Shown here one piece after another: positions 1 through 64,000 of a stretch of DNA of 64,000 bases. How positions within the stretch are numbered: position 1 is the stretch's first letter; each line of letters starts with the position of its first letter. The DNA lies in contig JACOXY010000011.1 of the NCBI GenBank assembly GCA_016182095.1, positions 3,794-67,793 of the forward strand. Direction: 5' to 3'. The position numbers and the translations under genes were made by a program. Under the pieces are notes generated by a model. It was not told where the DNA came from and ran no database searches. It saw only the letters and a program-made list of their open reading frames with translations. Source of the DNA: Candidatus Liptonbacteria bacterium. GTDB lineage: Bacteria; Patescibacteriota; Minisyncoccia; UBA6257; JACOXY01.

Positions 1-58
1 TGGCTGCCATTGGATTGATCACTTCTTATTTTTAAATAACTGGAGCAAACCGAAAAGA

Positions 59-427
59 TTGGAATTATTCTTAACACCCGACATGACCACCAACTCCTCC
101 ATAGAACTAGAAAATGGCGCGGTATTTACCATGACGCTTACCGAACGGGGCAGTCCCTATATCGGCGTGCAAGACTACGTTGAGTTGCGCGCAGGAGACA
201 AAACTGCGAAAATAATTGACGATTCGCGCTATATTGCCGAGGGACCAAATGGAATTATCCGCAAAAAAACCATCAACAAAATGAAAAACTATCGCCTGAT
301 GTACGAAACGATAAGTAAAAAAATCGCCGAAGGCGGCAAAGGCGACTCGCTGGAGTCAGTAAAAGTTTCCACCGAAGCGATGCTGGATTTGGAGGAGGGG
401 TTTCAAAAACAATATCAAAACTTATAA
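59..427 (+). CDS. hypothetical protein (122 aa)
   Basis: Clean ORF with ATG start, followed by a weak hairpin plus T-run; no recognisable motifs. Confidence 0.35.
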   Translation: MELFLTPDMTTNSSIELENGAVFTMTLTERGSPYIGVQDYVELRAGDKTAKIIDDSRYIAEGPNGIIRKKTINKMKNYRLMYETISKKIAEGGKGDSLESVKVSTEAMLDLEEGFQKQYQNL

Positions 428-598
428 AAATACCAGCATGATGGCTGGCTTTAATTGTTTTTTGGTTTCGCTTGCTTCTTTTGCAAACACGTCAGAAGCT
501 TGATTGCTCAAGATGTCAGAGTTGAGTTTGAACGATAATCCTTGCGTGTCTTGTGTTTTTCGCGAGGAATTCGTACTGTACCTCTTCTAATTTGCAGT

Positions 599-838
599 TC
601 ATTCCGCCGCATCTCGGAGCAATGACGCACTCCCTGCCAGACACTCTGTAGAGAATCGTGATGCGCTTGTTGAGGTAGTCGGGCTTAAGATATTGGCAAT
701 CTCTTGTAGTACCTGCTCTGCGGTAACTTTTCTTAATCCTTTGCACGCCGGACAGCAATCGCGGCCAGATTCTCTGCCGTCTTCAGTATCTCCGTTAAGA
801 ACCCAACCCCTACCATTGCAATGAAAACAGTCGCGCAT
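599..838 (-). CDS. small zinc-ribbon protein (CxxC...CxxC), start reassigned to the ATG at 838
   Basis: Product begins MRDCFHCNGRGW and has a second CCPAC pair. A strong SD (taaggaga) sits 6 nt upstream of the ATG at 836-838; the track's GTG start at 856 lacks an SD. Confidence 0.45.
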   Translation of the reverse strand: MRDCFHCNGRGWVLNGDTEDGRESGRDCCPACKGLRKVTAEQVLQEIANILSPTTSTSASRFSTECLAGSASLLRDAAE

Positions 839-938
839 TGTATTCTCCTTATCCACCAGAGCGCTGAAACTACAGTATCACGGCGACTTATTTAGTGCAA
901 TGGCATGGTAGCGTGCAACAACGGGCCAGCTCATGAAT

Positions 939-1017
939 CCACAACATTCCAACATTCTGCTCGCCATGCCGAAGCTTTATGCGAAGCGAAGGATGGCAGA
1001 ATGTTAGAATGTTGTGG
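939..1017. repeat. Family-1 palindromic element, copy A: 22 bp inverted arms (1 mismatch) around a 35 bp interior
   Basis: Left arm ccacaacattccaacattctgc and right arm gcagaatgttagaatgttgtgg match each other and the arms of copies at 2507, 2824 and 22178. It lies just upstream of the 599..838 gene. Confidence 0.8.
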
Positions 1018-1062
1018 AGTAAGCTGAAATATTAGATAGCCTTCTTCCTTCTCATTGGTTTT

Positions 1063-1596
1063 CTAGGAGCACCGAAGATCGCCAAAATGTGAATGGAGCT
1101 CGCTTGCAGCAAATACAAGATATACTTTTTCCTTTTCATCCACAAGCAACATAGGCAAATGTTCTTCATACCAACTTGACCACGGTGACAATTCAAACAC
1201 TTCATCATCTGCAAAGTACACCTCTACAGGAAGCGGAGCGTTGGAGTCTGAAGAAAAAGAGGGCGTTAGCATATCCGCATATGCGTTTTGTATCTCCTCG
1301 CGTGATAGCTTACTTGCGCGAAATTGCCCCGCAATGTAGTCGCAATGGTTTGAATTGCCGAAGTTCCCAACATATGCCAATTTTGAAAGGGGCCGCGAGT
1401 TAATCGGATGTGCCGCGTCAATAACCGCATGGAGGTGCTTTTGAAGCGTCCGCAGGCGGTACTCATGTAGCGGTATTGTTGATGCCGTGGGGATAGCGAG
1501 AACACCAAAGATGACGCCAACAAACAATGCTACACCTCCGAGGATAACAAATCTTGGTCGTTCACGAAAAACGGTTTTTATTTTTTCTGCAACCAT
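1063..1596 (-). CDS. hypothetical membrane-anchored protein (one N-terminal TM helix)
   Basis: ORF with a hydrophobic N-terminal segment (FVILGGVALFVGVIFGVLAI); overlaps the upstream ORF by 19 bp, which suggests an operon. Confidence 0.45.
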   Translation of the reverse strand: MVAEKIKTVFRERPRFVILGGVALFVGVIFGVLAIPTASTIPLHEYRLRTLQKHLHAVIDAAHPINSRPLSKLAYVGNFGNSNHCDYIAGQFRASKLSREEIQNAYADMLTPSFSSDSNAPLPVEVYFADDEVFELSPWSSWYEEHLPMLLVDEKEKVYLVFAASELHSHFGDLRCS

Positions 1597-2519
1597 AGTT
1601 TTGAAAGCCGGTAAAACTCGCCGGAAATTTGTTTACCGCGTTTATCTGATTTACGATCTTCTTTTTGTTCTGGATCGCCGTATCCCTTATGATAACGTGT
1701 AGCAATAATGTCCAGATGGCGTAAAAGGTCAATATGCTCCGACCACAGGTCAATAACGAAACGTATGAATGCGGCGGCAAAAAAGATGTTGTGCTCTGGC
1801 AAAATGAGATAAGTGTAAAGGTGCGCGCGTCCGGCATTGGTAAGTCGCTTGTATGGCAATTTTTTGTCGGACAAATTTGGGTGATATATTCCTTTCTTTA
1901 TAAGGTCGTGCGCGGTATCTATTTTTACTTGCGCGAGACCAACTGACGCGTCATATCCAACTATTCGCGCGGCGAGTTCCGCAACCATATCCTTGAATGG
2001 CTCAATGCGTGCAATTTCGTCAATCAAAACCGCGCCCAAGAGATACGGATCAATGTCAAATTTCTCTGCCGCTTCAAATATCAGCAAGCGGTGCGGGACA
2101 AATTTTGCTTTGACTGCGGCTTTAAGTACTTTCGGCTGATTAACAGGCTCAATAAATGGCTGCCCTTCTTCAAGCGAAGCGATATATAGTTCGACGTATC
2201 TACTGAGTATTGGCGTGCTGTTCGCGTGGCGCGTGCCGTCCATAAACGCCAAAAGCGCGCGGCTCGTAATAGAAAGCTGGTCAAATTCATCCTGTTTTGA
2301 AATCTTTTGATTGGTGTGCAGATACGCTCCTGAAGCGCGCCTCACAACATGCGCGCCATATATTCCCCCTCTCGCTGCACGGTTAAGCGCCTCTTCAAGC
2401 GCAAACGCTTTCAGTGTATCCGAGGCGAAAGCAAGACTTTTTTTTCTTGTATCTGTTATGACTAAAATTATTTTAATGCTCATGCGCTTATTATATATCA
2501 TCTCACAACATTCTAACAT
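1578..2519 (-). CDS. hypothetical protein; start uncertain
   Basis: Long ORF. The annotated ATG at 2519 lies inside palindrome B, so the internal ATGs at 2501 or 2483 are more plausible starts. No clear family motif. Confidence 0.45.
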   Translation of the reverse strand: MLECCEMIYNKRMSIKIILVITDTRKKSLAFASDTLKAFALEEALNRAARGGIYGAHVVRRASGAYLHTNQKISKQDEFDQLSITSRALLAFMDGTRHANSTPILSRYVELYIASLEEGQPFIEPVNQPKVLKAAVKAKFVPHRLLIFEAAEKFDIDPYLLGAVLIDEIARIEPFKDMVAELAARIVGYDASVGLAQVKIDTAHDLIKKGIYHPNLSDKKLPYKRLTNAGRAHLYTYLILPEHNIFFAAAFIRFVIDLWSEHIDLLRHLDIIATRYHKGYGDPEQKEDRKSDKRGKQISGEFYRLSKLWLQKK

Positions 2520-2540
2520 TCTGCAGAATGTTAGAATGTT
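2507..2540. repeat. Family-1 palindrome, copy B: perfect 34 bp palindrome aacattctaacattctgcagaatgttagaatgtt
   Basis: Perfect reverse-complement symmetry around a central ctgcag. It overlaps the stop of the ArsR-like gene and the annotated start of 1578..2519. Confidence 0.85.
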
Positions 2541-2797
2541 TGCATGAACTTAAAAAATGCTTTTCCGTAAGGAGAGAGCAGATGAGTTACCTCTCGGCCT
2601 CTGTATTTTTTATTTAAAAGACCAGCGTGAACAAGCGCGCGGGTGTGCTGGGAAATGGTTTTGAAGTTTCCGCCAAGTTTTTCCGTAATTTCAAAAACCG
2701 TGATTCCTTCATGTTTGTGAACGATATCAAGAATTGCAATGCGCCAGTGATTTGCCGCGCCTTTGAAATATCGCTCTAATTGCTTTGGTGTTTTCAT
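2531..2797 (-). CDS. ArsR/SmtB-family winged-helix transcriptional regulator
   Basis: HWRIAILDIV...ITVFEITEKLGGNFKTISQHTRALVHAGLL matches the ArsR helix-turn-helix and wing. The gene is flanked on both sides by Family-1 palindromes. Confidence 0.65.
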   Translation of the reverse strand: MKTPKQLERYFKGAANHWRIAILDIVHKHEGITVFEITEKLGGNFKTISQHTRALVHAGLLNKKYRGREVTHLLSPYGKAFFKFMQTF

Positions 2798-2823
2798 AAA
2801 AATTATCTTATCACATTACTTAC

Positions 2824-2857
2824 AATATTCCAACATTCTGCAGAATGTTGGAATATT
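2824..2857. repeat. Family-1 palindrome, copy C: perfect 34 bp palindrome aatattccaacattctgcagaatgttggaatatt
   Basis: Perfect palindrome located between the stop of the GT4 gene (2859) and the start of the regulator gene (2797). Confidence 0.85.
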
Positions 2858-2858
2858 A

Positions 2859-4079
2859 TTATATAAACAATTTTGAATATTCTGCGAGCTGACGCTCAAA
2901 AGTGTAGTTTTCTTGGATAAGTTTTTTTTCGGCATCACCCATAACTTTTCTTTTATTTTTATCTTTCATGAGGCTGACGACTTCTTTAGCAAATTCTTGA
3001 GGATTATCTCGCACCACAAAATGTTCGGCGTCTTTAGCTCCAGTGATTCCTTCGGCGCCTACGGCAGTTGTTACGACCGCCGTACCAGTTGCCATAGATT
3101 CTAATACCTTGTTTTGCACCCCAGCTCCAATACGCATTGGAGCAACAGAAACGGCAGCTTTTTCCAATTCGTATTTAACATCGGGTACGTCTGCGTTTAC
3201 TTTTATATCATATTTACCATTAAGCCCCATTATATATGCCGTTGGGCTAGAGCCAACAATCTCAAAGCTTGTCTCGGGTGCTTCCTTTTTTATATAAGGG
3301 CAATAAATTTCTTCAACAAAATATCGCACCGCATCCTCGTTTTGGTGGGTTCTTAAGTTGCCTTCAAAAATAATGAGATTGGGATCACGCTCTTTTTCTT
3401 CTGTGATTAGAAAATTCTCCATAACTCCATTTCCCATTACTTTGAGCTTGCCTTTATATCTATTTTTTGTATTTCTGTTAAGATATTCGGCGTCTATCCG
3501 AGAAACTACCACGCCAGCATCAAACTTTTCCAAACACTGCTTTTCGTATTCGCGCACACGGCCTTCTTCAATTTTGTAGATTAGTCCCATAAGTCCGCGG
3601 CTGCCTTGTTCGCGACTCCGTTTGTAGTTTAAAGATATAGCGTCCGTAAGCTCAATAACTTTGGTAATGCTTCGACTCCGCTCAGCACCTACGGCATACG
3701 GCGCCATACGGATAAGGTGCGCCAAAATACCACCATACGAAGCGTTAGCGAGCGTGTCGTTTATCAAGCGCTGCATTTTTCTGGAATGATAATAGCTCAC
3801 CTGTAGCGGCTTGCGGCTAAAAAATCCAAGCGCGGCGTTAAGATATGACTGCCACCACGGGAGCCAAACAGTAACCACCTTTGAAAATACGTCATCGCGC
3901 TGAATCGTTTTTTCTTGCCCATCCTCAGTGAAAGAAAGCAGGGTCAAATTAAACCCCGCGCGTTTTAGCTCTTTGCAAACATGATAGATGCGCAGTTTAT
4001 CGCCACCAATAACAGGATAGGGATAGCGGGATGTGAGAACTAGAAGTTTCTTCATAAAAACATTAAAACATGCAAACAA
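2859..4079 (-). CDS. glycosyltransferase family 4 (GT-B, group 1)
   Basis: The C-terminal GT1 region ...FVEEIYCPYIKKEAPETSFEIVGSSP...MRIGAGVQNKVLESMATGTAVVTT... is typical of Glycos_transf_1. Confidence 0.8.
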   Translation of the reverse strand: MFACFNVFMKKLLVLTSRYPYPVIGGDKLRIYHVCKELKRAGFNLTLLSFTEDGQEKTIQRDDVFSKVVTVWLPWWQSYLNAALGFFSRKPLQVSYYHSRKMQRLINDTLANASYGGILAHLIRMAPYAVGAERSRSITKVIELTDAISLNYKRSREQGSRGLMGLIYKIEEGRVREYEKQCLEKFDAGVVVSRIDAEYLNRNTKNRYKGKLKVMGNGVMENFLITEEKERDPNLIIFEGNLRTHQNEDAVRYFVEEIYCPYIKKEAPETSFEIVGSSPTAYIMGLNGKYDIKVNADVPDVKYELEKAAVSVAPMRIGAGVQNKVLESMATGTAVVTTAVGAEGITGAKDAEHFVVRDNPQEFAKEVVSLMKDKNKRKVMGDAEKKLIQENYTFERQLAEYSKLFI

Positions 4080-4130
4080 TAAAACAAAAATCGTTGTTCT
4101 CTTGTTTTGTTGTTCTTTTGTTCTTTTATC

Positions 4131-5087
4131 CTAACGCACTATTCCCATCTTTCTTAAAATATTTACCAGCAATTTTGTTGGATAAAAGATCCAGTTCACG
4201 CTCAATACATAATCGCGAAACCAACGGTAGCGCGTCATATGGTTCATAGTCCTAATTGCCCAATCAAGATGGGCTGGCTTAAAATCAGCCCAGTCGCGCA
4301 TAAAATCCATATCAAGTTCTATTTCTTCCTCTTTGAAACTCCCCTGCTTTGCCGCATAAGCGAGAGTCACATGCTTCGCCTTATTTGGATCAAGACCCAC
4401 CAATCTCATGGCAGTCGCATCAAGCGCGACAGGATCGGTGCTCCCCAAAATAATATCAAGCGAGCGAGGACGGCCATTGGTAGGCCCCCTATCATCCATG
4501 CCGATTATTCCGTCCATTATGCAAAGCTTTGGTTTAAGCAAGCCATTAATATCAACGATTAAGCTATCAAGAGAGTGATGGAGCGCGATCCTGTCGTGTC
4601 TCGGCACGCATCCCCATTGGTTTTTTAGAGAGCCGGTAAAATAGGTTAAGGCGTGCGTCTTTAACTTAGGCATGGTTATAAATACATCCGCATCTAAAAC
4701 AATTTCTGGCATTGGTCCTAAAAGTTTGTTGCCCACATCACGCGCCTGGCTTTTAGAAAGATTGACAACTTTAACTCCGAGCTTATCGGCAAGTTCGTAA
4801 ATCTTCGTGCTTTTAAAAGCTGCCTCCGCAGGCGCACGATATGAGTGCGCCTCAACCAGCGTGATGTTTTTGGTCTGCCCTTTGAGTTTACCTACGAGCG
4901 CGTAAATTACCTTCGGGTCCGTATTCGCATTGCATACTTTTTTCGCGTCAAACTCACAGAGATTAAGCTTAATAACCACCCGCGCGCTGGGTTTTACAAT
5001 TTCTTTCCAGTTCAGCTTCTCCAGAATACTCCGTACCGCCCCTTCTACGCCCTCGTTTTTTGTTGATCGGACTACTACGCGCGACAT
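4131..5087 (-). CDS. DUF362-like conserved protein
   Basis: The N-terminal pattern VVIKLNLCEFD...NANTDPKVIYALVGKL...ITLVEAHS resembles DUF362 family proteins; function unknown. Confidence 0.4.
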   Translation of the reverse strand: MSRVVVRSTKNEGVEGAVRSILEKLNWKEIVKPSARVVIKLNLCEFDAKKVCNANTDPKVIYALVGKLKGQTKNITLVEAHSYRAPAEAAFKSTKIYELADKLGVKVVNLSKSQARDVGNKLLGPMPEIVLDADVFITMPKLKTHALTYFTGSLKNQWGCVPRHDRIALHHSLDSLIVDINGLLKPKLCIMDGIIGMDDRGPTNGRPRSLDIILGSTDPVALDATAMRLVGLDPNKAKHVTLAYAAKQGSFKEEEIELDMDFMRDWADFKPAHLDWAIRTMNHMTRYRWFRDYVLSVNWIFYPTKLLVNILRKMGIVR

Positions 5088-5111
5088 AAAATCATTGAAT
5101 ATGGATGATTT

Positions 5112-5139
5112 ATCTCACACATAATATTATGTGTGAGAT
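5112..5139. promoter_or_regulatory. perfect 28 bp palindrome (hairpin or operator) between hicA and the DUF362-like gene
   Basis: atctcacacataatattatgtgtgagat is a perfect palindrome followed by a T-rich stretch on the plus strand. It could be a terminator for the hicBA transcript or an operator. Confidence 0.35.
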
Positions 5140-5373
5140 TTATTTTCCAAGCCATTCGTTCTTAGGAATTCCAGATTGCGCAATAATTCCTTTTAGAGTT
5201 CTGGGTTTCAACGCTCGCGCACCGTGAAAAGGCACGCTAACCTGCCGAAAAATGCCGCCGTATTTACCAACATAATAAAAATGGCTGCCGCGTGTATGAT
5301 TGTGCACAAAGCCACGATCTTTCAAAAAGCGCACAGCATCTTCGGCAGTCCAATTGTATAAACCACGCGGCAT
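5140..5373 (-). CDS. hicA: HicA-family toxin (mRNA interferase, YcfA-like)
   Basis: 77 aa with AEDAVRFLKDRGF...TRGSHFYY...VPFHGARALKPRTLKGIIAQSGI, which matches the HicA/YcfA fold signature. Confidence 0.7.
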   Translation of the reverse strand: MPRGLYNWTAEDAVRFLKDRGFVHNHTRGSHFYYVGKYGGIFRQVSVPFHGARALKPRTLKGIIAQSGIPKNEWLGK

Positions 5374-5382
5374 AAAACCTTA

Positions 5383-5709
5383 TTATGTTCTTAGCCGCGC
5401 AAGATTCAGCTCGCCAACCGTAAAAATATCTTTTAAGGTTCTCTTCTGGGCTTTTGCTTCGTGTCCAGAACGCCAGAGATTCTCATACTCTTTGTCGGAT
5501 TTTTGGTTTAAAATGTTTGGTCTTGCCTTAACTTTCTTGGCTGACTCCACATAACCCTCAACTGCTTCAAAAAGCAGAAGCATCGCCTCCTGCGGCGTAG
5601 TTCCAGATTCTATAATATTAAACTCCAATCCAACTGCGTACCAATCGGTACCATCCTTAAAAACCACATATCGCACCATGCCTTTTTGTAAGGTATTTTT
5701 ATATTTCAT
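5383..5709 (-). CDS. hicB: HicB-family antitoxin (UPF0150-like N-terminal domain)
   Basis: YVVFKDGTDWYAVGLEFNIIESGTTPQEAMLLLFEAVEGYVE matches the HicB N-terminal domain. The gene sits immediately upstream of hicA on the same strand. Confidence 0.6.
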   Translation of the reverse strand: MKYKNTLQKGMVRYVVFKDGTDWYAVGLEFNIIESGTTPQEAMLLLFEAVEGYVESAKKVKARPNILNQKSDKEYENLWRSGHEAKAQKRTLKDIFTVGELNLARLRT

Positions 5710-5730
5710 GCTTTTATATTACCCCACCCA

Positions 5731-5991
5731 ATGAAAAATAGCAATTTGACAAGGTTTATTTTTTATGCTAAAAATAGCAGAAGTAGTGGATGGGCCATTG
5801 CGAAATTGAAGGGGGCTCATGTGGACTCAGGTGATAGAACCAAGGCCGTGGAGTTCTGTGCTGACTGTGGATCAATCCTAGTTCCAAAAGTAGTGCAGAT
5901 TGGATACGATCGCCAAACCAGCAAGCCGATTTACATCACTGAGAAAAACTGCCCAACTTGGTGGCGATGGCATAGCCATCCAGCAGACTAA
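5731..5991 (+). CDS. hypothetical small protein (86 aa)
   Basis: ORF followed by an intrinsic terminator at 6021-6047; no motifs recognised. Confidence 0.3.
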   Translation: MKNSNLTRFIFYAKNSRSSGWAIAKLKGAHVDSGDRTKAVEFCADCGSILVPKVVQIGYDRQTSKPIYITEKNCPTWWRWHSHPAD

Positions 5992-6020
5992 CCCAGACCT
6001 TCGTTCCCGCGTCCTATTCG

Positions 6021-6047
6021 CCCCACCATTCGGTGGGGCATTCTTTT
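6021..6047 (+). terminator. rho-independent terminator
   Basis: Hairpin ccccacc-attc-ggtgggg followed by cattctttt. Confidence 0.5.
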
Positions 6048-6146
6048 AGCTTTGTATTACCACAAAATTCCCCAACAATAGCATATACCGATAGAAGCGA
6101 GGGCATACTGTAAGCCCTCACAGCTTCCAATGGGACAAGTCCATCT

Positions 6147-8024
6147 TTAGATTTCTCTAACTAATATAAAATTTTCCAAAACCAACACATCCATCTTAGT
6201 CCTTAAAAAACAATCTATCGCTTCCTGTGGTTTATTTACAATCGGTTCATTTTCGTTAAAGGAGGTATTGAGCAAAATCGGCACGCCGGTAATCTGCCTA
6301 AAGGCGTCAATGAGCTGCCAGTAAAGAGGATTTTCTTTTTTGGACACGGTCTGTAGGCGCCCCGTACCGTCGGCATGCGTTACTGCGGGAATTTTCGCGC
6401 GCATTTCCGGTTTTATGGTATAAACTTTTTCCATAAAAGGCACTGCTGGAAAACCAATTTGGAGAGGTCGTACCTCCCCTGGAGGAACGACCTCCGCACC
6501 GCGCGGATCCAAAAAGTAGTCGCTAACATATTCCTCTAAAATTGATGGCGCAAACGGGCGAAAGCTTTCCCGTTTTTTTATTTTCAAATTTAAAATATCC
6601 TTCATGTCCGGCCGCGCAGGATTCGCAAGGATACTCCTATTCCCTAAAGCGCGCGGACCCCATTCGGTGCGCCCCTGAAACCAACCAACAATTTTGCCTT
6701 CCGCAAGCAGTTGCGCTGTTTTTTGTATAAGCATAGTTTCACCCAACTCCTGGACATCGCAAGTCCTAAGGACTTGCGATGTCCTTATATTGGCATCCAA
6801 AATGCTTTTAATTTCGCCATTATGATATTCCGGTCCCCAATAGGAGTGGACCATCGTAAAATTGCGTTCTTTATTCAAAATCTGATTCCAAACGTAAAAT
6901 GCCGCGCCTAAAGCTCCTCCGGCATCGTAGCCGGCTGGCTGAATAAAAACTTCTTTAAACGGAGAGTTTTTGAATATCTGACCGTTTGCCAAACTATTCT
7001 GCGCGGTACCTCCGGCAAAACAAAGATTTGTGCTCCTCGTTTCCTTGTGGAGTTTGTTAAGCAGAGCAAAAAAAACTTCTTCGTATATCGCCTGCGCGGA
7101 GGCGGCAATGTCTTTGTGCTTTTGGGTAAGCTCTGCGCTCTCTTCTCTGCTCGGCCCCAAAAGATCTTCTAACTTATTTGAGTAAAGCTTAGATAATTCC
7201 GGATATCCGCCCTCCCATGCCATTTTTACCTCGCCTTTTGCATGTAAAAAATATTCTTGGCTCAATTCAAAGATACCAGCGGCAGCGCTTCGACTTTGCT
7301 CAGCGGCTAAATTGTTAGCTCCTAAGCCCGTCGCAGAACTTCCCCTGTCTAGTTTTATACGCACAATTTCGCGCATTTCTTTCAGATATTTCGGCTTTCC
7401 AAAAGCCGCGAGCCCCATGACCTTATATTCATCGCCAAATTTCCAAAATCCCAAGAATTGTGTAATCGCAGTGTAAAAAAAACCGATAGAATCCGGATAA
7501 TTAATCTCTCCTAAAATTTTCATCTTATTTCCTTCGCCAACCCCCCACATAGCGCTTGAAAAATCTCCCATACCGTCAACCGAGAGAAGTGCCGCTTCCT
7601 CAAAGGGGGAAACAAAAAACGCGGAGGCAAGATGCGCAAGGTGATGCGAGATATTATAAAACTTAGCGCTAATCTGCGACTCCTTAATACCCAAAGCTTT
7701 GGCGAGTTCTTCCTTAACACCGACAACCTTGCGCTTATTTACAAATCTATTCCAAAGAGAGCGGAAACTTGGAAGGTTTTTCAACACAAACCAGATTTTT
7801 TTCCAATAGTTAGCCTTCGGGTCGCGATTCAAGGCAATATGCGAAACATCTTGAATGCGAATCCCGGCAAAATCCAAACAAAACTTAATAGACTCGCTAG
7901 GGAATCCGGCCCAATGCTTTACACGTCTAATACGCTCCTCTTCAATGGCAGCGACGAGCTTGCCATCTTTTATCAAACACGCGGCGGAATCGGCATGATA
8001 GGCGTTTATGCCAAGTACGTACAT
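6147..8024 (-). CDS. O-carbamoyltransferase (NodU/CmcH/NovN family)
   Basis: N-terminus MYVLGINAYHADSAACL..., then WGPRALGNRSILANP, NTSFNENEPIV and AVTHADGTGRLQTV, all hallmark blocks of CmcH_NodU carbamoyltransferases. Confidence 0.85.
   Translation of the reverse strand: MYVLGINAYHADSAACLIKDGKLVAAIEEERIRRVKHWAGFPSESIKFCLDFAGIRIQDVSHIALNRDPKANYWKKIWFVLKNLPSFRSLWNRFVNKRKVVGVKEELAKALGIKESQISAKFYNISHHLAHLASAFFVSPFEEAALLSVDGMGDFSSAMWGVGEGNKMKILGEINYPDSIGFFYTAITQFLGFWKFGDEYKVMGLAAFGKPKYLKEMREIVRIKLDRGSSATGLGANNLAAEQSRSAAAGIFELSQEYFLHAKGEVKMAWEGGYPELSKLYSNKLEDLLGPSREESAELTQKHKDIAASAQAIYEEVFFALLNKLHKETRSTNLCFAGGTAQNSLANGQIFKNSPFKEVFIQPAGYDAGGALGAAFYVWNQILNKERNFTMVHSYWGPEYHNGEIKSILDANIRTSQVLRTCDVQELGETMLIQKTAQLLAEGKIVGWFQGRTEWGPRALGNRSILANPARPDMKDILNLKIKKRESFRPFAPSILEEYVSDYFLDPRGAEVVPPGEVRPLQIGFPAVPFMEKVYTIKPEMRAKIPAVTHADGTGRLQTVSKKENPLYWQLIDAFRQITGVPILLNTSFNENEPIVNKPQEAIDCFLRTKMDVLVLENFILVREI
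6752..6784. repeat. Family-2 palindrome, copy 1 (16 bp arms), in-frame inside the carbamoyltransferase CDS
   Basis: ggacatcgcaagtcct-a-aggacttgcgatgtcc. A near-identical 34 bp copy lies intergenic at 45354..45387. Confidence 0.75.
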
Positions 8025-8030
8025 AATAAA

Positions 8031-8058
8031 TAGGGTTTAGGGTTTAGGGTTTAGGGTT
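8031..8058. repeat. (TTTAGGG)4 heptamer microsatellite spanning the stop codon of the GT2 gene
   Basis: tagggtttagggtttagggtttagggtt. It encodes the C-terminal ...TLNPKP* of 8037..8897 and ends 6 bp before the next gene's ATG. Confidence 0.85.
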
Positions 8059-8897
8059 CTCTTCTTTAGCTCATATATCTTAGAGTCGACTAAAAATCTG
8101 TACCAAAATCCCTGAAGGGTGTGCCATATTAACCCCGGTATACCGTCCAAGAATCCTAAACGAATAAAATAACGATATTTAAAGTATAGAAGAGCCCTCA
8201 AAAATGGAGGTAATTTATAATAAAAATTTTCCTTGTACCATCGCTTTTTTTCGGGATCAGAACCATGCCTGTCTGCCTTTATTGTTGTATTGTTCTGTTG
8301 TTCTGTTGTTTGAAGGTAAGCCTCCGCCTCCCTGGTCGCGTATTTATTGTGCTTTTCTATCCAAACAGACAAATTTTTCCTGTCATGTTCCTCAAAATCA
8401 TTTTGTAAATTAATAGTTTTCCCGCTAGATAAAATTACATGCTCATCCATCTCTCGTTCCTCATAACGGCCAGCATCTCTCCTCCAGAGACGCAAAAACC
8501 AAGCCGGATAATATCCGCCATGTTTAATCCACCTATTCATAAAGTAAACTCTCCTTTTTAAATAAAACCCCGTTGTTTCTCTTGTTAATTTGTTAAATTG
8601 TTCATTGATTTCATTCCATGTTTCGGGGAGCATTATCTCGTCCGCGTCCAAGCGCAAGATCCAGTCATTTTTAATAGCAACAGTGTCGAGTGCCCAGTTA
8701 AACTGCTCGGCCTGGTTTACGAACCTTCTCTGATGTACCTTGTCGGTATATTTTTTAACAATTTCCAGGGTTTTGTCGCGGCTCATGGAATCAACCACTA
8801 TAATCTCATCTACCCAATCGGCAATACTTTGCAGGCAGTTTTCAATATTTAGCTCTTCGTTGTAAGTAAGGATTATGGCGCTAATTGGCAATTTCAT
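8037..8897 (-). CDS. glycosyltransferase family 2 (LPS-core-type, WaaE/KdtX-like)
   Basis: AIILTYNEELNIENCL...VVDSMSRDKT...RLDADE carries the GT2 DxD motif and fold signature. Confidence 0.75.
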   Translation of the reverse strand: MKLPISAIILTYNEELNIENCLQSIADWVDEIIVVDSMSRDKTLEIVKKYTDKVHQRRFVNQAEQFNWALDTVAIKNDWILRLDADEIMLPETWNEINEQFNKLTRETTGFYLKRRVYFMNRWIKHGGYYPAWFLRLWRRDAGRYEEREMDEHVILSSGKTINLQNDFEEHDRKNLSVWIEKHNKYATREAEAYLQTTEQQNNTTIKADRHGSDPEKKRWYKENFYYKLPPFLRALLYFKYRYFIRLGFLDGIPGLIWHTLQGFWYRFLVDSKIYELKKRTLNPKP

Positions 8898-8908
8898 TGT
8901 TGAAGTAA

Positions 8909-9478
8909 TTAAAATAAGCTCTGCGGTAGGAACGTTTTTATATCTTCTGGTCGTAATAGCCTTACATCATCAGCGACTTTTGTAAGCCCGAATGACTGGC
9001 CTTTTGCAACTCCCACATATTGAACTCTCTTATTAAAAGATTGGGTCTCTTCAACGGCCGCAACTAAATCAGTATCTGAGCTTATTAAATATGCAATATC
9101 ATATTTATCTTGACGCGCAAACCGAATCATCTCAACGGCAAGCCGTACATCCACGCCCTTTTCATGAAAGGTTTTGTCGGGATGTTGAATTAGCTGGCCA
9201 AGCGTTATTGCGATTTTTTGCTGCTGCAATTTACCAATTAGTTTTTGCTGATCAGCATACATTTTTTCTGATTTTTCGTTTCTCTGTCGCTTTAGTGCCC
9301 CCACATAATAGTGAATTTCTATAAGCTGATTTGGAATCACAAGCCACTCTGCAAACCCTCGGAAGTTAAAATCGAGTAACTTAAATTTACCATCTACTCT
9401 TGAAGAAAGCTCTTTGAGTTTAAAGTAAAAATTGTTCCCGTCTATAAAAACAAAAGCTCTTTGTTTATTTTGGTTCAT
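8909..9478 (-). CDS. NYN-domain protein (LabA-like PIN-fold RNase)
   Basis: FIDGNNFYF...GVDVRLAVEMI...ISSDTDLV are the conserved acidic motifs of NYN/LabA domains. Confidence 0.65.
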   Translation of the reverse strand: MNQNKQRAFVFIDGNNFYFKLKELSSRVDGKFKLLDFNFRGFAEWLVIPNQLIEIHYYVGALKRQRNEKSEKMYADQQKLIGKLQQQKIAITLGQLIQHPDKTFHEKGVDVRLAVEMIRFARQDKYDIAYLISSDTDLVAAVEETQSFNKRVQYVGVAKGQSFGLTKVADDVRLLRPEDIKTFLPQSLF

Positions 9479-9609
9479 GAACTAAAACTGCCGTCCCGAG
9501 CAAACCGAGAAGGCAGTGAGATTAACACTTTTACTGTAGCGCAAACCTAGAGCGGCGTCAAGTACTCCTGTGAATAACTGGGGGCGCGTATAAACATGCT
9601 GTAAAAAGC

Positions 9610-10812
9610 TCATACAAGCTCATTGTACGCCGCAAGCCACTTTTTAGCTATATTGGGCCAAGAGTATTTTTCTTCTACTAATTTTCTGCCTCGCTCGCCC
9701 AAAGCCTTCCTTAAATCGTCATCGCGTAAGAGACCTAAAATTGCCTTGGCCAATTGCTCCTCGTTTTTTTCTATCACAATTCCAGCTTTTGCTTCTCTCA
9801 CATCGGGCGTGATGCCAACTCCTTCTGTTATCACAACTGGCACGCTCCGCGCCATCGCCTCAACCACGGAGCCGCCAAAGTTTTCGGAATATGAGGGCAT
9901 AACAAACATGTCGGCGCTTTGATAGGCCGCGGCCTTATCTTCCCCGCGCAAATCTCCGGTAAAAATCACGCTGTTAGTTGGCAGTTGGTGATGAGTAGTG
10001 AGTAGTTGGATTTCCTTTTTGTAGCCCTCATCATCACCCCCAACAATTACCAAAACTAAATTGTTCTCTTGTTCTATTGTTCTATTGTTTTCTTGTCGAA
10101 CAACTTCCGCAAAGGCAGGAATTAAAGTGTCAAAGCCTTTTTTCCAGTTTAACCGCCCAAGCGAGAGCACAATTTTGGCGTTCCCGGGAATATTAAATTT
10201 TATTCTAAATTCACTCTTTAATTCCTCATTACTGTTTACTAATTTCTTTTCCATTTCCACTCCATTGGCGATCACAATCGCCTTATTTAGCGGCAATCCT
10301 AATTTTAGATACTCCTCTTTTTCCAGCTCGGTCGTAAAGTGGATCGCTGAAGCTCCCGACAAATTCTTTTTTTCTATTAAACTGATATATAACTTTTTCT
10401 TGAAACTACTTTTCTTTTCTATGAGTTCCGTGATTAAACTACCGCGTGGAGAAATAATGTACGGCTTATTAAATCTTTTAGCGTACTTGGCGCCAAAATA
10501 AGAAGCGGAAAGGAAAACAGAGGTAATGTGGATAATATCAAAATCTTTCAGTGAATCACGCAGCGCTAAACGCAAGTCTCGAGAATAGAACCAGGAACGC
10601 AAAAATCGCGACGCCTTAAAATAATAAATTTTAACGCCATCGATAATATCGGTTTTTGTCTGCAAATCATCTCCGCCATCAATATTGGTTGTATAAACAG
10701 TTACTTCGGCGCCTTCTTTCGCTACCCATTTATTCAGCCCATGAACGCTCTTAATCGGACCACCGTAGCGGTAAGCCGGAAGATAAGTTGGGACTATATG
10801 GAGAATCTTCAT
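9610..10812 (-). CDS. glycosyltransferase family 4; start reassigned to the MKILHIV ATG at 10812
   Basis: MKILHIVPTYLPAYRYGGP is a canonical GT4 N-terminus, and the C-terminus has ...FVMPSYSENFGGSVVEAMARSVPVV... The track's TTG start at 10854 adds an atypical 14 aa. Confidence 0.8.
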   Translation of the reverse strand: MKILHIVPTYLPAYRYGGPIKSVHGLNKWVAKEGAEVTVYTTNIDGGDDLQTKTDIIDGVKIYYFKASRFLRSWFYSRDLRLALRDSLKDFDIIHITSVFLSASYFGAKYAKRFNKPYIISPRGSLITELIEKKSSFKKKLYISLIEKKNLSGASAIHFTTELEKEEYLKLGLPLNKAIVIANGVEMEKKLVNSNEELKSEFRIKFNIPGNAKIVLSLGRLNWKKGFDTLIPAFAEVVRQENNRTIEQENNLVLVIVGGDDEGYKKEIQLLTTHHQLPTNSVIFTGDLRGEDKAAAYQSADMFVMPSYSENFGGSVVEAMARSVPVVITEGVGITPDVREAKAGIVIEKNEEQLAKAILGLLRDDDLRKALGERGRKLVEEKYSWPNIAKKWLAAYNELV

Positions 10813-10833
10813 GAACGAAGTAATAAGTAAAGA

Positions 10834-10877
10834 GTAATTAGTAATTAAGTTCAAGGGCCATCCTTATTACTAATTAC
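10834..10877. promoter_or_regulatory. inverted repeat in a divergent promoter region (gtaattagtaat / attactaattac, 20 bp spacer)
   Basis: Two 12 bp arms are exact reverse complements, and a third direct partial copy (agttactaat) lies at 10886-10895. All sit between divergent genes 9610..10812(-) and 10941..11213(+). Confidence 0.4.
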
Positions 10878-10940
10878 CAGTTGCTAGTTACTAATGTTTG
10901 TGTTACAAATAGCGTAGCATTATTTATCGGGGGGTTTCAA

Positions 10941-11213
10941 ATGATTAAGCATGAAGTTGTGAACGGCTTTGAAGACGTGAGGCATCTTAAAGCAGTAATC
11001 ATTACAGAGCCGCCGTGGATCTTTCCGGAGCTTTATGGCATTGTGCAAAATAGCGACAAAAGCCCGCGCTTCTCTGATGTTCTTGCCAAACTTGAAATTA
11101 AGCCCTTGGAATTTATTGAGTTAATAGACGATAAGTTTAATGGGAGGCCGCACTACAAGTTACAGATTGGCATCACGGCAGTGGGGCATAAGTTAGCGAT
11201 TATCGCCTGCTAA
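10941..11213 (+). CDS. hypothetical protein (91 aa), start at the ATG with SD
   Basis: ggggg SD 7 nt upstream of the ATG at 10941; the track's TTG at 10881 is less likely. No motifs. Confidence 0.35.
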   Translation: MIKHEVVNGFEDVRHLKAVIITEPPWIFPELYGIVQNSDKSPRFSDVLAKLEIKPLEFIELIDDKFNGRPHYKLQIGITAVGHKLAIIAC

Positions 11214-11224
11214 ATAGCAGCACA

Positions 11225-11947
11225 TCAGCCAGAATCATTGGCTGATTTTCTTTCCCCTTTGCGGCTTACCCCGCTAAGCATTCTATAGTATTTCCTATAT
11301 AATCTTCCTGGCTTCCTCTTCGCGGCCAGAAAAAATTTAACAATGAATTTCAAATAAAAATAGAGCGTCTTTGATATTAAAGATTTTTTTACAAATAAAA
11401 CGTCGCCATTGTTGGTTAGTGAAAAGGGAATGCAATAAAATCCGGCTGATTCCAGTTTTGCTTTAATTTTCTCCACTCTGGGTTTTAATTCTGGATATAA
11501 GAAATCATGAAATTCAATGGTCATTTGATTAACATCCTTAAGATCATCAGGGGTCGCGGCTCCCAGTATCTGAACCTCTTCGCCCTCGATATCTATTTTT
11601 ATTAAGTCCACCTTTCCGTTCTGTTTTAAGATATTTGTGAATGCCACACTTGGGACTCGTATACTTGACTCTGATTTTTCAACCACCGTAATATCCATCC
11701 CCCGCCCCCAGGATAAATCTAAGTAACCATCCTCAACGCCCACAGCTTTGTTTATCTTTTGTACGAGATTATTAGCTGGAATGCGTTCAAAAAGTTCCCG
11801 TAGTGGCTCAAAGGTCAAGACCTTACAGCCAAAATCTTCGGATATGCGCCGCGCGAATTCACCCCTGTTACCGCCCAAATCCAAAACAAAAGAATTTTCG
11901 TCCAAAAGATTTCCCAAAAAGTTGTGTTCGCAGATTTCTTTAATCAT
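11225..11947 (-). CDS. FkbM-family methyltransferase
   Basis: LDLGGNRGEF...TFEP...KIDIEGEE is the Methyltransf_21 (FkbM) signature. Confidence 0.7.
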   Translation of the reverse strand: MIKEICEHNFLGNLLDENSFVLDLGGNRGEFARRISEDFGCKVLTFEPLRELFERIPANNLVQKINKAVGVEDGYLDLSWGRGMDITVVEKSESSIRVPSVAFTNILKQNGKVDLIKIDIEGEEVQILGAATPDDLKDVNQMTIEFHDFLYPELKPRVEKIKAKLESAGFYCIPFSLTNNGDVLFVKKSLISKTLYFYLKFIVKFFLAAKRKPGRLYRKYYRMLSGVSRKGERKSANDSG

Positions 11948-13085
11948 TTAACACTTTTTTATACGCATCAACTATTTTACTTCCATAGTCATTCCATGTA
12001 AAACCGGAAGAGACCCTCTCTTTGGCCGACCGCCCCATTTGCAAGCGTCTTTCGGAATTTTTATATAAGTAAAGAAGTTTTTCCTTTAGTAAATTTACAT
12101 CGCGAATCGGTATTACAAAACCATCAAGACCGTCGCGTACGATATCCTCGCCCCCGGTATTAGTAGTACAGATTACCGGCAGCCCGCAAGCCATAGCTTG
12201 CGGCTGGACCATGGCTAAACCTTCTTCAATAGACATCAAACAAAATACAGAGCCCTGCGAATAATATTTATAAAGTTCTTTTTGCGGCACATGTCCAATA
12301 TAGTTAAACTTTCCGTCATATTTTTTAAAGAAGGGTTTTATTTCGTCGTTTATTGAACCAATGAGCATCAATTCGGAATTGGGTAGGTTTAGCTCGGCAA
12401 AAGCCCGCAATAAGTAATGAACGCCCTTCCTTAAGCTCATGCCACCAGCAAAAATAATTCTAAAAACATTGTCCTCTTTTTTTACTTGCCGAAACGAAGA
12501 CAAGTCCGCTCCATAAGGAACGTGAATTAGTTTGGATTCGGGAAATCCTTTCTCCAAAAAAGTTCTTTTTACATAAAGGGAGGGTATAGAGATGAAATCC
12601 GCTTCATTGTATTCTTCAATCTCTTTCTGGACTACTTTAGGATGCCCAAGCTGCGACTTCAGGCCAAATTTTTCGTACTCCTCTTTTAAAATACTGTGCT
12701 GAAAACTTATGTGCGAGCTACCTCTTTCAATAATGGTCACTGCTCCTGCTTTTTTTGCCGCGCGCAAAGTATGCAAAGCATAACTTGACCAGGCGACGCA
12801 AATGTCCGCTCCGCTGACTTTTTTGGATGCCCATTTATCAAAAACTTCACAATTCAGATATTGCGGATTGCCGAAACTTCGAAGAAAGCCCGGCAATTTT
12901 CTATATCCCCTTCCTATGGCCTCCACCAAAATATTTGAGAAAATCTTTTCCTTTGGAATGCCGTATTTTTGAACTTCCGACTTTGGATAAGAAGTTATTA
13001 AGCTTTTTAGGTGGCCGCGTTTTTGCAATTCTTCTGCTAAATTAAAAGCATGAAAACGACCGGCAACTGAAATAATTATCCTCAT
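11940..13085 (-). CDS. glycosyltransferase family 4
   Basis: FAGGMSLRKGVHYLLRAF...MLIGS...FCLMSIEEGLAMVQPQAMACGLPVICT matches the GT1 C-terminal domain. Confidence 0.8.
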   Translation of the reverse strand: MRIIISVAGRFHAFNLAEELQKRGHLKSLITSYPKSEVQKYGIPKEKIFSNILVEAIGRGYRKLPGFLRSFGNPQYLNCEVFDKWASKKVSGADICVAWSSYALHTLRAAKKAGAVTIIERGSSHISFQHSILKEEYEKFGLKSQLGHPKVVQKEIEEYNEADFISIPSLYVKRTFLEKGFPESKLIHVPYGADLSSFRQVKKEDNVFRIIFAGGMSLRKGVHYLLRAFAELNLPNSELMLIGSINDEIKPFFKKYDGKFNYIGHVPQKELYKYYSQGSVFCLMSIEEGLAMVQPQAMACGLPVICTTNTGGEDIVRDGLDGFVIPIRDVNLLKEKLLYLYKNSERRLQMGRSAKERVSSGFTWNDYGSKIVDAYKKVLND

Positions 13086-13091
13086 AATAAA

Positions 13092-13991
13092 TCAGGCCAA
13101 TAATCCGTTTAATCCTTTTTTGTTGGAATCGCAATACTCATAGAAATAATTTTCCCAGTACGCGCATATTTTTTCGTACTCAGGCGCGCCGACGCCATAC
13201 ATGCTGTCAAATTCGGGCCGGGAAGTATTATCGCTTCTTTCTTCAAAAAATTTAAACCATTTTTGGTATTCTTCCAAATCTTCGGGCGTCCCCCATTGAC
13301 AAAAGTAATCCACCGGGTACACCAACGAACGTAACCCGTCTCTAATTAAAAAGTTAAACAGCAAGCTCATGTAATATTCGCCGTTAACCGGCGTTCCGTC
13401 ATGCAAAACTTTCGCGCAGTAATGTTTTAAATTTTCGCCGGTACTAAAATAAAATGTGCCGGCTTGTTGCCAAGTGTCCATTTTATTAGCGGTAAAGAAA
13501 TATTTTTCTCTAATCTCTGACGCATAGCCGAATTGATCAGTTTTCACGCCGGCGTATAAATTAGGGCCCAAAAGATGGGGATGGAATCCGCGATAGCAAA
13601 CCGAAGCGCTGGCTATTTTTTTGTCCGCAACAGTTTTCTTAAAATCTTTATAGTCCCATAACATAAAAAAATCGCAATAATTAACTATTACCGGCTCTTC
13701 ATTTTTTATAAACGAAGAGGCTTCTGCGATTGAATAGACAGGGCCTAATTTATGGGGCTTAATTGGCATGATTTTAGCCTCCGGCTTCAGAGATAAAAGT
13801 TTGTCTGCCAAATTAGTGCTTGCGAGATGGTCTTCGGCGCAGATAAAAACAAAATCTTTTTCTTCGGGGAATAAGTTAATTACGTACTCAATTATCGGTT
13901 TGCCGGCAACTTCAATTAACGGCTTTATGGCCGCGTAACCTTTATCTACAAATCGCTGTCCGCGGCCACTCATGGGAATAATGATTTGCAT
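13092..13991 (-). CDS. sugar/alcohol-phosphate nucleotidyltransferase (LicC/NTP_transf_3-like), paralog 1
   Basis: N-terminal IIPMSGRGQRF...KPLIEVAGKPII is the nucleotidyltransferase glycine-rich loop. It has a long C-terminal extension and is paralogous to 14715..15536. Confidence 0.55.
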   Translation of the reverse strand: MQIIIPMSGRGQRFVDKGYAAIKPLIEVAGKPIIEYVINLFPEEKDFVFICAEDHLASTNLADKLLSLKPEAKIMPIKPHKLGPVYSIAEASSFIKNEEPVIVNYCDFFMLWDYKDFKKTVADKKIASASVCYRGFHPHLLGPNLYAGVKTDQFGYASEIREKYFFTANKMDTWQQAGTFYFSTGENLKHYCAKVLHDGTPVNGEYYMSLLFNFLIRDGLRSLVYPVDYFCQWGTPEDLEEYQKWFKFFEERSDNTSRPEFDSMYGVGAPEYEKICAYWENYFYEYCDSNKKGLNGLLA

Positions 13992-13995
13992 AAGT

Positions 13996-14703
13996 TTAAC
14001 TATTGGCGTTATTTCTTAAAGCCCATATGTATTTGATTGACCGCCAAATTGTTTTTAACTTACTCTTCCAGGAAAACGCCCATTTTGACTCTCCATAAAT
14101 TCTATTTGGGAAATAAACATTAATAGTTTCTATTTCATAGCCATTATTTTGAGCCACGCACAGCAGGTAAAGATCAAGCGAGAAATCCTTTGGGGGGTTT
14201 TTCATTAAAGAGATCAATCCTCTGGGAAACAATTTCGGCTGAGCGTTAATCTCCGCGAACTTCCTGCGCAAAATTAAACTGGCGACAACCGCCATTCCAA
14301 AACTAAAAATTATCTGCGATAAAGCGCGGTTTATTCTCCAACCTTTTACAACCAATTTTTCGCTGCTATGGCCCGCGTACACATCATGCGCCCTAAAGAC
14401 GTCTGCCGCGGAAGTCTGCATGTCACTGTGTGTCCAGGCCACCATATCTCCCCGCGCCTCTTTTAACCCCGTCATTATAGCATGGCCATATCCACGGTTA
14501 GGCTGATAAGAGATCAGTTTGGCGAACCCATATTTTTCCTTCGGCAATATACACTCAAAAATACTAAGCGTGTCGTCTTTTGACCCGTCGTTCACACAAA
14601 TCAGTTCAAATTCATATAGGTTTGAAAATTCCGCGAAAGCCTCAAGCACAAGAGGGATGTTTCGCGATTCATTATAGAAGGGAATGATGATTGACAGTTT
14701 CAT
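13996..14703 (-). CDS. GT2-family polyprenyl-phosphate glycosyltransferase (DPM1/ArnC-like)
   Basis: LSIIIPFYNESRNI...CVNDGSKDDT...YQPNRGYGHAIMTGL with a C-terminal TM segment. Confidence 0.7.
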   Translation of the reverse strand: MKLSIIIPFYNESRNIPLVLEAFAEFSNLYEFELICVNDGSKDDTLSIFECILPKEKYGFAKLISYQPNRGYGHAIMTGLKEARGDMVAWTHSDMQTSAADVFRAHDVYAGHSSEKLVVKGWRINRALSQIIFSFGMAVVASLILRRKFAEINAQPKLFPRGLISLMKNPPKDFSLDLYLLCVAQNNGYEIETINVYFPNRIYGESKWAFSWKSKLKTIWRSIKYIWALRNNANS

Positions 14704-14714
14704 AGTATATAAAA

Positions 14715-15536
14715 TTAAAGCTTTGCCTGCGTTTTGAAATATTCATGCCAAAAATCATATCCGTCCTTATTTTTGATTTCCAGATTGCCGCTCTTGATAT
14801 TTTTTTCCCAGAAGCAATATTCCTCGTAGTCGGCCGGAGTTCCCCACCCGATATATTTAACGGGGAAAGAAATCGCTCGATGCCGAAGCTCACAGGCAAG
14901 AGCAATCATAGAATCTATGTAGAATTCTCCTTTGACTTTAACATTTCTGCTGACTAATTCATGAGCCAACTCTAAAAAATATTTTCCGCTCTTAAAAATA
15001 AAAGAGCCGGTTATGGCAAAATCGTTAAAAGGATCTGCGCTTATGGGAACTTTTACCGAAACTCCATGAATGTTGTTTTCATTATCCTGTCTTAACCAGC
15101 CCCACGCCTGAGGGTTGCGCGACAAATTCGGCTGCCGGGTAAAACTGAAAACTATCAAATCGGCCGATTTATCGGATAATATTTTTTTTAAGTTTTCTTC
15201 GTCATAAACCATCCCAAAATCGCAAGCGCCGACAAAAAGCGGCTCGTCATTATTAAAGTATTCCTTGGCAACCAAACAAGAATTAAGCTGTCCTTTCGGA
15301 TCGGGATCGACCAGTATTTTTACATTTTTACCAGCTGATTCGAGAGTTTTGATAAGCTCTTTTTCCAAAAGATGCTCGTTTCTAACGACAAAAGTCCAGA
15401 TGTCGCTTTCTGGCATTCCCCGAATAGCTCTCAAAATCATTGGCTTACCCGAAACCGGAATAAGAGGCTTCGATTGTTTATAGCCTGCCTCCACGAAACG
15501 CTGTCCACGGCCTGCCATTAAAACAACATTAATCAT
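14715..15536 (-). CDS. sugar/alcohol-phosphate nucleotidyltransferase (LicC-like), paralog 2
   Basis: MINVVLMAGRGQRF...KPLIPVSGKPMI has the same loop as 13092..13991. Confidence 0.55.
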   Translation of the reverse strand: MINVVLMAGRGQRFVEAGYKQSKPLIPVSGKPMILRAIRGMPESDIWTFVVRNEHLLEKELIKTLESAGKNVKILVDPDPKGQLNSCLVAKEYFNNDEPLFVGACDFGMVYDEENLKKILSDKSADLIVFSFTRQPNLSRNPQAWGWLRQDNENNIHGVSVKVPISADPFNDFAITGSFIFKSGKYFLELAHELVSRNVKVKGEFYIDSMIALACELRHRAISFPVKYIGWGTPADYEEYCFWEKNIKSGNLEIKNKDGYDFWHEYFKTQAKL

Positions 15537-15567
15537 TGTTTAAAATATTTAAAAAATAAGATCGCGG

Positions 15568-16164
15568 TTATTTCCAAAAATCAACATATTCTTTCCCGAC
15601 CATAACGGCATCCAATCTAAAATTTATTTCTTTTATCTTTTCAATGTAGCGCTTAATATCTTCCGGACGGCCCCATCGATCAGGAGAGACGAGGCAGGTT
15701 TTAAAATTTTCCATGAGTAGCTTTCCTGTCTGGATATTTAGCGGCAATTTGGTATTCGTGTCTATCCACACCCAATCCACCAGATTTTTTTGCGCTAACG
15801 CCATTTCGATCGGCTCGGCCTCGCTATATCTAACCGCGATTTCTCTCACGCCATCCTTGCGAGAAGCGCGGTAAAGGTAAGGAAATTCAACATCCAAAAG
15901 AAAATAATTTGATTTAGGAATATTATATTTTTTAGCCAACTGAATACAGCGATTTTCTATACCGACTTCTTTAATATTGAAAACGATAAAGGCGTGATTA
16001 AATTTTTTTAAATATTCTTCCAAATCATCGCCGGTTCCCGGGTCATGATTCAAGTAAAGGGTGCCGTTGCGATTGTCATGGCGCACGTCAATCTCCACTC
16101 CATTTTCCTTTGGTACCGCATTCAATTCTTCAATCTTATTTACTCTATGTTCAATAATTAACAT
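15568..16164 (-). CDS. glycerophosphodiester phosphodiesterase-like (GDPD/GP-PDE fold) protein
   Basis: IEHRVN...GVEIDVRHD resembles the GP-PDE catalytic His/Glu-Asp blocks; this is a weak assignment. Confidence 0.35.
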   Translation of the reverse strand: MLIIEHRVNKIEELNAVPKENGVEIDVRHDNRNGTLYLNHDPGTGDDLEEYLKKFNHAFIVFNIKEVGIENRCIQLAKKYNIPKSNYFLLDVEFPYLYRASRKDGVREIAVRYSEAEPIEMALAQKNLVDWVWIDTNTKLPLNIQTGKLLMENFKTCLVSPDRWGRPEDIKRYIEKIKEINFRLDAVMVGKEYVDFWK

Positions 16165-16194
16165 ATAAATTGATTTTGTTCGTATCTCAAGCTC

Positions 16195-17091
16195 CTAGGA
16201 AACCATCTTTAATCTTATTTTCTCTTTGCTCATATTTTTGATATAAAAAACGTCGCTTTCGTTGATAAATTTGGGGGTCCCCTTTATAGATTTTATCCCG
16301 CCAATAATATAATCCGCAGCGGAAGCAATTTCATAATAACCCGTTTTTTTAAATTCCGAAATTTCTCCCAAATTGACATCCGAAAAAACAGCGGAGTCGG
16401 GAAAGAGGTGTTTGGAAAAATCAATCGGTTTATTTAATAGCTGGAATGGCCCTATATTAAAATTGAAGAGGTAATTTTCAATAGTTTTATTCATTTCGGC
16501 GTGTAAATTCAGTGCCTTGTCGTCTCCATGGCCGTGTGTAATTACTCCGTGGTTTTCCAAAAAAATGATCTGTGGTAGCTCCATTTTCCGGCTCATCCTG
16601 TAAATAGCGAGGGCAAGATTAAAACCTGGATTATAATATGGAACAAAAAGAGTGTCTTGGCCTTTAAAAATTTCCTTTAAAACTTTTTCGCCTCCCTCCA
16701 TGCAATTAAATACATTGGCGTAAACACTGTGGGAATGTATGACATACTCCGAATCAAAAACCGCATGCATCCCGGCTTCTATGGAAGCTTCCCCAAAACT
16801 TTCGTCCCCGAAGCTATTTTTTTGAATCCATAAGTTGAAGTCATTTTCCGACTTCGCAAAGGATGCCTCTTCTAAACCCTGTCTCACCTTTTCAAAATCG
16901 CAGGCAATGTAGCCCTTATTCTCTTTTAAATCTTTAAGCAAGCAGCCCGATGCTTTTACGTACATTTTTTTACCTATCTTAACCGAAATATTGCCTCCGG
17001 CGCCCTGCGCGTAAGCGGGCGAAGACCCGATATTTTGCGACAGCCGGAAAAAATTGTTTAGTTTGTTCATTTCTTTAAAATACCTGCCCAT
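16195..17091 (-). CDS. class II aldolase/adducin-family protein
   Basis: GNISVK..., VIHSHSVYA and ENHGVITHGHG match the zinc-binding His blocks of class II aldolases and MtnB-like dehydratases. Confidence 0.55.
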   Translation of the reverse strand: MGRYFKEMNKLNNFFRLSQNIGSSPAYAQGAGGNISVKIGKKMYVKASGCLLKDLKENKGYIACDFEKVRQGLEEASFAKSENDFNLWIQKNSFGDESFGEASIEAGMHAVFDSEYVIHSHSVYANVFNCMEGGEKVLKEIFKGQDTLFVPYYNPGFNLALAIYRMSRKMELPQIIFLENHGVITHGHGDDKALNLHAEMNKTIENYLFNFNIGPFQLLNKPIDFSKHLFPDSAVFSDVNLGEISEFKKTGYYEIASAADYIIGGIKSIKGTPKFINESDVFYIKNMSKEKIRLKMVS

Positions 17092-19225
17092 CTAATTTCA
17101 TTTTAGAAAAAATAAAGTAACAAGTGAATAACTGAAGCAAGCCGTTATAATCATCCTCCCAAGAAGGCTCACACTCAATAATATCGTTTAGTTCCGGGAT
17201 TAAACTCATGGCGATGTCGCCCACTTCTTGTTTCGAGATCACGCCGCACAGCTCAAGATACTGATGATCGTCTTCATAATAGCGGTTTGTGAAGAGCCCC
17301 TCGCACCGCGCAAGTTCCGTCAAAAACGGATCTACATTGACATTATTTTCAAATTTTAACTTAAGTATGAGATCCAAGTTAATTTCATCGCCTAAATTAT
17401 CAATGTCGTTCTTGCTTAAAACCGAGACAACTATATCCGCATGTTTTTCCTGGCTTTGGATATATTTTAACGAGTCCCCCTCTCGAGATTTTATCTGATT
17501 TAGCACTTTAGCTTTGTCATAACCTCGCTCTTTTGTGTCGCGAGAAACCTTCCAATGAGCGCGCAGTTCTTCTGACGGTTTAAGAAAAATCTTAAGATCA
17601 AATAGCGTCCTCATTCTATCCAAATAAAAAGAGTGAAGACCCTGAAATATTATAACCCTCCTGGCGCTCAACCTCTTCGGAATTGTGAATTTCCCGCTTT
17701 GATGGTCGTAGAAACTTCTTTGAATACTTACGCCCCCTTTAAGACTCGAGGCATTCGCAAGTTCCGCATGAAGACTATTGGCGCGCGGATCCAAGTGAGT
17801 GTACTTCGACCAGTTAGCGTCTCCACGCTCCCATTTGTGCATGTCATCTCCCTCTATAATTAAAGTGTTTTTTCTTCCAAAGGCGGCGGAAAGCAAGGTG
17901 GCAAAGGTATTTTTCCCGGCACCAGAATCCCCGGCTATTCCTATTAGATACGACTGATATTTAATTTTGTATTGGACATTGCTCTCAATTCCCCTCTTGT
18001 AGATCCACAAAATATTAACGAGTAGAGTTCCTTGAAGAAGCGTAAAAGCAATATTGACCAATTTTTCCGCATCGACGCCAATGCCGACCAGATACTCATA
18101 AAGATTCGGTCCATTTGCAAAATTCGGAGCAACCAACTGAAAGACCTGCGGGAAATCGGAACTCTTGGTTATTAAAAAGTAAATAAAGTAAAAAGCGTTA
18201 AGCAGTAAGAATGTGAATTTGGGAGCATTACCTTCTTTAATGTAAAAGTAGATAAAAAACGGAATAATCCAGTAATACCAGCCCGGCATAGGAGGGATGA
18301 AAAGAGTCAAAATACCAAAGCTAAAACCCAGAAACATAAGAAAAATGTCCCTATTAAAACTTTTATAGGTTAAGCTCTTTATAAGCAAAGCGAGGTAGGC
18401 AAGCGGAACAAAATATAAGACGAGCGAGTCGCTAAACTTATAATTAAAATCAAATATTTTTATCTGCTCTTTGTTATTTAAAACAATTTCCCTGAATGCT
18501 GGTGAATATAAATAATCAAGATTTATAAGGGCGAAAAGCACAATGGGCATAAGGGCCAAAACCACAGCGCGAACCCAATCAACTTTTTTAAGCAGTAAGT
18601 AAACAAAAGCAAACGGAATTACTAGTATCATACCGGTTTTTGCCGCTACCGCGAAGGAAAGCAAAAGGAATGATTGGACATACATCTCCTTGAACAAAAG
18701 ATAAAGCGCGGCAAACAAAAACATCATAGGAATTGCATCAAGCTGGCCGTGGACATAATTGATGTAGAATAAAATCGGAGAACACCAATAATATACAAGC
18801 ACTTTGTTTTGTTTATTTTTGAGCCATCTAGCAAGAATAATAAAAATAATGATATCGGCCGCGAGTATAGGTAGGCGGTAAATAAAGATATCTGAATTAG
18901 AAATGAGGTTAAAGTCCGATCCCAAGAATGTCGCGAGCACTACCCTGGGTATGCTTAAAATCCAAAGCATAACCCTAGGATACGGGAAGATATTAAGCTC
19001 GCCTAAACTGTAGAAAAAATCATAGGGATTCTGAAATCCACTTGCTACAAAATAATTTATAAATCGCGCGAAAAGCTTAACCAAAAAATCAGAGGCGAAT
19101 GTATAAGCAAAAACTATTTTCACCGCCAAAACACCCCAAAAAACTGGCGACTTTAAAATCACCAACTTAGAAGTTCCTTTTTTGTCGTAAAAAAATTGCG
19201 TGATGTTCGTCATAAGAATCACCAA
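17075..19225 (-). CDS. fusion protein: N-terminal polytopic membrane domain (~420 aa) + C-terminal PRK/uridine-kinase-family P-loop kinase
   Basis: About 11 predicted hydrophobic helices precede the GIAGDSGAGKNTFA Walker A motif typical of the phosphoribulokinase/uridine kinase family. Confidence 0.6.
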   Translation of the reverse strand: MVILMTNITQFFYDKKGTSKLVILKSPVFWGVLAVKIVFAYTFASDFLVKLFARFINYFVASGFQNPYDFFYSLGELNIFPYPRVMLWILSIPRVVLATFLGSDFNLISNSDIFIYRLPILAADIIIFIILARWLKNKQNKVLVYYWCSPILFYINYVHGQLDAIPMMFLFAALYLLFKEMYVQSFLLLSFAVAAKTGMILVIPFAFVYLLLKKVDWVRAVVLALMPIVLFALINLDYLYSPAFREIVLNNKEQIKIFDFNYKFSDSLVLYFVPLAYLALLIKSLTYKSFNRDIFLMFLGFSFGILTLFIPPMPGWYYWIIPFFIYFYIKEGNAPKFTFLLLNAFYFIYFLITKSSDFPQVFQLVAPNFANGPNLYEYLVGIGVDAEKLVNIAFTLLQGTLLVNILWIYKRGIESNVQYKIKYQSYLIGIAGDSGAGKNTFATLLSAAFGRKNTLIIEGDDMHKWERGDANWSKYTHLDPRANSLHAELANASSLKGGVSIQRSFYDHQSGKFTIPKRLSARRVIIFQGLHSFYLDRMRTLFDLKIFLKPSEELRAHWKVSRDTKERGYDKAKVLNQIKSREGDSLKYIQSQEKHADIVVSVLSKNDIDNLGDEINLDLILKLKFENNVNVDPFLTELARCEGLFTNRYYEDDHQYLELCGVISKQEVGDIAMSLIPELNDIIECEPSWEDDYNGLLQLFTCYFIFSKMKLDGQVF

Positions 19226-19254
19226 GGGAGAGCGGCGCCATTCCGGTTACGCGG

Positions 19255-19911
19255 TTATTTTTTAACTAAAACCGCTCTTAAGCCCGGCCCTTTCGCGCCC
19301 AGCATGTCGCGCTTATAGCTATCCCCCAGAACCATTACGTCGCCGCGCTTAAATCCAACCTTTTGAAGGGCAAGCTTAAAGATATGGGGGGCGGGTTTTT
19401 CCCTTCCCGCCTCCTCGGAGGATACAATAAAATCAATATATTTTGCAATCTTTAGAAGTTTAACCTTTTTGAATTGGATCCTGGCGGTTAGGTCGGTAAC
19501 TAAACAGATTTTAATATGATTCTCTTTGCATTCCTTTAAAAAACCCAGCGCCCCTTTTGCAAGCTTCATTTTTCCAAAAAAACTTTTCCAGTATAAAGTT
19601 TCCAAATCTAAAGTCAGATCAACATTTGTCTTCCCAAAATAATTTTCCAAAAGAGCCTGAAAATATAAAAGCCGAGAGTGGGAAGCGGCTTGAGTTGGAA
19701 TTCTTTTTTTAATCTTTTCTTTGGCTCTTTCATAAAATCGCAAAAAATCTTCGAATGAAAGTTTTTCTACTTTAGTAAATTTTTTATAACAAGCCAAAAT
19801 GGCATACTCATGACACGCGCGATAGTCGTAGAGAGTATTATCCAAGTCCAAAAGGATTGCCTTTGTTCCGCGAAGATTGATCTTTGAAAATTTCACGAGT
19901 TTTTGTTTCAT
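19255..19911 (-). CDS. HAD-superfamily hydrolase (phosphatase)
   Basis: ILLDLDNTLYD is HAD motif I, LVTDLT is motif II, and LGDSYKRDMLGA is motif IV. Confidence 0.65.
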   Translation of the reverse strand: MKQKLVKFSKINLRGTKAILLDLDNTLYDYRACHEYAILACYKKFTKVEKLSFEDFLRFYERAKEKIKKRIPTQAASHSRLLYFQALLENYFGKTNVDLTLDLETLYWKSFFGKMKLAKGALGFLKECKENHIKICLVTDLTARIQFKKVKLLKIAKYIDFIVSSEEAGREKPAPHIFKLALQKVGFKRGDVMVLGDSYKRDMLGAKGPGLRAVLVKK

Positions 19912-21491
19912 TTCTTTTTGCTTGAGGGACAGTCGTAGATACTGAAAGCATAGCCTGGCATAATTCCGGTTTCGGTTATGGGAAGGCCGAAAACTAATGG
20001 CTCTTTGCGTATGAAAAAATCGTTTGTCTTACGGCAATAATCCCAATTTGCCGGAAGCTCTTTCCAGCCGTTAAATCCTTCTCGCATTATGGTGATGCCA
20101 GTAGGATACAAAACATCCGGAACCTGATTCCAAAGACGCATTGGCCCATAATTTTCCGAAATAGCCCAGATTGTTGAATCAACATTAAGGCGCTCATCAG
20201 GATTCAGAGAAAGTTCTTTAAAAATCGCCCGAGCTTCTCTTAAAGACATCCCATCTTTAATAAAGAACGGAAAGAGCGTGAGGCGCTGAAAAAAGAATAC
20301 CGAACCCGCCACAATAACGATAAAGGCAACACTTTTTAAAATTATTGAATGACTATAATTTGTTGTCCAGTGAACAATAACCAAAAAGAAAAGGGGGGCT
20401 ATAGAAAATAAGTATTGGGCGCCGGGTCTTATGAAAATAAAATAAGAAAATATCGCCGCTGTTAATATGACGAAAAAATGCCAAAGGATTGGGGAGGGAG
20501 CGTGCTTTCTGTGCCGTGAGTACCAGAAACTCATACATAGTATGGCAAGCGCTACAATTCTTCCGGGAGAAACAGCGCCCAGTGGAGAAAAATCGGAAAG
20601 AAAGGGCTTGATTACTCCGCTTCGGGTAGTCGCCTTTTGTAATACCGGTTCCACACTGCGCCCCAAAACCACTCTGTCAATATATTCCTGCGCCCCCAGT
20701 TGGGAATTAAGCTGTGAAAAATGGTGGTACATTCCTTTTGTTGTCGGCGCCAATCCATAGCCAAAGACTTCAAGTACAAAAACAAAAGTAAAAAGCGATA
20801 CCATGAGGGCGGAAAGGCCGTATGCTAATGCTTTTTTAGGAGGGTGATAAAAAGCAAAAAAAAGACCAATTAGCGGAGCGAAGAGAATGGCGGAAGCCGG
20901 ATTTGTTGCTAGAGCCAATCCCAGCAAGAAACCGAAGAAAAGCCATAGCCATCTTAGTCGCGGCCCCAATAACCCAAGCAAAGCCAATGAGATGAGAAGC
21001 CGAGAAAGCGTTTCTGGTCTGCCAGAGTCAAAAATAATTGCGCTCGCAAGAGCAAATAATGTTGCTATATAGATAGCGACACCATACCAAGATATTTCTT
21101 GCCAGTCGGAAATTATAACTTTTTTGTAAATGACAGCCGCCGCGATAATGGTAATGGCGTAAAGAATAAAAATGGCAATATGCGCTCCTTGGGAAGTGCC
21201 AGTGGGCATAAGCCAGCTAATCACCAAGGGGAATAGTGGTGGGGATATCAAGTGTCTGCCGGTACCCGATAGATCACCAACCAGAAACTGGGGCGATAGT
21301 TGATTTACAAGTCCGCGATCCAACCTGTGATTGATGGCAGACGGAATGTAGTAGGCGGAATCACCGCCCAAAACCGGGTAAGCATTTAAGGCAAAAATAA
21401 AAAGAGTAACGATAATTAATATCGGGACAATCGTTATTAGTACCAACTTGATGTTGTTCGCTGTAAATCGCGACAAATAGTTTAACTCCAT
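19908..21491 (-). CDS. polytopic membrane protein with C-terminal soluble domain (candidate GT-C-type glycosyltransferase/polymerase), paralog 1
   Basis: More than 10 hydrophobic helices. The N-terminal block NAYPVLGGDSAYYIPSAINH and the C-terminal domain are shared with 34359..35921; YGGD is also found in 41990..43255. Confidence 0.45.
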   Translation of the reverse strand: MELNYLSRFTANNIKLVLITIVPILIIVTLFIFALNAYPVLGGDSAYYIPSAINHRLDRGLVNQLSPQFLVGDLSGTGRHLISPPLFPLVISWLMPTGTSQGAHIAIFILYAITIIAAAVIYKKVIISDWQEISWYGVAIYIATLFALASAIIFDSGRPETLSRLLISLALLGLLGPRLRWLWLFFGFLLGLALATNPASAILFAPLIGLFFAFYHPPKKALAYGLSALMVSLFTFVFVLEVFGYGLAPTTKGMYHHFSQLNSQLGAQEYIDRVVLGRSVEPVLQKATTRSGVIKPFLSDFSPLGAVSPGRIVALAILCMSFWYSRHRKHAPSPILWHFFVILTAAIFSYFIFIRPGAQYLFSIAPLFFLVIVHWTTNYSHSIILKSVAFIVIVAGSVFFFQRLTLFPFFIKDGMSLREARAIFKELSLNPDERLNVDSTIWAISENYGPMRLWNQVPDVLYPTGITIMREGFNGWKELPANWDYCRKTNDFFIRKEPLVFGLPITETGIMPGYAFSIYDCPSSKKK

Positions 21492-21508
21492 ATAAATTTA
21501 AAATTAGT

Positions 21509-22915
21509 TTATGGAAGCCAGTTGTTCCTGAATTTGTTTTCGTTTTTACTAATTTTCTCGAAGAGGGCAGTAACGCGAGAAGCCGATAATTCATGATTAA
21601 CATGCAGGTGGATGTAAAGCTGGTCCACAAGATAAAGCAGAAAAAAGTAATAAGCATCGCCTTTTTCTATATTCCAAAACTTGAGCATGCAGTCTAAAAT
21701 GCTTTGAATCTTAGTATTTTTTATAAAAAATAAATCTTGGATATTTCGTTCATATAACTCCACATAATTACCTTTTTTAAATCTACCGCCGCTTATTATC
21801 AAACTGTACAAATCGAAAATCTGCGGGAAGCCAAATCTCGCCTGCTCCCAGTCTATGACAAAAAACTTAGAACTTAGAACATTGAACATTGAACTGCTGG
21901 GGGCGGCAACACAAAGCATCTCAAAAAATGGAAACTCTCTCTTGGTAAGAGAAAAAATAAATGATTTGCTGTTTAAATTATCAACAGCTTTATCAAAAAA
22001 ATATTTTATCGACTTAAATCGTTCGTTGCTCATTTTTGATTGCAAAAATGAGAGTTCGCTTTGTATTTCGTTATAAAAATTAGATTCAGTAAAAATCTTT
22101 TCCTCTTTGGTTTTATCTGATAGTTTTTTTAAAAAATCAAGGTGGCAATTTTTAATAGCATCAATCCCGCGCGTACCACCAAACATTCCAACATTCTGCC
22201 CTAATTGGCCGAGCCAACGGGCTTTAGGCCCTAATTGGCCGAGCCAACGGGCTTTAGGCCCTAATTGGCCGAGCCAACGGGCTTTAGGCCCTAATTGGCC
22301 GAGCCAACGGGCTTTAGGCAGAATGTTGGAATGTTTGGTCTCTGATGATGGTGGTGGTGGGGAGAGAATTATGACAAGCGCTCCGCGAAAATAATCTTTG
22401 GCGAGTACCCGAGGAAAAGAAAATCCTGGTATATCTAATTTTTGTAAATAATCGAGGATTTTGGCTTCGTTCTCGCCATAAATCTCGCTTTCACGGCCAG
22501 GAAAATAAACTTTAGCGACACTCAAAAGCTTGCCGCTTTTTTCGCCAAAAATGGGAAGTATATATTTTCTGGAACCGGAGTAAACTGAAAAAGTGACCGG
22601 CTCTTCGAATTTGGTTTTAGAGGCGAGAAAAGAAAAAATCTCTTCGTTTTTGTCTACAAAAACTTTTTTTCTAAAAACAAACCACCAAACAAAATCAAGA
22701 TTAAAAATCCTTAAAAGAGTTATTTTGGCCTTACTCCAAAAATCTTTGCCTTTGTAAAGATAAAATTCTCTTAATGCGGCGGCTCGGAGATGCTTCGCGC
22801 CAAAAGGCAAAGCCACTCCGCTTTTTAAAAATTCACCGCTTAGCACCACGAATCGCGCCTCGCTAAAGCTACGAGATTTTTTTATATCTACTTTCTCAAA
22901 CAAATTCCACGGCAT
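21509..22915 (-). CDS. choline/aminoglycoside-kinase-like (APH-fold) protein carrying an in-frame 54-codon repeat insertion
   Basis: FFVIDWEQARFGFPQIFDL resembles the IDxE...FD block of choline kinase/APH. The expected HxDxxxxN catalytic motif is not evident. A 4x GPKARWLGQL repeat is encoded by the Family-1 element. Confidence 0.45.
   Translation of the reverse strand: MPWNLFEKVDIKKSRSFSEARFVVLSGEFLKSGVALPFGAKHLRAAALREFYLYKGKDFWSKAKITLLRIFNLDFVWWFVFRKKVFVDKNEEIFSFLASKTKFEEPVTFSVYSGSRKYILPIFGEKSGKLLSVAKVYFPGRESEIYGENEAKILDYLQKLDIPGFSFPRVLAKDYFRGALVIILSPPPPSSETKHSNILPKARWLGQLGPKARWLGQLGPKARWLGQLGPKARWLGQLGQNVGMFGGTRGIDAIKNCHLDFLKKLSDKTKEEKIFTESNFYNEIQSELSFLQSKMSNERFKSIKYFFDKAVDNLNSKSFIFSLTKREFPFFEMLCVAAPSSSMFNVLSSKFFVIDWEQARFGFPQIFDLYSLIISGGRFKKGNYVELYERNIQDLFFIKNTKIQSILDCMLKFWNIEKGDAYYFFLLYLVDQLYIHLHVNHELSASRVTALFEKISKNENKFRNNWLP
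22178..22339. repeat. Family-1 palindromic element, copy D: 23 bp perfect inverted arms around 4 x 30 bp tandem repeats (162 bp total), in-frame within a CDS
   Basis: Arms accaaacattccaacattctgcc / ggcagaatgttggaatgtttggt. The interior is (ctaattggccgagccaacgggctttaggcc)x4. Its length is a multiple of 3 and the host ORF stays open. Confidence 0.85.
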
Positions 22916-22990
22916 AATAATGCACCCCTATTTTACCCTAAGCGGAGAGGAATGAAAAGAAAAGCTTTTGTTGTGAATTTTTCGCCGGAA

Positions 22991-23021
22991 CATAAAACAC
23001 ATAGGTGTTACCTATGTGTTT
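22991..23021 (-). terminator. rho-independent terminator for the LbH acetyltransferase gene
   Basis: 10 bp stem aacacatagg/cctatgtgtt with a 5 nt loop, followed by a T-run on the minus-strand transcript. Confidence 0.5.
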
Positions 23022-23045
23022 GAACCCAGACATCGCCTTTTTGTA

Positions 23046-23669
23046 TCACCTGTATTCCTTGTATTCATGTATGTCATCTATCATTTTTACCTGCTTTGCG
23101 GGATTTCCCACCACCACTGCTCGTGGCGCGACAGCTTTCGTAACTACAGCTCCAGAGCCCACCAACGCACACTCGCCAATCACCACTCCAGGCATGAGCG
23201 TCGAATTCGCGCCCACAATCGCCCGGCGCTTTATCGTTACTCCCCGCAAACTTTCTTTTGTTGTCGGAAGATTCGGATAAGATGCATTCGTAATCACAAC
23301 ATTCGGCCCCACCCAGCATCCTTCCTCAAGAGTCGTGTACTCCGGCACAAAAGCCTGCGTGTGAATGCGGACACCATTTCCTATTTTAACGTGATGCTCA
23401 ACCACAGAGAGAGTGCCGATGCTTACGCTATCTCCGATGTCATTTAACTCTCTTACATTCACCTTGTTCCCCGTCTGAAAATTATTGCCAATCTTGTTTC
23501 CGGCGTAAATTACCGTATGCGAACGAATCACGGCATTGTCACCAATCACCGTTTCGAGTTCGCCCGATTTCGTTCCCCGCGGCGGCGCGCCGACGACTAC
23601 AAAGTCTTCAACAAAGCAGTTTTCCCCCAACTTCACGTTTTCGTGAATAATTGCTGTTTTGCTTATCAT
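23046..23669 (-). CDS. left-handed beta-helix (hexapeptide-repeat) sugar N/O-acetyltransferase
   Basis: Multiple [LIV]-G-x-x-x-x hexapeptide repeats (IGDNAVIRSHTVIYAGNKIGNN...) of WbbJ/PglD-like type. Confidence 0.75.
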   Translation of the reverse strand: MISKTAIIHENVKLGENCFVEDFVVVGAPPRGTKSGELETVIGDNAVIRSHTVIYAGNKIGNNFQTGNKVNVRELNDIGDSVSIGTLSVVEHHVKIGNGVRIHTQAFVPEYTTLEEGCWVGPNVVITNASYPNLPTTKESLRGVTIKRRAIVGANSTLMPGVVIGECALVGSGAVVTKAVAPRAVVVGNPAKQVKMIDDIHEYKEYR

Positions 23670-23801
23670 GTTTTTTGTTTCCTTCCTTAATAAATAACTC
23701 TATATAGAGTAAAGCATACTCTCTCTATCTTTGCAAACTGGACAAGGATTGTGTTTCATGCTATAAAGCATTCAGTAACTCGGGTCCTAAAGGAGTAGCG
23801 C

Positions 23802-24593
23802 GTGACTAGAACAGAGAGCGTTTTTGCGTCCATTGATTCACATGTGATAGCGTGGCCTATTTGCAATCTTCAGATAAGAACAAGGGGGCAATACGTCCCC
23901 GTGGAAAAAGTCAGAGACCACATTGCCGCGCGGCTTCGAGAAAATCCTCTGAAATTCGATGGCGTTTCCTGGAGACTTTGGTCCTCTTGCTACAACAACT
24001 CAACCGGGAAGCTTACACTCGACGTCGGAGTGGGACGATACAGCCAATATCGATATACAAATCTGGATCCCGAATTTCGCAGAATGTTTCCGGATCAGAG
24101 GTTGTGGTTTAATACACTAGCGCTCGGGACACTTGTAATCACCGTGGACAATAAGATCTACTTCTCCCGTCGGCCGCAAGATGCGCAACTTTCGCCAGGA
24201 CGATGGGATATCCCATGCGGGCACCCCAGCACATTTGAGCAAGCTCCAACATCAGATACAATCTTTGATGCCGTCCGCGTTGTAACCGATAAAGACGTGG
24301 AGCTTCCGCTCCGGTATGAGTTCATTCGCCCACTCATCCAAATCAGAGAAGAGCCAAAGTATGCAGATGATCTGGTGTTCGTAGCTTCGGTGAGACAGAC
24401 AAGCCAGCAGATTAAAGAAGCGCAAAAACCGGGAAGAGAAATCTCTTTCATTGACTGCGAGGCGGATTCCGTCGCACTGTTCTTGAGAGAAAATACAAAC
24501 CTCTCGCGCCCAGTGTACCTTTCTCTCTCTTATTTCGGGAGAGGCGAGTGCGGAGAGGACTGGTTCCGGCAATTTTGTAAGCACGAGAATTAA
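23802..24593 (+). CDS. hypothetical protein (263 aa), GTG start
   Basis: ORF with an aaaggag SD 7 nt before the GTG and a strong terminator after the stop. GC looks higher than the surroundings by eye. No family recognised. Confidence 0.4.
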   Translation: MTRTESVFASIDSHVIAWPICNLQIRTRGQYVPVEKVRDHIAARLRENPLKFDGVSWRLWSSCYNNSTGKLTLDVGVGRYSQYRYTNLDPEFRRMFPDQRLWFNTLALGTLVITVDNKIYFSRRPQDAQLSPGRWDIPCGHPSTFEQAPTSDTIFDAVRVVTDKDVELPLRYEFIRPLIQIREEPKYADDLVFVASVRQTSQQIKEAQKPGREISFIDCEADSVALFLRENTNLSRPVYLSLSYFGRGECGEDWFRQFCKHEN

Positions 24594-24597
24594 CCAA

Positions 24598-24630
24598 AAC
24601 GCCCGCGGCAAAAGCCCGGGCGTTTTTTTA
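24598..24630. terminator. bidirectional rho-independent terminator
   Basis: Stem aacgcccg/cgggcgtt with an 11 nt loop followed by ttttttt; the reverse complement is also followed by a T-rich tract, serving the convergent gene 24650..25342. Confidence 0.55.
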
Positions 24631-24649
24631 TTGTGCTCTCCACCTAAAA

Positions 24650-25342
24650 CTACACAACTTTTTTGAGCATAAACTTTTCTCCTTGCTCATAGACACCACC
24701 GCGCACATAGGTGAGCGGCAAGATCAAACATCCTTTCTGAATAAGCGTTCCCGGATCGCAGACCGCGGAACATCCAAGCTTTGTGCCATCGCCCAAAACC
24801 GCGCCAAACGACTTGCGCCCCGTATCTACTCCTCCTACCCGGACAGTAGTCATCGTAATCTTTGTATTCGCAAGTTGGGTACCAGCGCCTACCGTGGCAT
24901 TGTTCCCAAAAATGCTGTCTCCAATGTAGTTAAAATGCGATGCCTGCGAACCATCGAGCATGATGGTATTTTTGGCCTCCGTAGAGTTTCCGATAATACA
25001 TTTTTCTCCCGTAATCACTGGGCCTCGGATAAACGCCCCAGGACCTACAATTGACCTGGGACCAATAAACACAGGCCCGCGAATGTATGCTGTAGACTCC
25101 ACAATCGCACCATCGGAAATTATAATATTGTCGCCGTAAAGCTTAGCGCCTACACGCACCTCGCCTTTGATGCGTCCTCCGGCGGAAATGCTTTCAATTA
25201 ACTTCATGAGGTATTCATCAAGGTTGTTCAGCGCGTCCCATACAGTCTCGCTTTTATCAAAAAGCGCTTTGTGGATATATTTCGAGAGATCGAAGTAGGT
25301 TTCGGGGGCAAAGTTCTTTTTCATATCTTGATTATTCCACAC
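24650..25342 (-). CDS. hexapeptide-repeat (LbH) transferase, GlmU-C-terminal-like
   Basis: After a ~70 aa N-terminal region there are tandem hexapeptide repeats (IRGPVFIGPRSIVGPGAFIRGPVITG...). Confidence 0.55.
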   Translation of the reverse strand: MWNNQDMKKNFAPETYFDLSKYIHKALFDKSETVWDALNNLDEYLMKLIESISAGGRIKGEVRVGAKLYGDNIIISDGAIVESTAYIRGPVFIGPRSIVGPGAFIRGPVITGEKCIIGNSTEAKNTIMLDGSQASHFNYIGDSIFGNNATVGAGTQLANTKITMTTVRVGGVDTGRKSFGAVLGDGTKLGCSAVCDPGTLIQKGCLILPLTYVRGGVYEQGEKFMLKKVV

Positions 25343-25916
25343 TTTTGCGGTTTTTCATATATTTTTTCGCGAACTCCCAGGCAACAATACTCTGCCCATC
25401 AAATATTTTCCCGCTTGCAATCAAGCGGTCAACCTTACCGGGCGAGCATTCGATAGTTCGAATATCCTGTTCTGCCTCTTCGCGGCTGTGAGCCCCCCGA
25501 GAAAGACCGGATGCCAGGAACACACTCGTCCACTCGTTCGTAACGCCATTGTAGGGGCAAAACCCGCCTATTTTTTTTGTCACGCGCGCCGAAAAGCCGG
25601 TTTCTTCTTTAAGCTCCCTCACTGCCGCGACACGAGGAATTTCGCCTCTTCCCACTCCGCCACCCGGGAACTCAATGCTTTCGCGCCCCAAAAGATATCG
25701 GTACTGCCTCAAAAGAAGCACGTTCCCGCCCTGAAGCACCGGCACGATGAAGACCCCGCCTTCGGAATGATGGTAGTAGTAACTTCCCATTTTACCGCTT
25801 GGAAGCACAAACCGGTCTTCCTTAAACACCGACCATGGAGTCGTTTTAAACGAACGCGAAGAAACCGTCGCGTACGGCTTTTGCTGGTTTCGTTTTTGTG
25901 CTCGTCTCTTTTTCAT
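25332..25916 (-). CDS. NUDIX hydrolase; start reassigned to the MKKRR ATG at 25916, which overlaps the upstream stop by 4 bp
   Basis: Nudix box [27 protein letters not shown] (Gx5Ex7REUxEExGU). Confidence 0.65.
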
Positions 25917-27016
25917 TTTGTTGCGGTTGTAAAATTCTTCACAACGTCCGCGACAACGCTGACTTCTTCGGCGGTCAACTCTGGAAACATTGGGAGTGAG
26001 ATAATCCGTTCTGCCACACGCTCTGCGACAGGAAACGCCCACCGCTTATGCCCCAGGCGCGCATAAGCCCCTTGAAGGTGAAGTGGTATTGGGTAATGAA
26101 TGCCGCTTTCAATACCGCTCTCTTTGAGCGAGGCCTGAAGCCTATCGCGCTCCAGGGCCTCAATCACGTATAAATGATACGCGTGTCGTATGCCCGGGAG
26201 CACTTTTGGTATTGCTACGACACCCCCAAGTTTATCATCATATATTCGCGCAATGCTGTTTCTTTTTTCCATCCACTCATCAATATGTTTTAGTTTCGCA
26301 TCAAGAATTGCCGCCTGTAGCCCATCCAAACGACTATTAACACCTTCAAATTTATGGCTATATTTACCGACTCTTCCATGATTGGCGAACATTCTGATTT
26401 TTTCCGCAAGTTTATCGTCATTGGTAACAACTGCCCCGCCATCACCATAAGCGCCCAAATTTTTCGCAGGATAAAAGCTAAAAGTAGCCGCCGTGCCAAA
26501 AGTCCCAACTTTTTTGTCCGCATATTCCGCCCCATGAGCTTGCGCCGCATCTTCAATCACCATTAGCCCCCTGCTATTTGCTATGCGCATTATTTCATCC
26601 ATATCCGCTGGTTGTCCATAAAGATGTACCGGGATAATTGCTTTGGTTCTAGGAGTAATTGCGGCCTCAATTTCACTGGGATCAATATTGTAATACTCGT
26701 TGCAATCAACAAAAATAGGCGTGGCGCCCGCAAGAGTCACTGCCTCCGCAGTTGCAATAAAGGTGTTTACGGGAACAATTACCTCGTCTCCAGCACCAAC
26801 ACCCAAACATTTGAGCGTGATAAAAATGGCATCGGTGCCATTCCCAACGCCAATGCAATGTTTTGCACCTATATACGCGGCAAAGTTTTTCTCAAAATTT
26901 TCTACGTATTTACCCTTAATAAAGGCGGATTCTTCTATTACAGATTTTATAGCCGCAACAATTTCTTCCTTGATAGAAAGGTATTGTTTTTTAAGATCAA
27001 CAAGGGGGATTTTCAT
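25913..27016 (-). CDS. DegT/DnrJ/EryC1-family PLP-dependent sugar aminotransferase
   Basis: Full-length match with the catalytic-lysine block [19 protein letters not shown] and GVGNGTDAI. Confidence 0.85.
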
Positions 27017-27132
27017 CTCTAAAACGCTAAACTCTAATTTCTAAACTCTAAACAATTTCTCTGCTAAAGGCGGATTAGCTTTCGGCTAAAAAACTCAAAA
27101 TTTCAAACGCTTTGAAAATTATAATTTAGAGC
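27017..27132 (-). promoter_or_regulatory. conserved leader/promoter element, copy 1 (upstream of the aminotransferase gene)
   Basis: About 90% identical to 31193..31335 and 32380..32440. It contains a TTTAGAGTTTAGAAATTAGAGTTTAG motif and a small hairpin YAGCYTTCGGCTR with a compensatory change between copies. Confidence 0.55.
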
Positions 27133-28125
27133 TTAAGCGAAGCGCACAATTTGTCCGGTTTTAGCCGATTCTTTAGCCTTTTCCATAAACCTTACCAACT
27201 GTATGGCATGATCATCCAGGGCCAAAAATCTGTTACTATGATCCCCTTTTTGTATCGCTTCGACCACTCCTTCAAAAACCTTGTCATGATTAGACATCGA
27301 GCCTTTATAGGTTCCGTAGTCATTAGCTCCGGCGCCCTCCTCCAATTCATAAGTCGGAACTCCATTTACTTGGAATTGTTCAATGGTATTCAAATATTCT
27401 CCGCCGATTTTTACAGTGCCTTCCGTACCGATAAGCGTAATTGAGCCCTCAAAATTTTTATGGGTAGCACAGGTCGTATAGTTAAACGATCCGATAGCGC
27501 CATTAGCAAATTCCACTGCTATAACTCCGGCATCTTCTGTTTCAATTTTCTGTTTAAATGTGCCCATCAAAGCGTAAACCGATTTGGGCGGCCCCATAAA
27601 TTCAAGCATTAGATCGACAAAGTGGCTTGCCTGCGTAAAGAGCGCTCCGCCATCCAAAAGATGGGTTCCACGCCAAGCGTCAGCCTTATAATAATCTTCA
27701 CCCCTATTCCAAAACTAGCGATTTTGCTTTACCACATAGAGAAACTTTTGATTACGATAGGCGGCGTCAATCATGGCGCGGGCATCCTTCTCGGTAAACG
27801 CCATGGGCTTTTCACAGAGTACGTGCTTTTTGGCATTTAAGGCGGCTATGGAGTGCTCAGGGTGCAGACCTGAAGGAGTACAAATGTTTATAAGGTCGAT
27901 TGAATCATCTTTAACTAAATCTTCGGCATTGTAATAAGCTTTAACGCCTTGGTATTTTTTTACGATCGCATCGACGCGATCAGAAACAAGGTCACAAACC
28001 GCCACTAATTTAGCCCCATTTACATTTTGGAGTTTTTCCGCGTGCCTAGACCCTATTTTCCCGCATCCCAAGATAGCAAATTTAACCTCGTTCATTGTGA
28101 GTTCATAATACAGCATTTTTGCCAA
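27133..28125 (-). pseudogene. Gfo/Idh/MocA-family oxidoreductase interrupted by a single in-frame TAG (27715..27717)
   Basis: The N-terminal Rossmann part (27715..28125, FAILGCGKIGSRHA...) and the C-terminal part (27133..27657) are in the same frame, separated only by an amber codon: ...VVKQNR*FWNRGEDYYKADAWRGTHLLDGGALF... Confidence 0.55.
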
Positions 28126-28163
28126 TAAATAAACCTTGACAGTTATTAAACTTTATTTTCCGG

Positions 28164-28940
28164 TTAAATGAATTCCAGAACTAACGGCAAGTGGTCAGAG
28201 ACCTCAATATTTAAAGTTTTGAGGTTGCTTACGACAACATTTTGAGATACAAATATATAATCAGACACTGTGTCGCCCTCTCCCAAAAGTAGTGGGCTTC
28301 TTGTATATTTAATCCCGTAATTTTTAGTAACATTAACCAAAACTTTTTCGATCATGCCCACGCTTAAAGTTTCCGGGGAAAGATTAAAATCTCCGCAAAG
28401 TATTTTTTTGGTAGGCGAAGATTTTTTTAAAAAATCCAAAATTATTTCCGACTGTCTGATCCTTTCGGGGTTATCAACCTTGGGCCAGGTCGGTATGCCA
28501 TGAACATTACAGATTATGTAAGAACTGCCTTTATAAGAAATTTCAACAAATTGCATATTCTCGGGAAAAACATTGTCCCCGTCTTTATCGTCTTTTGCTA
28601 CCTCATTTTTATTTTTATATGTAAAAATTTCTCCGCTTTTTTTAATTTCGGCCGTATTTTTAACAAATGTGGCTTGGCCGGATGAAAGATCAAAATTAAC
28701 GGAACTCACATAATCATATCTGTCGCATTGAGCCGAAAAGGCTCCTTTAAAATCCGGCAGGGCTGTCTCGATTTCGCCGTAAAGATTAGACCTCATTCCA
28801 TTGCTTAATTTATGAAGTCCGCTTGATGTAAAAATTTCTTGAAAACAAAAGATGTCGGTGGTCGCGGCCGATGTTTTGATAAAATCCAGAAGCGGTCCAA
28901 AAACTCTTCCCCCCCAAGCATTTAGGCAAATGAGTTTCAT
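28164..28940 (-). CDS. endonuclease/exonuclease/phosphatase (EEP) family protein
   Basis: LNAWGG..., CGDFNLSPE, ...SDHLPLVLEF are EEP catalytic blocks. Confidence 0.65.
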   Translation of the reverse strand: MKLICLNAWGGRVFGPLLDFIKTSAATTDIFCFQEIFTSSGLHKLSNGMRSNLYGEIETALPDFKGAFSAQCDRYDYVSSVNFDLSSGQATFVKNTAEIKKSGEIFTYKNKNEVAKDDKDGDNVFPENMQFVEISYKGSSYIICNVHGIPTWPKVDNPERIRQSEIILDFLKKSSPTKKILCGDFNLSPETLSVGMIEKVLVNVTKNYGIKYTRSPLLLGEGDTVSDYIFVSQNVVVSNLKTLNIEVSDHLPLVLEFI

Positions 28941-31192
28941 TGTTTGCTAAAACTTTTATCTAAATTTCTAAATGCTTTTAAAAGGCCCTCTGTGTCCTCT
29001 TTATAGCTCCAGTCGGAAATAATTTCCTTTGATTTACCTTTCATTGATTCCAGAAGTTGTTCGTTATCTATAATTTTCTTAATATAGTGAGCTAATGCCT
29101 CAATGTCGCCCAGGCGATAGACAAAACCATTTTCGCCTTGCCTTACTAAATCCACCTGCGCCCCAATAGTGTGGGGAGCAATAACCGGCAAGCCGCAAGC
29201 CATGGCTTCATTCACAGTCGCGCCCCAATCGCCTTTTATATAATCGTCGGTTCTCACAAAAATATCAGTGATAGCATAGAGCTTTATTAATTCTCTTTGG
29301 TTTTTAAAACCTAAAAATTTTACGTTCGACAGACCTTTCTTCGCTACTTCTTTTTCAAGCGGTCCTTTTAGCTCTCCGTCGCCTATCATTAGTAAGCAAG
29401 TATCAGTAATTGAGTAATCAGAAATTAGTAATTCGTACGCCTTGATTACATGCTCGGGGTGCTTGTCATGCACAAAACGCGCCGCATAAGTTATAACTTT
29501 GGCTTTTGGGTCTATGCCAAGCTCACGCTTGATTTCATCGCGGCTATTTTCATATTTTTTTGATTCTTCCATAAAAAATTCGTTCCAAACGGCATAAGGA
29601 AAATGAAATATGCGCTCTTTAGGCGCGCCAAACTCAAGGTACATTTCACGATTCCAGGTACCAATCGCCAAAAAACCGGAAACAAATCCACGGAAAATAA
29701 TTTTTAAATATAGTCGTTTAAGCAATAAAAGAAATTTTGAACGCATTACATGCTTGTCATAATTAGAAGAATTTACAACTCGCAAAAATATCGGTGTTAA
29801 AGTAATTTTTGCGGATAAAAGCGTAAGCCAGGAAGTTATGTCCATCCAACCCAAAACAATCACGGCATCGTACCTGTTTTTCAGTAACTTCCAAAAAATA
29901 CCCGGATTAAATAATCCCCAAATTGAAGGCCTGGGTTTTGGCGCGTAATTTCGCAAAAATTTTAATTTATAGCCTACAAGTAGCGGAATATCCCATTTGT
30001 AAGCGATGCTGAAAAAATCTTTATGTAATTGCGGCTTGGAAACTCCCCAGTCAACACAATAATAAACAGTTATGTCTATTCGCTGATTCTTCGCAATTTC
30101 ACGCCATAGGGGAGATTGATATTGAATAGGATGAGTCGCGACTACCGCCAACTTATATTTTTTTGGCGCTAACTGGAGCGCAAATTCTTCGGCTACTTCA
30201 GGAAGCGTTTTGTCTGTTTTAATCTCCAAAAAATTCTTCGCTTTCATTCCCCATCTACGGTACTCCTCAAGCTGACGGCCGATCTCTTCCGGAGTATGCT
30301 CTTGTCTTCTTTCATAAATTTCCGATGCGTCATTTGAAAGCAAGATCGCCAAGTCGGGTTTTGGCATAAAGAAAAAAGCTGCCTTAAAAAACCATAATGG
30401 AATTCCGTATTTTGTCTTCGGCCTCGGATCAACAAGGTGACTATAATAATATCTTTCGCCAATCACCGTTTTCCCTTTGGTTAAAAGCGGGCGAATCACA
30501 AACCAGTATCCCAAAAAGTGGTCTAGTGCATGATATAAAAATCTGAAAAATCCAGGGATCCGCGATTCGCCCGGGGGTTGCTTATTTTTGCCAAAAGAAA
30601 ACATCCCCTGCTTGGTTGGTAGGATCTTTGGCCGAAACCCAAGGTGCGCGTGCCACACAGGCACATGGAAAGCTTCCAGAATTTTTGCCGCCAGCTCTGC
30701 GGTTGCCGATTTGCCGACTCCATCGGGACCCAGCACAACCACAAAATTGCCCGGCGGGGAAAGAAGCCGTGAGGGATAAGAAAGGATATTCTTAAGCGTG
30801 CTTTTTGGCTTTTTTTCGTAAAGCATTTCGGGAATATGGTATATTTCTTTTTCATTTTTTTCCCGTTTAGCGAGCAACGCTCCCGGATTTTTCACAGGAT
30901 TAGTGAAGTCCAATCTCAAGAAAACCAGCTCATTCCCGACAAATGTGTAGAGCACCATGTATAATCCGCCAATATTTTGCCGCTCGTAAACTTTAAATCC
31001 ATTATCTAGTGCGCACTCGCCGACAAAATCGCGAACCATCCTTTCGTCTCTTTTTTCTATAACTATGTCTATATCGTTTCCTATATTTTCCGGTATGAGT
31101 TCCGCCTTCCTTAAAACTGCGTAATTTATTCCACGCTTATTTAGCCCATCAAAAAAAGAAGTGAGTATTTTAGCAACTAATGGATGAGTCAT
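28937..31192 (-). CDS. tri-domain fusion: nucleotidyltransferase-like N-domain + Tmk-like P-loop kinase + GT4 glycosyltransferase
   Basis: N-terminus NIGNDIDIVIEKRD (minimal nucleotidyltransferase fold); middle VVLGPDGVGKSATAELAAKIL (dTMP-kinase-like GxDGxGKS); C-terminus ...YAITDIFVRTDDYIKGDWGATVNEAMACGLPVIA (GT1). Confidence 0.6.
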   Translation of the reverse strand: MTHPLVAKILTSFFDGLNKRGINYAVLRKAELIPENIGNDIDIVIEKRDERMVRDFVGECALDNGFKVYERQNIGGLYMVLYTFVGNELVFLRLDFTNPVKNPGALLAKREKNEKEIYHIPEMLYEKKPKSTLKNILSYPSRLLSPPGNFVVVLGPDGVGKSATAELAAKILEAFHVPVWHAHLGFRPKILPTKQGMFSFGKNKQPPGESRIPGFFRFLYHALDHFLGYWFVIRPLLTKGKTVIGERYYYSHLVDPRPKTKYGIPLWFFKAAFFFMPKPDLAILLSNDASEIYERRQEHTPEEIGRQLEEYRRWGMKAKNFLEIKTDKTLPEVAEEFALQLAPKKYKLAVVATHPIQYQSPLWREIAKNQRIDITVYYCVDWGVSKPQLHKDFFSIAYKWDIPLLVGYKLKFLRNYAPKPRPSIWGLFNPGIFWKLLKNRYDAVIVLGWMDITSWLTLLSAKITLTPIFLRVVNSSNYDKHVMRSKFLLLLKRLYLKIIFRGFVSGFLAIGTWNREMYLEFGAPKERIFHFPYAVWNEFFMEESKKYENSRDEIKRELGIDPKAKVITYAARFVHDKHPEHVIKAYELLISDYSITDTCLLMIGDGELKGPLEKEVAKKGLSNVKFLGFKNQRELIKLYAITDIFVRTDDYIKGDWGATVNEAMACGLPVIAPHTIGAQVDLVRQGENGFVYRLGDIEALAHYIKKIIDNEQLLESMKGKSKEIISDWSYKEDTEGLLKAFRNLDKSFSKQ

Positions 31193-31335
31193 GCTATATA
31201 AAACTCTAAGCTCTAATTTCTAAACTCCAAACAATTTCTCCGCCAAAGGCGGATCAGCCTTCGGCTGAAAATATCTAAACTCAAAGTTTTAAAAAAATTG
31301 AATTTTAAGTTTGTTTAGAATTTAGGGTTTAAAAG
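31193..31335 (-). promoter_or_regulatory. conserved leader/promoter element, copy 2 (upstream of the tri-domain gene)
   Basis: See copy 1. The hairpin is cagccttcggctg here and tagctttcggcta in copy 1, with the closing pair covarying. Confidence 0.55.
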
Positions 31336-32379
31336 TTATTCAGCGATTATCTCAAACATTTTCTCCAATCTTTTTTGAAAGGTGTACTCCCTGTGAGCGC
31401 GCGCGTAAGCAGTATCCGCGATTCTTTTTCGTTCATCATCATGATGGAGATAATAATCAACTTTTTCTAATAATTCGGTCGGGTTTTTGAAAGTAACTAT
31501 TTCTTTATCAATTTCAAAAAAATTTTTAATTTCGTCCCGGTGTTCACAAAGCTGAAATCCTCCACAGCCCGCGATTTCAAAAAAACGCTGATTCACTCCC
31601 AAAAACTCTCCTTGAAACGTGTTCAAAACGATCTTGGCGCCATTAAAGGCTTTGGATTTTTCAAGTTCGGAAACTGCTCTTCCTTGATAAACTTTTTTAA
31701 CTGGGGATTTGAGCCATCGGGGAATATCTAATCCCCACAACTTAACTTTATATTTTTTGATAAGCGGCTCAAAAACTTTGGCGCGAAAATAATACATATT
31801 GCCGGCAGTAGTTATGTCACACTCATAAATTTCCTTTTCTTCTTCAGTCAATTCCACACGCTTATGCCATTTAGGCATACAGGCTTCCGGTAAATAATGC
31901 GCGCTTAAGCCTAAAGACAGCGCCCGATCTACCAGAAATCTGTCTTTAAAAAATAAGGCATCATAGGGAGCGGCAAAAAAATATTGCCTGCCGATATTGC
32001 CGGGATGATCGGGAAACCAAAGCACAATTTTAGCTCCGGTATTTTTCTTGAGGCGGCTTATGATTTCCGGTGGGGTCTTGGCGCTTACCGTTATAATCAA
32101 ATCCGGATTATTTTTCTCTATAAGACCCGCGAGCCGGCTGTAAGTTTTGAATTCATACTTGGAAGACCTCACTATCAAAGTTTCTATGGCAGCTTTTTTA
32201 GCTCGTGTAAAAAAACCAAGCCGGCCATTTTTGTCCACGCCTTTTTTAAATGAAATCCCGAGCATTTCCCGCTCGTCAACCGCAGAAACTTTATAACCCA
32301 TACTTTCCAAGGTAACCAAAATGCTCTTCGGCAAGGTATCCGCATGCTGGGGTCCAACAACAACTATATTTTTATACAT
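31336..32379 (-). CDS. CgeB-family (DUF3880 / Glyco_trans_1_2) glycosyltransferase-like protein
   Basis: C-terminus FFEIAGCGGFQLCEHRDEIKNFFEIDKEIVTFKNPTELLEKVDYYLHHDDERKRIA matches the CgeB-like domain. Confidence 0.55.
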   Translation of the reverse strand: MYKNIVVVGPQHADTLPKSILVTLESMGYKVSAVDEREMLGISFKKGVDKNGRLGFFTRAKKAAIETLIVRSSKYEFKTYSRLAGLIEKNNPDLIITVSAKTPPEIISRLKKNTGAKIVLWFPDHPGNIGRQYFFAAPYDALFFKDRFLVDRALSLGLSAHYLPEACMPKWHKRVELTEEEKEIYECDITTAGNMYYFRAKVFEPLIKKYKVKLWGLDIPRWLKSPVKKVYQGRAVSELEKSKAFNGAKIVLNTFQGEFLGVNQRFFEIAGCGGFQLCEHRDEIKNFFEIDKEIVTFKNPTELLEKVDYYLHHDDERKRIADTAYARAHREYTFQKRLEKMFEIIAE

Positions 32380-32440
32380 AGCAAACTCTAAACTCTAATT
32401 TCTAAACTCTAAACAATTTCAAAATTCAAAGCTCTAAATT
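32380..32440 (-). promoter_or_regulatory. conserved leader/promoter element, copy 3 (shorter, lacks the hairpin part)
   Basis: aaactctaaactctaatttctaaactctaaacaatttc is nearly identical to the first 40 nt of copies 1 and 2. Confidence 0.5.
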
Positions 32441-32818
32441 CTAAGATCTGCTCTTCCCGCTCTTTTCAATAATTGATCCGAAAATTCTCATAAGTTCTTC
32501 AGCTTCATTGGTGAGAACTACGCACTCTTGCTCAAGGGTAACAACATTGCCCGTGTCAAGCAACCGAAGCCAAGATCGACTTTCTTTGGCTTCTTTCCTG
32601 CAGATTTTTATTCTGTGCATACCGTCTTTTTTACTCAATGTCTCGACAAACTCTATAAAATTGGCATGCGTTGAGCCAGAGGAGCGCGCGAGCTGCTTCC
32701 CATCTTCTATGTTTCCAATAGTTCTTGGTAATTCTTTGACGAGAACACGGCATCGTTTCGCAAATAAAAAAGTTCTTTCTTCAAGATTATATGGTTTTGA
32801 GTTTTGAGTTTCCGGCAT
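32441..32818 (-). CDS. four-helix-bundle protein (23S rRNA intervening-sequence protein family, TIGR02436)
   Basis: ERTFLFAKRCRVLVKELP...ARSSGSTHANFIEFVE...KICRKEAKESRSWLRLL matches the family consensus. Confidence 0.6.
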   Translation of the reverse strand: MPETQNSKPYNLEERTFLFAKRCRVLVKELPRTIGNIEDGKQLARSSGSTHANFIEFVETLSKKDGMHRIKICRKEAKESRSWLRLLDTGNVVTLEQECVVLTNEAEELMRIFGSIIEKSGKSRS

Positions 32819-32849
32819 TTGAGTTTATTTAGAATTTAGAGTTTAGGAT

Positions 32850-34274
32850 TTAGAGTTTGTTGATGTAACTTTTTACATCAACCACATACATCTGTCGGCT
32901 ACCGTCATGCACCGAATCAAAACAAATTTGAGTACCATCACGATTCCAGCGCGGATGAAGATCGGAGCGCATTTCGCTTATATCCCACGGCTCAACGCGG
33001 CCATCGGGCAGCGTATTTGTTTTTAAGCCAGAGGGCAAGGAATGGAACTTACCAATCTCTATTTTTTTTCCGGTTATCCAATTATAAAGAATAAGCGCGC
33101 GATAATGATTTTTGTCCGGGTATGTATCTGTTATAACCCAATTTCCGTCGTATGAAAATTGCGGGTGGCCGTCTTCGGTCATTAAACCCACCGCGATACG
33201 CCTTACTTTTTCAGATTTATCATGCAACAAGAAATAACTTTGACCCGCAATTTTTTGCTTTAAACTGCCGCGCAGTAATCTCACCAATCGCAGGAGAGGC
33301 TTAAATAAAGGATTATTTAAAATTCCAATTCTTCGCAGAGCCACCGCTTGAGGACTCCATTTCCCGTAAGCTAAAATTTCCGCGTCATTACGCCAACCAA
33401 AGTGAGAAATGTGGCCCGGCAAAACGTAAATATCGCCGCCATCTGGATTCGCTGTTACAAACCGCTGCATAGATCCGCCATCGGGTAATAAGAACTTGTC
33501 GACAAAACAGATTCGCGTGCCGGATGGATTAAAGTTAACATGAGTGAGATAGTGATGCTCATTTTCTCGTGGAAAGTTATTGAGATGCGCAACATCGTGA
33601 ATAGAAATTGCTAATTTAACTTCTCCGGTCTCCAAATCAATCCGAAAAATACCGTCATCTTTAGGAAACGGCTCCTCAAGATTTAGAGTTTCGGATTTAG
33701 AGTTTAGAGTTTGATAGGCATAACCATAACCTCCATATTTTTTTAGGCGAGCAAAGTTAAGGCCCAGAGCAAACTTTCCGTTCGGACTAACCGCGTAAAT
33801 CGGGGCGGGTAGCACTTTTTTTTCGCCAGTTTCTACATCCAATATCACGGAGACAAACCGCTCTCCCTGCCTATCATTGTAGATACACTTTCTTACAATA
33901 TTGGGGTTTCGGATGTCCAACCCGGACCCATCAATATTTGGGACATCCGAAGCAACGCCACCAGGCAGCCACTGCAATCGTGAACCTTGATGAAAATTCC
34001 ATGCATTGGTCTCTGCCAATGCTACCAATGACATTTGACCATTAACATTTGACCCCGAATCAAAACCTTTGGTTTTTGACGGGGCAAGCATATCTATCAA
34101 ACAAATACGCGCGGTATCCGAAGCGGTGGGAGGACGATATATAAAATCAACTTCTTCGGCAAGTAAAAATCTGCCTGATGCATCCCACGGACACAAATCG
34201 TGAAAACCAAAGAAGTGATGTTTTGGCCCAACGGTTACACCTTTTATTGGGAACTTGGAAATAAGATTTGGCAC
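32850..34274 (-). CDS. beta-propeller (TolB/PD40-like) domain protein
   Basis: Repeated ...SPNGKF..., ...NPDGGDIYVL..., ...HPRWNRDGTQICFDS...DGSRQMYVVDV blocks typical of PD40-type propeller blades; low specificity. Confidence 0.4.
   Translation of the reverse strand: MPNLISKFPIKGVTVGPKHHFFGFHDLCPWDASGRFLLAEEVDFIYRPPTASDTARICLIDMLAPSKTKGFDSGSNVNGQMSLVALAETNAWNFHQGSRLQWLPGGVASDVPNIDGSGLDIRNPNIVRKCIYNDRQGERFVSVILDVETGEKKVLPAPIYAVSPNGKFALGLNFARLKKYGGYGYAYQTLNSKSETLNLEEPFPKDDGIFRIDLETGEVKLAISIHDVAHLNNFPRENEHHYLTHVNFNPSGTRICFVDKFLLPDGGSMQRFVTANPDGGDIYVLPGHISHFGWRNDAEILAYGKWSPQAVALRRIGILNNPLFKPLLRLVRLLRGSLKQKIAGQSYFLLHDKSEKVRRIAVGLMTEDGHPQFSYDGNWVITDTYPDKNHYRALILYNWITGKKIEIGKFHSLPSGLKTNTLPDGRVEPWDISEMRSDLHPRWNRDGTQICFDSVHDGSRQMYVVDVKSYINKL
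33680..33713. repeat. TTTAGAG/TTTAGGA heptamer cluster inside the propeller CDS (encodes ...QTLNSKSETLNLEE...)
   Basis: atttagagtttcggatttagagtttagagttt is the same heptamer family as the intergenic leader motif and the (TTTAGGG)4 repeat. Confidence 0.6.
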
Positions 34275-34358
34275 CGATATTTTCTTAATTTAATTAAGCG
34301 TATCACGCCCAAATTGTCATTGCAAAACTTTTACCAGTGCTATATTATTTGCTAGGTA

Positions 34359-35921
34359 ATGATAAATTCTCAAAATATCAAGCCTTTTTTTATTTTTTCT
34401 GCAATAACAATAATTGCCGTGTCGTTTTTAATAGCGGGTTTTAATGTGTACCCTCCTCCATCCGGGAACTCCTCGCTCTTTGTTCCGCCGGCAATAAATT
34501 TAGCCGCAGGCAACGGCCTAATAGACGATCTAAGCCACATACGCCTAAACCAAACTAAGGACGCTCGATTTATTTCTTATCCGCCATTGTATCCGGTTCT
34601 TTTAAGTATATTGATGCCAAGGACGGATTCCATTGGCGCCTTTGTCGCAATCGCGGTAATGGAAATTTTAATCATAAGCTTCACGGCCTTAATTCTCTAC
34701 AAAATCCTAAGAACCACCGGGGATAACGGGGAAATTTCCTGGTTTAATATTTTAATAATAATTTTTAGTATTTTTGCTATTGCGGGCCCCCTATTAAATT
34801 ACAACGGCACCAGACCTGAAATTGTTTTCCAGCTAATCTCGGTGGCATGGATAATGTCTGTGATATATTTAACGCGCCACAAAAATTTATGGATGTTATT
34901 GGGAATAATTATTGGGGCTGGTTTGGCCACACATCCCTTGCACGGTTTTTATTTTTCAATTTTATCCGCATTGCTTTTTTCCTATGTCACGAATACTAAA
35001 TCGGCGATTAATAACATCCTGAGGGCGGGCGTACTGGGTGTTTTAGTTTTCTTGTTAATTTTAGCTCTCTCTCCACATGGCGCGCTTGATTATCTAAACG
35101 GAATGCGCGACATGGCATTTAGATATGCGAGCACCATGATATTTTGGACCGGATCGTCGCCCCTCACTGGTTTCGAGAGTCCGCTAAACACATACGGACA
35201 AGATTTGCTGCGTTATCTGGTGTTGAGTCCGGCAAGCTTTTTCTGGGGGCCATTTGTATTATTTGTTTTGATTTTAGCGGCGAAAAACTACAAAAGGTTA
35301 AATTCGGGTATAAAATCTCCCCATTTATTCTATTTGTTTTTATTCGTTTTTTTAGCAGTGATGAGCGGCATTATTTTTCTGGGGCATGCTGACAGTATTT
35401 ATTATTTGACCATGCTTGGTTCAATATTCGTAGTAATTGCATCTTATTTAGTATCGAAAGAGAAAGTTTTCGGTCGCGTAGTTTTATTTATGCTTCTGGC
35501 TACCATGAGCATTAGCTCTCTAAGGGTCTTTGTTTTAATGCCATTTTATTTTTTGGACGGAGTCAGAATCAGTGAGGCGAGGAATATTATTGAAAACTTA
35601 AATTTGCCGGATTGCGATGATTGCGTCGGAATATCACCGGCAAACCTATGGGTACTTTCGGAAAATTATCCTTCAATAATAACCGAGCTTCAGGCGGAGC
35701 GAACAGGAGAAAATTTGGGGAAGACAGCCAAAATAATACTTTTGGGACAGCACGGTTCGAGTCTCATGGAGCCCCCAAAAGAAATAAAGGGATGCCAAAT
35801 AGAAAAAGATTACTTTGCTAAAGAAAAACCTCCAAGCTTTTTTGGCATCAAAATAGCCAATATTATCCCCGGCCATGGTTTTGCCGTCTATGAGTGTGAG
35901 ATACAAACAAAATCAATTTAG
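34359..35921 (+). CDS. polytopic membrane protein with C-terminal soluble domain, paralog 2 of 19908..21491
   Basis: N-terminal block NVYPPPSGNSSLFVPPAINLAAGNGLIDDLS aligns with paralog 1; more than 10 hydrophobic helices. Confidence 0.45.
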   Translation: MINSQNIKPFFIFSAITIIAVSFLIAGFNVYPPPSGNSSLFVPPAINLAAGNGLIDDLSHIRLNQTKDARFISYPPLYPVLLSILMPRTDSIGAFVAIAVMEILIISFTALILYKILRTTGDNGEISWFNILIIIFSIFAIAGPLLNYNGTRPEIVFQLISVAWIMSVIYLTRHKNLWMLLGIIIGAGLATHPLHGFYFSILSALLFSYVTNTKSAINNILRAGVLGVLVFLLILALSPHGALDYLNGMRDMAFRYASTMIFWTGSSPLTGFESPLNTYGQDLLRYLVLSPASFFWGPFVLFVLILAAKNYKRLNSGIKSPHLFYLFLFVFLAVMSGIIFLGHADSIYYLTMLGSIFVVIASYLVSKEKVFGRVVLFMLLATMSISSLRVFVLMPFYFLDGVRISEARNIIENLNLPDCDDCVGISPANLWVLSENYPSIITELQAERTGENLGKTAKIILLGQHGSSLMEPPKEIKGCQIEKDYFAKEKPPSFFGIKIANIIPGHGFAVYECEIQTKSI

Positions 35922-36195
35922 CGGAGCGAATTTACTAAATATGCGAGGCGCGAGGAGGAGATTAGTAGCCAAGAGCTACAGCTCCGACGATAAACGAGGC
36001 AGATTTAGGAAATGCGCCCGCCCAGGAGGGGAAGCTCAAAAATTGCTGATTTCTTTGTTACTCCTCCTTAATGTATTCTCCGAATACAATTTCGTCGTCA
36101 TGCCTTGAAATCATCTAATTTTTGAACTTCTAAATTTGATTTTGTTTGTATCTCACACTCATATAAGTGCGGGCAATGAATTGCTTTAAAAAAAC

Positions 36196-37365
36196 CTAAA
36201 TTAAGGAGTAGAGTATACCGAGCTCACCCTCGTTTAATTCCGAAGTGTTGCCAAAGTAGAAGCCGTTTTGATGAACAAAGCGGGCATTGGGACAGTCGCC
36301 ATGCGAATTGATATACTTCTTATAAAACGGCTGTGAGGTAATATCTCCTGATACAATGGGCCGAATTTCAACTCCGTTTTCGGTAAATTTATTTTTATAA
36401 CTTTCAAATGTGGTTTTGTCTTTACAAATTATGGGCATAGCAAAAGCCGAGACTGTATCCATGTGATCAACCGAAAGCGCGAGTAGGTCGTTATTTTCTT
36501 TTTTCTTTTTGTTGAAAAATTTGAAATTTTTCTCTCTGGACGCGACAACTTCATCCCAATATTGAATCTGTAAATTACCTAAAAAGCCGTTAATTTCCGT
36601 AGGGCGCACATTGTACCCCAAATCAAAAAAGGAGTAGAGCGCGTAAAAAGGATCTGTGCCATGCTCCTTATGTAAAGCTTCGAGTTTTTCTTTCGGGAGA
36701 TTTCTTCCCCAGCCATGCGCGCGAACTTTTAAGAGCATGTGGTAAAGCTCTTCGTCATCAGTACATACCATACCTCCCTCAAGCGTTGAAAGATGATGGC
36801 CAAGAAAAAAAGAAAAGGTCGAGGCAAGGCCAAAATTACCAAGCAGTCTGCCATAAGCTTTTGAGCCTAGTGATTCACAATTGTCTTCCAGAAAAACAAT
36901 TTCGCGCTCCTCACATAAACTCCTTATTTCTTTTATATCATGGCAAAAACCAAGCGCGTTAGTAAGAAAAAGGCCACGGATTTCCTTAAGATAGGGTTCC
37001 AGTTTAGAGCTTGAAACATTTAGTGATTCTTTTTCGCAATCAATCGCCACCGGCACAAGTCCCAACTGCAGAAGGGGCATGACATTGGTAGACCACGTTA
37101 TAGCCGAAACTCCGACTTTATCGCCCCTCTTCAATTTGCCTAAATTTAAAAGCGCCTGAACAAGAATAAGGTTGGCCGATGAGCCGCTGTTTACAAATAC
37201 TGCGAACTTTCTTTCTTGTTTTTTGGCGAAAGCTTCCTCATATTTTTTGCATTCTTCCCCCATGCTGAAAAACTCTGTCCGCATTACAAAATCCGCGAGC
37301 TTCCTCCGAGTCTCATTTTCATCCATAAATGCCGATTTTATTAGTTTTATTTTAAAATTGTTCAT
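36196..37365 (-). CDS. DegT-family PLP enzyme with His in place of the catalytic Lys: probable nucleotide-sugar 3-dehydratase (ColD/E1-like)
   Basis: STFSFFLGHHLSTLEGG occupies the position where aminotransferases have SF(Y)xxK. His-for-Lys is the established signature of ColD and E1 3-dehydratases. It is translationally coupled to gmd. Confidence 0.55.
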   Translation of the reverse strand: MNNFKIKLIKSAFMDENETRRKLADFVMRTEFFSMGEECKKYEEAFAKKQERKFAVFVNSGSSANLILVQALLNLGKLKRGDKVGVSAITWSTNVMPLLQLGLVPVAIDCEKESLNVSSSKLEPYLKEIRGLFLTNALGFCHDIKEIRSLCEEREIVFLEDNCESLGSKAYGRLLGNFGLASTFSFFLGHHLSTLEGGMVCTDDEELYHMLLKVRAHGWGRNLPKEKLEALHKEHGTDPFYALYSFFDLGYNVRPTEINGFLGNLQIQYWDEVVASREKNFKFFNKKKKENNDLLALSVDHMDTVSAFAMPIICKDKTTFESYKNKFTENGVEIRPIVSGDITSQPFYKKYINSHGDCPNARFVHQNGFYFGNTSELNEGELGILYSLI

Positions 37366-38432
37366 GCGAAGTTTTCTCTTTTTACACCCACAGCTTTCAA
37401 ATCATGCTCCAGCATTATTTTTACAAGTTCTTCAAAGCTAGTCTTGGGGTGCCATCCTAGTTTTTGTCTGGCTTTGGTAGCATCCCCGACAAGATTTTCA
37501 ACGTCTGCCGGGCGATGATAGTAGGCATCAATAGCGATAACAGTTTTCCCCGTTTTTACATTTACCCCCCTCTCGTCCATGCCCTCGCCTTCCCATATCA
37601 AATTAATCCCTAAATATTTACAGCACGCTTCGACAAATTCTTTTACGGAGCGGCTCTTGCCCGTAGCTATAACATAATCATCCGATTCTTTCTCTTGGAG
37701 CATGCGCCACATAACTTCAACGTAATCTTTAGCATATCCCCAATCTCTTTTGGCGTACAAGTTACCAAGATATAATTTATCGGCTTTCCCAGCCATAATA
37801 TTCGCCAAACTCATTGTTATTTTTCGCGAAACAAAATTTTCTCCTCGCCTTGGCGACTCATGATTAAAAAGAATGCCGTTAGTCGCGAAAAGGTTATATG
37901 CTTCGCGATAATTCACAGCCGCGTAGTATGCAAAAACCTTAGCCACTCCGTAGGGACTGCGTGGATGAAAAACAGTTTTCTCGTTTTGCGGAGGAGGAGC
38001 GGAACCGAACATTTCGGAGCTTGATGCCTGGTAAAATTTTGTTCCGGGGCTATCGTGACGTATAGCATCCAAAAACCTAATCGTGGAAAGTCCGGTTGCG
38101 TCACTCGTAAACTCTGGGGTTTCAAAACTAATCCCCACGTGGCTTTGGGCCCCGAGATGGTAAACCTCGTCCGGTTTTAAAGAATTAACAAGGTGCCTGA
38201 TCGAGCTTGAGTCCGTTATATCTCCATAATGCAAGATGATCGGCTGATTCACGCTTACCTTACCTTTGGTGCGGTCCAGAACCAGATGCTCGATGCGACC
38301 TCTGTTAAAAGTGCTGGCCCGCCTCACCAAACCGTGCACTTCATAGCCCTTCTCCAGCAAAAATTCTGCCAGATAAGATCCGTCTTGTCCGGTTATGCCC
38401 GTTATAAGCGCTAATTTTTTATTCCTCGACAT
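37362..38432 (-). CDS. gmd: GDP-mannose 4,6-dehydratase
   Basis: ALITGITGQDGSYLAEFLLEKGYEVHGLVRRASTFNRGRIEHL is a near-canonical Gmd N-terminus, and the full-length SDR has the Gmd C-terminal extension. Confidence 0.8.
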   Translation of the reverse strand: MSRNKKLALITGITGQDGSYLAEFLLEKGYEVHGLVRRASTFNRGRIEHLVLDRTKGKVSVNQPIILHYGDITDSSSIRHLVNSLKPDEVYHLGAQSHVGISFETPEFTSDATGLSTIRFLDAIRHDSPGTKFYQASSSEMFGSAPPPQNEKTVFHPRSPYGVAKVFAYYAAVNYREAYNLFATNGILFNHESPRRGENFVSRKITMSLANIMAGKADKLYLGNLYAKRDWGYAKDYVEVMWRMLQEKESDDYVIATGKSRSVKEFVEACCKYLGINLIWEGEGMDERGVNVKTGKTVIAIDAYYHRPADVENLVGDATKARQKLGWHPKTSFEELVKIMLEHDLKAVGVKRENFA

Positions 38433-38441
38433 ATTTAAATT

Positions 38442-39422
38442 TTACACATTGTTATTTTGAAGATTTTCCAGATCCGCATCAACCATCATTTTTAGCAGAC
38501 TCTTAAAATCAGTTTGAGGAACCCACCCTGTAACTTGCTTAATCTTGGTAATATCCGCGCGCCACTCAAAAGCCTCGGCTGGGCGCACGAATTTTTCATC
38601 TACTACAACATACTTCTTCCAATCCAATCCGACAAATCCGAATACCGCGTCCAGAACTTCCCTCACCGCATGCGTCTCTCCAGTACCAATAACATAATCA
38701 CCGGGCTTATCCTGATTAAGGATTAACTGCATCGCTTCAACATAATCGCCGGCGAAACCCCAATCCCTTTTTACATTAAGATTCCCAAGGCGCAACTCTT
38801 TTTGCATCCCCATTTTTATTTTTGCCGCCGCCAGAGTAATTTTTCTTGGCAAAAATTCCACATCAACATACGGCGAAATATGGTTAAAGATTATCCCGGT
38901 ACAAGCAAAAATTTTATGCACCTCGCGATACATTTTTGCTAAATTAAGTCCAGCTGCTTTTGAAATTCCGTAGGGACTCGTAGAATTAATTGGGGTCTCT
39001 TCGTTTTGGGGAGAAGTTTTAGCATTGCCAAAAATCTCGCTGGTGCTGGCAAAGAAAAACTTGGCATCGGGTTTTAGCTCTTTAACAGCCGAGAGGAGAT
39101 AGTGAGTGCCATTGGTATTGCATTTCAGCGTGCCAAATTCATCTTCAAACGATGGACCAATGCCAGCGATGGCCGCTAAGTGATAGACTTCATCCGGTTG
39201 TGCCTTCGCAATCAACTTACACATTGTGGGGTAATCAGCAACATCGCCCCTGTGAAGTTTTATGCTGTCTAAAACATGGCTTACCTTGTGAAGACGCGGA
39301 TTAGACTTATCAGACGCAGTCCCTCTAATCAAACCATGCACTTCATATCCTTTACCCAAGAGAAGTTTCGCCAAATACGGACCGTCTTGCCCGGCAACGC
39401 CTGTTATTAGGGCTTTTTTCAT
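38442..39422 (-). CDS. Gmd-family NDP-sugar 4,6-dehydratase/reductase paralog
   Basis: ALITGVAGQDGPYLAKLLLGKGYEVHGLIRGTAS... is Gmd-like, but the sequence is divergent. It could be a heptose-specific dehydratase (DmhA-like) or an Rmd-like reductase. Confidence 0.65.
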   Translation of the reverse strand: MKKALITGVAGQDGPYLAKLLLGKGYEVHGLIRGTASDKSNPRLHKVSHVLDSIKLHRGDVADYPTMCKLIAKAQPDEVYHLAAIAGIGPSFEDEFGTLKCNTNGTHYLLSAVKELKPDAKFFFASTSEIFGNAKTSPQNEETPINSTSPYGISKAAGLNLAKMYREVHKIFACTGIIFNHISPYVDVEFLPRKITLAAAKIKMGMQKELRLGNLNVKRDWGFAGDYVEAMQLILNQDKPGDYVIGTGETHAVREVLDAVFGFVGLDWKKYVVVDEKFVRPAEAFEWRADITKIKQVTGWVPQTDFKSLLKMMVDADLENLQNNNV

Positions 39423-39483
39423 GAAGTTATAATATCATTCGCTTAAGGGAGTGACAAGAGCGCATTAAAAAAGTGCCCCCATT

Positions 39484-40216
39484 TTAGGGGCACCCCAACT
39501 TTTCTTGAAATTTTTTCTTCAAAAAAAGTGGCAATTTATTAGGATCTCCTGCATATCCAAACATTTCAGAGAATTCCAGGCTCAACTTTCTGCCAAGAGC
39601 TCTCTGCACTTCAAACATAGATTTTCCGCCATATTTGTTTTGGTAGGCAGCGCTGAAGAATTTATATCTGCGAGCTCTTTCTGGATCCACCTTGGTGCCG
39701 TCCCAGCCCCGCTCTAAATTATCAAAACGTTCGTCAATAGGAACGGGTTCGGTGTTGGTAAGCATAATATCGACATAAAGAATGATCTTCTCCGCAAGAA
39801 CGGTCGGCCCCTCTGCTCTATTAGGAATATTTGCTCCTGTGAGATTTACTATGTCGCTCGGAATTCCCATCTCGAGTAGGATATTGGCGTCTTTTGCCTT
39901 CAACTCATCCAGGAGTTCGAGAGAAAAAGAACCGTCGTTAATTGCTCGACGCAACGCTAAAGATTCATGCTTCTTAAACCAATCATGCAAAATAAGCGCC
40001 CTGACAATGGAATGTCGTTCATGGTGTGACAGGCCTGCCATTTCGGCCAAAATATCTCCAAACACTCCAGCAACAAGACAATGCTCCGAGACATTTCGCC
40101 AAATCCCCCCCCTTTCCCAAAGTTTCCCCCTTCTTAAAGTGGGGACGAAAGGCGCTAAGATATTTTAACGCGAATCTAGAAAAATAAGCTGTTTTCCCTT
40201 GCTCACCCAGAGTCAT
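39484..40216 (-). pseudogene. HD-domain phosphohydrolase (YfbR-like) split by a frameshift at a G8 homopolymer (C8 on the plus strand, 40105..40112)
   Basis: ORF 40216..40019 (MTLGEQGKTAYFSRFALKYL...) and ORF 40065..39484 (...NVSEHCLVAGVFGDILAEMAGLSHHERHSIVRALILHD...) overlap. The second frame continues upstream through the tract. G9 or G6 would give one 244 aa HD protein. Confidence 0.55.
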
Positions 40217-40399
40217 CTCCGCCTCCTTTCAAATAGATTGGCAACCAAGAGCCACACAATGCATACCATATTTAATTAAAAATGCAAGAGATTTCGGATC
40301 AAGCCCGGAATGGCTAGATTCCAAACAACTTCACAATACTTGCGATAATCAATTATTTTCAGTTGCTCTAAACAGAGAAATAAACTATTATAAATTACA

Positions 40400-41284
40400 A
40401 TGAACTCTAAAACTATGCTTTTCGGGGGGAGCGGTCTTTTGGGCCCAGTTATTTTAGAGAGGTATCCGGAAATTATCTCGGTGGGGAGAAGCGCGCCCCC
40501 AAATCACATAAAAAACCGGCACATTAACATAAAAGATTTGGACGATTTAAGCGCTTTGGACTCACTTGACTTCGATAAAGTAATTTTCTTAATAGGAAAT
40601 TCCAATCACCATCTCATTAATGCGGAAGCGGCCATGGGAATTGATTTTAACGTTACACCACTTAAAAAAGCTCTGTTTTATTTTCAAAAAAGAAATATTA
40701 AAAAATTGATTTGCTTTTCGACTATCCTACTTTATGACGCGGAAAAAATTAAACCACCGGTAGACGAAAGCCAACCCACCAATCCTTTTGCGAATGACTA
40801 TATCTTTAGCAAGTATTTAGCAGAAGAAGTTGCAAATTTCTATAAAAACAAGGTGCCAATCATTACTATACGATTAAGCAACATTTATGGCCCAACAAAG
40901 CTAACGCGTCCCGATCTTATACCAACCTTAATCCAAGGTCTTCTATCAAAGGATGAGATAACCGTGTGGAGCAAAAAACCCGTGCGTGATTTCCTTTATC
41001 TACCCGACGCGGCCAGCGCAATCGTAAAACTTTTGGATACCGATTACACAGGAGTGGTTAATTTGGGAACCGGGAACTCCATAAGCGTCGGGGAGATTGC
41101 GGATATTTTAGAAAAGATTTCCGGCAAAAAAATTACCGATCTTAATAAAGAAGTGTCCGGTCCGATGAATTTACGCTGTGATATTTCACTTTTAAAAAAA
41201 TTAACCGGCTGGGAACCGGAACACACTACGGAAGAGGGTTTGCGCCTAACTTATAATCAGATGAAAGAGTGGGGCGTTAAATAA
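40400..41284 (+). CDS. NAD(P)-dependent epimerase/dehydratase-family (SDR) protein
   Basis: MLFGGSGLLG Rossmann motif, ...Y..SK... catalytic region, about 290 aa. Confidence 0.55.
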   Translation: MNSKTMLFGGSGLLGPVILERYPEIISVGRSAPPNHIKNRHINIKDLDDLSALDSLDFDKVIFLIGNSNHHLINAEAAMGIDFNVTPLKKALFYFQKRNIKKLICFSTILLYDAEKIKPPVDESQPTNPFANDYIFSKYLAEEVANFYKNKVPIITIRLSNIYGPTKLTRPDLIPTLIQGLLSKDEITVWSKKPVRDFLYLPDAASAIVKLLDTDYTGVVNLGTGNSISVGEIADILEKISGKKITDLNKEVSGPMNLRCDISLLKKLTGWEPEHTTEEGLRLTYNQMKEWGVK

Positions 41285-41290
41285 AATTCT

Positions 41291-42040
41291 ATGGATAATG
41301 CCCGCATCACAATTGTAATGCCAGTCTTTAATGAGGGGATAAACCTTGATATAATGCTTCGCATAATTGAAGCGATTGTTAAAAGCACTCACGAAGTTCT
41401 TGTTGTCTATGACTTTCCGGAAGACGACAGCATCCCGGTTGCCAAAGAAGTCCAAAAAGATCATTCCAACATACGGCTAGTATATAATGACATTGGACGA
41501 GGAGCAATAAATGCCATTAAAAAGGGGGTGTTGGAAGCCAAAGGAAAATATGCGGTAACTTTAATGGCTGACGATATCGGTCCCGTATTCGCCCTGGACG
41601 CTATGGCTGATCTAATGGATATGGATTGCGGAATAGTTGGCTGCACCAGATACGCTTATGGAGGAAAAGTTTTTGGCGGATCCTTGAAACAAAAAATTCT
41701 TTCCAGAGCAGCCAATTCTATATTCAGGATTGTGACTTCATCCCAACTTACCGATGCGACATTCGGACCAAAAATGTTCAAGCCCGAACTGTTCCAAAAA
41801 ATAAACATTGAATCAACCCGAGGGTGGGCAATATCTTTCGAGCTATCGATTAAAATCCAAGCAATGGGATTTCGCGTAGGTGAAGTGCCGATAACTTCTA
41901 TCAACCGGTTTTATGGCGGACAGGCAACTTTTTCACTGGGCTCATGGCTTGGAGATTATTTAAAGTGGTTCTTCACAGGAATAAAACTTTTAAGGGGCAA
42001 GGGCTTGCCGCCCCCCCTGCACAAGCGCGCCTTTGAGTAA
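41291..42040 (+). CDS. GT2-family glycosyltransferase (DPM1-like)
   Basis: ITIVMPVFNEGINL...VVYDFPEDDS...GAINAIKKG. Confidence 0.7.
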   Translation: MDNARITIVMPVFNEGINLDIMLRIIEAIVKSTHEVLVVYDFPEDDSIPVAKEVQKDHSNIRLVYNDIGRGAINAIKKGVLEAKGKYAVTLMADDIGPVFALDAMADLMDMDCGIVGCTRYAYGGKVFGGSLKQKILSRAANSIFRIVTSSQLTDATFGPKMFKPELFQKINIESTRGWAISFELSIKIQAMGFRVGEVPITSINRFYGGQATFSLGSWLGDYLKWFFTGIKLLRGKGLPPPLHKRAFE

Positions 42041-43255
42041 ATAAAAAGTATATAAGTAAGCCGCGATAGCGATAACAATAATAAAAATTTGCAGGGTGGC
42101 TGCATAATCCCATCCGGCTAATCGCAGGACAAACGGTAGCCAAGCTAAAGACATATGGATAGCAGACAATTTTATCAGCAAATTCCTGTTAATTTTTAAA
42201 AATTCTCGCATCAGAAATGGCACTGTTAAAATAAAGGCCGATGCGGCATAGCCAATAAATCTTTCGGCGCTTGGAGTCACAAAAATACTTATAAGGTAAG
42301 AGCTCGCGCCATAGGCTACGGTAACAATAAACCAAAATGGAAGCCTGCGGAATATTTCTTGGAAGTTGCGCCGAATTAGATAAAAAATTACTACCGGCAT
42401 TATTCCTAAAAGGGTGAGCAGGGCAACGAAAGTCGCGAGCATCGCTTCGGGCATAAATCCGCACGAACCGACCCGCTCGATAGAACCAAGCGGTAGCCAC
42501 GAAGGCAGAGCAAAATTATAAATTGGATCGCAATTAGCTAAAGTATTCGACCATAAGCTGATTCCTAATACATTATTAAAAAAGTAATAAGGTATCTTGA
42601 GGGCAAAATATAAAAAACTTTGAAGGTTGTGCGCGTTAGGAATGCCTAAGCTATTTATTTGTCCAGTCACAAAAATGGAAATAGCAATTATAAAAAAAGT
42701 TCCCAGGGCCAGCATCCTCTTCCCTTTGTATATACTTAGACATAAGAAAATTAGGCCGAAGAGAATGATTGATTCGCGGGTTAAAAACATAAAAAAAAGC
42801 GTCAGTAACGCCGGAATCTCCTGGTTGTAAAAAAGAAAAACAAAAAATAAAGTCGATGAAAAAAGAAAGAAAGCATCCGGCAAAAGATACTCGCTCGATA
42901 TCCCCGCAAAGTACGGCATAAAAAGAAGCGGGGCAAGCATGAGGGAAAACGGCAAAATTTTTTTAAGAACAACCGCCAAACACAAAAAAAGCAAATATAG
43001 GGCGGCGATCGTTATGAAAAGGAATGAATGCTCCGCGTCTATACCGAATATGTAATGCGCCATGCCTGCCAAAAAGGGAAAAAAAATCCTGCCCGAAAAC
43101 GGCTGAATCACATCCTGAATATCGCCTTGAAAAATTTTGAGATACCACTCAACATCTCCTCCATAAATCGGATTGAGCGGCCAGTTTAAAGCGACAATCA
43201 AAGTTGCCAAAAACAAAGCCGCAAGAAAAAAGTTTAAACTTTTTGAAGAAGTCAT
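41990..43255 (-). CDS. polytopic membrane protein (12+ helices), third member of the YGGD-motif family; candidate polymerase/GT-C
   Basis: N-terminus LNPIYGGDVEWY resembles GGDSAYY in 19908..21491. It lacks the C-terminal soluble domain and overlaps the convergent GT2 gene by 50 bp. Confidence 0.45.
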   Translation of the reverse strand: MTSSKSLNFFLAALFLATLIVALNWPLNPIYGGDVEWYLKIFQGDIQDVIQPFSGRIFFPFLAGMAHYIFGIDAEHSFLFITIAALYLLFLCLAVVLKKILPFSLMLAPLLFMPYFAGISSEYLLPDAFFLFSSTLFFVFLFYNQEIPALLTLFFMFLTRESIILFGLIFLCLSIYKGKRMLALGTFFIIAISIFVTGQINSLGIPNAHNLQSFLYFALKIPYYFFNNVLGISLWSNTLANCDPIYNFALPSWLPLGSIERVGSCGFMPEAMLATFVALLTLLGIMPVVIFYLIRRNFQEIFRRLPFWFIVTVAYGASSYLISIFVTPSAERFIGYAASAFILTVPFLMREFLKINRNLLIKLSAIHMSLAWLPFVLRLAGWDYAATLQIFIIVIAIAAYLYTFYLLKGALVQGGRQALAP

Positions 43256-44307
43256 TTATTAAAAAATCTAAGCAATAACTCATCAACTCTCTTGGGGAAT
43301 AACTCTATCCCAAACTTACTTAGAACTTTTTGCCGCAAGAAAGCGCGGTCAAGCAGCTCTTTTCTGACTTTTCCCGTTAACACATTCACTATCGACTGCG
43401 CGATTTCATGAATATCATCCGGATTGACGAGGAGCCCGATCTCGCCTCCCAAAAGAGGAGTGCCCGAACCATCCTGATTGCCGGCAATAACAGGAATACC
43501 GCAGGATAAGGCCTCAACATAAACAGCCGGCGCCCCCTCGGCTTTTGAAGGCATGGTAAAAACATCCGCAAGATTATAATAATCAACTATTTCTTCGTCG
43601 GGAATAAAGCCGGCCACGATAACCTTGTCCCCAAGATTCATTGCGTCTATTAAATTTCGTACTCGAGGCATATCATCACCCTTGCCGCCCAGCAAATAAA
43701 TCGCTTCTGTCACAGCGCTTAATATTTCCGGCATAGCTTGTATTACACGATCATACCCTTTATAACCTTCGAGCGACGAAAGCCTTGCCACCGTAAAAAT
43801 AACTTTTTTACCCTTAAGTCCGTATCTATTAATAAGCAACGTCGGTTTTCCCTTGGGAGCGAACCTGGAGCCATCAACGGGATTATAGAGAAAATAAATC
43901 TTATCTTTTAACTCGGGGAGCTGCGCTATCATTTTTTCACCGGTAAACTCTGCGACTGTAGTTATTACTTTAGCTTCCAGCAGGCTTTTTCGCTGTAAAA
44001 AGCTTCTAATATTCCAAACATCAATTCCGTGAGTGCAAACTATATACTCGTAGCCGAATAGTTTCTTGATAAAGAACCCGATTGGCGAATAATTAACATG
44101 GGCGCAAACAATTACATCGGGTTTAAAACTCACGCTTTTAAAAAAAGAATTCAAAACAAACTTAATGCCGGCCCAAGCTCCGCCGCTTTTTATTTCAACC
44201 AGAACTACGCTGTCACCGCGCGCTTTTAGAGCGGCAATAAACTTCCGGTTATATTGCTGAATACCCCCCAAAGAGTTTGTGTCAGAGGTAATATACAAAA
44301 TTTTCAT
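43252..44307 (-). CDS. glycosyltransferase family 4
   Basis: ...FTMPSKAEGAPAVYVEALSCGIPVIAG... is the GT1 C-terminal domain. Confidence 0.75.
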   Translation of the reverse strand: MKILYITSDTNSLGGIQQYNRKFIAALKARGDSVVLVEIKSGGAWAGIKFVLNSFFKSVSFKPDVIVCAHVNYSPIGFFIKKLFGYEYIVCTHGIDVWNIRSFLQRKSLLEAKVITTVAEFTGEKMIAQLPELKDKIYFLYNPVDGSRFAPKGKPTLLINRYGLKGKKVIFTVARLSSLEGYKGYDRVIQAMPEILSAVTEAIYLLGGKGDDMPRVRNLIDAMNLGDKVIVAGFIPDEEIVDYYNLADVFTMPSKAEGAPAVYVEALSCGIPVIAGNQDGSGTPLLGGEIGLLVNPDDIHEIAQSIVNVLTGKVRKELLDRAFLRQKVLSKFGIELFPKRVDELLLRFFNK

Positions 44308-44320
44308 ATTTTAAGATTCT

Positions 44321-45259
44321 TCAGATTAAACCCTCGGCTTTTAAAAGCATCTCCAACCCTCCTCTTAAAGTAACTTTCGGCCGCCAGTCCAAATCCTGCA
44401 TAATTTTGTTGTCGTCCCCCACCAAGCGGTTACGCTCAAGGTCTCCCCGCGAACGGCTCTCTTCGGAGATAAATTCTACTTCTCTTCCGGCATTCTTTAA
44501 AAGATCTTTTATAATATCGGTAACTTCTTGGATGGAATTCACGGCATTAGCGCCAACATTATAAATAGCCCCCGGCGTGCCGCGCGCGAGAAGTAGCGCG
44601 AGAACGTCCGCAACTTCCGTAACATAGATAAAGTCCCTTTCAGGAAAAAGATTGCCGAGTTTTATGCTATTAACGCCCGATTTCAACTGCGAAACAATTT
44701 CCGGAATTACCTGGGGAATTCCGGCAAATGGCCCATAAATACTAAATGGCCGCAAAATAAAATAAGTCATCCCATTTTTTTCACACTCTTCCCGCGCCGC
44801 CCCCTCTCCTTCTAACTTGCTTTTGCCATAAACTTCAAAGGGTTCGGTGGGGTGGGTTTCTTTTATGGGCTCGTCCGATGGCCTGTATACGGAAGAGGTT
44901 GAGATATGTATAAATCGCGGCTTGTCTTGAAGTCTAGCGGCGGCATGAATAACGTTTTTCGCTCCGAGAACGTTAACGGCAAATGCCTTTTGGGGATCTC
45001 TGTTGCAGTCCGGTATAAAGTGAAGCGCGGCCAAAAAATAAACGGCGCCCGGCTTAATCTCATCTGTAAAGTTTTTTACCGCCTCCATATCGCGCACATC
45101 TCCCCGCTTAATCACTATCTTATCTTTCATGTCCTCTAAGTTAGACATTCTGCCGGTTGAAAAATCATCAAAAACCGCCACCGAATGTCCTTCATTTAAT
45201 AATTTCCTTGCAAGATTATTTCCCACAAAACCAGCGCCGCCGAAGAGTAAGGTCGTCAT
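44321..45259 (-). CDS. NAD-dependent NDP-sugar epimerase/reductase (SDR)
   Basis: MTTLLFGGAGFVGNNLARKLL...YGKSK... are classic extended-SDR motifs. Confidence 0.7.
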   Translation of the reverse strand: MTTLLFGGAGFVGNNLARKLLNEGHSVAVFDDFSTGRMSNLEDMKDKIVIKRGDVRDMEAVKNFTDEIKPGAVYFLAALHFIPDCNRDPQKAFAVNVLGAKNVIHAAARLQDKPRFIHISTSSVYRPSDEPIKETHPTEPFEVYGKSKLEGEGAAREECEKNGMTYFILRPFSIYGPFAGIPQVIPEIVSQLKSGVNSIKLGNLFPERDFIYVTEVADVLALLLARGTPGAIYNVGANAVNSIQEVTDIIKDLLKNAGREVEFISEESRSRGDLERNRLVGDDNKIMQDLDWRPKVTLRGGLEMLLKAEGLI

Positions 45260-45353
45260 AATATTTTGATTTTACCTCCTGGAAATATGGAAGTCAAAAT
45301 ACTGGCACACAAAAAAGCCGCTCCAGATGCTGTGCGGAAGCCGCTTCACATAA

Positions 45354-45387
45354 GGACATCGCAAGTCCTTAAGGACTTGCGATGTCC
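45354..45387. repeat. Family-2 palindrome, copy 2: perfect 34 bp palindrome ggacatcgcaagtccttaaggacttgcgatgtcc (intergenic)
   Basis: Perfect palindrome whose arms are identical to the copy at 6752..6784 inside the carbamoyltransferase CDS. Confidence 0.8.
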
Positions 45388-45445
45388 AGAATGTTCCGGT
45401 ATTTTTATGACGCCCTTCGAACAGTCTCAATCCTTATTTTCCAGT

Positions 45446-46171
45446 TTATGAAAAAAATTCGTGAGCGGAAGCATAGCGCTCCGGTGTGCCGATATCCAAG
45501 AATTTTCCGTCAAATATAAATCCAGTAGCCCTCCCGGCCAACCTGGGAAAAACGTCTCGTTCTAAAGAAAACTTTTCGTTGTCGGGAAAATACTTTGCAA
45601 TTTTTTTGTTCATAACATAACAGCCGGCATTTACAAAACTATCCGTCTTCTCCTTATTTTTCTCCGCAAAGGCAGTCATTTCTCCGCTCCGCGCCAATGT
45701 CACGTTTCCACAATCGGCTCTCCCGTTTTTTTCTGCAAGTGCCAGAGAAAGGGGGGGCTGTTTTTTTAGATAATTTTCATAAAACTTTTGAAAATCTAAT
45801 TTAGGAAACGTATCACCATTTATGACAAAAAAGTGCTTGCTTTTTACGCAGGGCAAGGCAAGCTTCACCGCCCCCCCTGTATCCAGGGGCGACTCTTCCT
45901 TAGAAAAAACAAATTCGGCCTCTTGCGCATAGCGGCTTTTTTTAAAATATCTCTCTATGTGCTCCCCCATGTGTCCAGTGCAAAAGATAATCCGGCGAAA
46001 GCCCTGCCGCAGGAGTTCCTTCACCACAAGCGCGAGAAACGGCTTTTTGCCTAATTCCGCCATTGGTTTTGGTCGATCTGAAATAACCGGCCGGAGCCGA
46101 GTGCCTAATCCGCCGCACAAAATCAAAATATCAATGTTATTAAGCAAGTTGAGGGTGCTTTTTCTGCTCAT
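45446..46171 (-). CDS. sugar-1-phosphate nucleotidyltransferase (HddC/ManC-like)
   Basis: ILCGGLGTRLRPV...KPM is the canonical NTP_transferase loop. It lies adjacent to a GHMP kinase and contains two intact G/C7 homopolymer tracts. Confidence 0.7.
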   Translation of the reverse strand: MSRKSTLNLLNNIDILILCGGLGTRLRPVISDRPKPMAELGKKPFLALVVKELLRQGFRRIIFCTGHMGEHIERYFKKSRYAQEAEFVFSKEESPLDTGGAVKLALPCVKSKHFFVINGDTFPKLDFQKFYENYLKKQPPLSLALAEKNGRADCGNVTLARSGEMTAFAEKNKEKTDSFVNAGCYVMNKKIAKYFPDNEKFSLERDVFPRLAGRATGFIFDGKFLDIGTPERYASAHEFFS

Positions 46172-47141
46172 AGATTATTTGGCTACCGTCATTTTCGAAA
46201 CTAAAGGGAATATGAAGCAGTTTGCTTAAGCTTGTTTTAATTCGGCCGTGCAGTTCTGGATTAGCGAAAAATAGCAGAAATCCTCCGCCTCCCGCGCCCA
46301 GAAGTTTCCCCCCTGAAGCGCCGGCGCCTCTTCCGGCGTCGTAGGCTTCGTCAATAAGAGAGTTGGTTATTTTTGAAGACAGGCTTCTTTTTAACTGCCA
46401 AGTTTCGTGAAGCATTTTTCCAAAATCGTTTAGGTCTCCTCCTTGCAAAACTTTCACTGCGTCATCCACCATGGTGAGCATCGCTTTTAATTCGTTTGAT
46501 TTTTGCGGAGTATTTTTTACCTGTTCAGCCGCTATTTCCGAGGCATAGCGGGAACGGCCAGTGAAAAATAGCATTAGGTGATCCTGAAAAAATTTTTTTC
46601 TCGCATCGCTTAAAATTATGGGCTCGATTTTTATCTTCTCTTTTCCGCCAAAAGAAATTTTATTTAAACCTCCGTAAGCGGCGGCAACCTGATCTTGGCA
46701 GCCAACATTTTCCCTTAGTAAATTCTGCTCAATGTGTATCGCATCCTTGGCAAGCCTTTCCCGACTTACTCTTTCTCCTTTCAGAGCGCTCAAGGCGTGC
46801 AGAAGACCAACGGTGAAGGAGGAGCTAGAGCCCATTCCGGAACGAGCCGGCAAATCGTCAAAATTATGGATTTCAACCCCATCTTTTATGCCCACAAAAT
46901 TTAAGGCGTGTCTTACAACCGGATGCTCTATCTCATCTACTGAATTCACAAGTTCAACTTTTGAATAAGCAATCCTTGAGCGGTGATCAAAAAACTGCGG
47001 CAAAAACCTCGCGCTGATATGGCAATATTTATCTATTGAAGTGGAAAGCACGGAACCGCCGCCACTGCTTTCAAACCAGGCTGGATAGTCGGTGCCTCCG
47101 CCAAAAAAAGAAATTCGGAGAGGACTTCTGGTAATTATCAT
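46140..47141 (-). CDS. GHMP-family sugar kinase (HddA-like heptose-7-phosphate kinase candidate)
   Basis: PARSGMGSSSSFTVGLLHAL is GHMP motif II. Operon context: nucleotidyltransferase plus GmhA/GmhB elsewhere in the island. Confidence 0.65.
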   Translation of the reverse strand: MIITRSPLRISFFGGGTDYPAWFESSGGGSVLSTSIDKYCHISARFLPQFFDHRSRIAYSKVELVNSVDEIEHPVVRHALNFVGIKDGVEIHNFDDLPARSGMGSSSSFTVGLLHALSALKGERVSRERLAKDAIHIEQNLLRENVGCQDQVAAAYGGLNKISFGGKEKIKIEPIILSDARKKFFQDHLMLFFTGRSRYASEIAAEQVKNTPQKSNELKAMLTMVDDAVKVLQGGDLNDFGKMLHETWQLKRSLSSKITNSLIDEAYDAGRGAGASGGKLLGAGGGGFLLFFANPELHGRIKTSLSKLLHIPFSFENDGSQIIYEQKKHPQLA

Positions 47142-47233
47142 AAAAAAACATTTTCATTGGGCATTAATGAATACTTTAACCATAAAACTTTTTTGATGTT
47201 TTGCAAATATTTACAAAAGATAAAAAAATTGTA

Positions 47234-47269
47234 TAAAAAACCCCGAACCAATGTTCGGGGCGCTTTTTT
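47234..47269. terminator. bidirectional intrinsic terminator
   Basis: Stem ccccgaac/gttcgggg with a 4 nt loop, flanked by an A-run upstream and a T-run downstream. Confidence 0.55.
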
Positions 47270-48194
47270 ATGTCCAGTTCAAAATTTTTTGCGTGACACT
47301 CTCGACATCTAATCCATATTTCTTCCAAATAACTTCTCTGCCGCCAAGATCGAAAACAAAGGTGTCCCTCTGTCCGATGCGAAGAAGAGGCTTCCTATAA
47401 TCGTTATCCACAAAAACTTCCGCAATGGCACTGCCCATGCCTCCAGCCAGAAAATCTTCTTCAAGAGTGACAACCTTGTCCACTCCTTCCAGATATTGGA
47501 ACAGAAAATTCTGGTTAATGGGCTTTAGGCGGAATAGATCAATTACTCGCGCGCTGACTCCTTTTTCTTCAAGCTGGTCTGCAACCCTACACGCCTGATG
47601 AACCATGACACCAGTAGAGATAATGGCAACATCTTTGCCTTTACACGCCAAACCAACACCGGAGCAAAAATCAATCTTATTGTTTTCATAAAGATTCGGC
47701 AGGTAACCCCTGTCAAACCTGATGTATTGGGGACCGTTATGGTTGTAAGAAATTTCGGCCAAAGCTTCCGCGGTCATATTATCGGCAGGACTCCAAATCG
47801 TAAGATTAGGCCAAACGCGCATCGCGGCTATTACTCCAACTGCGTGGTGAGTCGGCCCCATGATGTCATAAGCATAACCAGCTCCTACGCCAAGCGCAGT
47901 GATGGGTAGATTCATGGCGCACATATCAAGCTTTACGAACTCCAGGCATCTAAGCGTGATAAAAGGGTCAATGGCATAAATCCAAACCCTTCTTCCTTCT
48001 AAGGCGTGGCCGCAAGCCATTCCAACCGCCTGCTCTTCGGCAATTCCGACATTTCGAAACTGTCCGGGAAGTTCGGAAATTTGGTCCATGCTTTTGGCGC
48101 CATTATCGGCGCTGATCAGCATCGTTTTCTTATCTTTCAAAAAGACTTTATATAATGCGTCAAAAAAGGCATCCCGTTGAACTAAGCCCTTCAC
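47268..48194 (-). CDS. transketolase, C-terminal (pyrimidine-binding) subunit
   Basis: ...AEEQAVGMACGHALEGRRVW..., ...MRVWPNLTIWSPAD... match the Transket_pyr and C-terminal domains of split transketolases. Confidence 0.8.
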   Translation of the reverse strand: MKGLVQRDAFFDALYKVFLKDKKTMLISADNGAKSMDQISELPGQFRNVGIAEEQAVGMACGHALEGRRVWIYAIDPFITLRCLEFVKLDMCAMNLPITALGVGAGYAYDIMGPTHHAVGVIAAMRVWPNLTIWSPADNMTAEALAEISYNHNGPQYIRFDRGYLPNLYENNKIDFCSGVGLACKGKDVAIISTGVMVHQACRVADQLEEKGVSARVIDLFRLKPINQNFLFQYLEGVDKVVTLEEDFLAGGMGSAIAEVFVDNDYRKPLLRIGQRDTFVFDLGGREVIWKKYGLDVESVTQKILNWT

Positions 48195-49084
48195 AGCGCA
48201 CCTCCTTTTAAAGCTTGGGCTTCGAGTTTTTGTTCTTCTTCGCGAAGGCCCGCCATTACTGCTTCAAGGATCTCGCCTGTAGGAACTTTATAGTGCCACC
48301 CGCGTTTTCCTTCAATTGCCGAAGCTCCCTTGCCTTTAATGGTTTCCATTAGAACAGCAAGCGGCTTACTGGAGTTTCTGCCACGGATACTGCTTAAAGC
48401 TTTAAAAATTTCCGGGAACGAATGTCCGTTTGCCGTACGAGTTTCAAAACCGAAAGCTTGAAATTTTTCTGGTAAAGGATCCATATAAACGTCTCGCTGA
48501 GTTTCACAGCTGTCCGTAAATCCGATAGTAAATTGATGATTTCTGTTTACAATCAAAACCAAATTATTAAGCCCCAGGCGGCGCGCGGTTAGCATCGCTT
48601 CCCAGTTTGAGCCTTCATAAAGTTCACCATCTCCCGTAAGACAAATAGTGAGCCACGACTTTCCATCAAGCTTGGCTGAATCAGCCATGCCGGTCGCAAT
48701 CGGCAAACCATGGCCTAAGGATCCGGTCAAAACATCAATACCTTTGGTGTGTGGCTCGGAATGAACGCCTAAAGTGCTTTCTTCACCCAAAAAATTATCA
48801 AGGTCTTTAAGCGGGAAGAATCCAACATCGGCAAGGACAGGATAAAGGCCGAGGCCCGCCTGTCCTTCGCTCAAGATAAATCTATCGCGATTTTCCCATT
48901 GAGGATTTTCGGAATCAAAGTTCAAAATCTTCCCGTGATAAAGCGCGACAAAGAGCTCTGCCAATGAAAAGGCCGTGGTTACGTGGCCACTCTTACCCTT
49001 AACCGCCATTTCCAAAACTGTTCTGCGCAACCAATTTGCTTTTCTTTTTAAGTAAAGGAGTTCGCCCTTATTTATCTTTTCCAT
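48191..49084 (-). CDS. transketolase, N-terminal (TPP-binding) subunit
   Basis: GHVTTAFSLAELFVALY..., GSLGHGLPIATGMA, ICLTGDGELYEGSNWEA are the TPP-binding blocks. It overlaps the C-subunit gene by 4 bp. Confidence 0.8.
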   Translation of the reverse strand: MEKINKGELLYLKRKANWLRRTVLEMAVKGKSGHVTTAFSLAELFVALYHGKILNFDSENPQWENRDRFILSEGQAGLGLYPVLADVGFFPLKDLDNFLGEESTLGVHSEPHTKGIDVLTGSLGHGLPIATGMADSAKLDGKSWLTICLTGDGELYEGSNWEAMLTARRLGLNNLVLIVNRNHQFTIGFTDSCETQRDVYMDPLPEKFQAFGFETRTANGHSFPEIFKALSSIRGRNSSKPLAVLMETIKGKGASAIEGKRGWHYKVPTGEILEAVMAGLREEEQKLEAQALKGGAL

Positions 49085-49238
49085 TTTCCTATACCTCCTA
49101 TTTCCGATACCTCCTATAAACTGCCATCAGTATATGCACAGGCCATCAAAATAGTCAATTATTTGTAGCCCCTTGCAAAGAGCCTGGAAATTTTGTATAG
49201 TTTGTTTTAGTAAATAAACAAACATCGAGAGGAACAAA

Positions 49239-50753
49239 ATGGGTCGGAATATGGATGTACTGCTAATAGCTCCGGGTGATAGAATCGAAATTTACCAGGC
49301 TCTTGGAAAAAGTCAGAGCGCCTTGGAAACGCCGGTCTGGGCCGGACTTCTGGCAACTTTCTTAAGAAAAAAGGGTTACTCGGTACACATAATCGACGCC
49401 AATGCGGAGGGGCTTGAAGCCAACGAAGTAGCCAGGCGCGCCGCGGAAGTAAATGCCGTTTTGAATGTAATCGTGTGTTACGGCCACCAGCCGAACGCCT
49501 CGACTCAAGTCATGCCTCACGCGGGAAGAATTGTAAGAGCAATAAAAGAAGAAAATTCGAGCCGCAAAGTCATTATGGTGGGTGGCCATGTAGCGGCTCT
49601 GCCGGAACAAACACTACGCGAAGAGATGGCGGATTTCGTCTGTACTGGAGAGGGGCCTTATACGCTGTCTGCCCTTACCGAAGCTTTGAAAAACAACGCT
49701 ACGGATTACAAGGAAGTTCCCGGGGTTATTTATAGGGAAGATGGTGGCGTTATCAGAACCAAGCCCGCAAAAAATGTGACCAAGCTTGATGAAGAAATGC
49801 CGGGAATGGCTTACGACCTGCTGCCGATGCATCTCTACAGAGCTCACGGATGGCATTGCTATGGGCACGACGACAAACGTGAGCCCTACGCATCACTTTA
49901 CACGACGCTGGGATGCCCATTTCACTGCACATTTTGTCCAATTCAGGCGCCATTCAAAGAGGGAGAGAGTGCGCTGGGGTACAAGCCCTCCCTTAATAGT
50001 TATCGTAGGTGGAGCGCCAAAACTATTGGGGATCAACTTGAACTTTTGGCAAAAAATTATGGAATTTATAATGTTAAATTCGCGGATGAAATGTTTGTTT
50101 ATCACAAGCGCCATGTTTTAGAGCTCTGTAATGATATTATCGGCCGCGGGCTTGATCTAAATACATGGGCCTACGTGCGCATCGATACTGCCGGAGACGA
50201 CGAACAGCTTGAGTTGCTGCGGAAGGCGGGCGTGCGCTGGCTCTGCCCGGGAATCGAGTCTGGCGACACCAAGGTGCGAGATGATGTGGATAAGAGCTTT
50301 GCTCAAGAGAGCATTTTTACCACCATAGAACGCATCAGAAAACATGGCATTTATGTTATCGGCAACTATTTATTCGGCCTTCCAGAAGATGATTTGAATA
50401 GCATGCAGAAAACGCTCACACTTGCCATGGAACTAAATTGCGAGCATGCCAACTTCTATTCGGCGATGGCATATCCCGGATCACAGCTTTATCGGTACGC
50501 CTTGGAAAAGCAATGGCCCCTGCCAAAGAGCTGGGGTGGATTTTCCCAGCATTCCGTGGATTCAGCTCCGCTTCCCACAAACCACCTCACAGGAGCGCAA
50601 GTGCTTGAATTCCGCGACTGGGCATGGACCACATATTTCACAAATCCTAATTACTTGGCAATGGTTGAACGAACTTTCGGCAAAAACACCGCCGACAAGA
50701 TCAGGAAGAAAGCCACAGTTAAACTCGTAAGAAATAATGTCCCCGTAAAGTAA
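49239..50753 (+). CDS. B12-binding-domain radical SAM enzyme (class B)
   Basis: The N-terminal cobalamin-binding-like domain is followed by LGCPFHCTFCP (CxxxCxxC) and an SPASM-less C-terminus. It has a gagagga SD. Confidence 0.75.
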   Translation: MGRNMDVLLIAPGDRIEIYQALGKSQSALETPVWAGLLATFLRKKGYSVHIIDANAEGLEANEVARRAAEVNAVLNVIVCYGHQPNASTQVMPHAGRIVRAIKEENSSRKVIMVGGHVAALPEQTLREEMADFVCTGEGPYTLSALTEALKNNATDYKEVPGVIYREDGGVIRTKPAKNVTKLDEEMPGMAYDLLPMHLYRAHGWHCYGHDDKREPYASLYTTLGCPFHCTFCPIQAPFKEGESALGYKPSLNSYRRWSAKTIGDQLELLAKNYGIYNVKFADEMFVYHKRHVLELCNDIIGRGLDLNTWAYVRIDTAGDDEQLELLRKAGVRWLCPGIESGDTKVRDDVDKSFAQESIFTTIERIRKHGIYVIGNYLFGLPEDDLNSMQKTLTLAMELNCEHANFYSAMAYPGSQLYRYALEKQWPLPKSWGGFSQHSVDSAPLPTNHLTGAQVLEFRDWAWTTYFTNPNYLAMVERTFGKNTADKIRKKATVKLVRNNVPVK

Positions 50754-50764
50754 GTAAAAAATCG

Positions 50765-50797
50765 GTCCGCTGTTTTCACGGCGGACTTTTTTGTTTT
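50765..50797 (+). terminator. rho-independent terminator
   Basis: gtccgc-(10 nt)-gcggac followed by ttttttgtttt. Confidence 0.5.
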
Positions 50798-50823
50798 AAA
50801 AGGATCCAGGCCTCTCTGCCGAT

Positions 50824-51402
50824 TTAGGGGGTTCTTTTTAAAATATTTTCAACTTTTTTCACAAAAGAAGCCATCCCCTTTCTCATGATTATTTTCTTAA
50901 GTTTCTGTTTTTCGCTGTCAAACTGGATATAGCCCACATGGTCTTCGCCTGGATACTTGAAATCTATTGAAACATCTTCCCAAAGTTTTTTTAGACGATC
51001 ATAGACGGCGATATCAGCGGGGTCGGAGAGAAGCGCGTCCCCTTTGGTTCTGCGCCGCATACGCTCTTTGGCAATCTTTTCGCTACAGACCACTTCTAAT
51101 ACAAGCGCCCGCTTCCCGCAGCCAGAAGCTACGCCATATAACTGATGCCTTCTGAAAAGATAGCGGTTCACAGAATCAATAATAACGCCCTTGCCCAACC
51201 GCAGATATTTTGCCGCGAGAACATCTATCTCCCGTAGTGTTGCGTCCTGTGATTTGGGCATACGCTTTATGCCACGCCTGCGGCGAATCTCATTTTGGTC
51301 TATAAGAATATAACTCGATAACTCCTTTTCCAGGAGGCGAGCTCGAACAGTTTTCCCCGCTCCAGGAAGGCCGCAGATCAATATAAGAAACTTTTCTTGC
51401 AT
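50824..51402 (-). CDS. P-loop kinase (AAA_33 / zeta-toxin-like fold)
   Basis: ILICGLPGAGKT Walker A; about 190 aa single domain. Confidence 0.5.
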   Translation of the reverse strand: MQEKFLILICGLPGAGKTVRARLLEKELSSYILIDQNEIRRRRGIKRMPKSQDATLREIDVLAAKYLRLGKGVIIDSVNRYLFRRHQLYGVASGCGKRALVLEVVCSEKIAKERMRRRTKGDALLSDPADIAVYDRLKKLWEDVSIDFKYPGEDHVGYIQFDSEKQKLKKIIMRKGMASFVKKVENILKRTP

Positions 51403-51439
51403 TAAATATACTATGAGACTTTATGAAAAATAAGTCAAT

Positions 51440-51469
51440 AAAAAAGCCGAGAAACAGGGGTCTCTCGGC
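51440..51469 (-). terminator. rho-independent terminator
   Basis: On the minus strand, gccgaga-(10 nt)-tctcggc followed by tttttt. Confidence 0.55.
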
Positions 51470-51521
51470 ATTGTGACTAAAGCAAACCAGATCAGATCAG
51501 ATTTTCGCTGCTATCCCCGCA

Positions 51522-51899
51522 TCACGAAGCAATCGCGTTTTTTATAGCGCGGATGCTTTGCAGTTCTCTGGAAGATCCCCGATTCTCAACAAACTCAAGT
51601 AGGTCGTCAAGGGGATGTTCCTCGTTTTTCGCATAAATGCTATAATTCTCGATCCACTCCTCCTTTGCCAGGACTTGTCCTGATACATCCAACAGCTCTA
51701 CTGTTTTGACCAAACCATCGTCGCAACCTGAGGTTAGACTAGATAAATCGGTTCTTGTGATGCGCAGAATTACAGGCGAACAATTTTCTCCAGTAAACTT
51801 GAAAACGCCGTTTTGCCCCAGAACGGGCTCTACCTCCATCATAACTACCCTGTCTACTAACTCTTGCCAAGCTCTCAAAGATGCTTGCTGTGATGCCAT
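51522..51899 (-). CDS. hypothetical protein (125 aa)
   Basis: ORF with a downstream terminator; no motifs recognised. Confidence 0.35.
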   Translation of the reverse strand: MASQQASLRAWQELVDRVVMMEVEPVLGQNGVFKFTGENCSPVILRITRTDLSSLTSGCDDGLVKTVELLDVSGQVLAKEEWIENYSIYAKNEEHPLDDLLEFVENRGSSRELQSIRAIKNAIAS

Positions 51900-52049
51900 A
51901 CTATCTTTCTCTCTTTCTCTAACTTGCGATTTACTGCTGGCATCATATTATATCTAAACCCCAAAAATGTCAATAGCATTGCACACACACAACATTGACA
52001 TTAAGCCCAGTAGATTGTTACCATAGCCACAGTTACTTATTGAAAGGGA

Positions 52050-52829
52050 TTGGGCGTGAAAACATCGGAAGTTGGTTCGTTCACAATTAATTTAGCAAAA
52101 AGAGCGGGGGGGCTTATTTTTGATTTCCATAAACGAAGACTTGAGCAAATTTGGGCAGATCGCACTCACTTTAAAACCGCAGCTGACGACGCCAGCGATA
52201 AGTTAATAAGAGAAGCTATTGCCGCTGCTTTTCCTCATCACAACATACATTCCGAAGAGGGTGGATATTTAAATAGAAATTCCGAATACACCTGGGTATG
52301 CGACGCCGTAGACGGAACTATAAATTTATGGAGTGGGTTTACAGATCACTTTGCGGTATCCTTAGCCCTTTGTCAGAATAATGTACCCATTGTTGGTGTG
52401 GTTTATGCCCCCAAAAGACATGAGTTATATTTCGCAGAACAGGGGTTGGGCGCCTATTTAAACGGCAAACCAATTTGTGCTTCAAAAGAAATTAATATTA
52501 ACCATGTTTTAATGGGAGTGGATGCGGGGAAAAAAAATAGAACAGATCATCTGCTAATTTTGGATAGTCTGCTCCAAGATAGCGGAATTAATTGTGACCT
52601 AAGAACGGGCTGCGCTTCTGTGCCGCTCTGTCTTGCCGCAAGCGGAGCAATTCATGCTTATATGGCAACGAGCTTAGAACCAGAAGACATGGCGGCAGCA
52701 GTTATTATAAACAAAGAGGCCGGCAACAAAGTAACCAACATAGAATGCGGAGATTGGAAATTGGGTGATAAATCAATTTTGACTGCAAACCCAGAATTAC
52801 ATCAAAAAATTTTAAAGTTAATAAGTTGA
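52050..52829 (+). CDS. inositol-monophosphatase-family phosphatase (CysQ/SuhB-like), GTG start
   Basis: WVCDAVDGTINLWSG matches the IMPase W-x-DP-x-DGT motif; downstream block ...GVDAG... Confidence 0.6.
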   Translation: MGVKTSEVGSFTINLAKRAGGLIFDFHKRRLEQIWADRTHFKTAADDASDKLIREAIAAAFPHHNIHSEEGGYLNRNSEYTWVCDAVDGTINLWSGFTDHFAVSLALCQNNVPIVGVVYAPKRHELYFAEQGLGAYLNGKPICASKEININHVLMGVDAGKKNRTDHLLILDSLLQDSGINCDLRTGCASVPLCLAASGAIHAYMATSLEPEDMAAAVIINKEAGNKVTNIECGDWKLGDKSILTANPELHQKILKLIS

Positions 52830-52915
52830 TAATTCCCTTATCAAAATTGCGCTTCAGGCGCAATTTTTTGTTCTTGACCTTAGCGAATAAAAAAGTTAGG
52901 ATACGAACGTACATT

Positions 52916-53422
52916 ATGGCTCAAATTGAACCAAAAGACCTTCCTCTAATCAGGGAAAAACATTGCAATCAAAAAATCGTTTATTGTTCGGGTGTTTTTG
53001 ATCTTATACATCCGGGACATGTGCTGTTTTTTGAGGATTGCAAAAAATTTGGGGATGTTTTAGTTGTTGGAGTGGGCGGGGACACAAATTTAAAAAAAAT
53101 AAAGGGCAATGACCGGCCGATTATGAATAAATACATGCGCATGAAAATGGTCGATTCACTAAAACCAGTTGACTATTGTTTTTTGAGTTCCCATACGCCA
53201 GTCAATCATCCGTTAGAATTTATTGAAACGGTTTTTAAATTATTGAAGCCCGATACATACATAATCAACGCAGATGCTTCAGAAATTCTCTATCGCGAAG
53301 AAATGGCAAAAAAAAATAACGTTGGTTTAAAAATTTTACCTCGGTGGTGCCCTGATGAATTTGAAAATATCTCAACTACTAAACTTATAGAAAAAATTAA
53401 AGGCGGAAATAGGACTTTTTGA
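52916..53422 (+). CDS. cytidylyltransferase-family protein (HxGH nucleotidyltransferase, TagD/RfaE-domain-II-like); start set to the MAQIEP ATG
   Basis: CSGVFDLIHPGHVLFFEDCKKFGDVLVVGV contains the HxGH motif of CTP_transf_like enzymes. A possible promoter TTGACC-17-TAGGAT lies at 52873-52901. Confidence 0.55.
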   Translation: MAQIEPKDLPLIREKHCNQKIVYCSGVFDLIHPGHVLFFEDCKKFGDVLVVGVGGDTNLKKIKGNDRPIMNKYMRMKMVDSLKPVDYCFLSSHTPVNHPLEFIETVFKLLKPDTYIINADASEILYREEMAKKNNVGLKILPRWCPDEFENISTTKLIEKIKGGNRTF

Positions 53423-53477
53423 CGAAATAAGTAAAGTTTGTTATATTCCGTGTAGCATACAGTATTGGGAGGGAGAA

Positions 53478-54047
53478 ATGGGGAAGCCTACATTGAAAGC
53501 TCCGGTGCCCGGCGAGATCCGTACGGTGATTAAAGCATATGGAAGACACGTGTATTTTCAAAACTTTTTATTACCAAATGGGCAAACAATAGAATACCTT
53601 CTTCATGGTGGCGGTTCCGCAAATGCCGTAATGATTCTAGCAATCACAAAAGCCGGTAACGTTATCGCGGTAAATCAGTTTCGCTATGGCCCAAAAAATT
53701 TTGTTTTAGAGGTTCCCGGAGGAAACAAAAAAGGGGCGCAGAGCCTGGAAGAAGCTTTATCTGCCGAACTAATGGAAGAAACTGGATATGAGCACGGAGA
53801 ATTGATATGGTTAAGTAATAATGGGGTTTATTTTGACCCTTCATGTTCCGGGAGCCAATTTGCCGCCGCGCTAGCGATAGACTGTGTTCAGACAGCGGAA
53901 CCAAATCCAGAACCCAGTGAAATTCTGGAAACAATAGAAATTCCGCTAAAAGATTGGGTAGCTAAAATTTTTAGAGGAGAGATTAGAGACTCCAAAACTA
54001 TCACCACAACTTTTCTGGCTCTCCCGCGCTTGGGTTGGAAAATTTAG
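53478..54047 (+). CDS. NUDIX-like hydrolase (divergent Nudix box)
   Basis: EVPGGNKKGAQSLEEALSAELMEETGY is Nudix-box-like, with RE replaced by AE; it has a gggaggg SD. Confidence 0.45.
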   Translation: MGKPTLKAPVPGEIRTVIKAYGRHVYFQNFLLPNGQTIEYLLHGGGSANAVMILAITKAGNVIAVNQFRYGPKNFVLEVPGGNKKGAQSLEEALSAELMEETGYEHGELIWLSNNGVYFDPSCSGSQFAAALAIDCVQTAEPNPEPSEILETIEIPLKDWVAKIFRGEIRDSKTITTTFLALPRLGWKI

Positions 54048-54158
54048 GCATTAAAACTCGCAAATATTGTTTGCGAGTTTTTTGACAGGAAATTGACAAA
54101 AAAAAAGTAAATGATAGAATGCCAGTAGTTAATTTTACTTAGAAAGATAGAGGATAAA

Positions 54159-54863
54159 ATGAAGATTTTGGAGCCGCGAATTGTTTTTTCTTCTGGCATG
54201 ATTGCCGCCGGAAAAAGTACAACCTGTAGAGGTTTGGTGCGAGAAATTGCAAACGCGTTTTACCTTGACCGTGATGATATGATTTTCCCGCTTCTTCATG
54301 TGGCGCCCACAGTCTCAAAAGAATTGCCGCCGTTTGAAGAATATGTCAAAAATGACAATGTTTTTCCTGATAATGCCAGGATGGTGGATACGCCCTTCGG
54401 TGAAATGATTCAAATTTATCCTGCCAATCATTATCACAGACGGCACAGCCGAGACCAGGTTTACCTTATTCAGGCCAGGCTCGCATCCAGAGGATTAGAC
54501 CTTGGTAAGGTACCGGTGCTGGATTGTTTTTTGATGAGACAGATTGATGACGGCAGTTTAGGGCGCTTCATCGAGCAACCGCTATTTCGAGGGTACCTCA
54601 AGTATTTAATCCACTTCGTAGTTAGTCCGGAGGCTTGCTTTGAAAGAATTAAGGCGCGCAAAGGAGACAAGGAGGCGGAGGAGAGAAGCCGCGGAATGTT
54701 TGAAATTGAATCGTTTAAGAAAACACTAAGTGAAAAGCACGAGAGAATCCCCAGGGGGTTAAAAGATCTTAAATATCTGCTAATGGACACGACCGATAAA
54801 TCAACCGAAAAATGCGTTTCAGAGTGTCTCTCCTATATTTCCGGACCGTCTCCCTACATGTAA
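54159..54863 (+). CDS. P-loop kinase (AAA_33/zeta-like)
   Basis: SSGMIAAGKST Walker A; agagga SD. Confidence 0.5.
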   Translation: MKILEPRIVFSSGMIAAGKSTTCRGLVREIANAFYLDRDDMIFPLLHVAPTVSKELPPFEEYVKNDNVFPDNARMVDTPFGEMIQIYPANHYHRRHSRDQVYLIQARLASRGLDLGKVPVLDCFLMRQIDDGSLGRFIEQPLFRGYLKYLIHFVVSPEACFERIKARKGDKEAEERSRGMFEIESFKKTLSEKHERIPRGLKDLKYLLMDTTDKSTEKCVSECLSYISGPSPYM

Positions 54864-54876
54864 AAGCAAACCAAAG

Positions 54877-54906
54877 GCAGCGGACCATGCGCTGCTTTTT
54901 TATTTT
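54877..54906. terminator. bidirectional intrinsic terminator
   Basis: gcagcg-(7 nt)-cgctgc followed by tttttttattttt; it also sits at the 3' end of the convergent gmhB-like gene. Confidence 0.55.
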
Positions 54907-55496
54907 TCTAATATATATCTCACGGCATCCAAAGCGTTTTGCGCTTTAGATGTGGGCTTAACGTCATTCTTAAAGGCATTGCCCGACTTTGGAACTCTAC
55001 TGTTTGCCAGAGATTCAATCATAATAGTCTTGCAGCCCGCAGCCTCGCCAGCGGCAATGTCGGTAACCATATCGCCCAACATCCAGCTTTTCTTTAAATT
55101 AATATTCAAATCTTTGGCCGCCTTAATGATCATGCCCGGAGCCGGCTTGCGGCACCCGCACACTGTCCTATATTTTAAGGCGCGCTCCGGAACATCGGGG
55201 TGTGTTTCCGGATGATGCGGGCAAAAATAAAATCGGTCAATAAGACCTCCTAATTTTCTATTAATAAATTCGTGAAGTTCAACCACATCTTCGTAACTTA
55301 CAATACCGCGCGCTATGACCGGCTGATTGGTAATAATAACATTCAGGTAACCGCGCCCCTTAAGGGCATGAAGAGCTTCGCGGACACCGTCCACAATCAC
55401 AACGTCTTCTTTTTTATATATAAATCCATAAGCCTCATTGCCCTTAGGAAGTTCAAGGATAACTCCGTCCCTGTCAAAAAAAACAGCTTTATTCAT
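54900..55496 (-). CDS. gmhB: D,D-heptose 1,7-bisphosphate phosphatase (GmhB, HAD family)
   Basis: FFDRDGVI...ITNQ...CPHHP...CGCRKPAPGM...GDMVTDIAAG is the characteristic GmhB HAD plus Zn-finger pattern. Confidence 0.75.
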   Translation of the reverse strand: MNKAVFFDRDGVILELPKGNEAYGFIYKKEDVVIVDGVREALHALKGRGYLNVIITNQPVIARGIVSYEDVVELHEFINRKLGGLIDRFYFCPHHPETHPDVPERALKYRTVCGCRKPAPGMIIKAAKDLNINLKKSWMLGDMVTDIAAGEAAGCKTIMIESLANSRVPKSGNAFKNDVKPTSKAQNALDAVRYILEK

Positions 55497-55504
55497 ATTA
55501 GAGA

Positions 55505-56662
55505 CTAAACCACAAAGCGGCCCTGCTTATCTAAAAAGAAGTTTTTGCTATAAATATCAGGGTTTTGCTTTCTAAAAAACGAGCGGATAACCCAGTCAAA
55601 AAATCTCTTAATCACGCGAGGGAGCGCGCAAGCTACAGACATAAATTTTTCGTAAAAAGAATAATCGGCAAAAAGCAGCCCAGAAACATCTTGCTTCAAG
55701 CTAACTTTTAAAAAGCTTCCATCAAGGCGCCTCTTGATTGCTTCTGCAAAAATTGTCGCAAGCGCCTCTTTTCCAAAAAAAATTCGCATTTTTGAAACAT
55801 AACTTTTCCAGTCCCGGAAGAAGAAATTGTCGTAAAGCATTCGCCTATACCCATATCTCTTTAAAATCCCGCGAGCCGTATCATTATTAATTCCATATTT
55901 CTCGCGCAATTTCATGGAGCCCTTATGAGTCATGTAGTGCTCAATGGGGAGTTCGGTTTTTAAATATACGGCGTTTTGAGCAACAATGAAACGGCTCTCT
56001 TTTGCCGCGAGTTTTATGGGATAAATAACATCGGAACCGTATTCGTGCTGTATCATCTCCCGAAGAGGTTCGGGCAGGTTCGGCGGGGGAGCATTCAAAA
56101 AACTTTCCACGGCCAACATGGCATTTAGGGCATCTTCCTTATTGGCCATGCCAAGCATTATCATTGAAGGAATGAAAGTTCTATAGGCATTATCGCCAAA
56201 ATATTTTTTAGGGTAAATCCCGCTCTTTACTTCCGCTTCGCGGGTAAAATAATATGAGTTGTCCTTGGAAACGATGCTGAAAATTCTTCCGAGTACAGAG
56301 CTGACTCCCTCTTCCCGCTCGAAAATTTTTACACATTCTTCTATGTAATTTCTCGAAAGCCAGTCATCGTGAGCGCAGTGCTGAACATACTTTCCTTTAG
56401 CGAGGCGGAATATTTGGGTCATGCTTTTTGTATAACCCAGATTTTTTTCCGTTTTAATATAGTTTATTCTTGAATCTTTATCTTTGTACCCCTGGACTAT
56501 CTCTCCGGTATTATCTTTGCTCGCATCATCAAATACCAAAATTTCGAGATTTTTATAAGTTTGATTGGTAGCGCTCTCCAGGGCTCTCCAAATGAAATCG
56601 GCTCCGTTATAAACCGGTATCCAAATAGTAACAAGGGGGTTTGTATTTTCACTATAAATCAT
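55505..56662 (-). CDS. glycosyltransferase family 2
   Basis: VTIWIPVYNGADFI...QTYKNLEILVFDDASKDNT...HCAHDDW. Confidence 0.7.
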   Translation of the reverse strand: MIYSENTNPLVTIWIPVYNGADFIWRALESATNQTYKNLEILVFDDASKDNTGEIVQGYKDKDSRINYIKTEKNLGYTKSMTQIFRLAKGKYVQHCAHDDWLSRNYIEECVKIFEREEGVSSVLGRIFSIVSKDNSYYFTREAEVKSGIYPKKYFGDNAYRTFIPSMIMLGMANKEDALNAMLAVESFLNAPPPNLPEPLREMIQHEYGSDVIYPIKLAAKESRFIVAQNAVYLKTELPIEHYMTHKGSMKLREKYGINNDTARGILKRYGYRRMLYDNFFFRDWKSYVSKMRIFFGKEALATIFAEAIKRRLDGSFLKVSLKQDVSGLLFADYSFYEKFMSVACALPRVIKRFFDWVIRSFFRKQNPDIYSKNFFLDKQGRFVV

Positions 56663-56673
56663 TAAGGCTGGCT

Positions 56674-57612
56674 TTACGCAAAGTTTGTGTGTTCCGTATG
56701 GCGGATAATTTGATATCCCTTAACAAGTTCTTTAATGCCGCTCTGAAGAGAGTGGGCGGGCTTAAATCCGGTAGCTTCTATTTTTGCGTTTGAAACTATA
56801 TAATTCCTCTTGTCCGGATCCTCCCCTATTTCCGCTTCCAAATATACGAAGTTCGGCACGAATTTCTTTATTTCTTCGCAAAGCTCTACCTTACTTAGAT
56901 TGGCGTCGGAGAGCCCCAAATTATACGCCTGGTTTTTCATTCTATCGAAATTCTCCATACAGTGAATAAACCCGCGGACAACATCGCGGATATGTATAAA
57001 ATTGCGCTTAAAATGAGATTCAAAGAGAACAATACTGCCGTCTTTCATGGCGCGATGCACAAAGTCATTTACCAATAAATCAAGCCTCATCCTGTGGCTC
57101 ATCCCAAAAACTGTGGCGAGTCTTAACGTAATTGCGTTGCCGGATTCCAATATGGCTTTTTCCGCTTCTACCTTCAGGCGCCCATACAGAGAAATGGGGT
57201 TCAAAAAAGAATTTTCATCGCAAAAGACGGCTTTACTGCCGACACCATAGCCGCTATTGGTATTCGGGAAAATTATTCTTTGCTCCGGCTTTCGGAACTC
57301 AAGAATCATTCTAATGGCATCAAGATTGGTGGTAGTAGCCGCGACAGGATCGCGGTTGCAGGCAGGCATCCCCACGATACAAGCAAGCGGGATTATATAA
57401 TCTTTATCCGCGATATATTTTGCAACTAAGTCCTCGCTCCTTGCGTCCCCTCGAACCACAGTCAGTTTTTCATCGTAGGCGCAATCGGCAAGCGATGTCT
57501 GGCCATACATAAAGTTATCAATAACAGTTACTATATGCCCGCGGCGCAGGAGCTCCGGCACAAGCATTGACCCAATATACCCGGCTCCGCCGGTTACAAG
57601 AATTTTTGACAT
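56674..57612 (-). CDS. NAD-dependent NDP-sugar epimerase/dehydratase (SDR)
   Basis: ILVTGGAGYIGSMLVPELL...YGRLK... Confidence 0.7.
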   Translation of the reverse strand: MSKILVTGGAGYIGSMLVPELLRRGHIVTVIDNFMYGQTSLADCAYDEKLTVVRGDARSEDLVAKYIADKDYIIPLACIVGMPACNRDPVAATTTNLDAIRMILEFRKPEQRIIFPNTNSGYGVGSKAVFCDENSFLNPISLYGRLKVEAEKAILESGNAITLRLATVFGMSHRMRLDLLVNDFVHRAMKDGSIVLFESHFKRNFIHIRDVVRGFIHCMENFDRMKNQAYNLGLSDANLSKVELCEEIKKFVPNFVYLEAEIGEDPDKRNYIVSNAKIEATGFKPAHSLQSGIKELVKGYQIIRHTEHTNFA

Positions 57613-57669
57613 AGTGTTATTCTATAGAAATTTAAAAAAATGGCAACCGTAAAATAATCGCCGCATAAT

Positions 57670-58653
57670 TTAGGCTTCTTTTATCTTATTTCTCCAAAAT
57701 TCCAGAAGATAAAGCACGCTCTCCTCAAAAGAATACCTCGGTCGCCAACCGGTAGCATTTATAAATTTAGTAATGTCGGGAATCTGCAAAGTGACATCCG
57801 CGGGGCGCAAAAGAGCCGGATCAATCCGTGAGGGAATTTGAACAGTGGCTTTATTTTTTAGAACATCCAAAAAATCTCCGATTTTAATAACGGTAGGCCC
57901 TCCGATATTATAGGCTTCTCCAAATTCACATTTTTCGGCAGCTACCCAATACGACTCCATGGCGTCACGAACATCGATGAGCGTCCTCACTGAATCTAAA
58001 TTGCCATGCAAAAGCTCTTTTTGTTTGCCGGCCTCAATTAAAGCGACCTGCTTCGCCCATGAAGTCGCGAAAAGATCTTCACGCCTTGGATTCAGATACG
58101 CGAACATGCGTGTTCTCACAACTTTCATGCCGTAGGCCCTGAAATAGGTAAATCCCAAAAAGTCTCCGGCAACTTTTGAAACTGCGTATGGATTTGAGGG
58201 AATAATCGGGCAGTCTTCTTTAATGGGAACGTTTTTAGGATCTACCTGGCCATAAACTTCGCTGGTGGAACAAATTTGGATAACCGGATCGATTTCGGCC
58301 GAGCGCACAGCTTCAAATAAATTGGCGGTGCTCATGATGTTGTTCTGCATCATGGAAAGCGGTGTAAGCCAAGCAGCCCTGACGTTAGCATAAGCAGCCA
58401 AATGAAAAATAACGTCGGGCTTCACTTCTTTTAAGACCCGCAAAATGGAACTAAAATCGTTTAAGTCGCATTCGTAAATTTTTATCTTGTCTTTCAGGTG
58501 GGCGACATTGCTGTTTACGCTGGTGCTGTGCCAACGGGAAACACCGCTCACTTGAACGCCGGGGCAGTGGAGAACGATATAATCGGCCAGGTAACTGCCC
58601 CCGGAGCCGGTTATGCCTGTAATAAGAGCTTTTTTGAATATTCTTTTCTCCAT
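57670..58653 (-). CDS. Gmd/Rmd-family NDP-sugar 4,6-dehydratase or 4-reductase
   Basis: ALITGITGSGGSYLADYIV...PYAVSKVAGD... is Gmd-like but shorter; it is adjacent to a ColD-like gene. Confidence 0.65.
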   Translation of the reverse strand: MEKRIFKKALITGITGSGGSYLADYIVLHCPGVQVSGVSRWHSTSVNSNVAHLKDKIKIYECDLNDFSSILRVLKEVKPDVIFHLAAYANVRAAWLTPLSMMQNNIMSTANLFEAVRSAEIDPVIQICSTSEVYGQVDPKNVPIKEDCPIIPSNPYAVSKVAGDFLGFTYFRAYGMKVVRTRMFAYLNPRREDLFATSWAKQVALIEAGKQKELLHGNLDSVRTLIDVRDAMESYWVAAEKCEFGEAYNIGGPTVIKIGDFLDVLKNKATVQIPSRIDPALLRPADVTLQIPDITKFINATGWRPRYSFEESVLYLLEFWRNKIKEA

Positions 58654-58656
58654 TTT

Positions 58657-59856
58657 TTAACGCTTTACCGCGTCCAATACTACTTTTGAAATAAATTTTA
58701 CATCTTCGGTTTTAAGCGAAGGATGATTCGGCAAAAAGAAGCCACGATTATAAAGTTCGTCAGCCCACTTGAAATGCGCCTCGCCATACCGATTAGCCCA
58801 AAAGGGGTGAAGACCGAGATTCCCGGCCGTGTAGAGACGCGTTTCAATGCCATTTTTATGAAGAGCATCCGCCACAGTCTTTCTCTCTGCAGAATCGTTG
58901 GCCAAGGCGCAGAAATGAATACTGCATGGCACAATATCATTATCATATGACTGGGCATAAAACTTTTCACCCAGTAATTTTTTGTACAAGTGATGATTCC
59001 GGCTGCGCCGCTCCACAAGCCAATCCATTTTATCAAGTTGCCGCAAGCCCAAGAATGCCTGAAGGTCGGTTGCCCTTAAGTTGAGCCCGGGTTCATAAAA
59101 TATAAAGGGATTGTGGCTATTATCTACATTATATTTATTAAGCAGCGCCCCATGCGAATCTGGATCCAAATCCTTGCCCCAACCATGGCTTCTTGACATC
59201 AAAAGCAAATTATTAAATTCCTGATCGTCGGTCGAGACTACCCCCCCTTCAATTGTAGAAAGCTGATGCCCAAAGTAAAGCGAGAAGCTCGACATGTCGC
59301 CGAACGTTCCAGCTTTTCTCCCGCGATGCGACGCCCCCATGGCGGCACAGGCATCCTCCAAAAGAACAAATTTATATTTTTCTTTTAGAGCCAAAAGTTT
59401 ATCAATGTGCTTATGGGGAACGCCAAGAATTTGTACAAATATTACAGCTCCGGGGTCATGCTTTTTTAACAGCTCCTCCAAATAATCAACATCCAAAGCA
59501 AAGGTATCCTTATCCGCCTCGCACATGATTGGCTCAAACCCAAACTGGATTGCCGGAGTAATGGTTGTGGGCCATCCGGCAGAAGGAACAATTATTTTTT
59601 TGTTTTTAAGTTTAGACGATAATAAAAGAACATAATACATGAGGAGGTTAGCCGAAGAACCGGAGTTGCAAAACACGGAATATTTCTTTCCCCACCAGTT
59701 GCTCCATTTTTTTTCAAACTCCAAAGTTAACGGCCCCTTGGTAAGGCGGGAGTTAGTTTTAAGCCAGTCAATAAGAGCGCTTATATCCTTATCATCAATA
59801 GTGTCTTCCGCAAGATGATGTTTGATTTGCATAGTATAATTATTAGATAATACCAA
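58657..59856 (-). CDS. DegT-family PLP enzyme with His-for-Lys: probable nucleotide-sugar 3-dehydratase (ColD/E1-like), second copy
   Basis: SSFSLYFGHQLSTIEGG, with the N-terminus ...VFCNSGSSANL... Confidence 0.55.
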   Translation of the reverse strand: MVLSNNYTMQIKHHLAEDTIDDKDISALIDWLKTNSRLTKGPLTLEFEKKWSNWWGKKYSVFCNSGSSANLLMYYVLLLSSKLKNKKIIVPSAGWPTTITPAIQFGFEPIMCEADKDTFALDVDYLEELLKKHDPGAVIFVQILGVPHKHIDKLLALKEKYKFVLLEDACAAMGASHRGRKAGTFGDMSSFSLYFGHQLSTIEGGVVSTDDQEFNNLLLMSRSHGWGKDLDPDSHGALLNKYNVDNSHNPFIFYEPGLNLRATDLQAFLGLRQLDKMDWLVERRSRNHHLYKKLLGEKFYAQSYDNDIVPCSIHFCALANDSAERKTVADALHKNGIETRLYTAGNLGLHPFWANRYGEAHFKWADELYNRGFFLPNHPSLKTEDVKFISKVVLDAVKR

Positions 59857-59965
59857 TTATAAACCAAAAGCGGAGCTTTCGCCAATCACTTGAAATGCCC
59901 ACTCCCAAATGATAGTGTGACGAAGCATGTGCCAAATACACACCCGGGGACTAGAGATTTTTTAA

Positions 59966-60538
59966 ATGAGTTATAGAATTAAAACAAAAGAAATAGTTAC
60001 GAGCGCTCCAATAAATAAAAATCGATGGTGCCTGCTGGACAGGGATGGAGTGCTGGTAAAAGACAGGGGTCACACCCATAAAATATCGGATTTAGAAATT
60101 TTGCCGAACGTAACAGAAGGGCTGCGGCTTTTGAAAGATGCCGGCTTCAGATTTATTGTGGTGACTAATCAGGCGGGCATTGCCAAAAAATATTATACGC
60201 GTGAAGACGCTGATTTATTTAACTGCGAACTACAAAAGCGCTTGGCGAAAGAAAATATTTTTATTGAGGCATTTTACGTGTGCCCTCATCACCCTCATCA
60301 CACAGGAGAATGTTTTTGCAGAAAACCCAATACGGGCATGCTGGAACAGGCGCAAAAAAAATTCTTTATCAAGCCAGCATTATCAATCCTCGTCGGCGAT
60401 AAAGATTCCGACATTGAGGCCGGAAAACGTTGGGGGTGCAAGACTTTCAGAATTGCAAGCGGCCAATATCCCGCGGAAATTAAGGCCGACTACAATATTA
60501 AAAATTTGCTGGAAGTTGCGAATATTTTAAACAGATGA
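59966..60538 (+). CDS. gmhB: D,D-heptose 1,7-bisphosphate phosphatase (GmhB), second copy
   Basis: LLDRDGVL...VTNQAGIAK...CPHHPHH...CFCRKPNTGM...GDKDSDIEAG. Confidence 0.75.
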   Translation: MSYRIKTKEIVTSAPINKNRWCLLDRDGVLVKDRGHTHKISDLEILPNVTEGLRLLKDAGFRFIVVTNQAGIAKKYYTREDADLFNCELQKRLAKENIFIEAFYVCPHHPHHTGECFCRKPNTGMLEQAQKKFFIKPALSILVGDKDSDIEAGKRWGCKTFRIASGQYPAEIKADYNIKNLLEVANILNR

Positions 60539-61257
60539 AAAAAGTTATAAAACAACTGTTTCCCCGGGCAGTCGCGCTTTATCACAAAATCAATAAAACT
60601 CTGAAAGCTTTTATGGAACTTCCTCCCTATATTTACATTGAAGAAACAAACATAAAAATCCCGGCGCGCAATTGGATGGTATATGCCATATATTCCGGCG
60701 GAGGAAATATCGCGGATAAAAAACTTTACTATGAAAAAGAACTGACTTCCGAATTTAAAAAACTGCTTTCCAGCAAAAAAAATAAGGATTTTTTTGATGT
60801 TGGCGCCGGCATGGGATATTACAGCTTTATTGCCGCCGCGTCCGGAGCGCGGGTTGCCGCTTTTGAACCGGTAGACGCGCTGGCGAATTTTGTGAGGAGG
60901 GGCGCCAAAATGAACGGCCTAAAAATGTCGGTATTTAACGACCCGATCGGCGAAGACGGTAAAATTGTAACTGCCGATATAGGTATCCAAAAAACAACCA
61001 AAAAATCTATTTCTCTTGATGCTTTCGCCAAAAATCACTTCGTTCCCGGCATTATCAAAATAGATGTGGACGGCAACGAAAAAGAAATAATAGAAAACGG
61101 AGAGGGCCTCTTCAAGAATCACCCGCTTGATGTATTTTTAGAAATAAGAAAAGAAACTCAAAATTTGGCGGGGACACTTAAACGTTGGGGATTTTTTGAA
61201 AAAATGCGGCTGGGCGATAGCTCCGACTCAATGATGATTCTATTTTCAAAAAAATAA
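60535..61257 (+). CDS. FkbM-family methyltransferase
   Basis: FFDVGAGMGYYS...AFEP...IKIDVDGNE; it overlaps the upstream gene by 4 bp. Confidence 0.65.
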   Translation: MKKVIKQLFPRAVALYHKINKTLKAFMELPPYIYIEETNIKIPARNWMVYAIYSGGGNIADKKLYYEKELTSEFKKLLSSKKNKDFFDVGAGMGYYSFIAAASGARVAAFEPVDALANFVRRGAKMNGLKMSVFNDPIGEDGKIVTADIGIQKTTKKSISLDAFAKNHFVPGIIKIDVDGNEKEIIENGEGLFKNHPLDVFLEIRKETQNLAGTLKRWGFFEKMRLGDSSDSMMILFSKK

Positions 61258-61318
61258 ATTTACCGTCGTCACAAAAACAGAGCCGTGTTTATAGATGAAA
61301 TGCGCTGCGCCGCAAACC

Positions 61319-62683
61319 TCACATTATTTTTTCTATTTCTTCGCAGATGATATGTGTTAAGAGAGTGTGCACTTCCTGAATTCGGGGGGTGCTGTTCGAG
61401 GGCACAATTAAAGAAACGTCAAAAAGATCCTTTGACAATCCTCCGCTGTTTCCCAAAAAGCCAATAGTCTTTAATCCCGATTTTTTTGCGGTTTTACAGG
61501 CTTCAATAATATTTGCTGAATTGCCGCTCGTAGAAATGCCTATAAACACATCACTCTTTCTGCCCAAAGCTTCGACTTGTCTCGCAAACACGGTTTTATA
61601 CTCAAAATCATTTGCCCAGGCCGTCAGAACCGAAGTATTGGCGTTTAGGGCAATCGCCGGATAACCCCTGCGGTCCTTTCTCATAAAAGTACAAACCAAT
61701 TCAGCGGCAAAATGCTGGGCTTCGGCCGCGCTCCCGCCATTGCCAGCGATTAAAATCTTATTATCGGACGCTAAACAATCCTGAATCATCTTGATCATTG
61801 CGTTTATCGGCTGTAAAAAGTTATCTTCTATAAGAAAACTCCTTTTTAAATCAACGGATTCTTTAAAATAATTTTGGATTTTTCTTGTTTTCCCGTTTGG
61901 ATTAATCAGCCGATTATTTATTTCATAAGCCGCGCCAATAAGCCCCAAATCGACGCGCATTTTTTTACCCAACTGCAAAATTGCCCTTACGTCTTTGGGG
62001 AAACAGCCGCCCCCATAACCGCGATATCCTTCGTGGAATATCTCAAAATGGCTATCGCCTATCCTTTTGTCCTGTACCACGCAATCCTTCACAACGTCAT
62101 AATCAACGCCTTTTAGTTTTTCGCAGAGATCATAAATTTGATTCGCGAAAACTACCCTCGTTGCCAAATAAGCGTTCCCGAAATATTTTATCATCTCCGC
62201 TTCTTTGGCTTTTACAACTCTCGCGAAAGGCGCCTTAGGCAAGATTTTTAAAATCGAGGGGGCGATTTTTTTTCCTTTCGGCCCGGCAAAGCCTATAATT
62301 TGCCGGTCAGGTTTTACAAAGTCTTTATTCGCGGTCTTGGCACGAAGAAATTCGGGATTAAAAAGAATGATTTTTTTTGGATGCTGGCTTTGAAAAGAGT
62401 CGATTGAACCAGGCAATACCGTTGACTTAATCACAACTGTTTTTCCGTTATTTATAATATTTAAGGTTTCGCGTATCGCAGAATCATCATACCCGTTCTC
62501 GTTAAAGGGGGTTGGGACAGCAACAAAAATTACATTCGCTTTATTTATCTCTTCGGGCGATCCTATTTTTTTATATTTATCATAAAGATAAATGTCATAT
62601 TTATCCGAATTTCTTTTAAACCAGTTTTTCACCGCCCCCCCCACAAACCCCAAACCTACAATGCCAATTTTTGTCTTTTTCAT
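61319..62683 (-). CDS. fusion: UDP-glucose/GDP-mannose-dehydrogenase-family N-terminal region + C-terminal SIS-domain phosphoheptose isomerase (GmhA-like)
   Basis: N-terminus KIGIVGLGFVGGAV (UDPG_MGDP_dh NAD-binding); C-terminus KILIAGNGGSAAEAQHFAAEL...GISTSGNSANII (GmhA/SIS). Confidence 0.6.
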   Translation of the reverse strand: MKKTKIGIVGLGFVGGAVKNWFKRNSDKYDIYLYDKYKKIGSPEEINKANVIFVAVPTPFNENGYDDSAIRETLNIINNGKTVVIKSTVLPGSIDSFQSQHPKKIILFNPEFLRAKTANKDFVKPDRQIIGFAGPKGKKIAPSILKILPKAPFARVVKAKEAEMIKYFGNAYLATRVVFANQIYDLCEKLKGVDYDVVKDCVVQDKRIGDSHFEIFHEGYRGYGGGCFPKDVRAILQLGKKMRVDLGLIGAAYEINNRLINPNGKTRKIQNYFKESVDLKRSFLIEDNFLQPINAMIKMIQDCLASDNKILIAGNGGSAAEAQHFAAELVCTFMRKDRRGYPAIALNANTSVLTAWANDFEYKTVFARQVEALGRKSDVFIGISTSGNSANIIEACKTAKKSGLKTIGFLGNSGGLSKDLFDVSLIVPSNSTPRIQEVHTLLTHIICEEIEKIM

Positions 62684-62698
62684 ATTTTAAATTTTACT

Positions 62699-64000
62699 TT
62701 AATTGTTATTTTTATACAAAATAAAATTATCAAGCACCAACAAATCCATTTCGCTTTTTGAAAATGTGTTGTGAGCATTTTCGGGACTTGCCACAATCGG
62801 CTCTCCTTTTAAATTGAAAGAGGTATTCAAAACAATCGGAGTCCCAGTTTTATTATAAAAGGCATTGATTAATTTCCAATACCGAGGACTTTCTTCTTTG
62901 AAAACCACCTGTAATCTGCCGGTTCCATCAACGTGTGTAATCGCGGGCACTTCTTTTCTTTTTTCCTGCTTTACATGAACTACATAAAGCATAAAGCGGG
63001 CAGGGTAATGCTTGGCCGCTTCCGTGATATCAAAATATTCTTCCACTTTTTCTGCGAGCACGGAGGGGGCGAAAGGCCGGTACGGCTCTCTAAATTTTAT
63101 TTTGGTATTTACTATGTCTTTCATTTCTTCTCGGCGCGGATCTGCCAAAATAGAACGATTCCCCAGCGCTCTCGGCCCCCATTCAAATTTGCCCTGAAAC
63201 CAGCCGACAACTTTTCCTTTCGCAATTTCTCCGGCTACTCTATCAATCAAATCATCTTCGCTCTTAAAGTGCTCTGCTTTTAAATTATTATCCCTTATAA
63301 ATCTGCCGATTTCTTCTTCAGAATAAGCTTTGCCGTAATAGGCATGCTTCATTACAAAATTCCTGCTTCCCCCCAATAAAGAATGGGCCAAAAGGGCCGC
63401 CCCAAGCGCCCCCCCGGCGTCACCGGCTGCGGGCTGAATAAACATTTCTTTAATATGAGTCCCCTTTAACACTTTCCAGTTGGCTACGGAATTTAAAGCC
63501 ACGCCGCCTCCCAGGCAGATGTTTTCACAACCGGTAACCTTATAAGCTTCTTCCGTGAGTTTCATCATTGCCTCTTCGGTCAGTTTTTGAATTGAAGCCG
63601 CAATGTCCGCATAATACTCCTGTCTTTCAGCTTCCTCCTGGAACTTGGATCCGGCCGGTTTATCTCCAAAATAACTAGGCCACCCGGTATCGCGCGTAAA
63701 AAATTTTGACTTGGGATTTCTCGGGCTTCCGAAAAGTTGAATAAATTTTTTGGAAAAAGTCCGCGAGTTTGAGCGGAAAAAGGAAAAGTAACCAAGCTTT
63801 AGGGCGTAAGATCCGTCATCATAAAATTTCATCAGCTCTTTCGCCTTATCTATATATTTTGGCTTGCCATAAGGAGCCATCCCCATAACTTTGTACTCTC
63901 CTTCGTTTACCTCAAAACCCAAAAAAGCTGTAAATGCCGAGTATAGCAGTCCCAAAGAATGGGGAAAGTTGATCTCTTTGATAAATCTGATTTTATTCCC
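62699..64000 (-). CDS. O-carbamoyltransferase (NodU/CmcH family), 5'-truncated by the window edge
   Basis: GEYKVMGMAPYGKPKY, WGPRALGNRSILADP, AITHVDGTGRLQVV, NTSFNLKGEPIV align with 6147..8024. The ORF is open to the end of the window. Confidence 0.8.
   Translation of the reverse strand, partial: GNKIRFIKEINFPHSLGLLYSAFTAFLGFEVNEGEYKVMGMAPYGKPKYIDKAKELMKFYDDGSYALKLGYFSFFRSNSRTFSKKFIQLFGSPRNPKSKFFTRDTGWPSYFGDKPAGSKFQEEAERQEYYADIAASIQKLTEEAMMKLTEEAYKVTGCENICLGGGVALNSVANWKVLKGTHIKEMFIQPAAGDAGGALGAALLAHSLLGGSRNFVMKHAYYGKAYSEEEIGRFIRDNNLKAEHFKSEDDLIDRVAGEIAKGKVVGWFQGKFEWGPRALGNRSILADPRREEMKDIVNTKIKFREPYRPFAPSVLAEKVEEYFDITEAAKHYPARFMLYVVHVKQEKRKEVPAITHVDGTGRLQVVFKEESPRYWKLINAFYNKTGTPIVLNTSFNLKGEPIVASPENAHNTFSKSEMDLLVLDNFILYKNNN

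Follow-up and report, generated by a model that had tools for sequence, protein, structure and literature searches.

The genomes of Patescibacteria (CPR) are tiny and encode few regulators, and experimental genetics hardly exists for the group. The source of the DNA analysed here, a Candidatus Liptonbacteria bacterium, is an ultra-small groundwater organism. In the 64,000-nucleotide stretch that was analysed (the window), a gene for an 88-aa regulator is bracketed by two long palindromes. This raises the question of whether the palindromes are operators through which the regulator controls itself and its neighbours, or copies of a mobile palindrome that enclose a passenger gene. The answer regarded as probable is an autoregulated module of a winged-helix (wHTH) protein and a palindrome, whose binding site is also a dispersed REP/RPE-like element.

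Features of the window discussed in the text (positions counted from its first nucleotide)
Feature	Positions	Strand	Remark
Lone family-1 copy, centre split by 37-nt insert (960-996)	938..1018	.	
Two-gene operon	1063..2483	-	neighbours, not conserved targets
Downstream family-1 palindrome, T-type, 34 bp perfect	2507..2540	.	candidate second binding site and/or 3' hairpin
88-aa ArsR/SmtB-fold winged-helix protein	2531..2797	-	profile searches, AF2 model, Foldseek
Putative leaderless-type promoter	2805..2833	-	read from sequence
Upstream family-1 palindrome, C-type, 34 bp perfect	2824..2857	.	probable operator over regulator promoter
Lone family-1 copy in CDS 21509-22915(-)	22178..22339	.	42-bp arms + 4 x 30 bp tandem units

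The two perfect palindromes described in the sequence-only reading were confirmed base for base in both arms: the downstream copy is AACATTCTAACATTCTG|CAGAATGTTAGAATGTT and the upstream copy AATATTCCAACATTCTG|CAGAATGTTGGAATATT, neither with an arm mismatch. They stand exactly at the two ends of the gene, as had been claimed. The upstream copy begins 1 nt past the stop of a glycosyltransferase ORF (2859-4079) and is separated from the regulator ATG by 27 nt, and the downstream copy covers the stop codon, with one arm encoding the final codons Thr-Phe-stop (..ACA TTC TAA). The 18-nt core, with at most three mismatches, was observed twice in the window against 0.06 expected, and the 17-nt half-site 11 times against 0.72 expected; neither count was matched by any shuffle. 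Three of the four palindrome copies in the window are no more than 2 kb away from the regulator gene.

The other two copies reported from the window are also real. The split copy near the zinc-ribbon gene (599-838, ATG at 838 preceded by AAGGAG) has 23-nt arms at 938-960 and 996-1018 that are 96% complementary, with 37 nt between CTG and CAG, and is located 45 nt past the stop of a 177-aa gene and about 80 nt ahead of the zinc-ribbon gene. The copy at 22178 extends to 22339 within a CDS, with 42-bp palindrome arms (ACCAAACATTCCAACATTCTG / CAGAATGTTGGAATGTTTGGT) and four 30-bp tandem units at its centre, and it is translated wholly in frame (..TKHSNIL[PKARWLGQLG]x4QNVGMFG..). This insert is absent from 8 of 10 aligned family members of the 468-aa host protein, and a plain 42-bp palindrome (14 codons) occupies the matching position in a further locus (P0123/L125). 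Both are lone palindrome copies whose centres were later invaded by foreign DNA; across four independent copies, such DNA enters at precisely the CTG|CAG of the centre. Neither the rest of the window nor the 126-133 loci searched contained a match to the 37-nt and 30-nt central inserts.

The description of the gene product as an ArsR-like regulator agrees with its full-length fold, whereas its sequence scores fall under the curated cut-offs. The AF2 model (pLDDT 90) has helices at residues 4-14, 17-28, 34-41, 45-57 and 76-87 and strands at 61-66 and 69-74, which corresponds to the alpha1-alpha2-alpha3-alphaR-beta-beta-alpha5 winged-helix fold of ArsR/SmtB proteins. The best Foldseek matches are ArsR, SmtB, PagR, CadC, HlyU and CzrA, with TM scores of 0.8-0.88. 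The curated ArsR/SmtB sequence threshold was not reached in any family tested (cut-offs in brackets): HTH_5 20.7 (22), HTH_20 22.4 (27) and MarR 22.9 (24.6) for Pfam, and HTH_metalloreg 40.5 (55) for NCBIfam; the best PDB sequence match has E=0.005. The protein contains no Cys, and its alpha5 (PYGKAFFKFMQTF) lacks a set of His, Asp or Glu ligands. It is 70-85% identical across CPR lineages and Kiritimatiellia, with 70-77% when CPR are compared to Kiritimatiellia. No phage homologue was matched, and plasmids yielded only generic ArsR proteins with at most 38% identity.

The closest comparison is with ArsR/SmtB autorepressors that have no metal sites (PagR, HlyU, NolR, SdpR) and use inverted-repeat operators of the 12-2-12 type. 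Like these, the protein appears to be a small dimeric wHTH, with the same fold over its full length, and a long inverted repeat is positioned in silico over its own promoter. It differs from them in that it stays under every curated family cut-off and has no sensor residues, and in having a second site fixed over the stop codon, a site that is dispersed and also occurs in CDSs, and an extreme sequence conservation.

The putative promoter consists of a -35 TTGGAA (2833->2828) in the palindrome arm, a 17-nt spacer and a -10 TAAGAT (2810->2805), followed by 7 nt to the ATG. The upstream copy thus overlaps the -35 and spacer of a predicted leaderless-type promoter, which is conserved. A TAnnnT correctly spaced from the arm occurs at 8 of 15 regulator-facing upstream sites (53%) against a background of 11%, and a TAnnnT ending 5-9 nt ahead of the start codon occurs in 14 of 21 homologues against 1-6 of 21 in control windows. 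The proposed regulator promoter matches the consensus weakly, and the strict consensus scan missed it. Since the upstream palindrome covers the -35 and spacer, the gene probably represses itself. Binding of the sensor-less protein to the palindrome would involve one dimer, or a dimer of dimers that occupies both 8-mers of each arm. The downstream copy would belong to the same module.

The palindrome-gene-palindrome layout was found in about 25 other genomes among the matches listed, always with different neighbouring genes. The hosts are Candidatus Liptonbacteria, Sung-, Giovannoni-, Harrison-, Brenner- and Taylorbacteria, Kiritimatiellia and others. The centre of the upstream palindrome is located 30-56 nt ahead of the homologue's ATG in 25 homologous loci, and that of the downstream palindrome exactly 7 nt past the stop codon in 20 of 34. 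Where the following gene runs convergently (L001, L013, L040, L119), the downstream copy is still present as a piece of the regulator module. Divergent homologues have other inverted repeats in an identical layout: at 57% identity, AACATCCTTA-N14-TAAGGATGTT stands on both sides of the gene and in three more copies (L015), and at 37% identity, TTCCAGTGTTTTGCAAAACACTGGAA stands on each side (L034). Among the 980 ORFs of 119 loci, the wHTH is the sole protein family that recurs near the palindromes (28 loci). Since the bracket is conserved and the divergent homologues have repeats of their own, the protein and the palindrome would form a cognate pair in which the gene is not a passenger, a link drawn from position, conservation and co-variation only.

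A layout of site, gene and site in ever-changing neighbourhoods could also be expected from a circular wHTH cassette that integrated into a lone site by site-specific recombination, comparable to pdif modules or integron cassettes. The palindrome would be a tyrosine-recombinase-type core site with an 11-6-11 geometry (ATTCTAACATT CTGCAG AATGTTAGAAT), which resembles that of dif and lox cores, and the four copies with foreign DNA exactly at CTG|CAG would suit such a core. However, no recombinase is linked in the 119 loci, and the split copies consist of half-sites and not of duplicated full sites. A crossover at the centre would also give hybrid arms, as would be expected of a tyrosine-recombinase or pdif module, whereas the upstream copies are C/C and the downstream copies T/T. 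No pair of empty and filled sites was found among the loci compared, in which no two loci had both neighbours of the regulator cassette in common. This origin is hardly plausible.

The genome scan required near-consensus sites, so that the copy numbers derived from it are lower bounds. At least 108 lone copies were found in the 119 sampled loci, and 30 of 108 (28%) are located within ORFs among the matches listed. These mostly read KHSNILQNVGM, with 19 in the frame HSNILQNVGM, and their host genes include PGK, UvrB, TsaD, PrmC, FBA, 6PGD and YchF. They are insertions relative to orthologues, which have no palindrome. In-frame copies that orthologues lack, as is typical of RPEs, were found in the 468-aa protein, PGK, FAD oxidase, TsaD, 6PGD, Mur ligase and TspO, while UvrB, YchF and PrmC of L098 have an unchanged net length compared to their orthologues and fit a simple insertion poorly. 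Outside of ORFs, 15 lone copies, or 23% of those intergenic copies that could be classified, have convergent genes on their two sides, and many palindrome copies are found 0-25 nt past stop codons. The palindrome has been copied to other sites, about once per 80 kb and in some cases in frame into housekeeping genes, without target-site duplication: no direct repeat of 3-5 nt exceeded expectation at boundaries of 16 to 24 nt. Its consensus is (A)(C/A)AACATTC[C/T]AACATTCTG|CAGAATGTT[G/A]GAATGTT(G/T)(T), and each arm contains two 8-mers in tandem.

This dispersal is what the alternative offered in the sequence-only reading would predict, namely a purely selfish mobile palindrome of the MITE or RPE type with the regulator as a passenger between two copies. 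In addition to the in-frame insertions in housekeeping genes, the presence of the element across phyla and an extended palindrome of about 170 bp common to three copies in MAG CAZVCF01 agree with it. A passenger gene does not account for a bracket that is nucleotide-exact in about 25 genomes of the matches listed, nor for a site that varies with the protein in divergent homologues. Neither a target-site duplication nor an associated transposase was found; no transposase or recombinase family recurs among the 980 ORFs of the 119 loci. Moreover, the copies are undecayed, as orthologous in-CDS copies are 91-97% identical, with symmetric differences, while their coding flanks are 63-81% identical. 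A search of IMG/VR with the 28-nt palindrome returned no matches. Of this alternative, the dispersed insertion-type palindrome is retained and the passenger gene is not, and in its pure form it is very improbable.

The main proposal of the sequence-only reading, a simple local regulon, was examined as well. Here, the wHTH would repress its own gene, the zinc-ribbon gene and the operon of a 301-aa Tse3/DUF1402-like muramidase homologue (1578-2483) and the 177-aa protein (1063-1596). The downstream copy had been thought to overlap the start of this operon at 2519; the database gene call (301 aa) and homologues of 297-305 aa place the start at ATG 2483, and the palindrome ends 24 nt upstream of it. 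The proximity of three of the four window copies to the regulator favours a local regulon, as does an approximately 5-fold enrichment in the sampled loci, with an extra copy every 17 kb around the regulator and every 79 kb elsewhere. Furthermore, the downstream copy lies just upstream of and abuts the operon's -10 TATAAT (2495->2490), 6 nt ahead of ATG 2483, and L015 contains five subfamily repeats that each precede a gene. Nevertheless, the palindrome is missing from the orthologous 301+177-aa operons of L127 and L128, and such orthologues are not syntenic with the regulator. The downstream copy is independent of the next gene, as the convergent loci such as L001 show, and any -35 that the zinc-ribbon gene could plausibly use lies about 40 nt downstream of the copy split by 37 nt.

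The lone copies add to these objections. Where they face the start of a gene, a correctly spaced -10 occurs in 11% of cases, equal to the background of 11%. No functional coherence was found among the palindrome-adjacent genes. Further arguments against a regulon are the 30 copies within ORFs, the palindrome-free operons of L127 and L128 and the 15 copies between convergent genes. As a general explanation, the local regulon is already contradicted, and its simple form is unlikely. The operator reading is supported for the regulator's own promoter, by the bracket, the co-variation and the promoter overlap in the sequence, but not for a regulon of neighbouring units. For this window, it is conceivable that the downstream copy also dampens the adjacent operon.

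A further possibility is that the palindrome acts mainly as an RNA or single-stranded DNA hairpin, such as a 3'-end former, mRNA stabiliser or cruciform, and that the wHTH merely uses one copy as an operator. The hairpins have predicted stabilities of -20 to -21 kcal/mol with z-scores of -5.7 to -7.5. At arm position 10, 91 of 158 copies are C/C, 53 are T/T and only 14 are asymmetric, so that the arms are matched within a site, and the T of the stop codon is compensated in the opposite arm. The symmetric differences between orthologous copies, the many copies shortly past stop codons and those between convergent genes would also be consistent with a hairpin function. On the other hand, the stem is AT-rich (35% GC) and T-tracts after it are not commoner at intergenic than at in-CDS copies. 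The palindrome sequence itself, and not pairing alone, is conserved across genomes of 27% to 58% GC. No Rfam family reached its gathering score, with sub-threshold matches to miRNA-like hairpins only, and the conserved bracket and the protein-site co-variation would be left unexplained. Little probability is given to the hairpin as the main function, although it may contribute at the downstream copy, where a second binding site, a 3' hairpin or both are conceivable. An intrinsic terminator was rejected because of the AT-rich stem and the non-discriminating T-tracts, and it was not called by the terminator scan. As a separate observation, the arm symmetry exceeds what a dimeric protein needs, with even the outer arm following the stop-codon T. 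Pairing within a hairpin or templating of one arm by the other is thereby indicated, perhaps without any relation to the protein.

In another alternative, the wHTH would have an architectural or segregation role or act as a fork/transcription roadblock, with about 10-20 palindromes per genome as its functional sites at the chromosome level. Analogues are ParB-parS and RTP-Ter. In B. subtilis, the winged-helix protein RTP is encoded beside its own Ter sites, and AspA of pNOB8 is an ArsR-like centromere binder; in both systems, sites of about 23-30 bp lie beside and regulate the protein's own gene, and further sites do not serve promoter control. The presumed module resembles them in combining a small winged-helix dimer with palindromic sites by its own gene and elsewhere. 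Both sequence and fold searches with the protein, which has no sensor, matched AspA among others, and the palindromes ignore gene boundaries yet are strongly conserved, including those in CDSs, and cluster around the protein's own gene. Unlike in RTP-Ter and AspA, however, there is no evidence of replication arrest or partition here, and neither a ParA-like nor any other partner gene is linked in the 119 loci. A perfect palindrome would stop forks from both sides, and an insertional origin is foreign to parS and Ter. A chromosome-level role of this kind might apply but is doubtful.

The preferred reading of an autoregulated module with a dispersed site thus has to be compared with known repeat systems. 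It resembles REP/RAYT systems (REPtrons) in its short dispersed palindrome, which is mostly extragenic and often past the 3' ends of genes, and in a single gene, that of the regulator, with palindrome copies on either side. It differs from them in that the flanked gene encodes an 88-aa ArsR-fold wHTH and not an HUH/Y1 (IS200/IS605-like) transposase, and in that the GTAG-type 5' tetranucleotide is absent. While REPs reach hundreds of extragenic copies per genome, the present element has a low density, with at least about one extra copy per 79 kb away from the regulator, and 28% of copies are inside ORFs. Rickettsia RPEs, for which no transposase is known either, similarly place palindromic DNA in frame in housekeeping genes, where it is translated with one frame preferred. 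However, RPEs are about 100-150 bp long and decaying, whereas the present copies of 34-42 bp stay perfect, bracket the gene of a dedicated putative binding protein and are hosted by Patescibacteria and PVC bacteria. Unlike MITEs, they show no target-site duplication at the boundaries of 16 to 24 nt, and no autonomous IS transposase with related repeats was found in the 119 loci. Overall, the element behaves like a dispersed palindrome of the REP/RPE type whose dedicated partner is a DNA-binding protein and not a transposase, and the system is no promoter regulon.

More tentatively, the findings may reflect an undescribed system that is widespread in Patescibacteria and some PVC bacteria, in which a sensor-less ArsR-fold protein is paired with a 34-42-bp palindrome that brackets its own gene. 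The palindrome would be actively written into new places on the chromosome, also in frame into essential genes, and kept perfect by the protein's use of it, with a role as a transcription or replication roadblock or as a landmark that organises the chromosome. A full-text literature search found no account of such an element in CPR. If this is true, the palindromes would be a protein-defined punctuation of the genome, neither a regulon nor junk DNA. With a protein identity of 70-85% and a base-exact 34-bp site, protein and palindrome would rank among the most conserved protein-DNA pairs of CPR. With its preserved in-frame insertions in PGK, UvrB, TsaD, PrmC and other core genes, the palindrome is an independent second case of what RPEs do in Rickettsia, now with a candidate protein partner, and one may ask by what route a perfect palindrome spreads when no transposase copies it. 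In practice, gene calling and the alignment of CPR core proteins can be confounded by this 42-bp marker element. Apart from this element, a family-2 palindrome, to which no wHTH is linked on the short contigs concerned, has five more copies in the metagenome scan.

The 88-aa regulator gene is bracketed by two perfect copies of the family-1 palindrome, a repeat of 34-42 bp, and every gene of this local region is encoded on the minus strand. This bracket and the additional split copies, which had been noticed from the sequence alone, were confirmed. The 18-nt core occurs twice in the window against 0.06 expected occurrences and the 17-nt half-site 11 times against 0.72, and no shuffle reached either count. 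Each arm is made of two tandem 8-mers (AACATTCY), and folding predicts very stable hairpins for all four window copies. The upstream palindrome ends 27 nt before the regulator ATG, while the downstream palindrome encodes the final residues and the stop codon (ACA TTC TAA). An operon start at 2519 had been proposed for the following gene, which the gene call corrects to 2483 (301 aa). The first split copy sits between the pair of 301-aa and 177-aa genes and the small zinc-ribbon gene.

Features of the window, with positions in nucleotides
Feature	Position	Strand	Details
Zinc-ribbon gene	ATG 838	-	AAGGAG ahead of ATG
Split family-1 copy	arms 938-960 and 996-1018		37-nt centre insert
177-aa gene	1063-1596	-	conserved pair with 301-aa gene
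Downstream family-1 palindrome	2507-2540		arms AACATTCTAACATTCTG and CAGAATGTTAGAATGTT; perfect, 34 bp
Regulator gene, 88 aa	2797->2531	-
TAAGAT	2810->2805	-	17 nt after TTGGAA; 7 nt ahead of ATG
TTGGAA	2833->2828	-	inside gene-facing palindrome arm
Upstream family-1 palindrome	2824-2857		arms AATATTCCAACATTCTG and CAGAATGTTGGAATATT; perfect, 34 bp
GT4-type glycosyltransferase gene	2859-4079	-	upstream palindrome begins 1 nt past its stop
Split family-1 copy	arms around 22178-22339		120-nt centre insert
30-bp unit (GCCCTAATTGGCCGAGCCAACGGGCTTTAG)	22199-22318		four exact tandem copies in centre of in-CDS palindrome
Second-family palindromes	6752-6784; 45354-45387		first within ORF, second intergenic
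Carbamoyltransferase-like ORF, 625 aa	6147-8024	-	palindrome read as ..RTSQVLRTCDV..
Intergenic 7-8-bp tandem arrays	4053-4127; 8031-8058; 8280-8310; 10060-10089; 27017-27053; 32383-32449; 32827-32858; 33682-33712

By its fold, the regulator belongs to the ArsR/SmtB family, in particular to the sensor-less kind (PagR, HlyU, NolR, AspA), whereas by curated sequence thresholds it is a non-member, a distant relative scoring below every cut-off. The fold is complete (AF2 pLDDT 90), with TM scores of 0.8-0.88 to ArsR, SmtB, PagR, CadC, HlyU and CzrA. Since the sequence contains no cysteine and lacks the alpha5 metal ligands, the protein looks like a sensor-less DNA binder.

A strict consensus scan gave no promoter call for the regulator. 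Among homologues, a TAnnnT motif lies 16-19 nt from the arm hexamer at eight of 15 regulator-facing sites, compared to 11% both at lone copies, i.e. those away from a regulator gene, that face a gene start and at non-facing sides. This motif ends 5-9 nt ahead of the start codon in 14 of 21 homologues, against 1-6 of 21 in control windows. The pattern suggests that regulator transcripts may be leaderless and that the putative operator lies over the -35 hexamer and spacer. From the motif spacing and this position of the upstream palindrome we infer autorepression, in which the regulator would repress its own gene.

At least 787 homologues of the regulator, which comes from a Candidatus Liptonbacteria MAG, were found, most of them exactly 88 aa long, with 70-85% identity across Parcubacteria lineages. 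Orthologous loci in four further MAGs (one of Liptonbacteria, one of Sungbacteria and two of Giovannonibacteria) carry the same family-1 palindrome ahead of the ATG and over the stop codon, amid wholly unlike neighbouring genes. With one genome taken per species, a palindrome pattern scan that required near-consensus sites gave at least 119 loci; the matches listed cover many Patescibacteria lineages as well as Kiritimatiellia, Verrucomicrobiota, Lentisphaerae, WOR-3 and HR35 MAGs. Among these matches and directly fetched loci, at least 39 contain a regulator homologue, and no pair of regulator loci sharing both neighbours was found. In the same set, the downstream palindrome is centred exactly 7 nt past the stop codon in 20 of 34 regulator loci, and the upstream palindrome 30-56 nt ahead of the ATG in 25 loci (mode 43-46). 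The bracket is conserved, so the regulator protein and the palindrome belong together, and the presence of the palindrome at orthologous regulator promoters supports the candidate operator proposed there.

Divergent homologues keep the bracket layout with a different repeat: AACATCCTTA-N14-TAAGGATGTT in five copies within 8 kb at locus L015 (57% identity), TTCCAGTGTTTTGCAAAACACTGGAA at L034 (37%) and a TTCCAATATTCTGCAGAATATTGGAA variant at L115 (49%). Of all the in-silico evidence, this co-variation speaks most strongly for the putative recognition of the palindrome by the regulator. It also rules out the alternative in the sequence-only reading, according to which the regulator gene is a passenger caught between two copies of a mobile palindrome.

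Beyond its bracket, L015 (3210-6593) holds three more copies of its own repeat, each 18-52 nt upstream of consecutive genes, and this local cluster does look regulon-like. It also holds a family-1 lone copy at 7472. At another locus, L057, three copies (938-971, 1838-1871 and 2767-2800), of which one lies upstream of the regulator and the others are lone, carry one and the same unusual asymmetric variant (..CTGCAGATTGTCGG..), and their flanks agree in part. The 38-mer at 1838 is identical to that of the upstream site, which indicates a recent local duplication.

After removal of duplicate loci, at least 108 lone copies remained, of which 65 are intergenic, 13 lie over an ORF end and 30 within ORFs. 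Classifiable intergenic copies among the matches listed fall between 43 co-directional, 15 convergent and six divergent gene pairs, and many lie 0-25 nt past a stop codon. At locus L001, the gene beyond the downstream palindrome is convergent. The -10 statistics of lone copies equal background, and the orthologous 301+177-aa operon at two loci (L127, L128) lacks a family-1 palindrome on both sides. As a class, lone copies are therefore not promoter operators, and the proposed regulon of neighbouring transcription units was not borne out. Scattering of the palindrome over hundreds of random positions, many of them within CDSs, together with its absence from orthologous promoters had been named as evidence against an operator. 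In part this is what was seen: the palindrome is scattered, often within CDSs, and missing from orthologous promoters of the neighbouring genes, but it is present at the regulator's own orthologous promoter. Intergenic and intragenic copies cannot be told apart by their T-tracts, so a plain intrinsic terminator role is unsupported.

On the contig of P0148, in another genome, the orthologous 297+177-aa muramidase-like pair and a Fic gene lie between L5 and S8 in the ribosomal protein operon, which suggests that these two muramidase-like pair genes are themselves a mobile insert. In the related genome of L128, the orthologous muramidase-like operon is preceded (~1030-1055) by a further perfect palindrome of unrelated sequence (CCCTCGACATCGGATGTCGAGGG-like); equivalent positions appear to be held by different palindrome families in different genomes.

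The copies within ORFs favour one reading frame and are read as (K/Q/E)HSNILQNVGM (19), TFQHSAECWNV (8) or NIPTFCRMLEC (3). Their hosts are genes of ordinary housekeeping type: PGK, UvrB, two TsaD, three PrmC, class-II FBP aldolase, 6PGD, two FAD-linked oxidases, one Mur ligase, TspO, YchF, one class-V aminotransferase and one GT1. Alignments with palindrome-free orthologues show gaps at the insertion points. The evidence for insertion is clean for the window's 468-aa protein. There, the segment consists of the palindrome and the 30-bp array and is missing from eight of ten aligned family members, while the homologue P0123 carries the palindrome alone at the same site. In the DNA of locus L125, the plain insert makes up a perfect palindrome of 42 bp, or exactly 14 codons, with the same 21-nt arms as this window copy. 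In UvrB (L047), YchF (L001) and the PrmC of L098, the net length change relative to orthologues is essentially zero, which looks like replacement rather than insertion. A larger imperfect palindrome, built of CAAAATG-type heptamers, is shared over ~170 bp by three copies in MAG CAZVCF01; therefore, larger units can be copied too. Of the mobile-palindrome alternative, dispersal and insertion relative to orthologues hold, but not the passenger role of the gene. Additional copies occur about once per 79 kb in loci found by a lone copy versus once per 17 kb in regulator loci. As a rough estimate from near-consensus sites in the matches listed, this suggests ~10-20 copies per genome, clustered near the module.

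No target-site duplication was detectable around family-1 copies. Among 980 ORFs near copies in the matches listed, the wHTH regulator is the only recurrent protein family, and no recurrent transposase or recombinase was found. Membership in the MITEs fails on both points.

The half-element consensus spans ~19 nt, and variable positions shift on both arms together. At arm position 10, 91 of 158 copies are C/C, 53 T/T and 14 asymmetric, whereas 83 matches would be expected for independent arms. In downstream copies, where the TAA stop codon forces T on the inner arm, the outer arm follows (18 T/T, 4 C/C, 5 asymmetric). In three orthologous same-site pairs, the palindromes are 91-97% identical compared to 63-81% for the 150-nt coding flanks, and their few differences are symmetric. 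Such arm symmetry exceeds the needs of a dimeric protein, which speaks for a further constraint, either from base-pairing (hairpin or cruciform) or from arm-to-arm templating.

Foreign DNA lies exactly between CTG and CAG in four independent cases: the two split window copies, the downstream palindrome of locus L040 (24 nt) and two WOR-3 copies (8-nt GTAATTAC). Evidently, the palindrome is fragile or reactive at its centre. No source of these inserts was found. Each 30-bp unit in the window is self-complementary (translation PKARWLGQLG x4), and no other occurrence of it was found in the rest of the window or among the loci fetched.

The best-supported description, which we consider fairly probable, is a conserved autoregulated module of wHTH regulator and palindrome, in which the binding site also serves as a palindromic element that is dispersed and maintained. 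As in REP/RAYT systems, one gene is flanked by its own dispersed palindrome; however, the protein is no HUH transposase, copies are few and a quarter of them are intragenic. The in-frame copies are akin to Rickettsia RPEs, but they are three times shorter, show no decay and come with a candidate partner protein. Full-text literature searches turned up no description of an element of this kind in CPR bacteria, a matching Rfam family is absent, and neither the palindrome in viral and phage collections nor the regulator in plasmids was found.

The element also occurs, with 68-77%-identical regulators, in MAGs labelled Pacearchaeota archaeon, Gammaproteobacteria and Verrucomicrobiota. It was also found in several independent Kiritimatiellia MAGs, on contigs of 52-58% GC and up to 176 kb. 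The loci concerned are L096, L046/L074/L083/L108 and L013/L043/L059. Misbinning or mislabelling may lie behind some of the labels, but in PVC bacteria the occurrence looks real, which implies horizontal transfer.

A second family of perfect palindromes, GGACATCGCAAGTCCT(A/TA)AGGACTTGCGATGTCC, has two copies in the window and five in metagenome contigs (L129-L133), at least one of them within a glycosyltransferase ORF; no wHTH linkage was seen on these short contigs. The tandem arrays of the window are of TTGTTCT type or CTCTAAA/TTTAGAG type, or repeat the telomere-like TAGGGTT exactly four times. They may be related to the family-1 palindromes, because the arms of the latter are themselves tandem 8-mers and arrays of the heptamer CAAAATG lie on either side of the palindrome in CAZVCF01.

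Follow-up and report, generated by a model that had tools for sequence, protein, structure and literature searches.

Rickettsia provides the textbook case of selfish palindromes in protein-coding genes. Shorter repeats are known from cyanobacteria, where the SDRs of Nostoc and other species, reportedly described by Elhai et al. in Genome Res in 2008, are said to be 21 to 27 nt long, to be tied to HIP1 and heptamer arrays and to show nested insertions; they have reportedly been proposed as the smallest mobile elements, mechanism unknown, and in-frame coding copies are said to be no hallmark of them. REPINs are REP doublets that form hairpins and are mobilized by RAYT transposases; they are longer than the element considered here, almost strictly extragenic, present in hundreds per genome and adjoin a RAYT gene (PMC3116915). 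According to PMC10969869, the RPEs of Rickettsia (Ogata et al. 2000/2002) measure about 100 to 150 bp and encode a family-specific conserved peptide in one frame, and the SPRITE of S. pneumoniae is a terminator-like dispersed repeat.

The window analyzed here, a stretch of 64,000 nt from Candidatus Liptonbacteria (Patescibacteria), an ultra-small bacterium that has not been cultivated, carries a palindrome inside a gene (copy 1) and a second copy between genes (copy 2). A preliminary description of this DNA had listed both, and their positions and palindromic form were confirmed on the window letters (Table 1). Copy 1 is a perfect hairpin of 33 nt with the layout GGACATCGCAAGTCCT-A-AGGACTTGCGATGTCC (16+1+16 in the window letters), and as single-stranded DNA it folds at −18.4 kcal/mol (z = −10.8). 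When the 15-nt arm was searched with up to 3 mismatches, the only matches in the 64 kb were the four arms of copies 1 and 2, a number reached in 0 of 100 shuffles of the window, and no lone single arm was found anywhere in it.

Table 1. Coordinates of the palindromes, their flanks and the neighboring genes in the 64,000-nt window
Feature	Positions	Strand	Description
Host gene of copy 1	6147..8024	-	NodU/CmcH/TobZ-type O-carbamoyltransferase; 625 aa, Carbam_trans_N/C
Sister-family palindrome	6464..6494		GAGGTCGTACCTCC-CCT-GGAGGAACGACCTC; in frame in the same carbamoyltransferase gene; one mismatch
Weak "B-side" flank of copy 1	6744..6751	+	CAACTCCT; candidate part of the element; family consensus AATATT-Y-K
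Copy 1 core	6752..6784		GGACATCGCAAGTCC-TAA-GGACTTGCGATGTCC; in frame inside the carbamoyltransferase gene
A-side flank of copy 1	6785..6792	+	TTATATTG; conserved; fits family consensus TTA-D-ATT-G
Gene downstream of copy 2	44321..45259	-	NAD-dependent epimerase/dehydratase
Long form around copy 2	45330..45424	-	nested palindrome of ~95 nt; outer inverted repeat CTGTTCGAAG...CTTCCGCACAG
Copy 2 core	45354..45387		intergenic; perfect 34-nt palindrome with TTAA center
Gene upstream of copy 2	45446..46171	-	NTP_transferase; stop codon 21 nt ahead of the long-form element

The palindromes were present across JGI, ENA, NCBI and Logan assemblies and in independent runs. Logan contigs from four other runs were 100% identical to the window and all terminated within copy 2, and a contig from one of these runs began within copy 1. 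A k-mer assembler is expected to break off in this way where it meets a perfect palindrome, and copies 1 and 2 are not an assembly artifact. Because k-mer assemblies break at perfect palindromes of about 33 bp, genomes that carry them will be fragmented in metagenomes and the repeats under-counted.

Read on the minus strand, copy 1 gives ...DANIRTSQVLRTCDVQELG... and encodes residues 414 to 424 (RTSQVLRTCDV) of the carbamoyltransferase. The protein is about 40 to 50 aa longer than most homologs because it holds several lineage-specific inserts. That the coding copy is an insertion had been proposed before, with an alignment of homologs as the test; the alignment bears this out, as a gap stands at the copy 1 position in 15 of 15 aligned homologs (60 to 80% identity) and the TSQV/TCDV motif occurs in 1 of 120, the window protein alone. 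When codons were aligned with those of the syntenic relative L030 (74% nucleotide identity), the window sequence showed 8 additional codons at the site, and the arm sequence of copy 1 is unrelated to the local native sequence. Judged from these alignments, copy 1 is an insertion relative to homologs. Empty-site alleles were not found, the nearest carbamoyltransferase being 74% identical and the Logan contigs of the same strain all carrying the palindromes. In an AF2 model of the carbamoyltransferase, the 10-residue block means of pLDDT over the insert were 84 to 89, and the copy 1 residues are predicted to lengthen a helix and contribute an edge strand where the C-terminal domain begins.

The core was found at 29 further loci, of which two lie on Patescibacteria-type MAG contigs and 27 on metagenome contigs; for the 596-Gb genome collection, about 0.3 chance matches are estimated. 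Since the collection scans demanded the exact inner 11 nt of each arm, the invariance of the arms across loci is partly by construction. An identical arm pair of 30 nt, in many cases together with the same 8-nt flank, recurs in different genes and lineages, at about 25 loci that are not homologous. At least 7 of the 31 copies lie inside real coding sequences (the carbamoyltransferase, two GT4 and one GT2 glycosyltransferases, an AsnB-like protein, a DUF4012 protein and one without a Pfam match), and all three reading frames are used (TSQV..TCDV, HRKS.GLAMS and DIASP.DLRC), so the core encodes no single conserved peptide. By sequence, then, the palindrome is a member of a dispersed family that also sits in frame in other genes, and the earlier suggestion of a dispersed element, RPE-like in concept, holds up. 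Its presence in and between genes of many related bacteria marks it as a very small dispersed repeat, which is probably mobile. The exact core was seen in only 2 of about 185,000 representative genomes, and the density in the window, 2 per 64 kb, is low.

With the RPEs this family shares in-frame insertion of a hairpin repeat into unrelated housekeeping or metabolic genes whose homologs lack it, with the protein apparently not destroyed, as well as the small genomes of host-dependent bacteria and the coexistence of several families. Unlike an RPE, the core is only 31 to 36 bp, about 3 to 5 times smaller, is read in three frames and belongs to a lineage unrelated to Rickettsia; the two are set side by side by description.

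The core extends to about 50 bp with its flanks and about 95 in a long form. It consists of two inverted 15-nt arms around a free center of 3 to 6 nt; each arm is itself a mini-hairpin with a 4-bp stem and is free of stop codons in all six frames. The loops are highly variable, and the outer arm positions vary symmetrically (AAC...GTT, GATATC...GATATC). The A-side flank TTA-D-ATT-G is conserved and gives the element an orientation, the AATATT-Y-K of the other side being looser. Some copies are nested in a palindrome of about 95 nt, among them copy 2 of the window and locus L024 (positions 1217 to 1311), whose architecture matches the long form around copy 2. Copy 2 lies in a 186-bp gap between two minus-strand genes; the outer repeats of its long form stand 31 nt and 18 nt off the inner 11-nt arm segments, and the transcribed minus strand runs from the B side through the core to the A side. 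The core thus sits in a unit larger than 33 bp, with an oriented conserved flank and, at copy 2, a nested palindrome of about 95 nt.

This anatomy resembles that of a REPIN, in which two short imperfect palindromes are inverted around a spacer less conserved than the arms and form either one long hairpin or two small ones, the "clover" fold (Fig. S11, PMC3116915); a hairpin kept by compensatory changes and the insertion of new copies into or beside old ones are further likenesses (PMC3116915). Unlike REPINs, the family has many coding copies and a low density, its arm-internal stem is just 4 bp, and no RAYT was seen among the 40 window ORFs or by tblastn over 309 kb. REPs also carry a conserved 5′ GTAG-type tetranucleotide. 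With the SDRs the family shares, by description, a length of tens of bases and a set of sequence-unrelated families having one fold with compensatory changes.

Where the flanking genes of an intergenic copy are known, the A side lies downstream in 6 of 6 cases, in a terminator-like arrangement, whereas the oriented coding copies have it upstream, the opposite way, in 4 of 4 (Fisher p ~0.005 by our own count); a terminator scan agrees. On the plus strand at copy 1, the hairpin and the A-side tail look like a terminator antisense to the carbamoyltransferase gene. The scan called copy 1 (on the antisense strand only), L007 and L024, and copy 2 failed its T-run rule. Like SPRITE and intrinsic terminators, the element has a stem-loop that contains G+C and, after it, a U-rich tail, and its intergenic copies are oriented with the flanking genes; unlike them, it has a poor U-tract and also occurs within genes, reversed, and a terminator role is putative.

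Taken together, these results make it probable, in our estimate, that the 33-bp palindrome is a copy of a dispersed REPIN-, RPE- or SDR-like miniature hairpin repeat of Patescibacteria-type sequences. Copy 1 would have entered the carbamoyltransferase gene once this gene had diverged from its closest sequenced relatives, adding a net 8 codons, and may have survived there through a frame-keeping length of 33 nt, arms without stops in six frames and a terminator-like side directed against transcription. Copy 2 would be the fuller, intergenic copy, and the transcript of its upstream gene may end in the hairpin plus UUAUGUG, in terminator-like fashion. As the most likely route of spread, we infer that an enzyme encoded elsewhere mobilizes the folded single-stranded hairpin of a non-autonomous element, as has been proposed for REPIN/RAYT and IS200/IS605 elements; surface-glycan gene clusters that move horizontally between lineages may aid it. 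Perfect pairing of the arms could be maintained via hairpin-templated correction, selection on the hairpin or both. A transposase was not found in a Pfam scan of the 40 window ORFs, nor did IS200/IS608 TnpA queries match by tblastn over the 309 kb, each a weak negative, and the loci that carry the core showed no IS.

A broader proposal is tentative and, to us, doubtful but possible: that the focal palindrome and those of the GAGATCGGATCTCC, GACATCNGATGTC, TGAGGTTAAACCTCA and CCAACTCCCGGTGTTGG types form an undescribed Patescibacteria class of ultra-small (~31 to 50 nt) "double-hairpin" mobile elements, recognized by an enzyme through their fold and repeatedly donating in-frame cassettes of 10 to 17 residues to surface-glycan enzymes, with intergenic copies doubling as orientation-dependent transcript-end signals. 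The arms of related palindromes, e.g., GAGATCGGATCTCC, are likewise mini-hairpins; an arm-internal stem of at least 4 bp was present in 7 of 34 palindrome families, versus 0.8 expected from shuffled arms, and arms aligned across families follow GA[CG][AG][TC]CG-N-A-N-[GC]TCC, with GAC..GTC and GAG..CTC variants. Other families sit at other sites of homologous genes. In the carbamoyltransferase gene of copy 1, the sister-family palindrome, represented by one copy in the window, encodes AEVVPPGEVRPL, which homologs lack.

The most serious alternative, which we hold to be unlikely, is that the hairpin is mainly a selected functional site, such as an intrinsic terminator, an mRNA-end stabilizer, a hairpin recognized by an RNase or protein, or a site acting at the DNA level, that spreads with recombining gene clusters and leaves coding copies as tolerated by-products. 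The difference in orientation between intergenic and coding copies favors it, as do the position of several intergenic copies 6 to 26 nt past a stop codon or 10 to 27 nt ahead of a start and the finding of identical sequence in different lineages. One loop of a GT4 glycosyltransferase also bears on this reading. There, perfect or near-perfect pairing is kept in 4 of 6 orthologs with a protein identity of just 73 to 77%, and L042 and L043 of the ortholog series carry a paired A-to-T/T-to-A change that preserves the pairing; the element at this loop looks old and vertically inherited, and the pattern fits a retained structural site as well as a mobile element. Codon-level conservation at synonymous sites of this series (4 of 7 codons versus 54 of 219, p = 0.07) was not significant and is only suggestive. 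Conservation at the orthologous loci L008 and L021 was rejected as evidence, since with a local identity of 93% their identical 31-mer is not significant. On the other hand, a terminator would have no reason to insert into seven different coding sequences, UUAUAUUG is a weak U-tract, with copy 2 failing the scan, no Rfam family matches, and a sequence-specific site does not need many unrelated families that share only a fold.

Far less probable is that each palindrome arose locally and independently, either when a short palindromic motif was duplicated in tandem (18 nt) or by template switching (fold-back synthesis), in which case the copies would form no family and would not be mobile. Mutation by quasi-palindrome correction is well established; the arms are near-palindromic, which makes each unit an approximate direct repeat of 18 nt as well, and the GT gene of L001 has three 18-nt units in tandem. 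However, the recurrence of the 30-nt arm pair at non-homologous loci, often with its 8-nt flank, and an arm sequence unlike the native sequence in the L030 comparison bring this explanation close to refuted for the focal family. An assembly or library-preparation artifact, or a coding motif native to the enzyme family and conserved in it, has a negligible chance of being correct: chimeric inverted joins can yield palindromes and in the distant homolog NovN a similarly long segment occupies the copy 1 position, but the palindromes recur in independent runs and assemblies and in frame within long, well-conserved genes, and the supposed motif is read in three different frames among its hosts and is missing from 119 of 120 homologs.

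The repeat was also compared with known elements of other kinds. Rfam 15, applied at the gathering score to the whole window and at a relaxed threshold around copy 2, returned only noise, and the core had no match in IMG/VR that would point to a viral source. Each arm resembles an anticodon stem-loop (4-bp stem, 7-nt loop, U33/A37-like positions); a tRNA origin was dropped, with no tRNA gene in the window and nothing in support. Integron attC, dif/lox-type sites, CRISPR repeats, DNA-uptake sequences and parS/matS-type sites were rejected on anatomy, because there are no arrays, no lone arm in the window and an origin by insertion instead of point mutation; the spacer is also shorter than a tyrosine recombinase site needs. 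A promoter within the A side was rejected from the sequence, since TTGCGA and TATATT are just 6 nt apart. The core also lacks the target-site duplication of a classical MITE: no direct repeat was found beside it, and the flanks differ systematically.

The habit known from Rickettsia would recur in the reduced genomes of unrelated Patescibacteria, with elements several-fold smaller and readable in any frame, which points to a general way for tiny hairpin repeats to remodel the proteins of small genomes. The family is a concrete candidate source for some lineage-specific insertions in Patescibacteria proteins; if the double-hairpin class is real, its members would be among the smallest mobile DNAs known and would explain part of the unexplained protein insertions of this group. 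A full-text search of a paper library turned up no account of palindromic or MITE-like repeats from Patescibacteria.

The preliminary description had also counted another palindrome type, Family-1, as having an in-frame coding copy, and had argued from the two types for a genome-wide population of RPE-like elements. This argument did not stand, as no Family-1 copy was found within a long coding sequence, and the palindrome at 6464 to 6494 is the better second in-frame example. The Family-1 palindromes at 2507 to 2540 and 2824 to 2857 flank a gene for an 88-aa MarR/ArsR-like HTH protein (2531 to 2797), and from their sequence and placement they look like putative operator sites.

The window was found to hold two copies of the focal palindrome, as the preliminary description had stated, one 33 nt long and in-frame (copy 1) and the other a perfect 34-nt palindrome in an intergenic region (copy 2). 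When the 15-nt arm was searched with ≤3 mismatches, the four arms of these copies were the only four matches in 64 kb, and 0/100 shuffles gave four matches. Copy 1 is translated as IRTSQVLRTCDVQ within a 625-aa ORF, and copy 2 lies between minus-strand NTP_transferase and epimerase genes. Logan assemblies from four other independent runs were 100% identical to the window and every one ended within copy 2, while one Logan contig began within copy 1. Since independent contigs end or begin within the copies, the palindromes are present in the reads and break k-mer assemblies.

Coordinates of the features in the window and in the compared loci (L numbers)
Locus	Position	Feature	Sequence or remark
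Window	6147-8024	Carbamoyltransferase ORF	minus strand
Window	6752-6784	Copy 1	GGACATCGCAAGTCCT-A-AGGACTTGCGATGTCC
Window	6785-6792	A side of copy 1	TTATATTG, perfect
Window	45354-45387	Copy 2	GGACATCGCAAGTCC-TTAA-GGACTTGCGATGTCC
Window	45330-45424	Copy 2 with outer repeat	~95-nt nested palindrome
Window	45388-45395	Family-1 motif immediately 3' of copy 2	AGAATGTT
Window	6464-6494	Sister palindrome	GAGGTCGTACCTCC-CCT-GGAGGAACGACCTC
Window	7277-7349	Lineage-specific insert	RGSSATGLGANNLAAEQSRSAAAG
Window	2507-2540, 2824-2857, 938-1018	Family-1 palindromes	AACATTCTAACATTCTG|CAGAATGTTAGAATGTT and variants
Window	2531-2797	HTH gene, MarR/ArsR-like	minus strand, 88 aa
Window	5140-5373	HicA toxin gene	region 5140-5709
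Window	5383-5709	ORF without Pfam match
Window	8031-8058	Heptamer array	four perfect TAGGGTT
Window	8037-8897	GT2 gene
Window	27133-28125	GFO_IDH_MocA oxidoreductase gene	...VVKQNR*FWNRGEDYY...
Window	32441-32818	PF05635 gene
Window	32857-32884	Palindrome	A+T-rich
L001	3380-3450	Tandem 18-nt units in GT4 gene	GTSDVC / WTSDVV / NSCDVG
L016	214-323	Long-form copy	extra single arm CAATATTTT-GGACATCGGATGTC
L030	10679-10719, 11140-11176	Copies of CCAACTCCCGGTGTT-N11-AACACCGGGAGTTGG	encode TPGV...TPGV
L042	579-983	PF05635 gene
L044	57-425	PF05635 gene

The 625-aa protein has an identical NCBI entry, annotated as carbamoyltransferase, from a 134-kb contig of a Candidatus Liptonbacteria MAG, and it matched the solved O-carbamoyltransferases NovN, GdmN, and TobZ at E = 1e-68 to 1e-86. 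The homolog alignment proposed in the preliminary description showed copy 1 to be an insertion: an 8-column gap was present at its site in 15/15 aligned homologs (60-80% identity), and TSQV or TCDV occurred in 1 of 120 carbamoyltransferase homologs, the window's own protein. Codons were aligned with those of L030, a syntenic relative with 74% nucleotide identity across the gene; the window reads ...GCC AAT ATA A[GG ACA ... GTC C]AG GAG TTG... and L030 ...AAA AAC AAT TTA GCG TAT CGT TTT CTG.... Because the window without the 33-nt core has three codons fewer than L030, the event may have been either a 33-nt gain with a ~9-nt loss or the replacement of native codons by a longer unit. In the AF2 model (mean pLDDT, 72.9), blocks over the insert (residues 414-424) score 84-89, helix 402-420 is lengthened by first-arm residues, and strand 423-426 is made of the second-arm residues CDVQ. 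Two further lineage-specific inserts, 227-248 and 514-532, have pLDDT <50. The former, RGSSATGLGANNLAAEQSRSAAAG (residues ~226-250), in which no palindrome was detected, occupies a site that carries unrelated inserts in relatives P0002-P0007. Adjoining the carbamoyltransferase gene in the glycan gene cluster are a HicA toxin gene and, in the usual antitoxin position, an ORF without Pfam match; the equivalent place holds a nucleotidyltransferase gene in L030 and L040, and in L030 a HEPN gene too.

A family scan with the inner 22 bases fixed and a free centre of 0-8 nt was run on 185,579 representative genomes, where it hit two loci (L001 of Yanofskybacteria, and L002 of a 'bacterium' MAG without further classification); it also yielded 27 metagenome contigs and 0 matches in IMG/VR; about 0.3 chance matches were expected in the 596-Gb genome set, as estimated for uniform base composition. 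The palindrome thus belongs to a dispersed family with coding and intergenic copies, in line with the preliminary description. Only outer arm bases, centre, and flanks are informative, the inner arms being fixed by the scan. Centres are highly diverse (TAA, TTAA, CAC, CAA, CGTG, TTAG, TCGA, CCGG, TTATAA, and others), and outer arm bases change symmetrically only: GGAC/GTCC, GAC/GTC, AAC/GTT (five independent loci), and GATATC/GATATC (once). As read from the sequence, the arms contain no stop codon in any of six frames. Genuine genes host at least seven of the copies: copy 1 encodes RTSQVLRTCDV; TSQV..TCDV is encoded in GT4 glycosyltransferases (L011 and L029) and a DUF4012 protein (L001), HRKS..TCDV in a GT2 glycosyltransferase (L013), GHRKSLGLAMS in an AsnB-like amidotransferase (L002), and DIASP..DLRC in an ORF without Pfam match (L019). 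Because the peptides differ (TSQV..TCDV, HRKS.., DIASP..), all three reading frames are used. The majority of the hosts are surface-glycan enzymes. Intergenic copies include that of L007, 6 nt past a transketolase gene and 11 nt ahead of a pfkB gene, and that of L005, upstream of uvrB.

Copies with GGAC or GAC ends share a strongly conserved flank (A side), core-TTA-(T/A/G)-ATT-(G/A), and a looser opposite flank (B side), AATATT-Y-K-core. Three positions are 14/14, in copies oriented by that same flank, which makes the orientation step partly circular. The B side of copy 1 is weak. An outer inverted repeat, CTGTTCGGAA...TTCCGAACAG, is common to copy 2 and L024, with spacings of 31 nt and 18 nt to the inner 11-nt segments of the arms; the resulting nested palindrome of copy 2, folded as RNA, gave z = -5.1, and at four other loci the outer motif is confined to one side. 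Judged by these sequences, the focal unit exceeds the 33-bp core and has an orientation. No target-site duplication was found at the copies. In L016, the extra arm lies in the spacer from outer repeat to core, and a nested or partial insertion is possible. Relative to transcription, the A side is downstream in 6/6 intergenic copies with identifiable flanking genes (copy 2, L005, L006, L007, L017, and L024), with a predicted transcript of a hairpin followed by UUAUAUUG-like sequence, versus upstream in 4/4 orientable coding copies (copy 1, L029, L019, and L001; Fisher p ~0.005 by our own count). A terminator consensus scan flagged L007 on both strands and L024 on the sense strand; it called copy 1 terminator-like on the antisense strand of its host gene alone, and copy 2 failed the T-run rule. 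Copies in the predicted terminator-like orientation would seem not to be tolerated within genes.

The fold extends to sister families. Scanning 254 kb (the window plus non-redundant loci) revealed 65 palindromes that are not strongly A+T-rich, against 0 to 3 in shuffle controls run earlier on a 194-kb set. One lies in-frame in copy 1's carbamoyltransferase gene and is missing from homologs; it encodes AEVVPPGEVRPL, a low-confidence loop in the AF2 model, and its family also occurs in L015, L018, L023, and L025. Further families are GAGATCGGATCTCC, GAGACCGCATCTCC, GGACATCGGATGTCC, GACATCTGATGTC, and TGAGGTTAAACCTCA, and CCAACTCCCGGTGTT-N11-AACACCGGGAGTTGG is found at two separate insertion sites of the carbamoyltransferase of L030, the closest relative, one of which is occupied in L040 by a ~150-nt composite of decayed GGACATCGGATCTC-type units. 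Arms aligned across families as GA[CG][AG][TC]CG-N-A-N-[GC]TCC with GAC..GTC swapped for GAG..CTC, and therefore each arm is a mini-hairpin by itself. Arm-internal stems of ≥4 bp occur in 7/34 families; with shuffled arms the average was 0.8 and the highest count 6 (1000 trials). Folding is weak for a single arm (-1.3 kcal/mol) and strong for the whole unit (-18.4 kcal/mol); REPINs show the same duality of 'long hairpin or clover' (PMC3116915).

One GT4 glycosyltransferase loop, GW-LYEDIFKEANRSNYREQ-IIFT in most of 120 homologs, has palindrome-coded peptides instead in a Yanofskybacteria clade. Among six orthologs compared as DNA (73-77% protein identity), L011 has perfect focal arms; L042 and L043 carry A-to-T in arm 1 and T-to-A in arm 2, with pairing kept (14/14 and 13/14); L044 has 12-nt arms and a remodelled centre; L045 is decayed (9/13 paired); and L001 combines another palindrome with a focal right-arm remnant. 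Additional orthologs show other palindrome peptides in this loop (TSDV..TSDV, RLRLNLN..FNLN, and TSNV..TFDV). These ortholog states indicated that the element is able to persist long and to evolve with compensatory changes, but also to decay and to be overwritten. The three tandem units of L001 join the GACATCNGATGTC palindrome and the right-arm remnant, an arrangement that suggests the overwriting of one element by another, or nesting. Identical codons made up 4/7 in the arms versus 54/219 in the rest, no more than suggestive of codon conservation (p = 0.07).

We consider it fairly probable that the focal element is a non-autonomous hairpin repeat of the REPIN, RPE, or SDR kind. Cyanobacterial SDRs are of the same size class and likewise combine different sequences with one fold. 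RPEs share the in-frame insertion habit, but they exceed the focal element 3- to 5-fold in length and use a single reading frame (PMC10969869), whereas the focal element is read in three. REPINs share the architecture; however, they are extragenic, abundant, and linked to RAYT genes (PMC3116915). Full-text literature searches returned no report of comparable repeats in Patescibacteria. As observations we count insertion into a gene, a family of many loci and many lineages, stop-free arms, an oriented flank, the intergenic/coding orientation split, a fold shared across families, and one compensatory change; a mobilising agent we infer only. No transposase was found among the 40 window ORFs, and a tblastn search of 309 kb with Y1 transposase queries gave no match; both are weak negatives.

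The main rival, a selected structural site (for example a terminator, processing hairpin, or binding hairpin), we hold to be rather unlikely. The two readings are compatible: a hairpin repeat may at the same time be a selected site. The presence of the identical sequence at ~25 unrelated loci contradicts a local origin de novo. Readings of the palindrome as an artefact or a native motif were excluded.

Family-1, which the preliminary description had invoked as a second palindrome type with an in-frame coding copy, did not bear this out: its palindromes, the third with a 35-nt spacer, bracket the HTH gene and look like operator sites of this regulator, not like coding insertions in frame. The TAGGGTT array spans the GT2 stop codon, reads CCCTAAA on the coding strand, and resembles the plant telomere repeat; two of three Logan contigs with this gene end just beyond the array and one within it. 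A single in-frame TAG interrupts the GFO_IDH_MocA gene and could mark a pseudogene or recoding, or stem from a sequencing error. Genes of PF05635 (23S-rRNA-intervening-sequence-type four-helix-bundle protein) lie directly upstream of a GT4 gene in L042 and L044, both Patescibacteria-type contigs, and the window's own PF05635 gene has an A+T-rich palindrome beside it.

Follow-up and report, generated by a model that had tools for sequence, protein, structure and literature searches.

A GT-C-fold membrane domain fused to a phosphoribulokinase-type kinase marks a candidate extracytoplasmic glycosylation cassette of bacteria, archaea, plasmids and a phage

A single gene in the window (the whole 64,000-nucleotide stretch of DNA analysed here) encodes a 716-aa protein in which a predicted GT-C-fold membrane domain is followed by a kinase domain of the phosphoribulokinase (PRK) type. 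The same fusion accompanies a recurrent set of genes that is widespread in bacteria and archaea and is also carried by plasmids and a phage; its probable function is to build an uncommon five-carbon sugar and add it to the cell surface. On balance, homology and gene context favour a reading in which this bifunctional inner-membrane protein marks an extended Gtr-type (GtrA/GtrB/GtrC-like) cassette for extracytoplasmic glycosylation, with a sugar donor that would be derived from D-ribulose 5-phosphate (Ru5P) via ribulose 1,5-bisphosphate (RuBP). A ketopentose, for example xylulofuranose, is a possible product; we infer both the identity of the sugar and the role of the GT-C half. The features on which this reading is based are as follows, with occurrence counted over the best 80 of at least 175 genome loci that encode the fusion:

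13092..13991, minus strand: sugar-phosphate nucleotidyltransferase b, NTPb (Pfam PF12804, NCBIfam; in 72/80 loci)
13996..14703, minus strand: GT2 of the polyprenyl-phosphate glycosyltransferase type, ArnC/GtrB/DPMS/PpgS-like (PDB, NCBIfam; in 61/80 loci)
14715..15536, minus strand: sugar-phosphate nucleotidyltransferase a, NTPa (Pfam, NCBIfam; in 72/80 loci)
15568..16164, minus strand: 198-aa cytoplasmic protein with a PLC/GDPD-like motif (invariant residues; in 61/80 loci)
16195..17091, minus strand: class II aldolase-like Zn enzyme (Pfam PF00596; in 68/80 loci)
17075..19225, minus strand: fusion gene, GT-C-fold membrane domain plus PRK-type kinase (716-aa ORF)
17078..17953, minus strand: C-terminal PRK-type domain of the fusion, aa 425–716 (Pfam, NCBIfam, PDB match, Foldseek)
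17966..19225, minus strand: N-terminal GT-C-fold domain of the fusion, aa 1–420 (Foldseek, Pfam in relatives, conservation, topology)
19255..19911, minus strand: HAD phosphatase, RuBP 5-phosphatase-like (NCBIfam NF053830; in 63/80 loci)
19908..21491, minus strand: variable 527-aa polytopic membrane protein directly upstream, candidate GtrC-like by position only

The fusion gene starts with TTG; an in-frame ATG at 19213, 12 nt further down, would give a protein of 712 aa. The original prediction of one ORF at 17075–19225, joining a membrane N-half to a P-loop C-half, holds: the frame is uninterrupted, and the AlphaFold model of the protein has a pLDDT of 90.7. We looked for the same fusion in other genomes and found it at the loci mentioned above, in two subfamilies and in Patescibacteria, Bacteroidota, Proteobacteria, Melainabacteria and DPANN archaea. 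The first search recovered over 500 homologues that are full-length and colinear, and the second subfamily accounts for more than 1,800; the best 80 loci come from different MAGs and genomes. Nearly all of the 484 protein clusters retrieved with a profile of the N-half (E ≤ 1e–30) carry the kinase, and a profile built from the membrane half only matches almost exclusively proteins of 660–745 aa, which is the fused length. A frameshift between the halves or an assembly artefact is therefore ruled out, and fusion of GT-C and PRK is the rule within the family.

The kinase half matches Pfam PRK (PF00485) over aa 427–608 (E = 5e–37, 128 bits versus a cut-off of 22). Its score for the NCBIfam phosphoribulokinase model of the plant/cyanobacterial type is 194.6 bits, under the curated cut-off of 236 (NF005655), compared with 72 bits for uridine kinase. 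As the Pfam threshold is passed and the NF005655 cut-off missed, we treat this half as a member of the PRK family and not as the annotated equivalog. A PDB sequence match aligns it without gaps over 185 residues to the cyanobacterial PRK 6hzk (∼40% identity, 1.5e–36), and its best 19 Foldseek matches are all PRKs. The original prediction had allowed for either a PRK-type or a uridine-kinase-type enzyme; a membrane-embedded kinase of the PRK family stands, while uridine kinase identity was rejected on the two NCBIfam scores and the composition of the Foldseek list.

The predicted active site is intact. The P-loop (aa 432–438; GDSGAGKNT at aa 432–440, part of the motif GIAGDSGAGKNTFA at aa 429–442) fits GxxGxGK[ST], and its residues G432, S434, G437 and K438 are invariant. 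In the 6hzk alignment, which has no gaps, the catalytic Asp/His pair corresponds to D460 and H508, neither of which varies within the two subfamilies; in CrPRK this pair is Asp57/His105 (PMC9978339). Residues that bind Ru5P and ATP have been described as His45, Lys165 and Arg168 in RsPRK, equivalent to His55, Lys151 and Arg154 in MhPRK (PMC5241800). The latter correspond to H463, K559 and R562 of the fusion protein in an ungapped match to 5b3f, once the numbering of the chain and that of the paper are reconciled by a shift of 20 residues; all three are invariant, as are R467, D563 and R567. The redox Cys pair of photosynthetic PRKs is absent, with A436 and E458 at these positions of the 6hzk alignment. 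Nor did we find Rubisco or Calvin-cycle genes among the window and cassette genes examined, where the neighbours are glycan genes. Judged by its sequence, this half is thus a plant/cyanobacterial-type phosphoribulokinase with Ru5P/ATP-binding residues kept, and not a non-kinase NTPase, an identity for which the P-loop domain was also checked. It most likely phosphorylates Ru5P or a close pentulose 5-phosphate at O1.

The first ∼420 residues were expected to be polytopic, and both the AlphaFold model and family-wide positive-inside statistics bear this out. The topology is N-in/C-in, with a first outer loop at aa 43–109; in place of the ∼11 TM helices originally proposed we count 12 membrane-spanning helices and one short helix within that loop. 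The best Foldseek matches of the N-half (model pLDDT 90.4) are GPI-MT-I (9wno), ALG6 (6snh), ALG3 (9s6r) and PIG-U, with TM scores of 0.52–0.62; sequence identity to GPI-MT-I, ALG6 and ALG3 is 12–15%. ALG12, AglB, EmbB and AftB were also matched. No GT-C Pfam family was detected in the window protein itself, and weak matches occur among 20 relatives (ALG6/ALG8 in 5/20, best 2.7e–7; GT87 in 4/20; ALG3 in 3/20). We conclude from structural modelling that the N-half has a GT-C glycosyltransferase fold, which agrees, together with the weak matches in relatives, with the earlier suggestion that the membrane part could be a transferase. GT-C catalytic bases normally lie in the first outer loop. No conserved acidic residue was found there: among 43 sequences no position of aa 43–110 is D/E in more than 51%, and 74% of members have Asn at position 66. 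Between subfamilies that are only 28% identical, D124, D163, K196 and a PxGWYxWxxPF motif stay unchanged; the topology places D163 and K196 on the outer face. Mean pairwise identity is 48% in the N-half versus 53% in the kinase core.

The genes on either side of the fusion are those originally named, a HAD phosphatase upstream and a class II aldolase-like gene downstream, the latter with a 17 nt overlap. The HAD protein matches ribulose-1,5-bisphosphate 5-phosphatase (NF053830) over its full length (E = 1.7e–50; 171.8 bits, below the curated cut-off of 330, next family 104), and the alignment shows no variation in its catalytic motifs (DxD, Lys and Asp). Because both the HAD and the kinase score under the NCBIfam curated cut-offs, the identity of their substrate could differ from the one proposed. 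The aldolase-like protein keeps the Zn triad and catalytic Glu (E105, H119, H121 and H181 are invariant, along with phosphate-binding motifs) and has a conserved C-terminal extension. In the 198-aa protein H6, R7, N9, E24, D26 and H40 are invariant; it gave no Pfam or PDB match. In the plasmid cassettes of E. coli and Azospirillum, the protein at the corresponding position carries a PI-PLC/GDPD family annotation; PLC/GDPD-like is used here as a putative assignment. The GT2 aligns over its full length to ArnC and to a dolichyl-P hexose transferase. The 527-aa membrane protein has no family match and is not conserved between loci; proteins at its position in other loci match PMT_2 (L006) and the phage glucosyltransferase family phrog_19534 (L081 and L083), and by position only it is a candidate acceptor-specific (GtrC-like) transferase. 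The remaining window genes examined belong to glycan biosynthesis or lack a family match, consistent with the glycan island proposed earlier.

Seven cassette genes co-occur in 61–72 of the best 80 loci, in shuffled order and constant orientation, and are usually accompanied by a second, variable membrane transferase-like protein. A GtrA HMM match is present in 30/80 related loci and absent from 25 of the 43 loci with full flanks; none was found in six frames of the 64-kb window. The components are also joined to each other in relatives. We found GtrA-GT-C-PRK fusions (P0253 and others), ∼1059 aa GT-C-PRK-aldolase proteins with the aldolase at the kinase C-terminus (for example P0091), NTPb-NTPa fusions in Flavobacteriaceae and plasmids (L053, L081) and NTPa-GT2 fusions at alphaproteobacterial loci. 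Copies with GtrA are plasmid-borne in E. coli (IncR plasmid) and in Azospirillum, in the latter beside ABC-transporter O-antigen genes. On a phage contig, the cassette and a phage-glucosyltransferase-like protein adjoin portal and terminase genes. We found no publications describing the cassette.

The order of reactions that we propose would begin with the cytoplasmic PRK-type half, which would convert Ru5P to the 1,5-bisphosphate as the first committed step. The HAD phosphatase would strip the 5-phosphate from RuBP to give ribulose 1-phosphate, and the aldolase-like Zn enzyme would rework this ketose 1-phosphate, most plausibly by a retro-aldol epimerisation of the AraD kind, with D-ribulose-1-P giving, for example, L-xylulose-1-P. 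A nucleotide-activated sugar would be formed from the ketose product by the two nucleotidyltransferases together with the PLC/GDPD-like protein; the ArnC/GtrB-like GT2 would place the sugar on polyprenyl phosphate and GtrA would flip it across the membrane. The N-half GT-C domain, with D163 and K196 outside, may then act on the flipped lipid-linked sugar, the variable second membrane transferase giving acceptor specificity; that the GT-C half uses a polyprenyl-phosphate-sugar donor we infer from the GT2 in the cassette and the GtrA fusion in relatives. Tethering of the kinase would couple RuBP, a dead end and potentially toxic in the absence of Rubisco, to its consumers. The phosphate of ribulose 1-phosphate is not anomeric, and known chemistry gives no path from it to a donor that a GT2 can use. 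A more specific and rather doubtful version of the scheme invokes a 'phosphate walk' that would activate the ketose at its tertiary anomeric carbon. PRK would phosphorylate C1, the HAD would clear C5 and the aldolase-like enzyme would fix the C3/C4 stereochemistry; the first nucleotidyltransferase would form an NDP-1-ketopentose, from which the PLC/GDPD-like enzyme would release a 1,2-cyclic phosphate and then the 2-phosphate, and the second nucleotidyltransferase would yield a true anomeric NDP-sugar for the GT2. The cassette would then be the missing route to surface-glycan ketopentofuranoses (xylulofuranose, possibly ribulofuranose), RuBP would be a glycan-biosynthesis intermediate in both bacteria and archaea, and the fused domain would be a new type of GT-C whose active site is formed by D163 and K196 and not by the first outer loop. 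The glycans for which xylulofuranose has been reported are those of E. coli O95/O97, Y. enterocolitica O:10, C. jejuni RM1221, Devosia and chloroviruses; the ketopentofuranoses of surface glycans have had no genes for donor synthesis assigned to them (PMC7685785, PMC11380512, PMC8707391).

The same pathway could operate with a fused GT-C-fold domain that is a non-catalytic membrane module, transfer being left to the variable second membrane protein; we hold this to be a possible, less probable arrangement. Such a module could hold the kinase (together with the aldolase in some species) in a membrane metabolon, or could bind polyprenyl-phosphate sugar in the way that GPI is bound by PIG-U, which would tie kinase activity to the status of the lipid carrier. 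The lack of an invariant Asp/Glu in the first outer loop (Asn being usual at position 66) and the presence of a separate variable transferase-like protein (PMT_2 or phrog_19534 in the loci named above) both suggest that the fused domain may not be the transferase; PIG-U, a GPI transamidase subunit with a GT-C-like fold, is among the best structural matches, and one GT-C suffices in the classical Gtr system. However, the N-half is about as conserved as the kinase core, and invariance of D124, D163, K196 and PxGWYxWxxPF at such low overall identity exceeds the constraint on a simple anchor. D163 and K196 lie on the outer face, and direct fusion to GtrA is expected for a consumer of the flipped donor, both of which argue for the catalytic role in our preferred reading.

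Two other explanations change the function of the kinase or of the whole pathway. RuBP could be consumed as in haloarchaea, through ribulose 1-phosphate (Ru1P) to DHAP and glycolaldehyde, with the position in the glycan island coincidental or serving the supply of C2/C3 blocks. Two enzyme families are indeed shared, those of the RuBP phosphatase-like HAD and of the class II aldolase, whose aldolase active site is intact, but R15P isomerase, ribose-1-P kinase, nucleoside phosphorylase and glycolaldehyde reductase are absent from the conserved cassette genes, and DHAP requires no dedicated pathway. Moreover, two nucleotidyltransferases and a polyprenyl-P GT2 always accompany the PRK/HAD/aldolase trio, which shows fusions to GT-C and GtrA and travels on phage and plasmids together with GtrC-like genes, so that catabolism or salvage appears very unlikely. 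Least probable of all is a kinase that acts on a polyprenol or polyprenyl-linked sugar held by the membrane domain, as the original prediction had suggested. Although the kinase starts right after the last TM helix and the fold of the membrane domain is one that binds polyprenyl-phosphate sugars, the usual GT-C donor site faces outside and ATP is inside. The full PRK active site is kept, including the Ru5P/ATP-binding residues, and the kinase is partnered by a RuBP-5-phosphatase-like HAD and by a class II aldolase of the ketose-1-phosphate type, the latter fused to it in some species; a soluble pentulose 5-phosphate is thus the likely substrate.

The fusion kinase shares its fold, P-loop, Asp/His pair and Ru5P/ATP-binding His, Lys and Arg with plant/cyanobacterial (class II) PRKs (Synechococcus 6HZK/6KEV; archaeal 5B3F). 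It differs from them in sitting behind a 12-TM domain, in lacking the redox Cys pair, in its NCBIfam score below the cut-off, and in its occurrence within glycan loci of Patescibacteria, DPANN archaea, Rickettsiales-labelled MAGs and plasmids. GPI mannosyltransferase I (PIG-M/Gpi14), ALG6 and ALG3, which act on lipid-linked acceptors, match best over the whole N-half (TM scores of 0.54–0.62), but the latter has no conserved first-loop acid and carries a cytoplasmic kinase at its C-terminus. In the NDP-heptose pathway the HddA/HldE kinase forms a bisphosphate, the HAD protein GmhB removes the distal phosphate and the nucleotidyltransferase HddC activates the 1-phosphate. The proposed route would follow the same kinase/distal-phosphatase/nucleotidyltransferase logic with a kinase of another family, a ketopentose instead of an aldoheptose, and a 1-phosphate that is non-anomeric. 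With Gtr systems (GtrA flippase, GtrB GT2, GtrC GT-C) the cassette has in common a polyprenyl-phosphate GT2, frequent GtrA, GT-C-fold proteins and carriage by phage and plasmids; it has two GT-C-fold proteins, a conserved kinase-fused one and a variable one, and the window lacks GtrA. The pairing of a HAD 5-phosphatase with a phosphorylated pentose precursor is known from the pentofuranose systems of Kelly et al. 2024 (PMC11127046). In contrast to both kinds of system, the cassette donor would come from a dedicated PRK-first module of six enzymes and not from the common nucleotide-sugar/PRPP pool. The haloarchaeal non-carboxylating pentose bisphosphate pathway uses a RuBP phosphatase and a Ru1P aldolase, and its RuBP 5-phosphatase has been characterised (Sato et al. 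2022, PMC9700705). That phosphatase is the best family for the cassette HAD, and a class II aldolase-family enzyme occurs in both; however, RuBP would be made in the cassette by PRK and not by R15P isomerase, the setting is biosynthetic and not catabolic, and scores are under the equivalog cut-offs.

The presence of phosphoribulokinase is taken to indicate the Calvin cycle and, lately, archaeal Rubisco pathways as well. In the present family a PRK whose predicted active site is intact is permanently coupled to glycan machinery across thousands of genomes; the non-autotrophs among them are represented by Patescibacteria, DPANN archaea, Rickettsiales-labelled MAGs, Flavobacteriaceae and E. coli plasmids. 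Metagenome PRK matches are thus not readable as evidence of carbon fixation. If the proposed route is true, RuBP and ribulose 1-phosphate would be intermediates of cell-surface biosynthesis, and the cassette offers a testable candidate for the entry of rare ketopentoses into bacterial glycans, a gap named in the O-antigen literature. Its location on a phage and on plasmids beside a GtrC-like gene suggests that it may act as a serotype-conversion module, and since one copy is already in E. coli (S1-CAM-01-A), genetics and LPS chemistry are feasible at once. Those members of the fusion family that have names go under 'uridine kinase', 'phosphoribulokinase' or 'hypothetical protein', and these names are probably misleading.

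The original prediction had described, at this position in a glycan island, a single reading frame that joins a polytopic N-terminal half to a kinase C-terminal half and lies between an aldolase-like and a HAD phosphatase gene. ORF, Pfam and gene-neighbour analyses agree with this description throughout. The genes concerned are:

16195..17091, class II aldolase-like gene, downstream of the fusion gene and overlapping it by 17 nt
17075..19225 (-), fusion gene, a single ORF of 716 aa
19255..19911, HAD phosphatase gene, upstream of the fusion gene
19908-21491 (-), gene for a 527-aa polytopic membrane protein

The N-terminal half of the fusion protein is polytopic; the C-terminal half contains GIAGDSGAGKNTFA, and Pfam PRK matches aa 427-608 (E = 5e-37). 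The ORF begins with a TTG at 19225; an in-frame ATG follows four codons later, at 19213, and a clear ribosome-binding site is not seen. An identical protein in a public assembly (P0001) is called as 695 aa, 21 residues shorter, and thereby loses conserved residues. Conservation of aa 10-25 throughout the family favours the longer form over the 695-aa call. The other window genes examined belong to glycan biosynthesis (GT4s, sugar aminotransferases, a NodU-like carbamoyltransferase, GmhA and a B12-radical-SAM enzyme), apart from a few without a family match. No housekeeping genes were found in the 64-kb window. The closest homologues of the fusion protein (60-63% identity) come from MAGs labelled Gammaproteobacteria and Patescibacteria.

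The same fusion was sought in other genomes. A scan with one genome per species yielded 175 loci encoding it, and a word-indexed search returned 526 homologues; of the best 120, nearly all share the colinear arrangement and measure about 700-735 aa. A frameshift between the halves, or an assembly artefact, is ruled out by this large number of colinear homologues, and the single-gene fusion of the original prediction stands. The loci listed include Patescibacteria, Saccharibacteria, Bacteroidota, Alpha- and Gammaproteobacteria, Rickettsiales-labelled MAGs, Melainabacteria, Bdellovibrionales, a spirochaete endosymbiont and DPANN archaea; cultured carriers among them are Eudoraea adriatica (DSM 19308), Zeaxanthinibacter enoshimensis (DSM 18435) and Geojedonia litorea. 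Hirschia baltica ATCC 49814 and Azospirillum brasilense MTCC4039 are further cultured carriers. More than 1,800 proteins make up a second subfamily, with about 28% identity, which is represented on an E. coli plasmid. An exhaustive search with the membrane half alone as a profile retrieved 484 clusters with E <= 1e-30, a number that rises to 862 with E <= 1e-10. Almost all of the best 150 matches are 660-745 aa long, which corresponds to the fused form, and the shorter ones resemble fragments. The fused state is the normal state of the family. Few members carry a name, and the names given are 'uridine kinase', 'Phosphoribulokinase', 'zeta toxin family' and 'hypothetical protein'.

For the kinase half, the top-ranking NCBIfam model is the cyanobacterial/plant phosphoribulokinase (194.6 bits, aa 425-675, below the cut-off of 236), whereas uridine kinase scores 72 bits. 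Among PDB sequences, it aligns with Synechococcus PRK (6hzk) over 185 residues without gaps (about 40% identity, E = 1.5e-36), and a Foldseek search with the full model returns a PRK at each of its first 19 ranks. D460/H508 are the counterparts of the Asp/His pair that acts catalytically in plant-type PRK (PMC9978339). The residues with which RsPRK and MhPRK bind Ru5P and ATP, namely His55, Lys151 and Arg154 in MhPRK numbering (PMC5241800), correspond to H463, K559 and R562. Neither subfamily shows any variation at these five positions or at R467, D563 and R567; A436 and E458 stand in place of the two regulatory cysteines of photosynthetic PRKs. A uridine kinase or a generic P-loop NTPase is ruled out because the PRK score is higher and PRK-specific residues are kept. 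On this evidence, we conclude that this half is a PRK-type pentulose-5-phosphate 1-kinase, its precise sugar specificity aside. Hence, of the label 'PRK/uridine-kinase-family' the PRK part holds and the uridine kinase part does not, and the P-loop domain was rightly read as a kinase. The lipid-linked substrate proposed for it is unlikely for a domain that reads as a pentulose-5-phosphate kinase.

The membrane half is predicted with high confidence by AlphaFold (pLDDT 90.7 for the full protein; pLDDT 90.4 and pTM 0.90 for the N-domain alone). Its top Foldseek match in the PDB is GPI mannosyltransferase I (E = 1.6e-4, TM 0.59/0.61), and further top matches are ALG6, ALG3, PIG-U, ALG12, AglB, EmbB and AftB. 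In Pfam, relatives gave weak matches to ALG6/ALG8, GT87 and ALG3. The predicted structure of the membrane half is thus a GT-C fold, which is compatible with the transferase alternative of the original prediction. Helix boundaries and family-wide Lys+Arg counts indicate 12 TM helices, rather than the approximately 11 first proposed for this indeed polytopic domain, with both ends cytoplasmic, which places the kinase in the cytoplasm as well. Mean pairwise identity is 48% for the membrane domain versus 53% for the kinase core, so that the former is nearly as conserved as the latter. The charged residues invariant in both subfamilies are D124, inside a TM helix, and D163 and K196, both on the outer face, as placed by helix boundaries and charge statistics rather than by 3D inspection. 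A PxGWYxWxxPF motif is likewise invariant across both subfamilies. Unlike characterised GT-C enzymes, the family has no invariant acidic residue in the long first outer loop (aa 43-109).

Searching 80 related loci by tblastn with the window's neighbour genes, we found the fusion gene in 80/80, nucleotidyltransferases a and b (NTPa and NTPb) in 72/80 each, the aldolase-like protein in 68/80, the HAD in 63/80, and a 198-aa protein and a GT2 in 61/80 each, many loci being cut by contig ends. These seven genes travel together. Between phyla their order is shuffled and their orientation kept. GtrA is present at 30/80 loci (18/43 among loci with full flanks) and was not found in the 64-kb window. 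Further fusions link GT-C, PRK and aldolase (about 1059 aa), GtrA, GT-C and PRK (785-844 aa), NTPb and NTPa (related loci L053 and L081, the latter on an E. coli plasmid), and NTPa and GT2 (related locus L024). A flanking GT4, a 468-aa protein and the 527-aa membrane protein are not conserved among the 80 loci; for the last, searches of Pfam, NCBIfam and PHROGs were negative as well. In other cassettes, a transferase resembling GtrC or PMT_2 takes its slot. Across loci, the second large membrane proteins are unrelated to one another; one is a PMT_2-type GT-C, and PHROG 19534 (glucosyltransferase, moron/auxiliary category) is matched by a 586-aa E. coli protein and by the last gene of an IMG/VR contig.

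The best family for the HAD, by a clear margin, is the haloarchaeal ribulose-1,5-bisphosphate 5-phosphatase (E = 1.7e-50, 171.8 bits against a cut-off of 330; next family 104 bits), for which conversion of RuBP to ribulose-1-phosphate (Ru1P) was shown (PMC9700705), and the catalytic motifs of the HAD are invariant. In the aldolase-like protein, the His triad that binds Zn, the catalytic Glu and the phosphate-binding motifs are retained, and a C-terminal extension is conserved. The GT2 can be aligned end to end with ArnC and dolichyl-phosphate hexose transferase, and over part of its length with GtrB, DPMS and PpgS; we therefore assign it to the polyprenyl-phosphate glycosyltransferase type. 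The 198-aa protein gave no significant match in single-sequence and profile searches of PDB and Pfam. Its invariant residues are H6, R7, N9, E24, D26 and H40, and its positional counterparts in two plasmid cassettes are annotated by NCBI as PI-PLC/GDPD family; from this motif and annotation, we call it a putative PLC/GDPD-like protein. Many related cassettes also encode a TylF-type O-methyltransferase (L006 15488-16243; L053 7902-8615), which suggests methylation of the transferred sugar in those organisms. The window's cassette is without one, and the window has instead an FkbM-family methyltransferase gene at 11225-11947.

In known Gtr-type systems, a GT2 loads a sugar on polyprenyl phosphate, and a flippase and a GT-C transferase follow (PMC11127046). 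By its gene content, the cassette appears to be such an extracytoplasmic glycosylation system with a dedicated precursor module added; that the genes encode a catabolic pentose-bisphosphate pathway is unlikely. In the best-supported chemistry, the fused PRK would convert Ru5P to RuBP and the HAD would convert RuBP to Ru1P. NDP-heptose synthesis proceeds by the same logic of kinase, bisphosphate, distal phosphatase, 1-phosphate and nucleotidyltransferase. Past Ru1P, we infer all steps. The aldolase-like enzyme may epimerise Ru1P, an AraD-type C4 inversion giving L-xylulose-1-P from D-ribulose-1-P, and the two nucleotidyltransferases with the PLC/GDPD-like protein would have to turn the non-anomeric 1-phosphate into a donor usable by the GT2. 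A ketopentofuranose is a possible product. Among such sugars, xylulofuranose is present in a few bacterial glycans, for instance as a side branch in Y. enterocolitica O:10. Known bearers of xylulofuranose glycans include the E. coli O95 and O97 type strains, Y. enterocolitica O:10 WL-21, C. jejuni RM1221, Devosia submarina KMM 9415 and the chloroviruses MT325 and TN603. According to reviews, no genes had been assigned to the synthesis of its activated form (PMC7685785, PMC11380512, PMC8707391).

The function of the fused GT-C domain is the least certain point of this interpretation. We give slightly more weight to a catalytic role on the flipped lipid-linked sugar, given the strong conservation of the domain, its invariant outer-face D163 and K196, and its fusion to GtrA. 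A non-catalytic scaffold or sensor, to which we give slightly less weight, would fit the first outer loop devoid of a conserved acidic residue, the fact that a variable GtrC-like protein is regularly encoded separately, and the structural likeness to PIG-U, which belongs to the GPI transamidase complex.

The cassette is also found on mobile elements:

NZ_CP145712.1 (E. coli IncR plasmid), 6022-14984, 9-kb cassette (L081) in the order NTP-NTP, GtrA, GT2, PLC/GDPD, fusion gene, HAD, class II aldolase, 586-aa membrane protein
UViG_3300015262_000245 (IMG/VR contig, L083), 22-8869 and 9415-12470, complete cassette beside phage portal and large-terminase genes

An identical 9-kb cassette, with IS26 nearby, is carried by small plasmids of two unrelated E. 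coli isolates, from human stool (IncR) and from a bullfrog; on NZ_CP145712.1 the fusion gene is annotated 'uridine kinase'. With a possible link to E. coli serogroups O95/O97 in view, near and distant DNA searches detected the cassette in only 2/5,426 complete E. coli genomes, plasmid-borne in both, and no further copies among them. A plasmid of Azospirillum brasilense has the same gene set adjoining ABC-transporter, gmd and GDP-fucose-synthase genes. The IMG/VR cassette includes GtrA and a GtrC-like gene (phrog_19534) and looks like a phage-carried form that can be compared with the gtrABC genes of serotype conversion. The IMG/VR search yielded this one phage contig, and tblastn gave no match in the INPHARED phage collection.

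Taken singly, the domains belong to known families, and the general type of system is known as well. Literature searches (PRK with GT-C/polyprenyl, Patescibacteria glycosyltransferase, activated ribulose/xylulose, xylulofuranose) returned no description of the fusion or the cassette. New are the proposed use of a PRK and a putative RuBP phosphatase in making glycans, the fusion of a GT-C domain to a kinase, and a GT-C that lacks the customary catalytic residue of the loop. The cassette stands out for its wide distribution and its misleading annotations, and it can be tested directly in E. coli.

Three further loci in the window deserve mention. The 468-aa protein without a family match, encoded just upstream of the cassette (ORF 21509-22915, minus strand), contains at 22198-22319 a perfect 30-bp tandem repeat (4.1 copies) encoding repeated ARWLGQLGPK units, which could be a length-variable (contingency) locus. 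A single ORF at 61319-62683 (minus strand) combines an NDP-sugar dehydrogenase-like N-terminal part (aa 44-259) with a complete GmhA sedoheptulose-7-phosphate isomerase (aa 298-451); this may be an unusual fusion or, alternatively, a dehydrogenase that has been truncated. Within the glycan island, a B12-binding radical SAM enzyme of HpnJ/BchE-like type is encoded at 49239-50753 on the plus strand, opposite to most genes.
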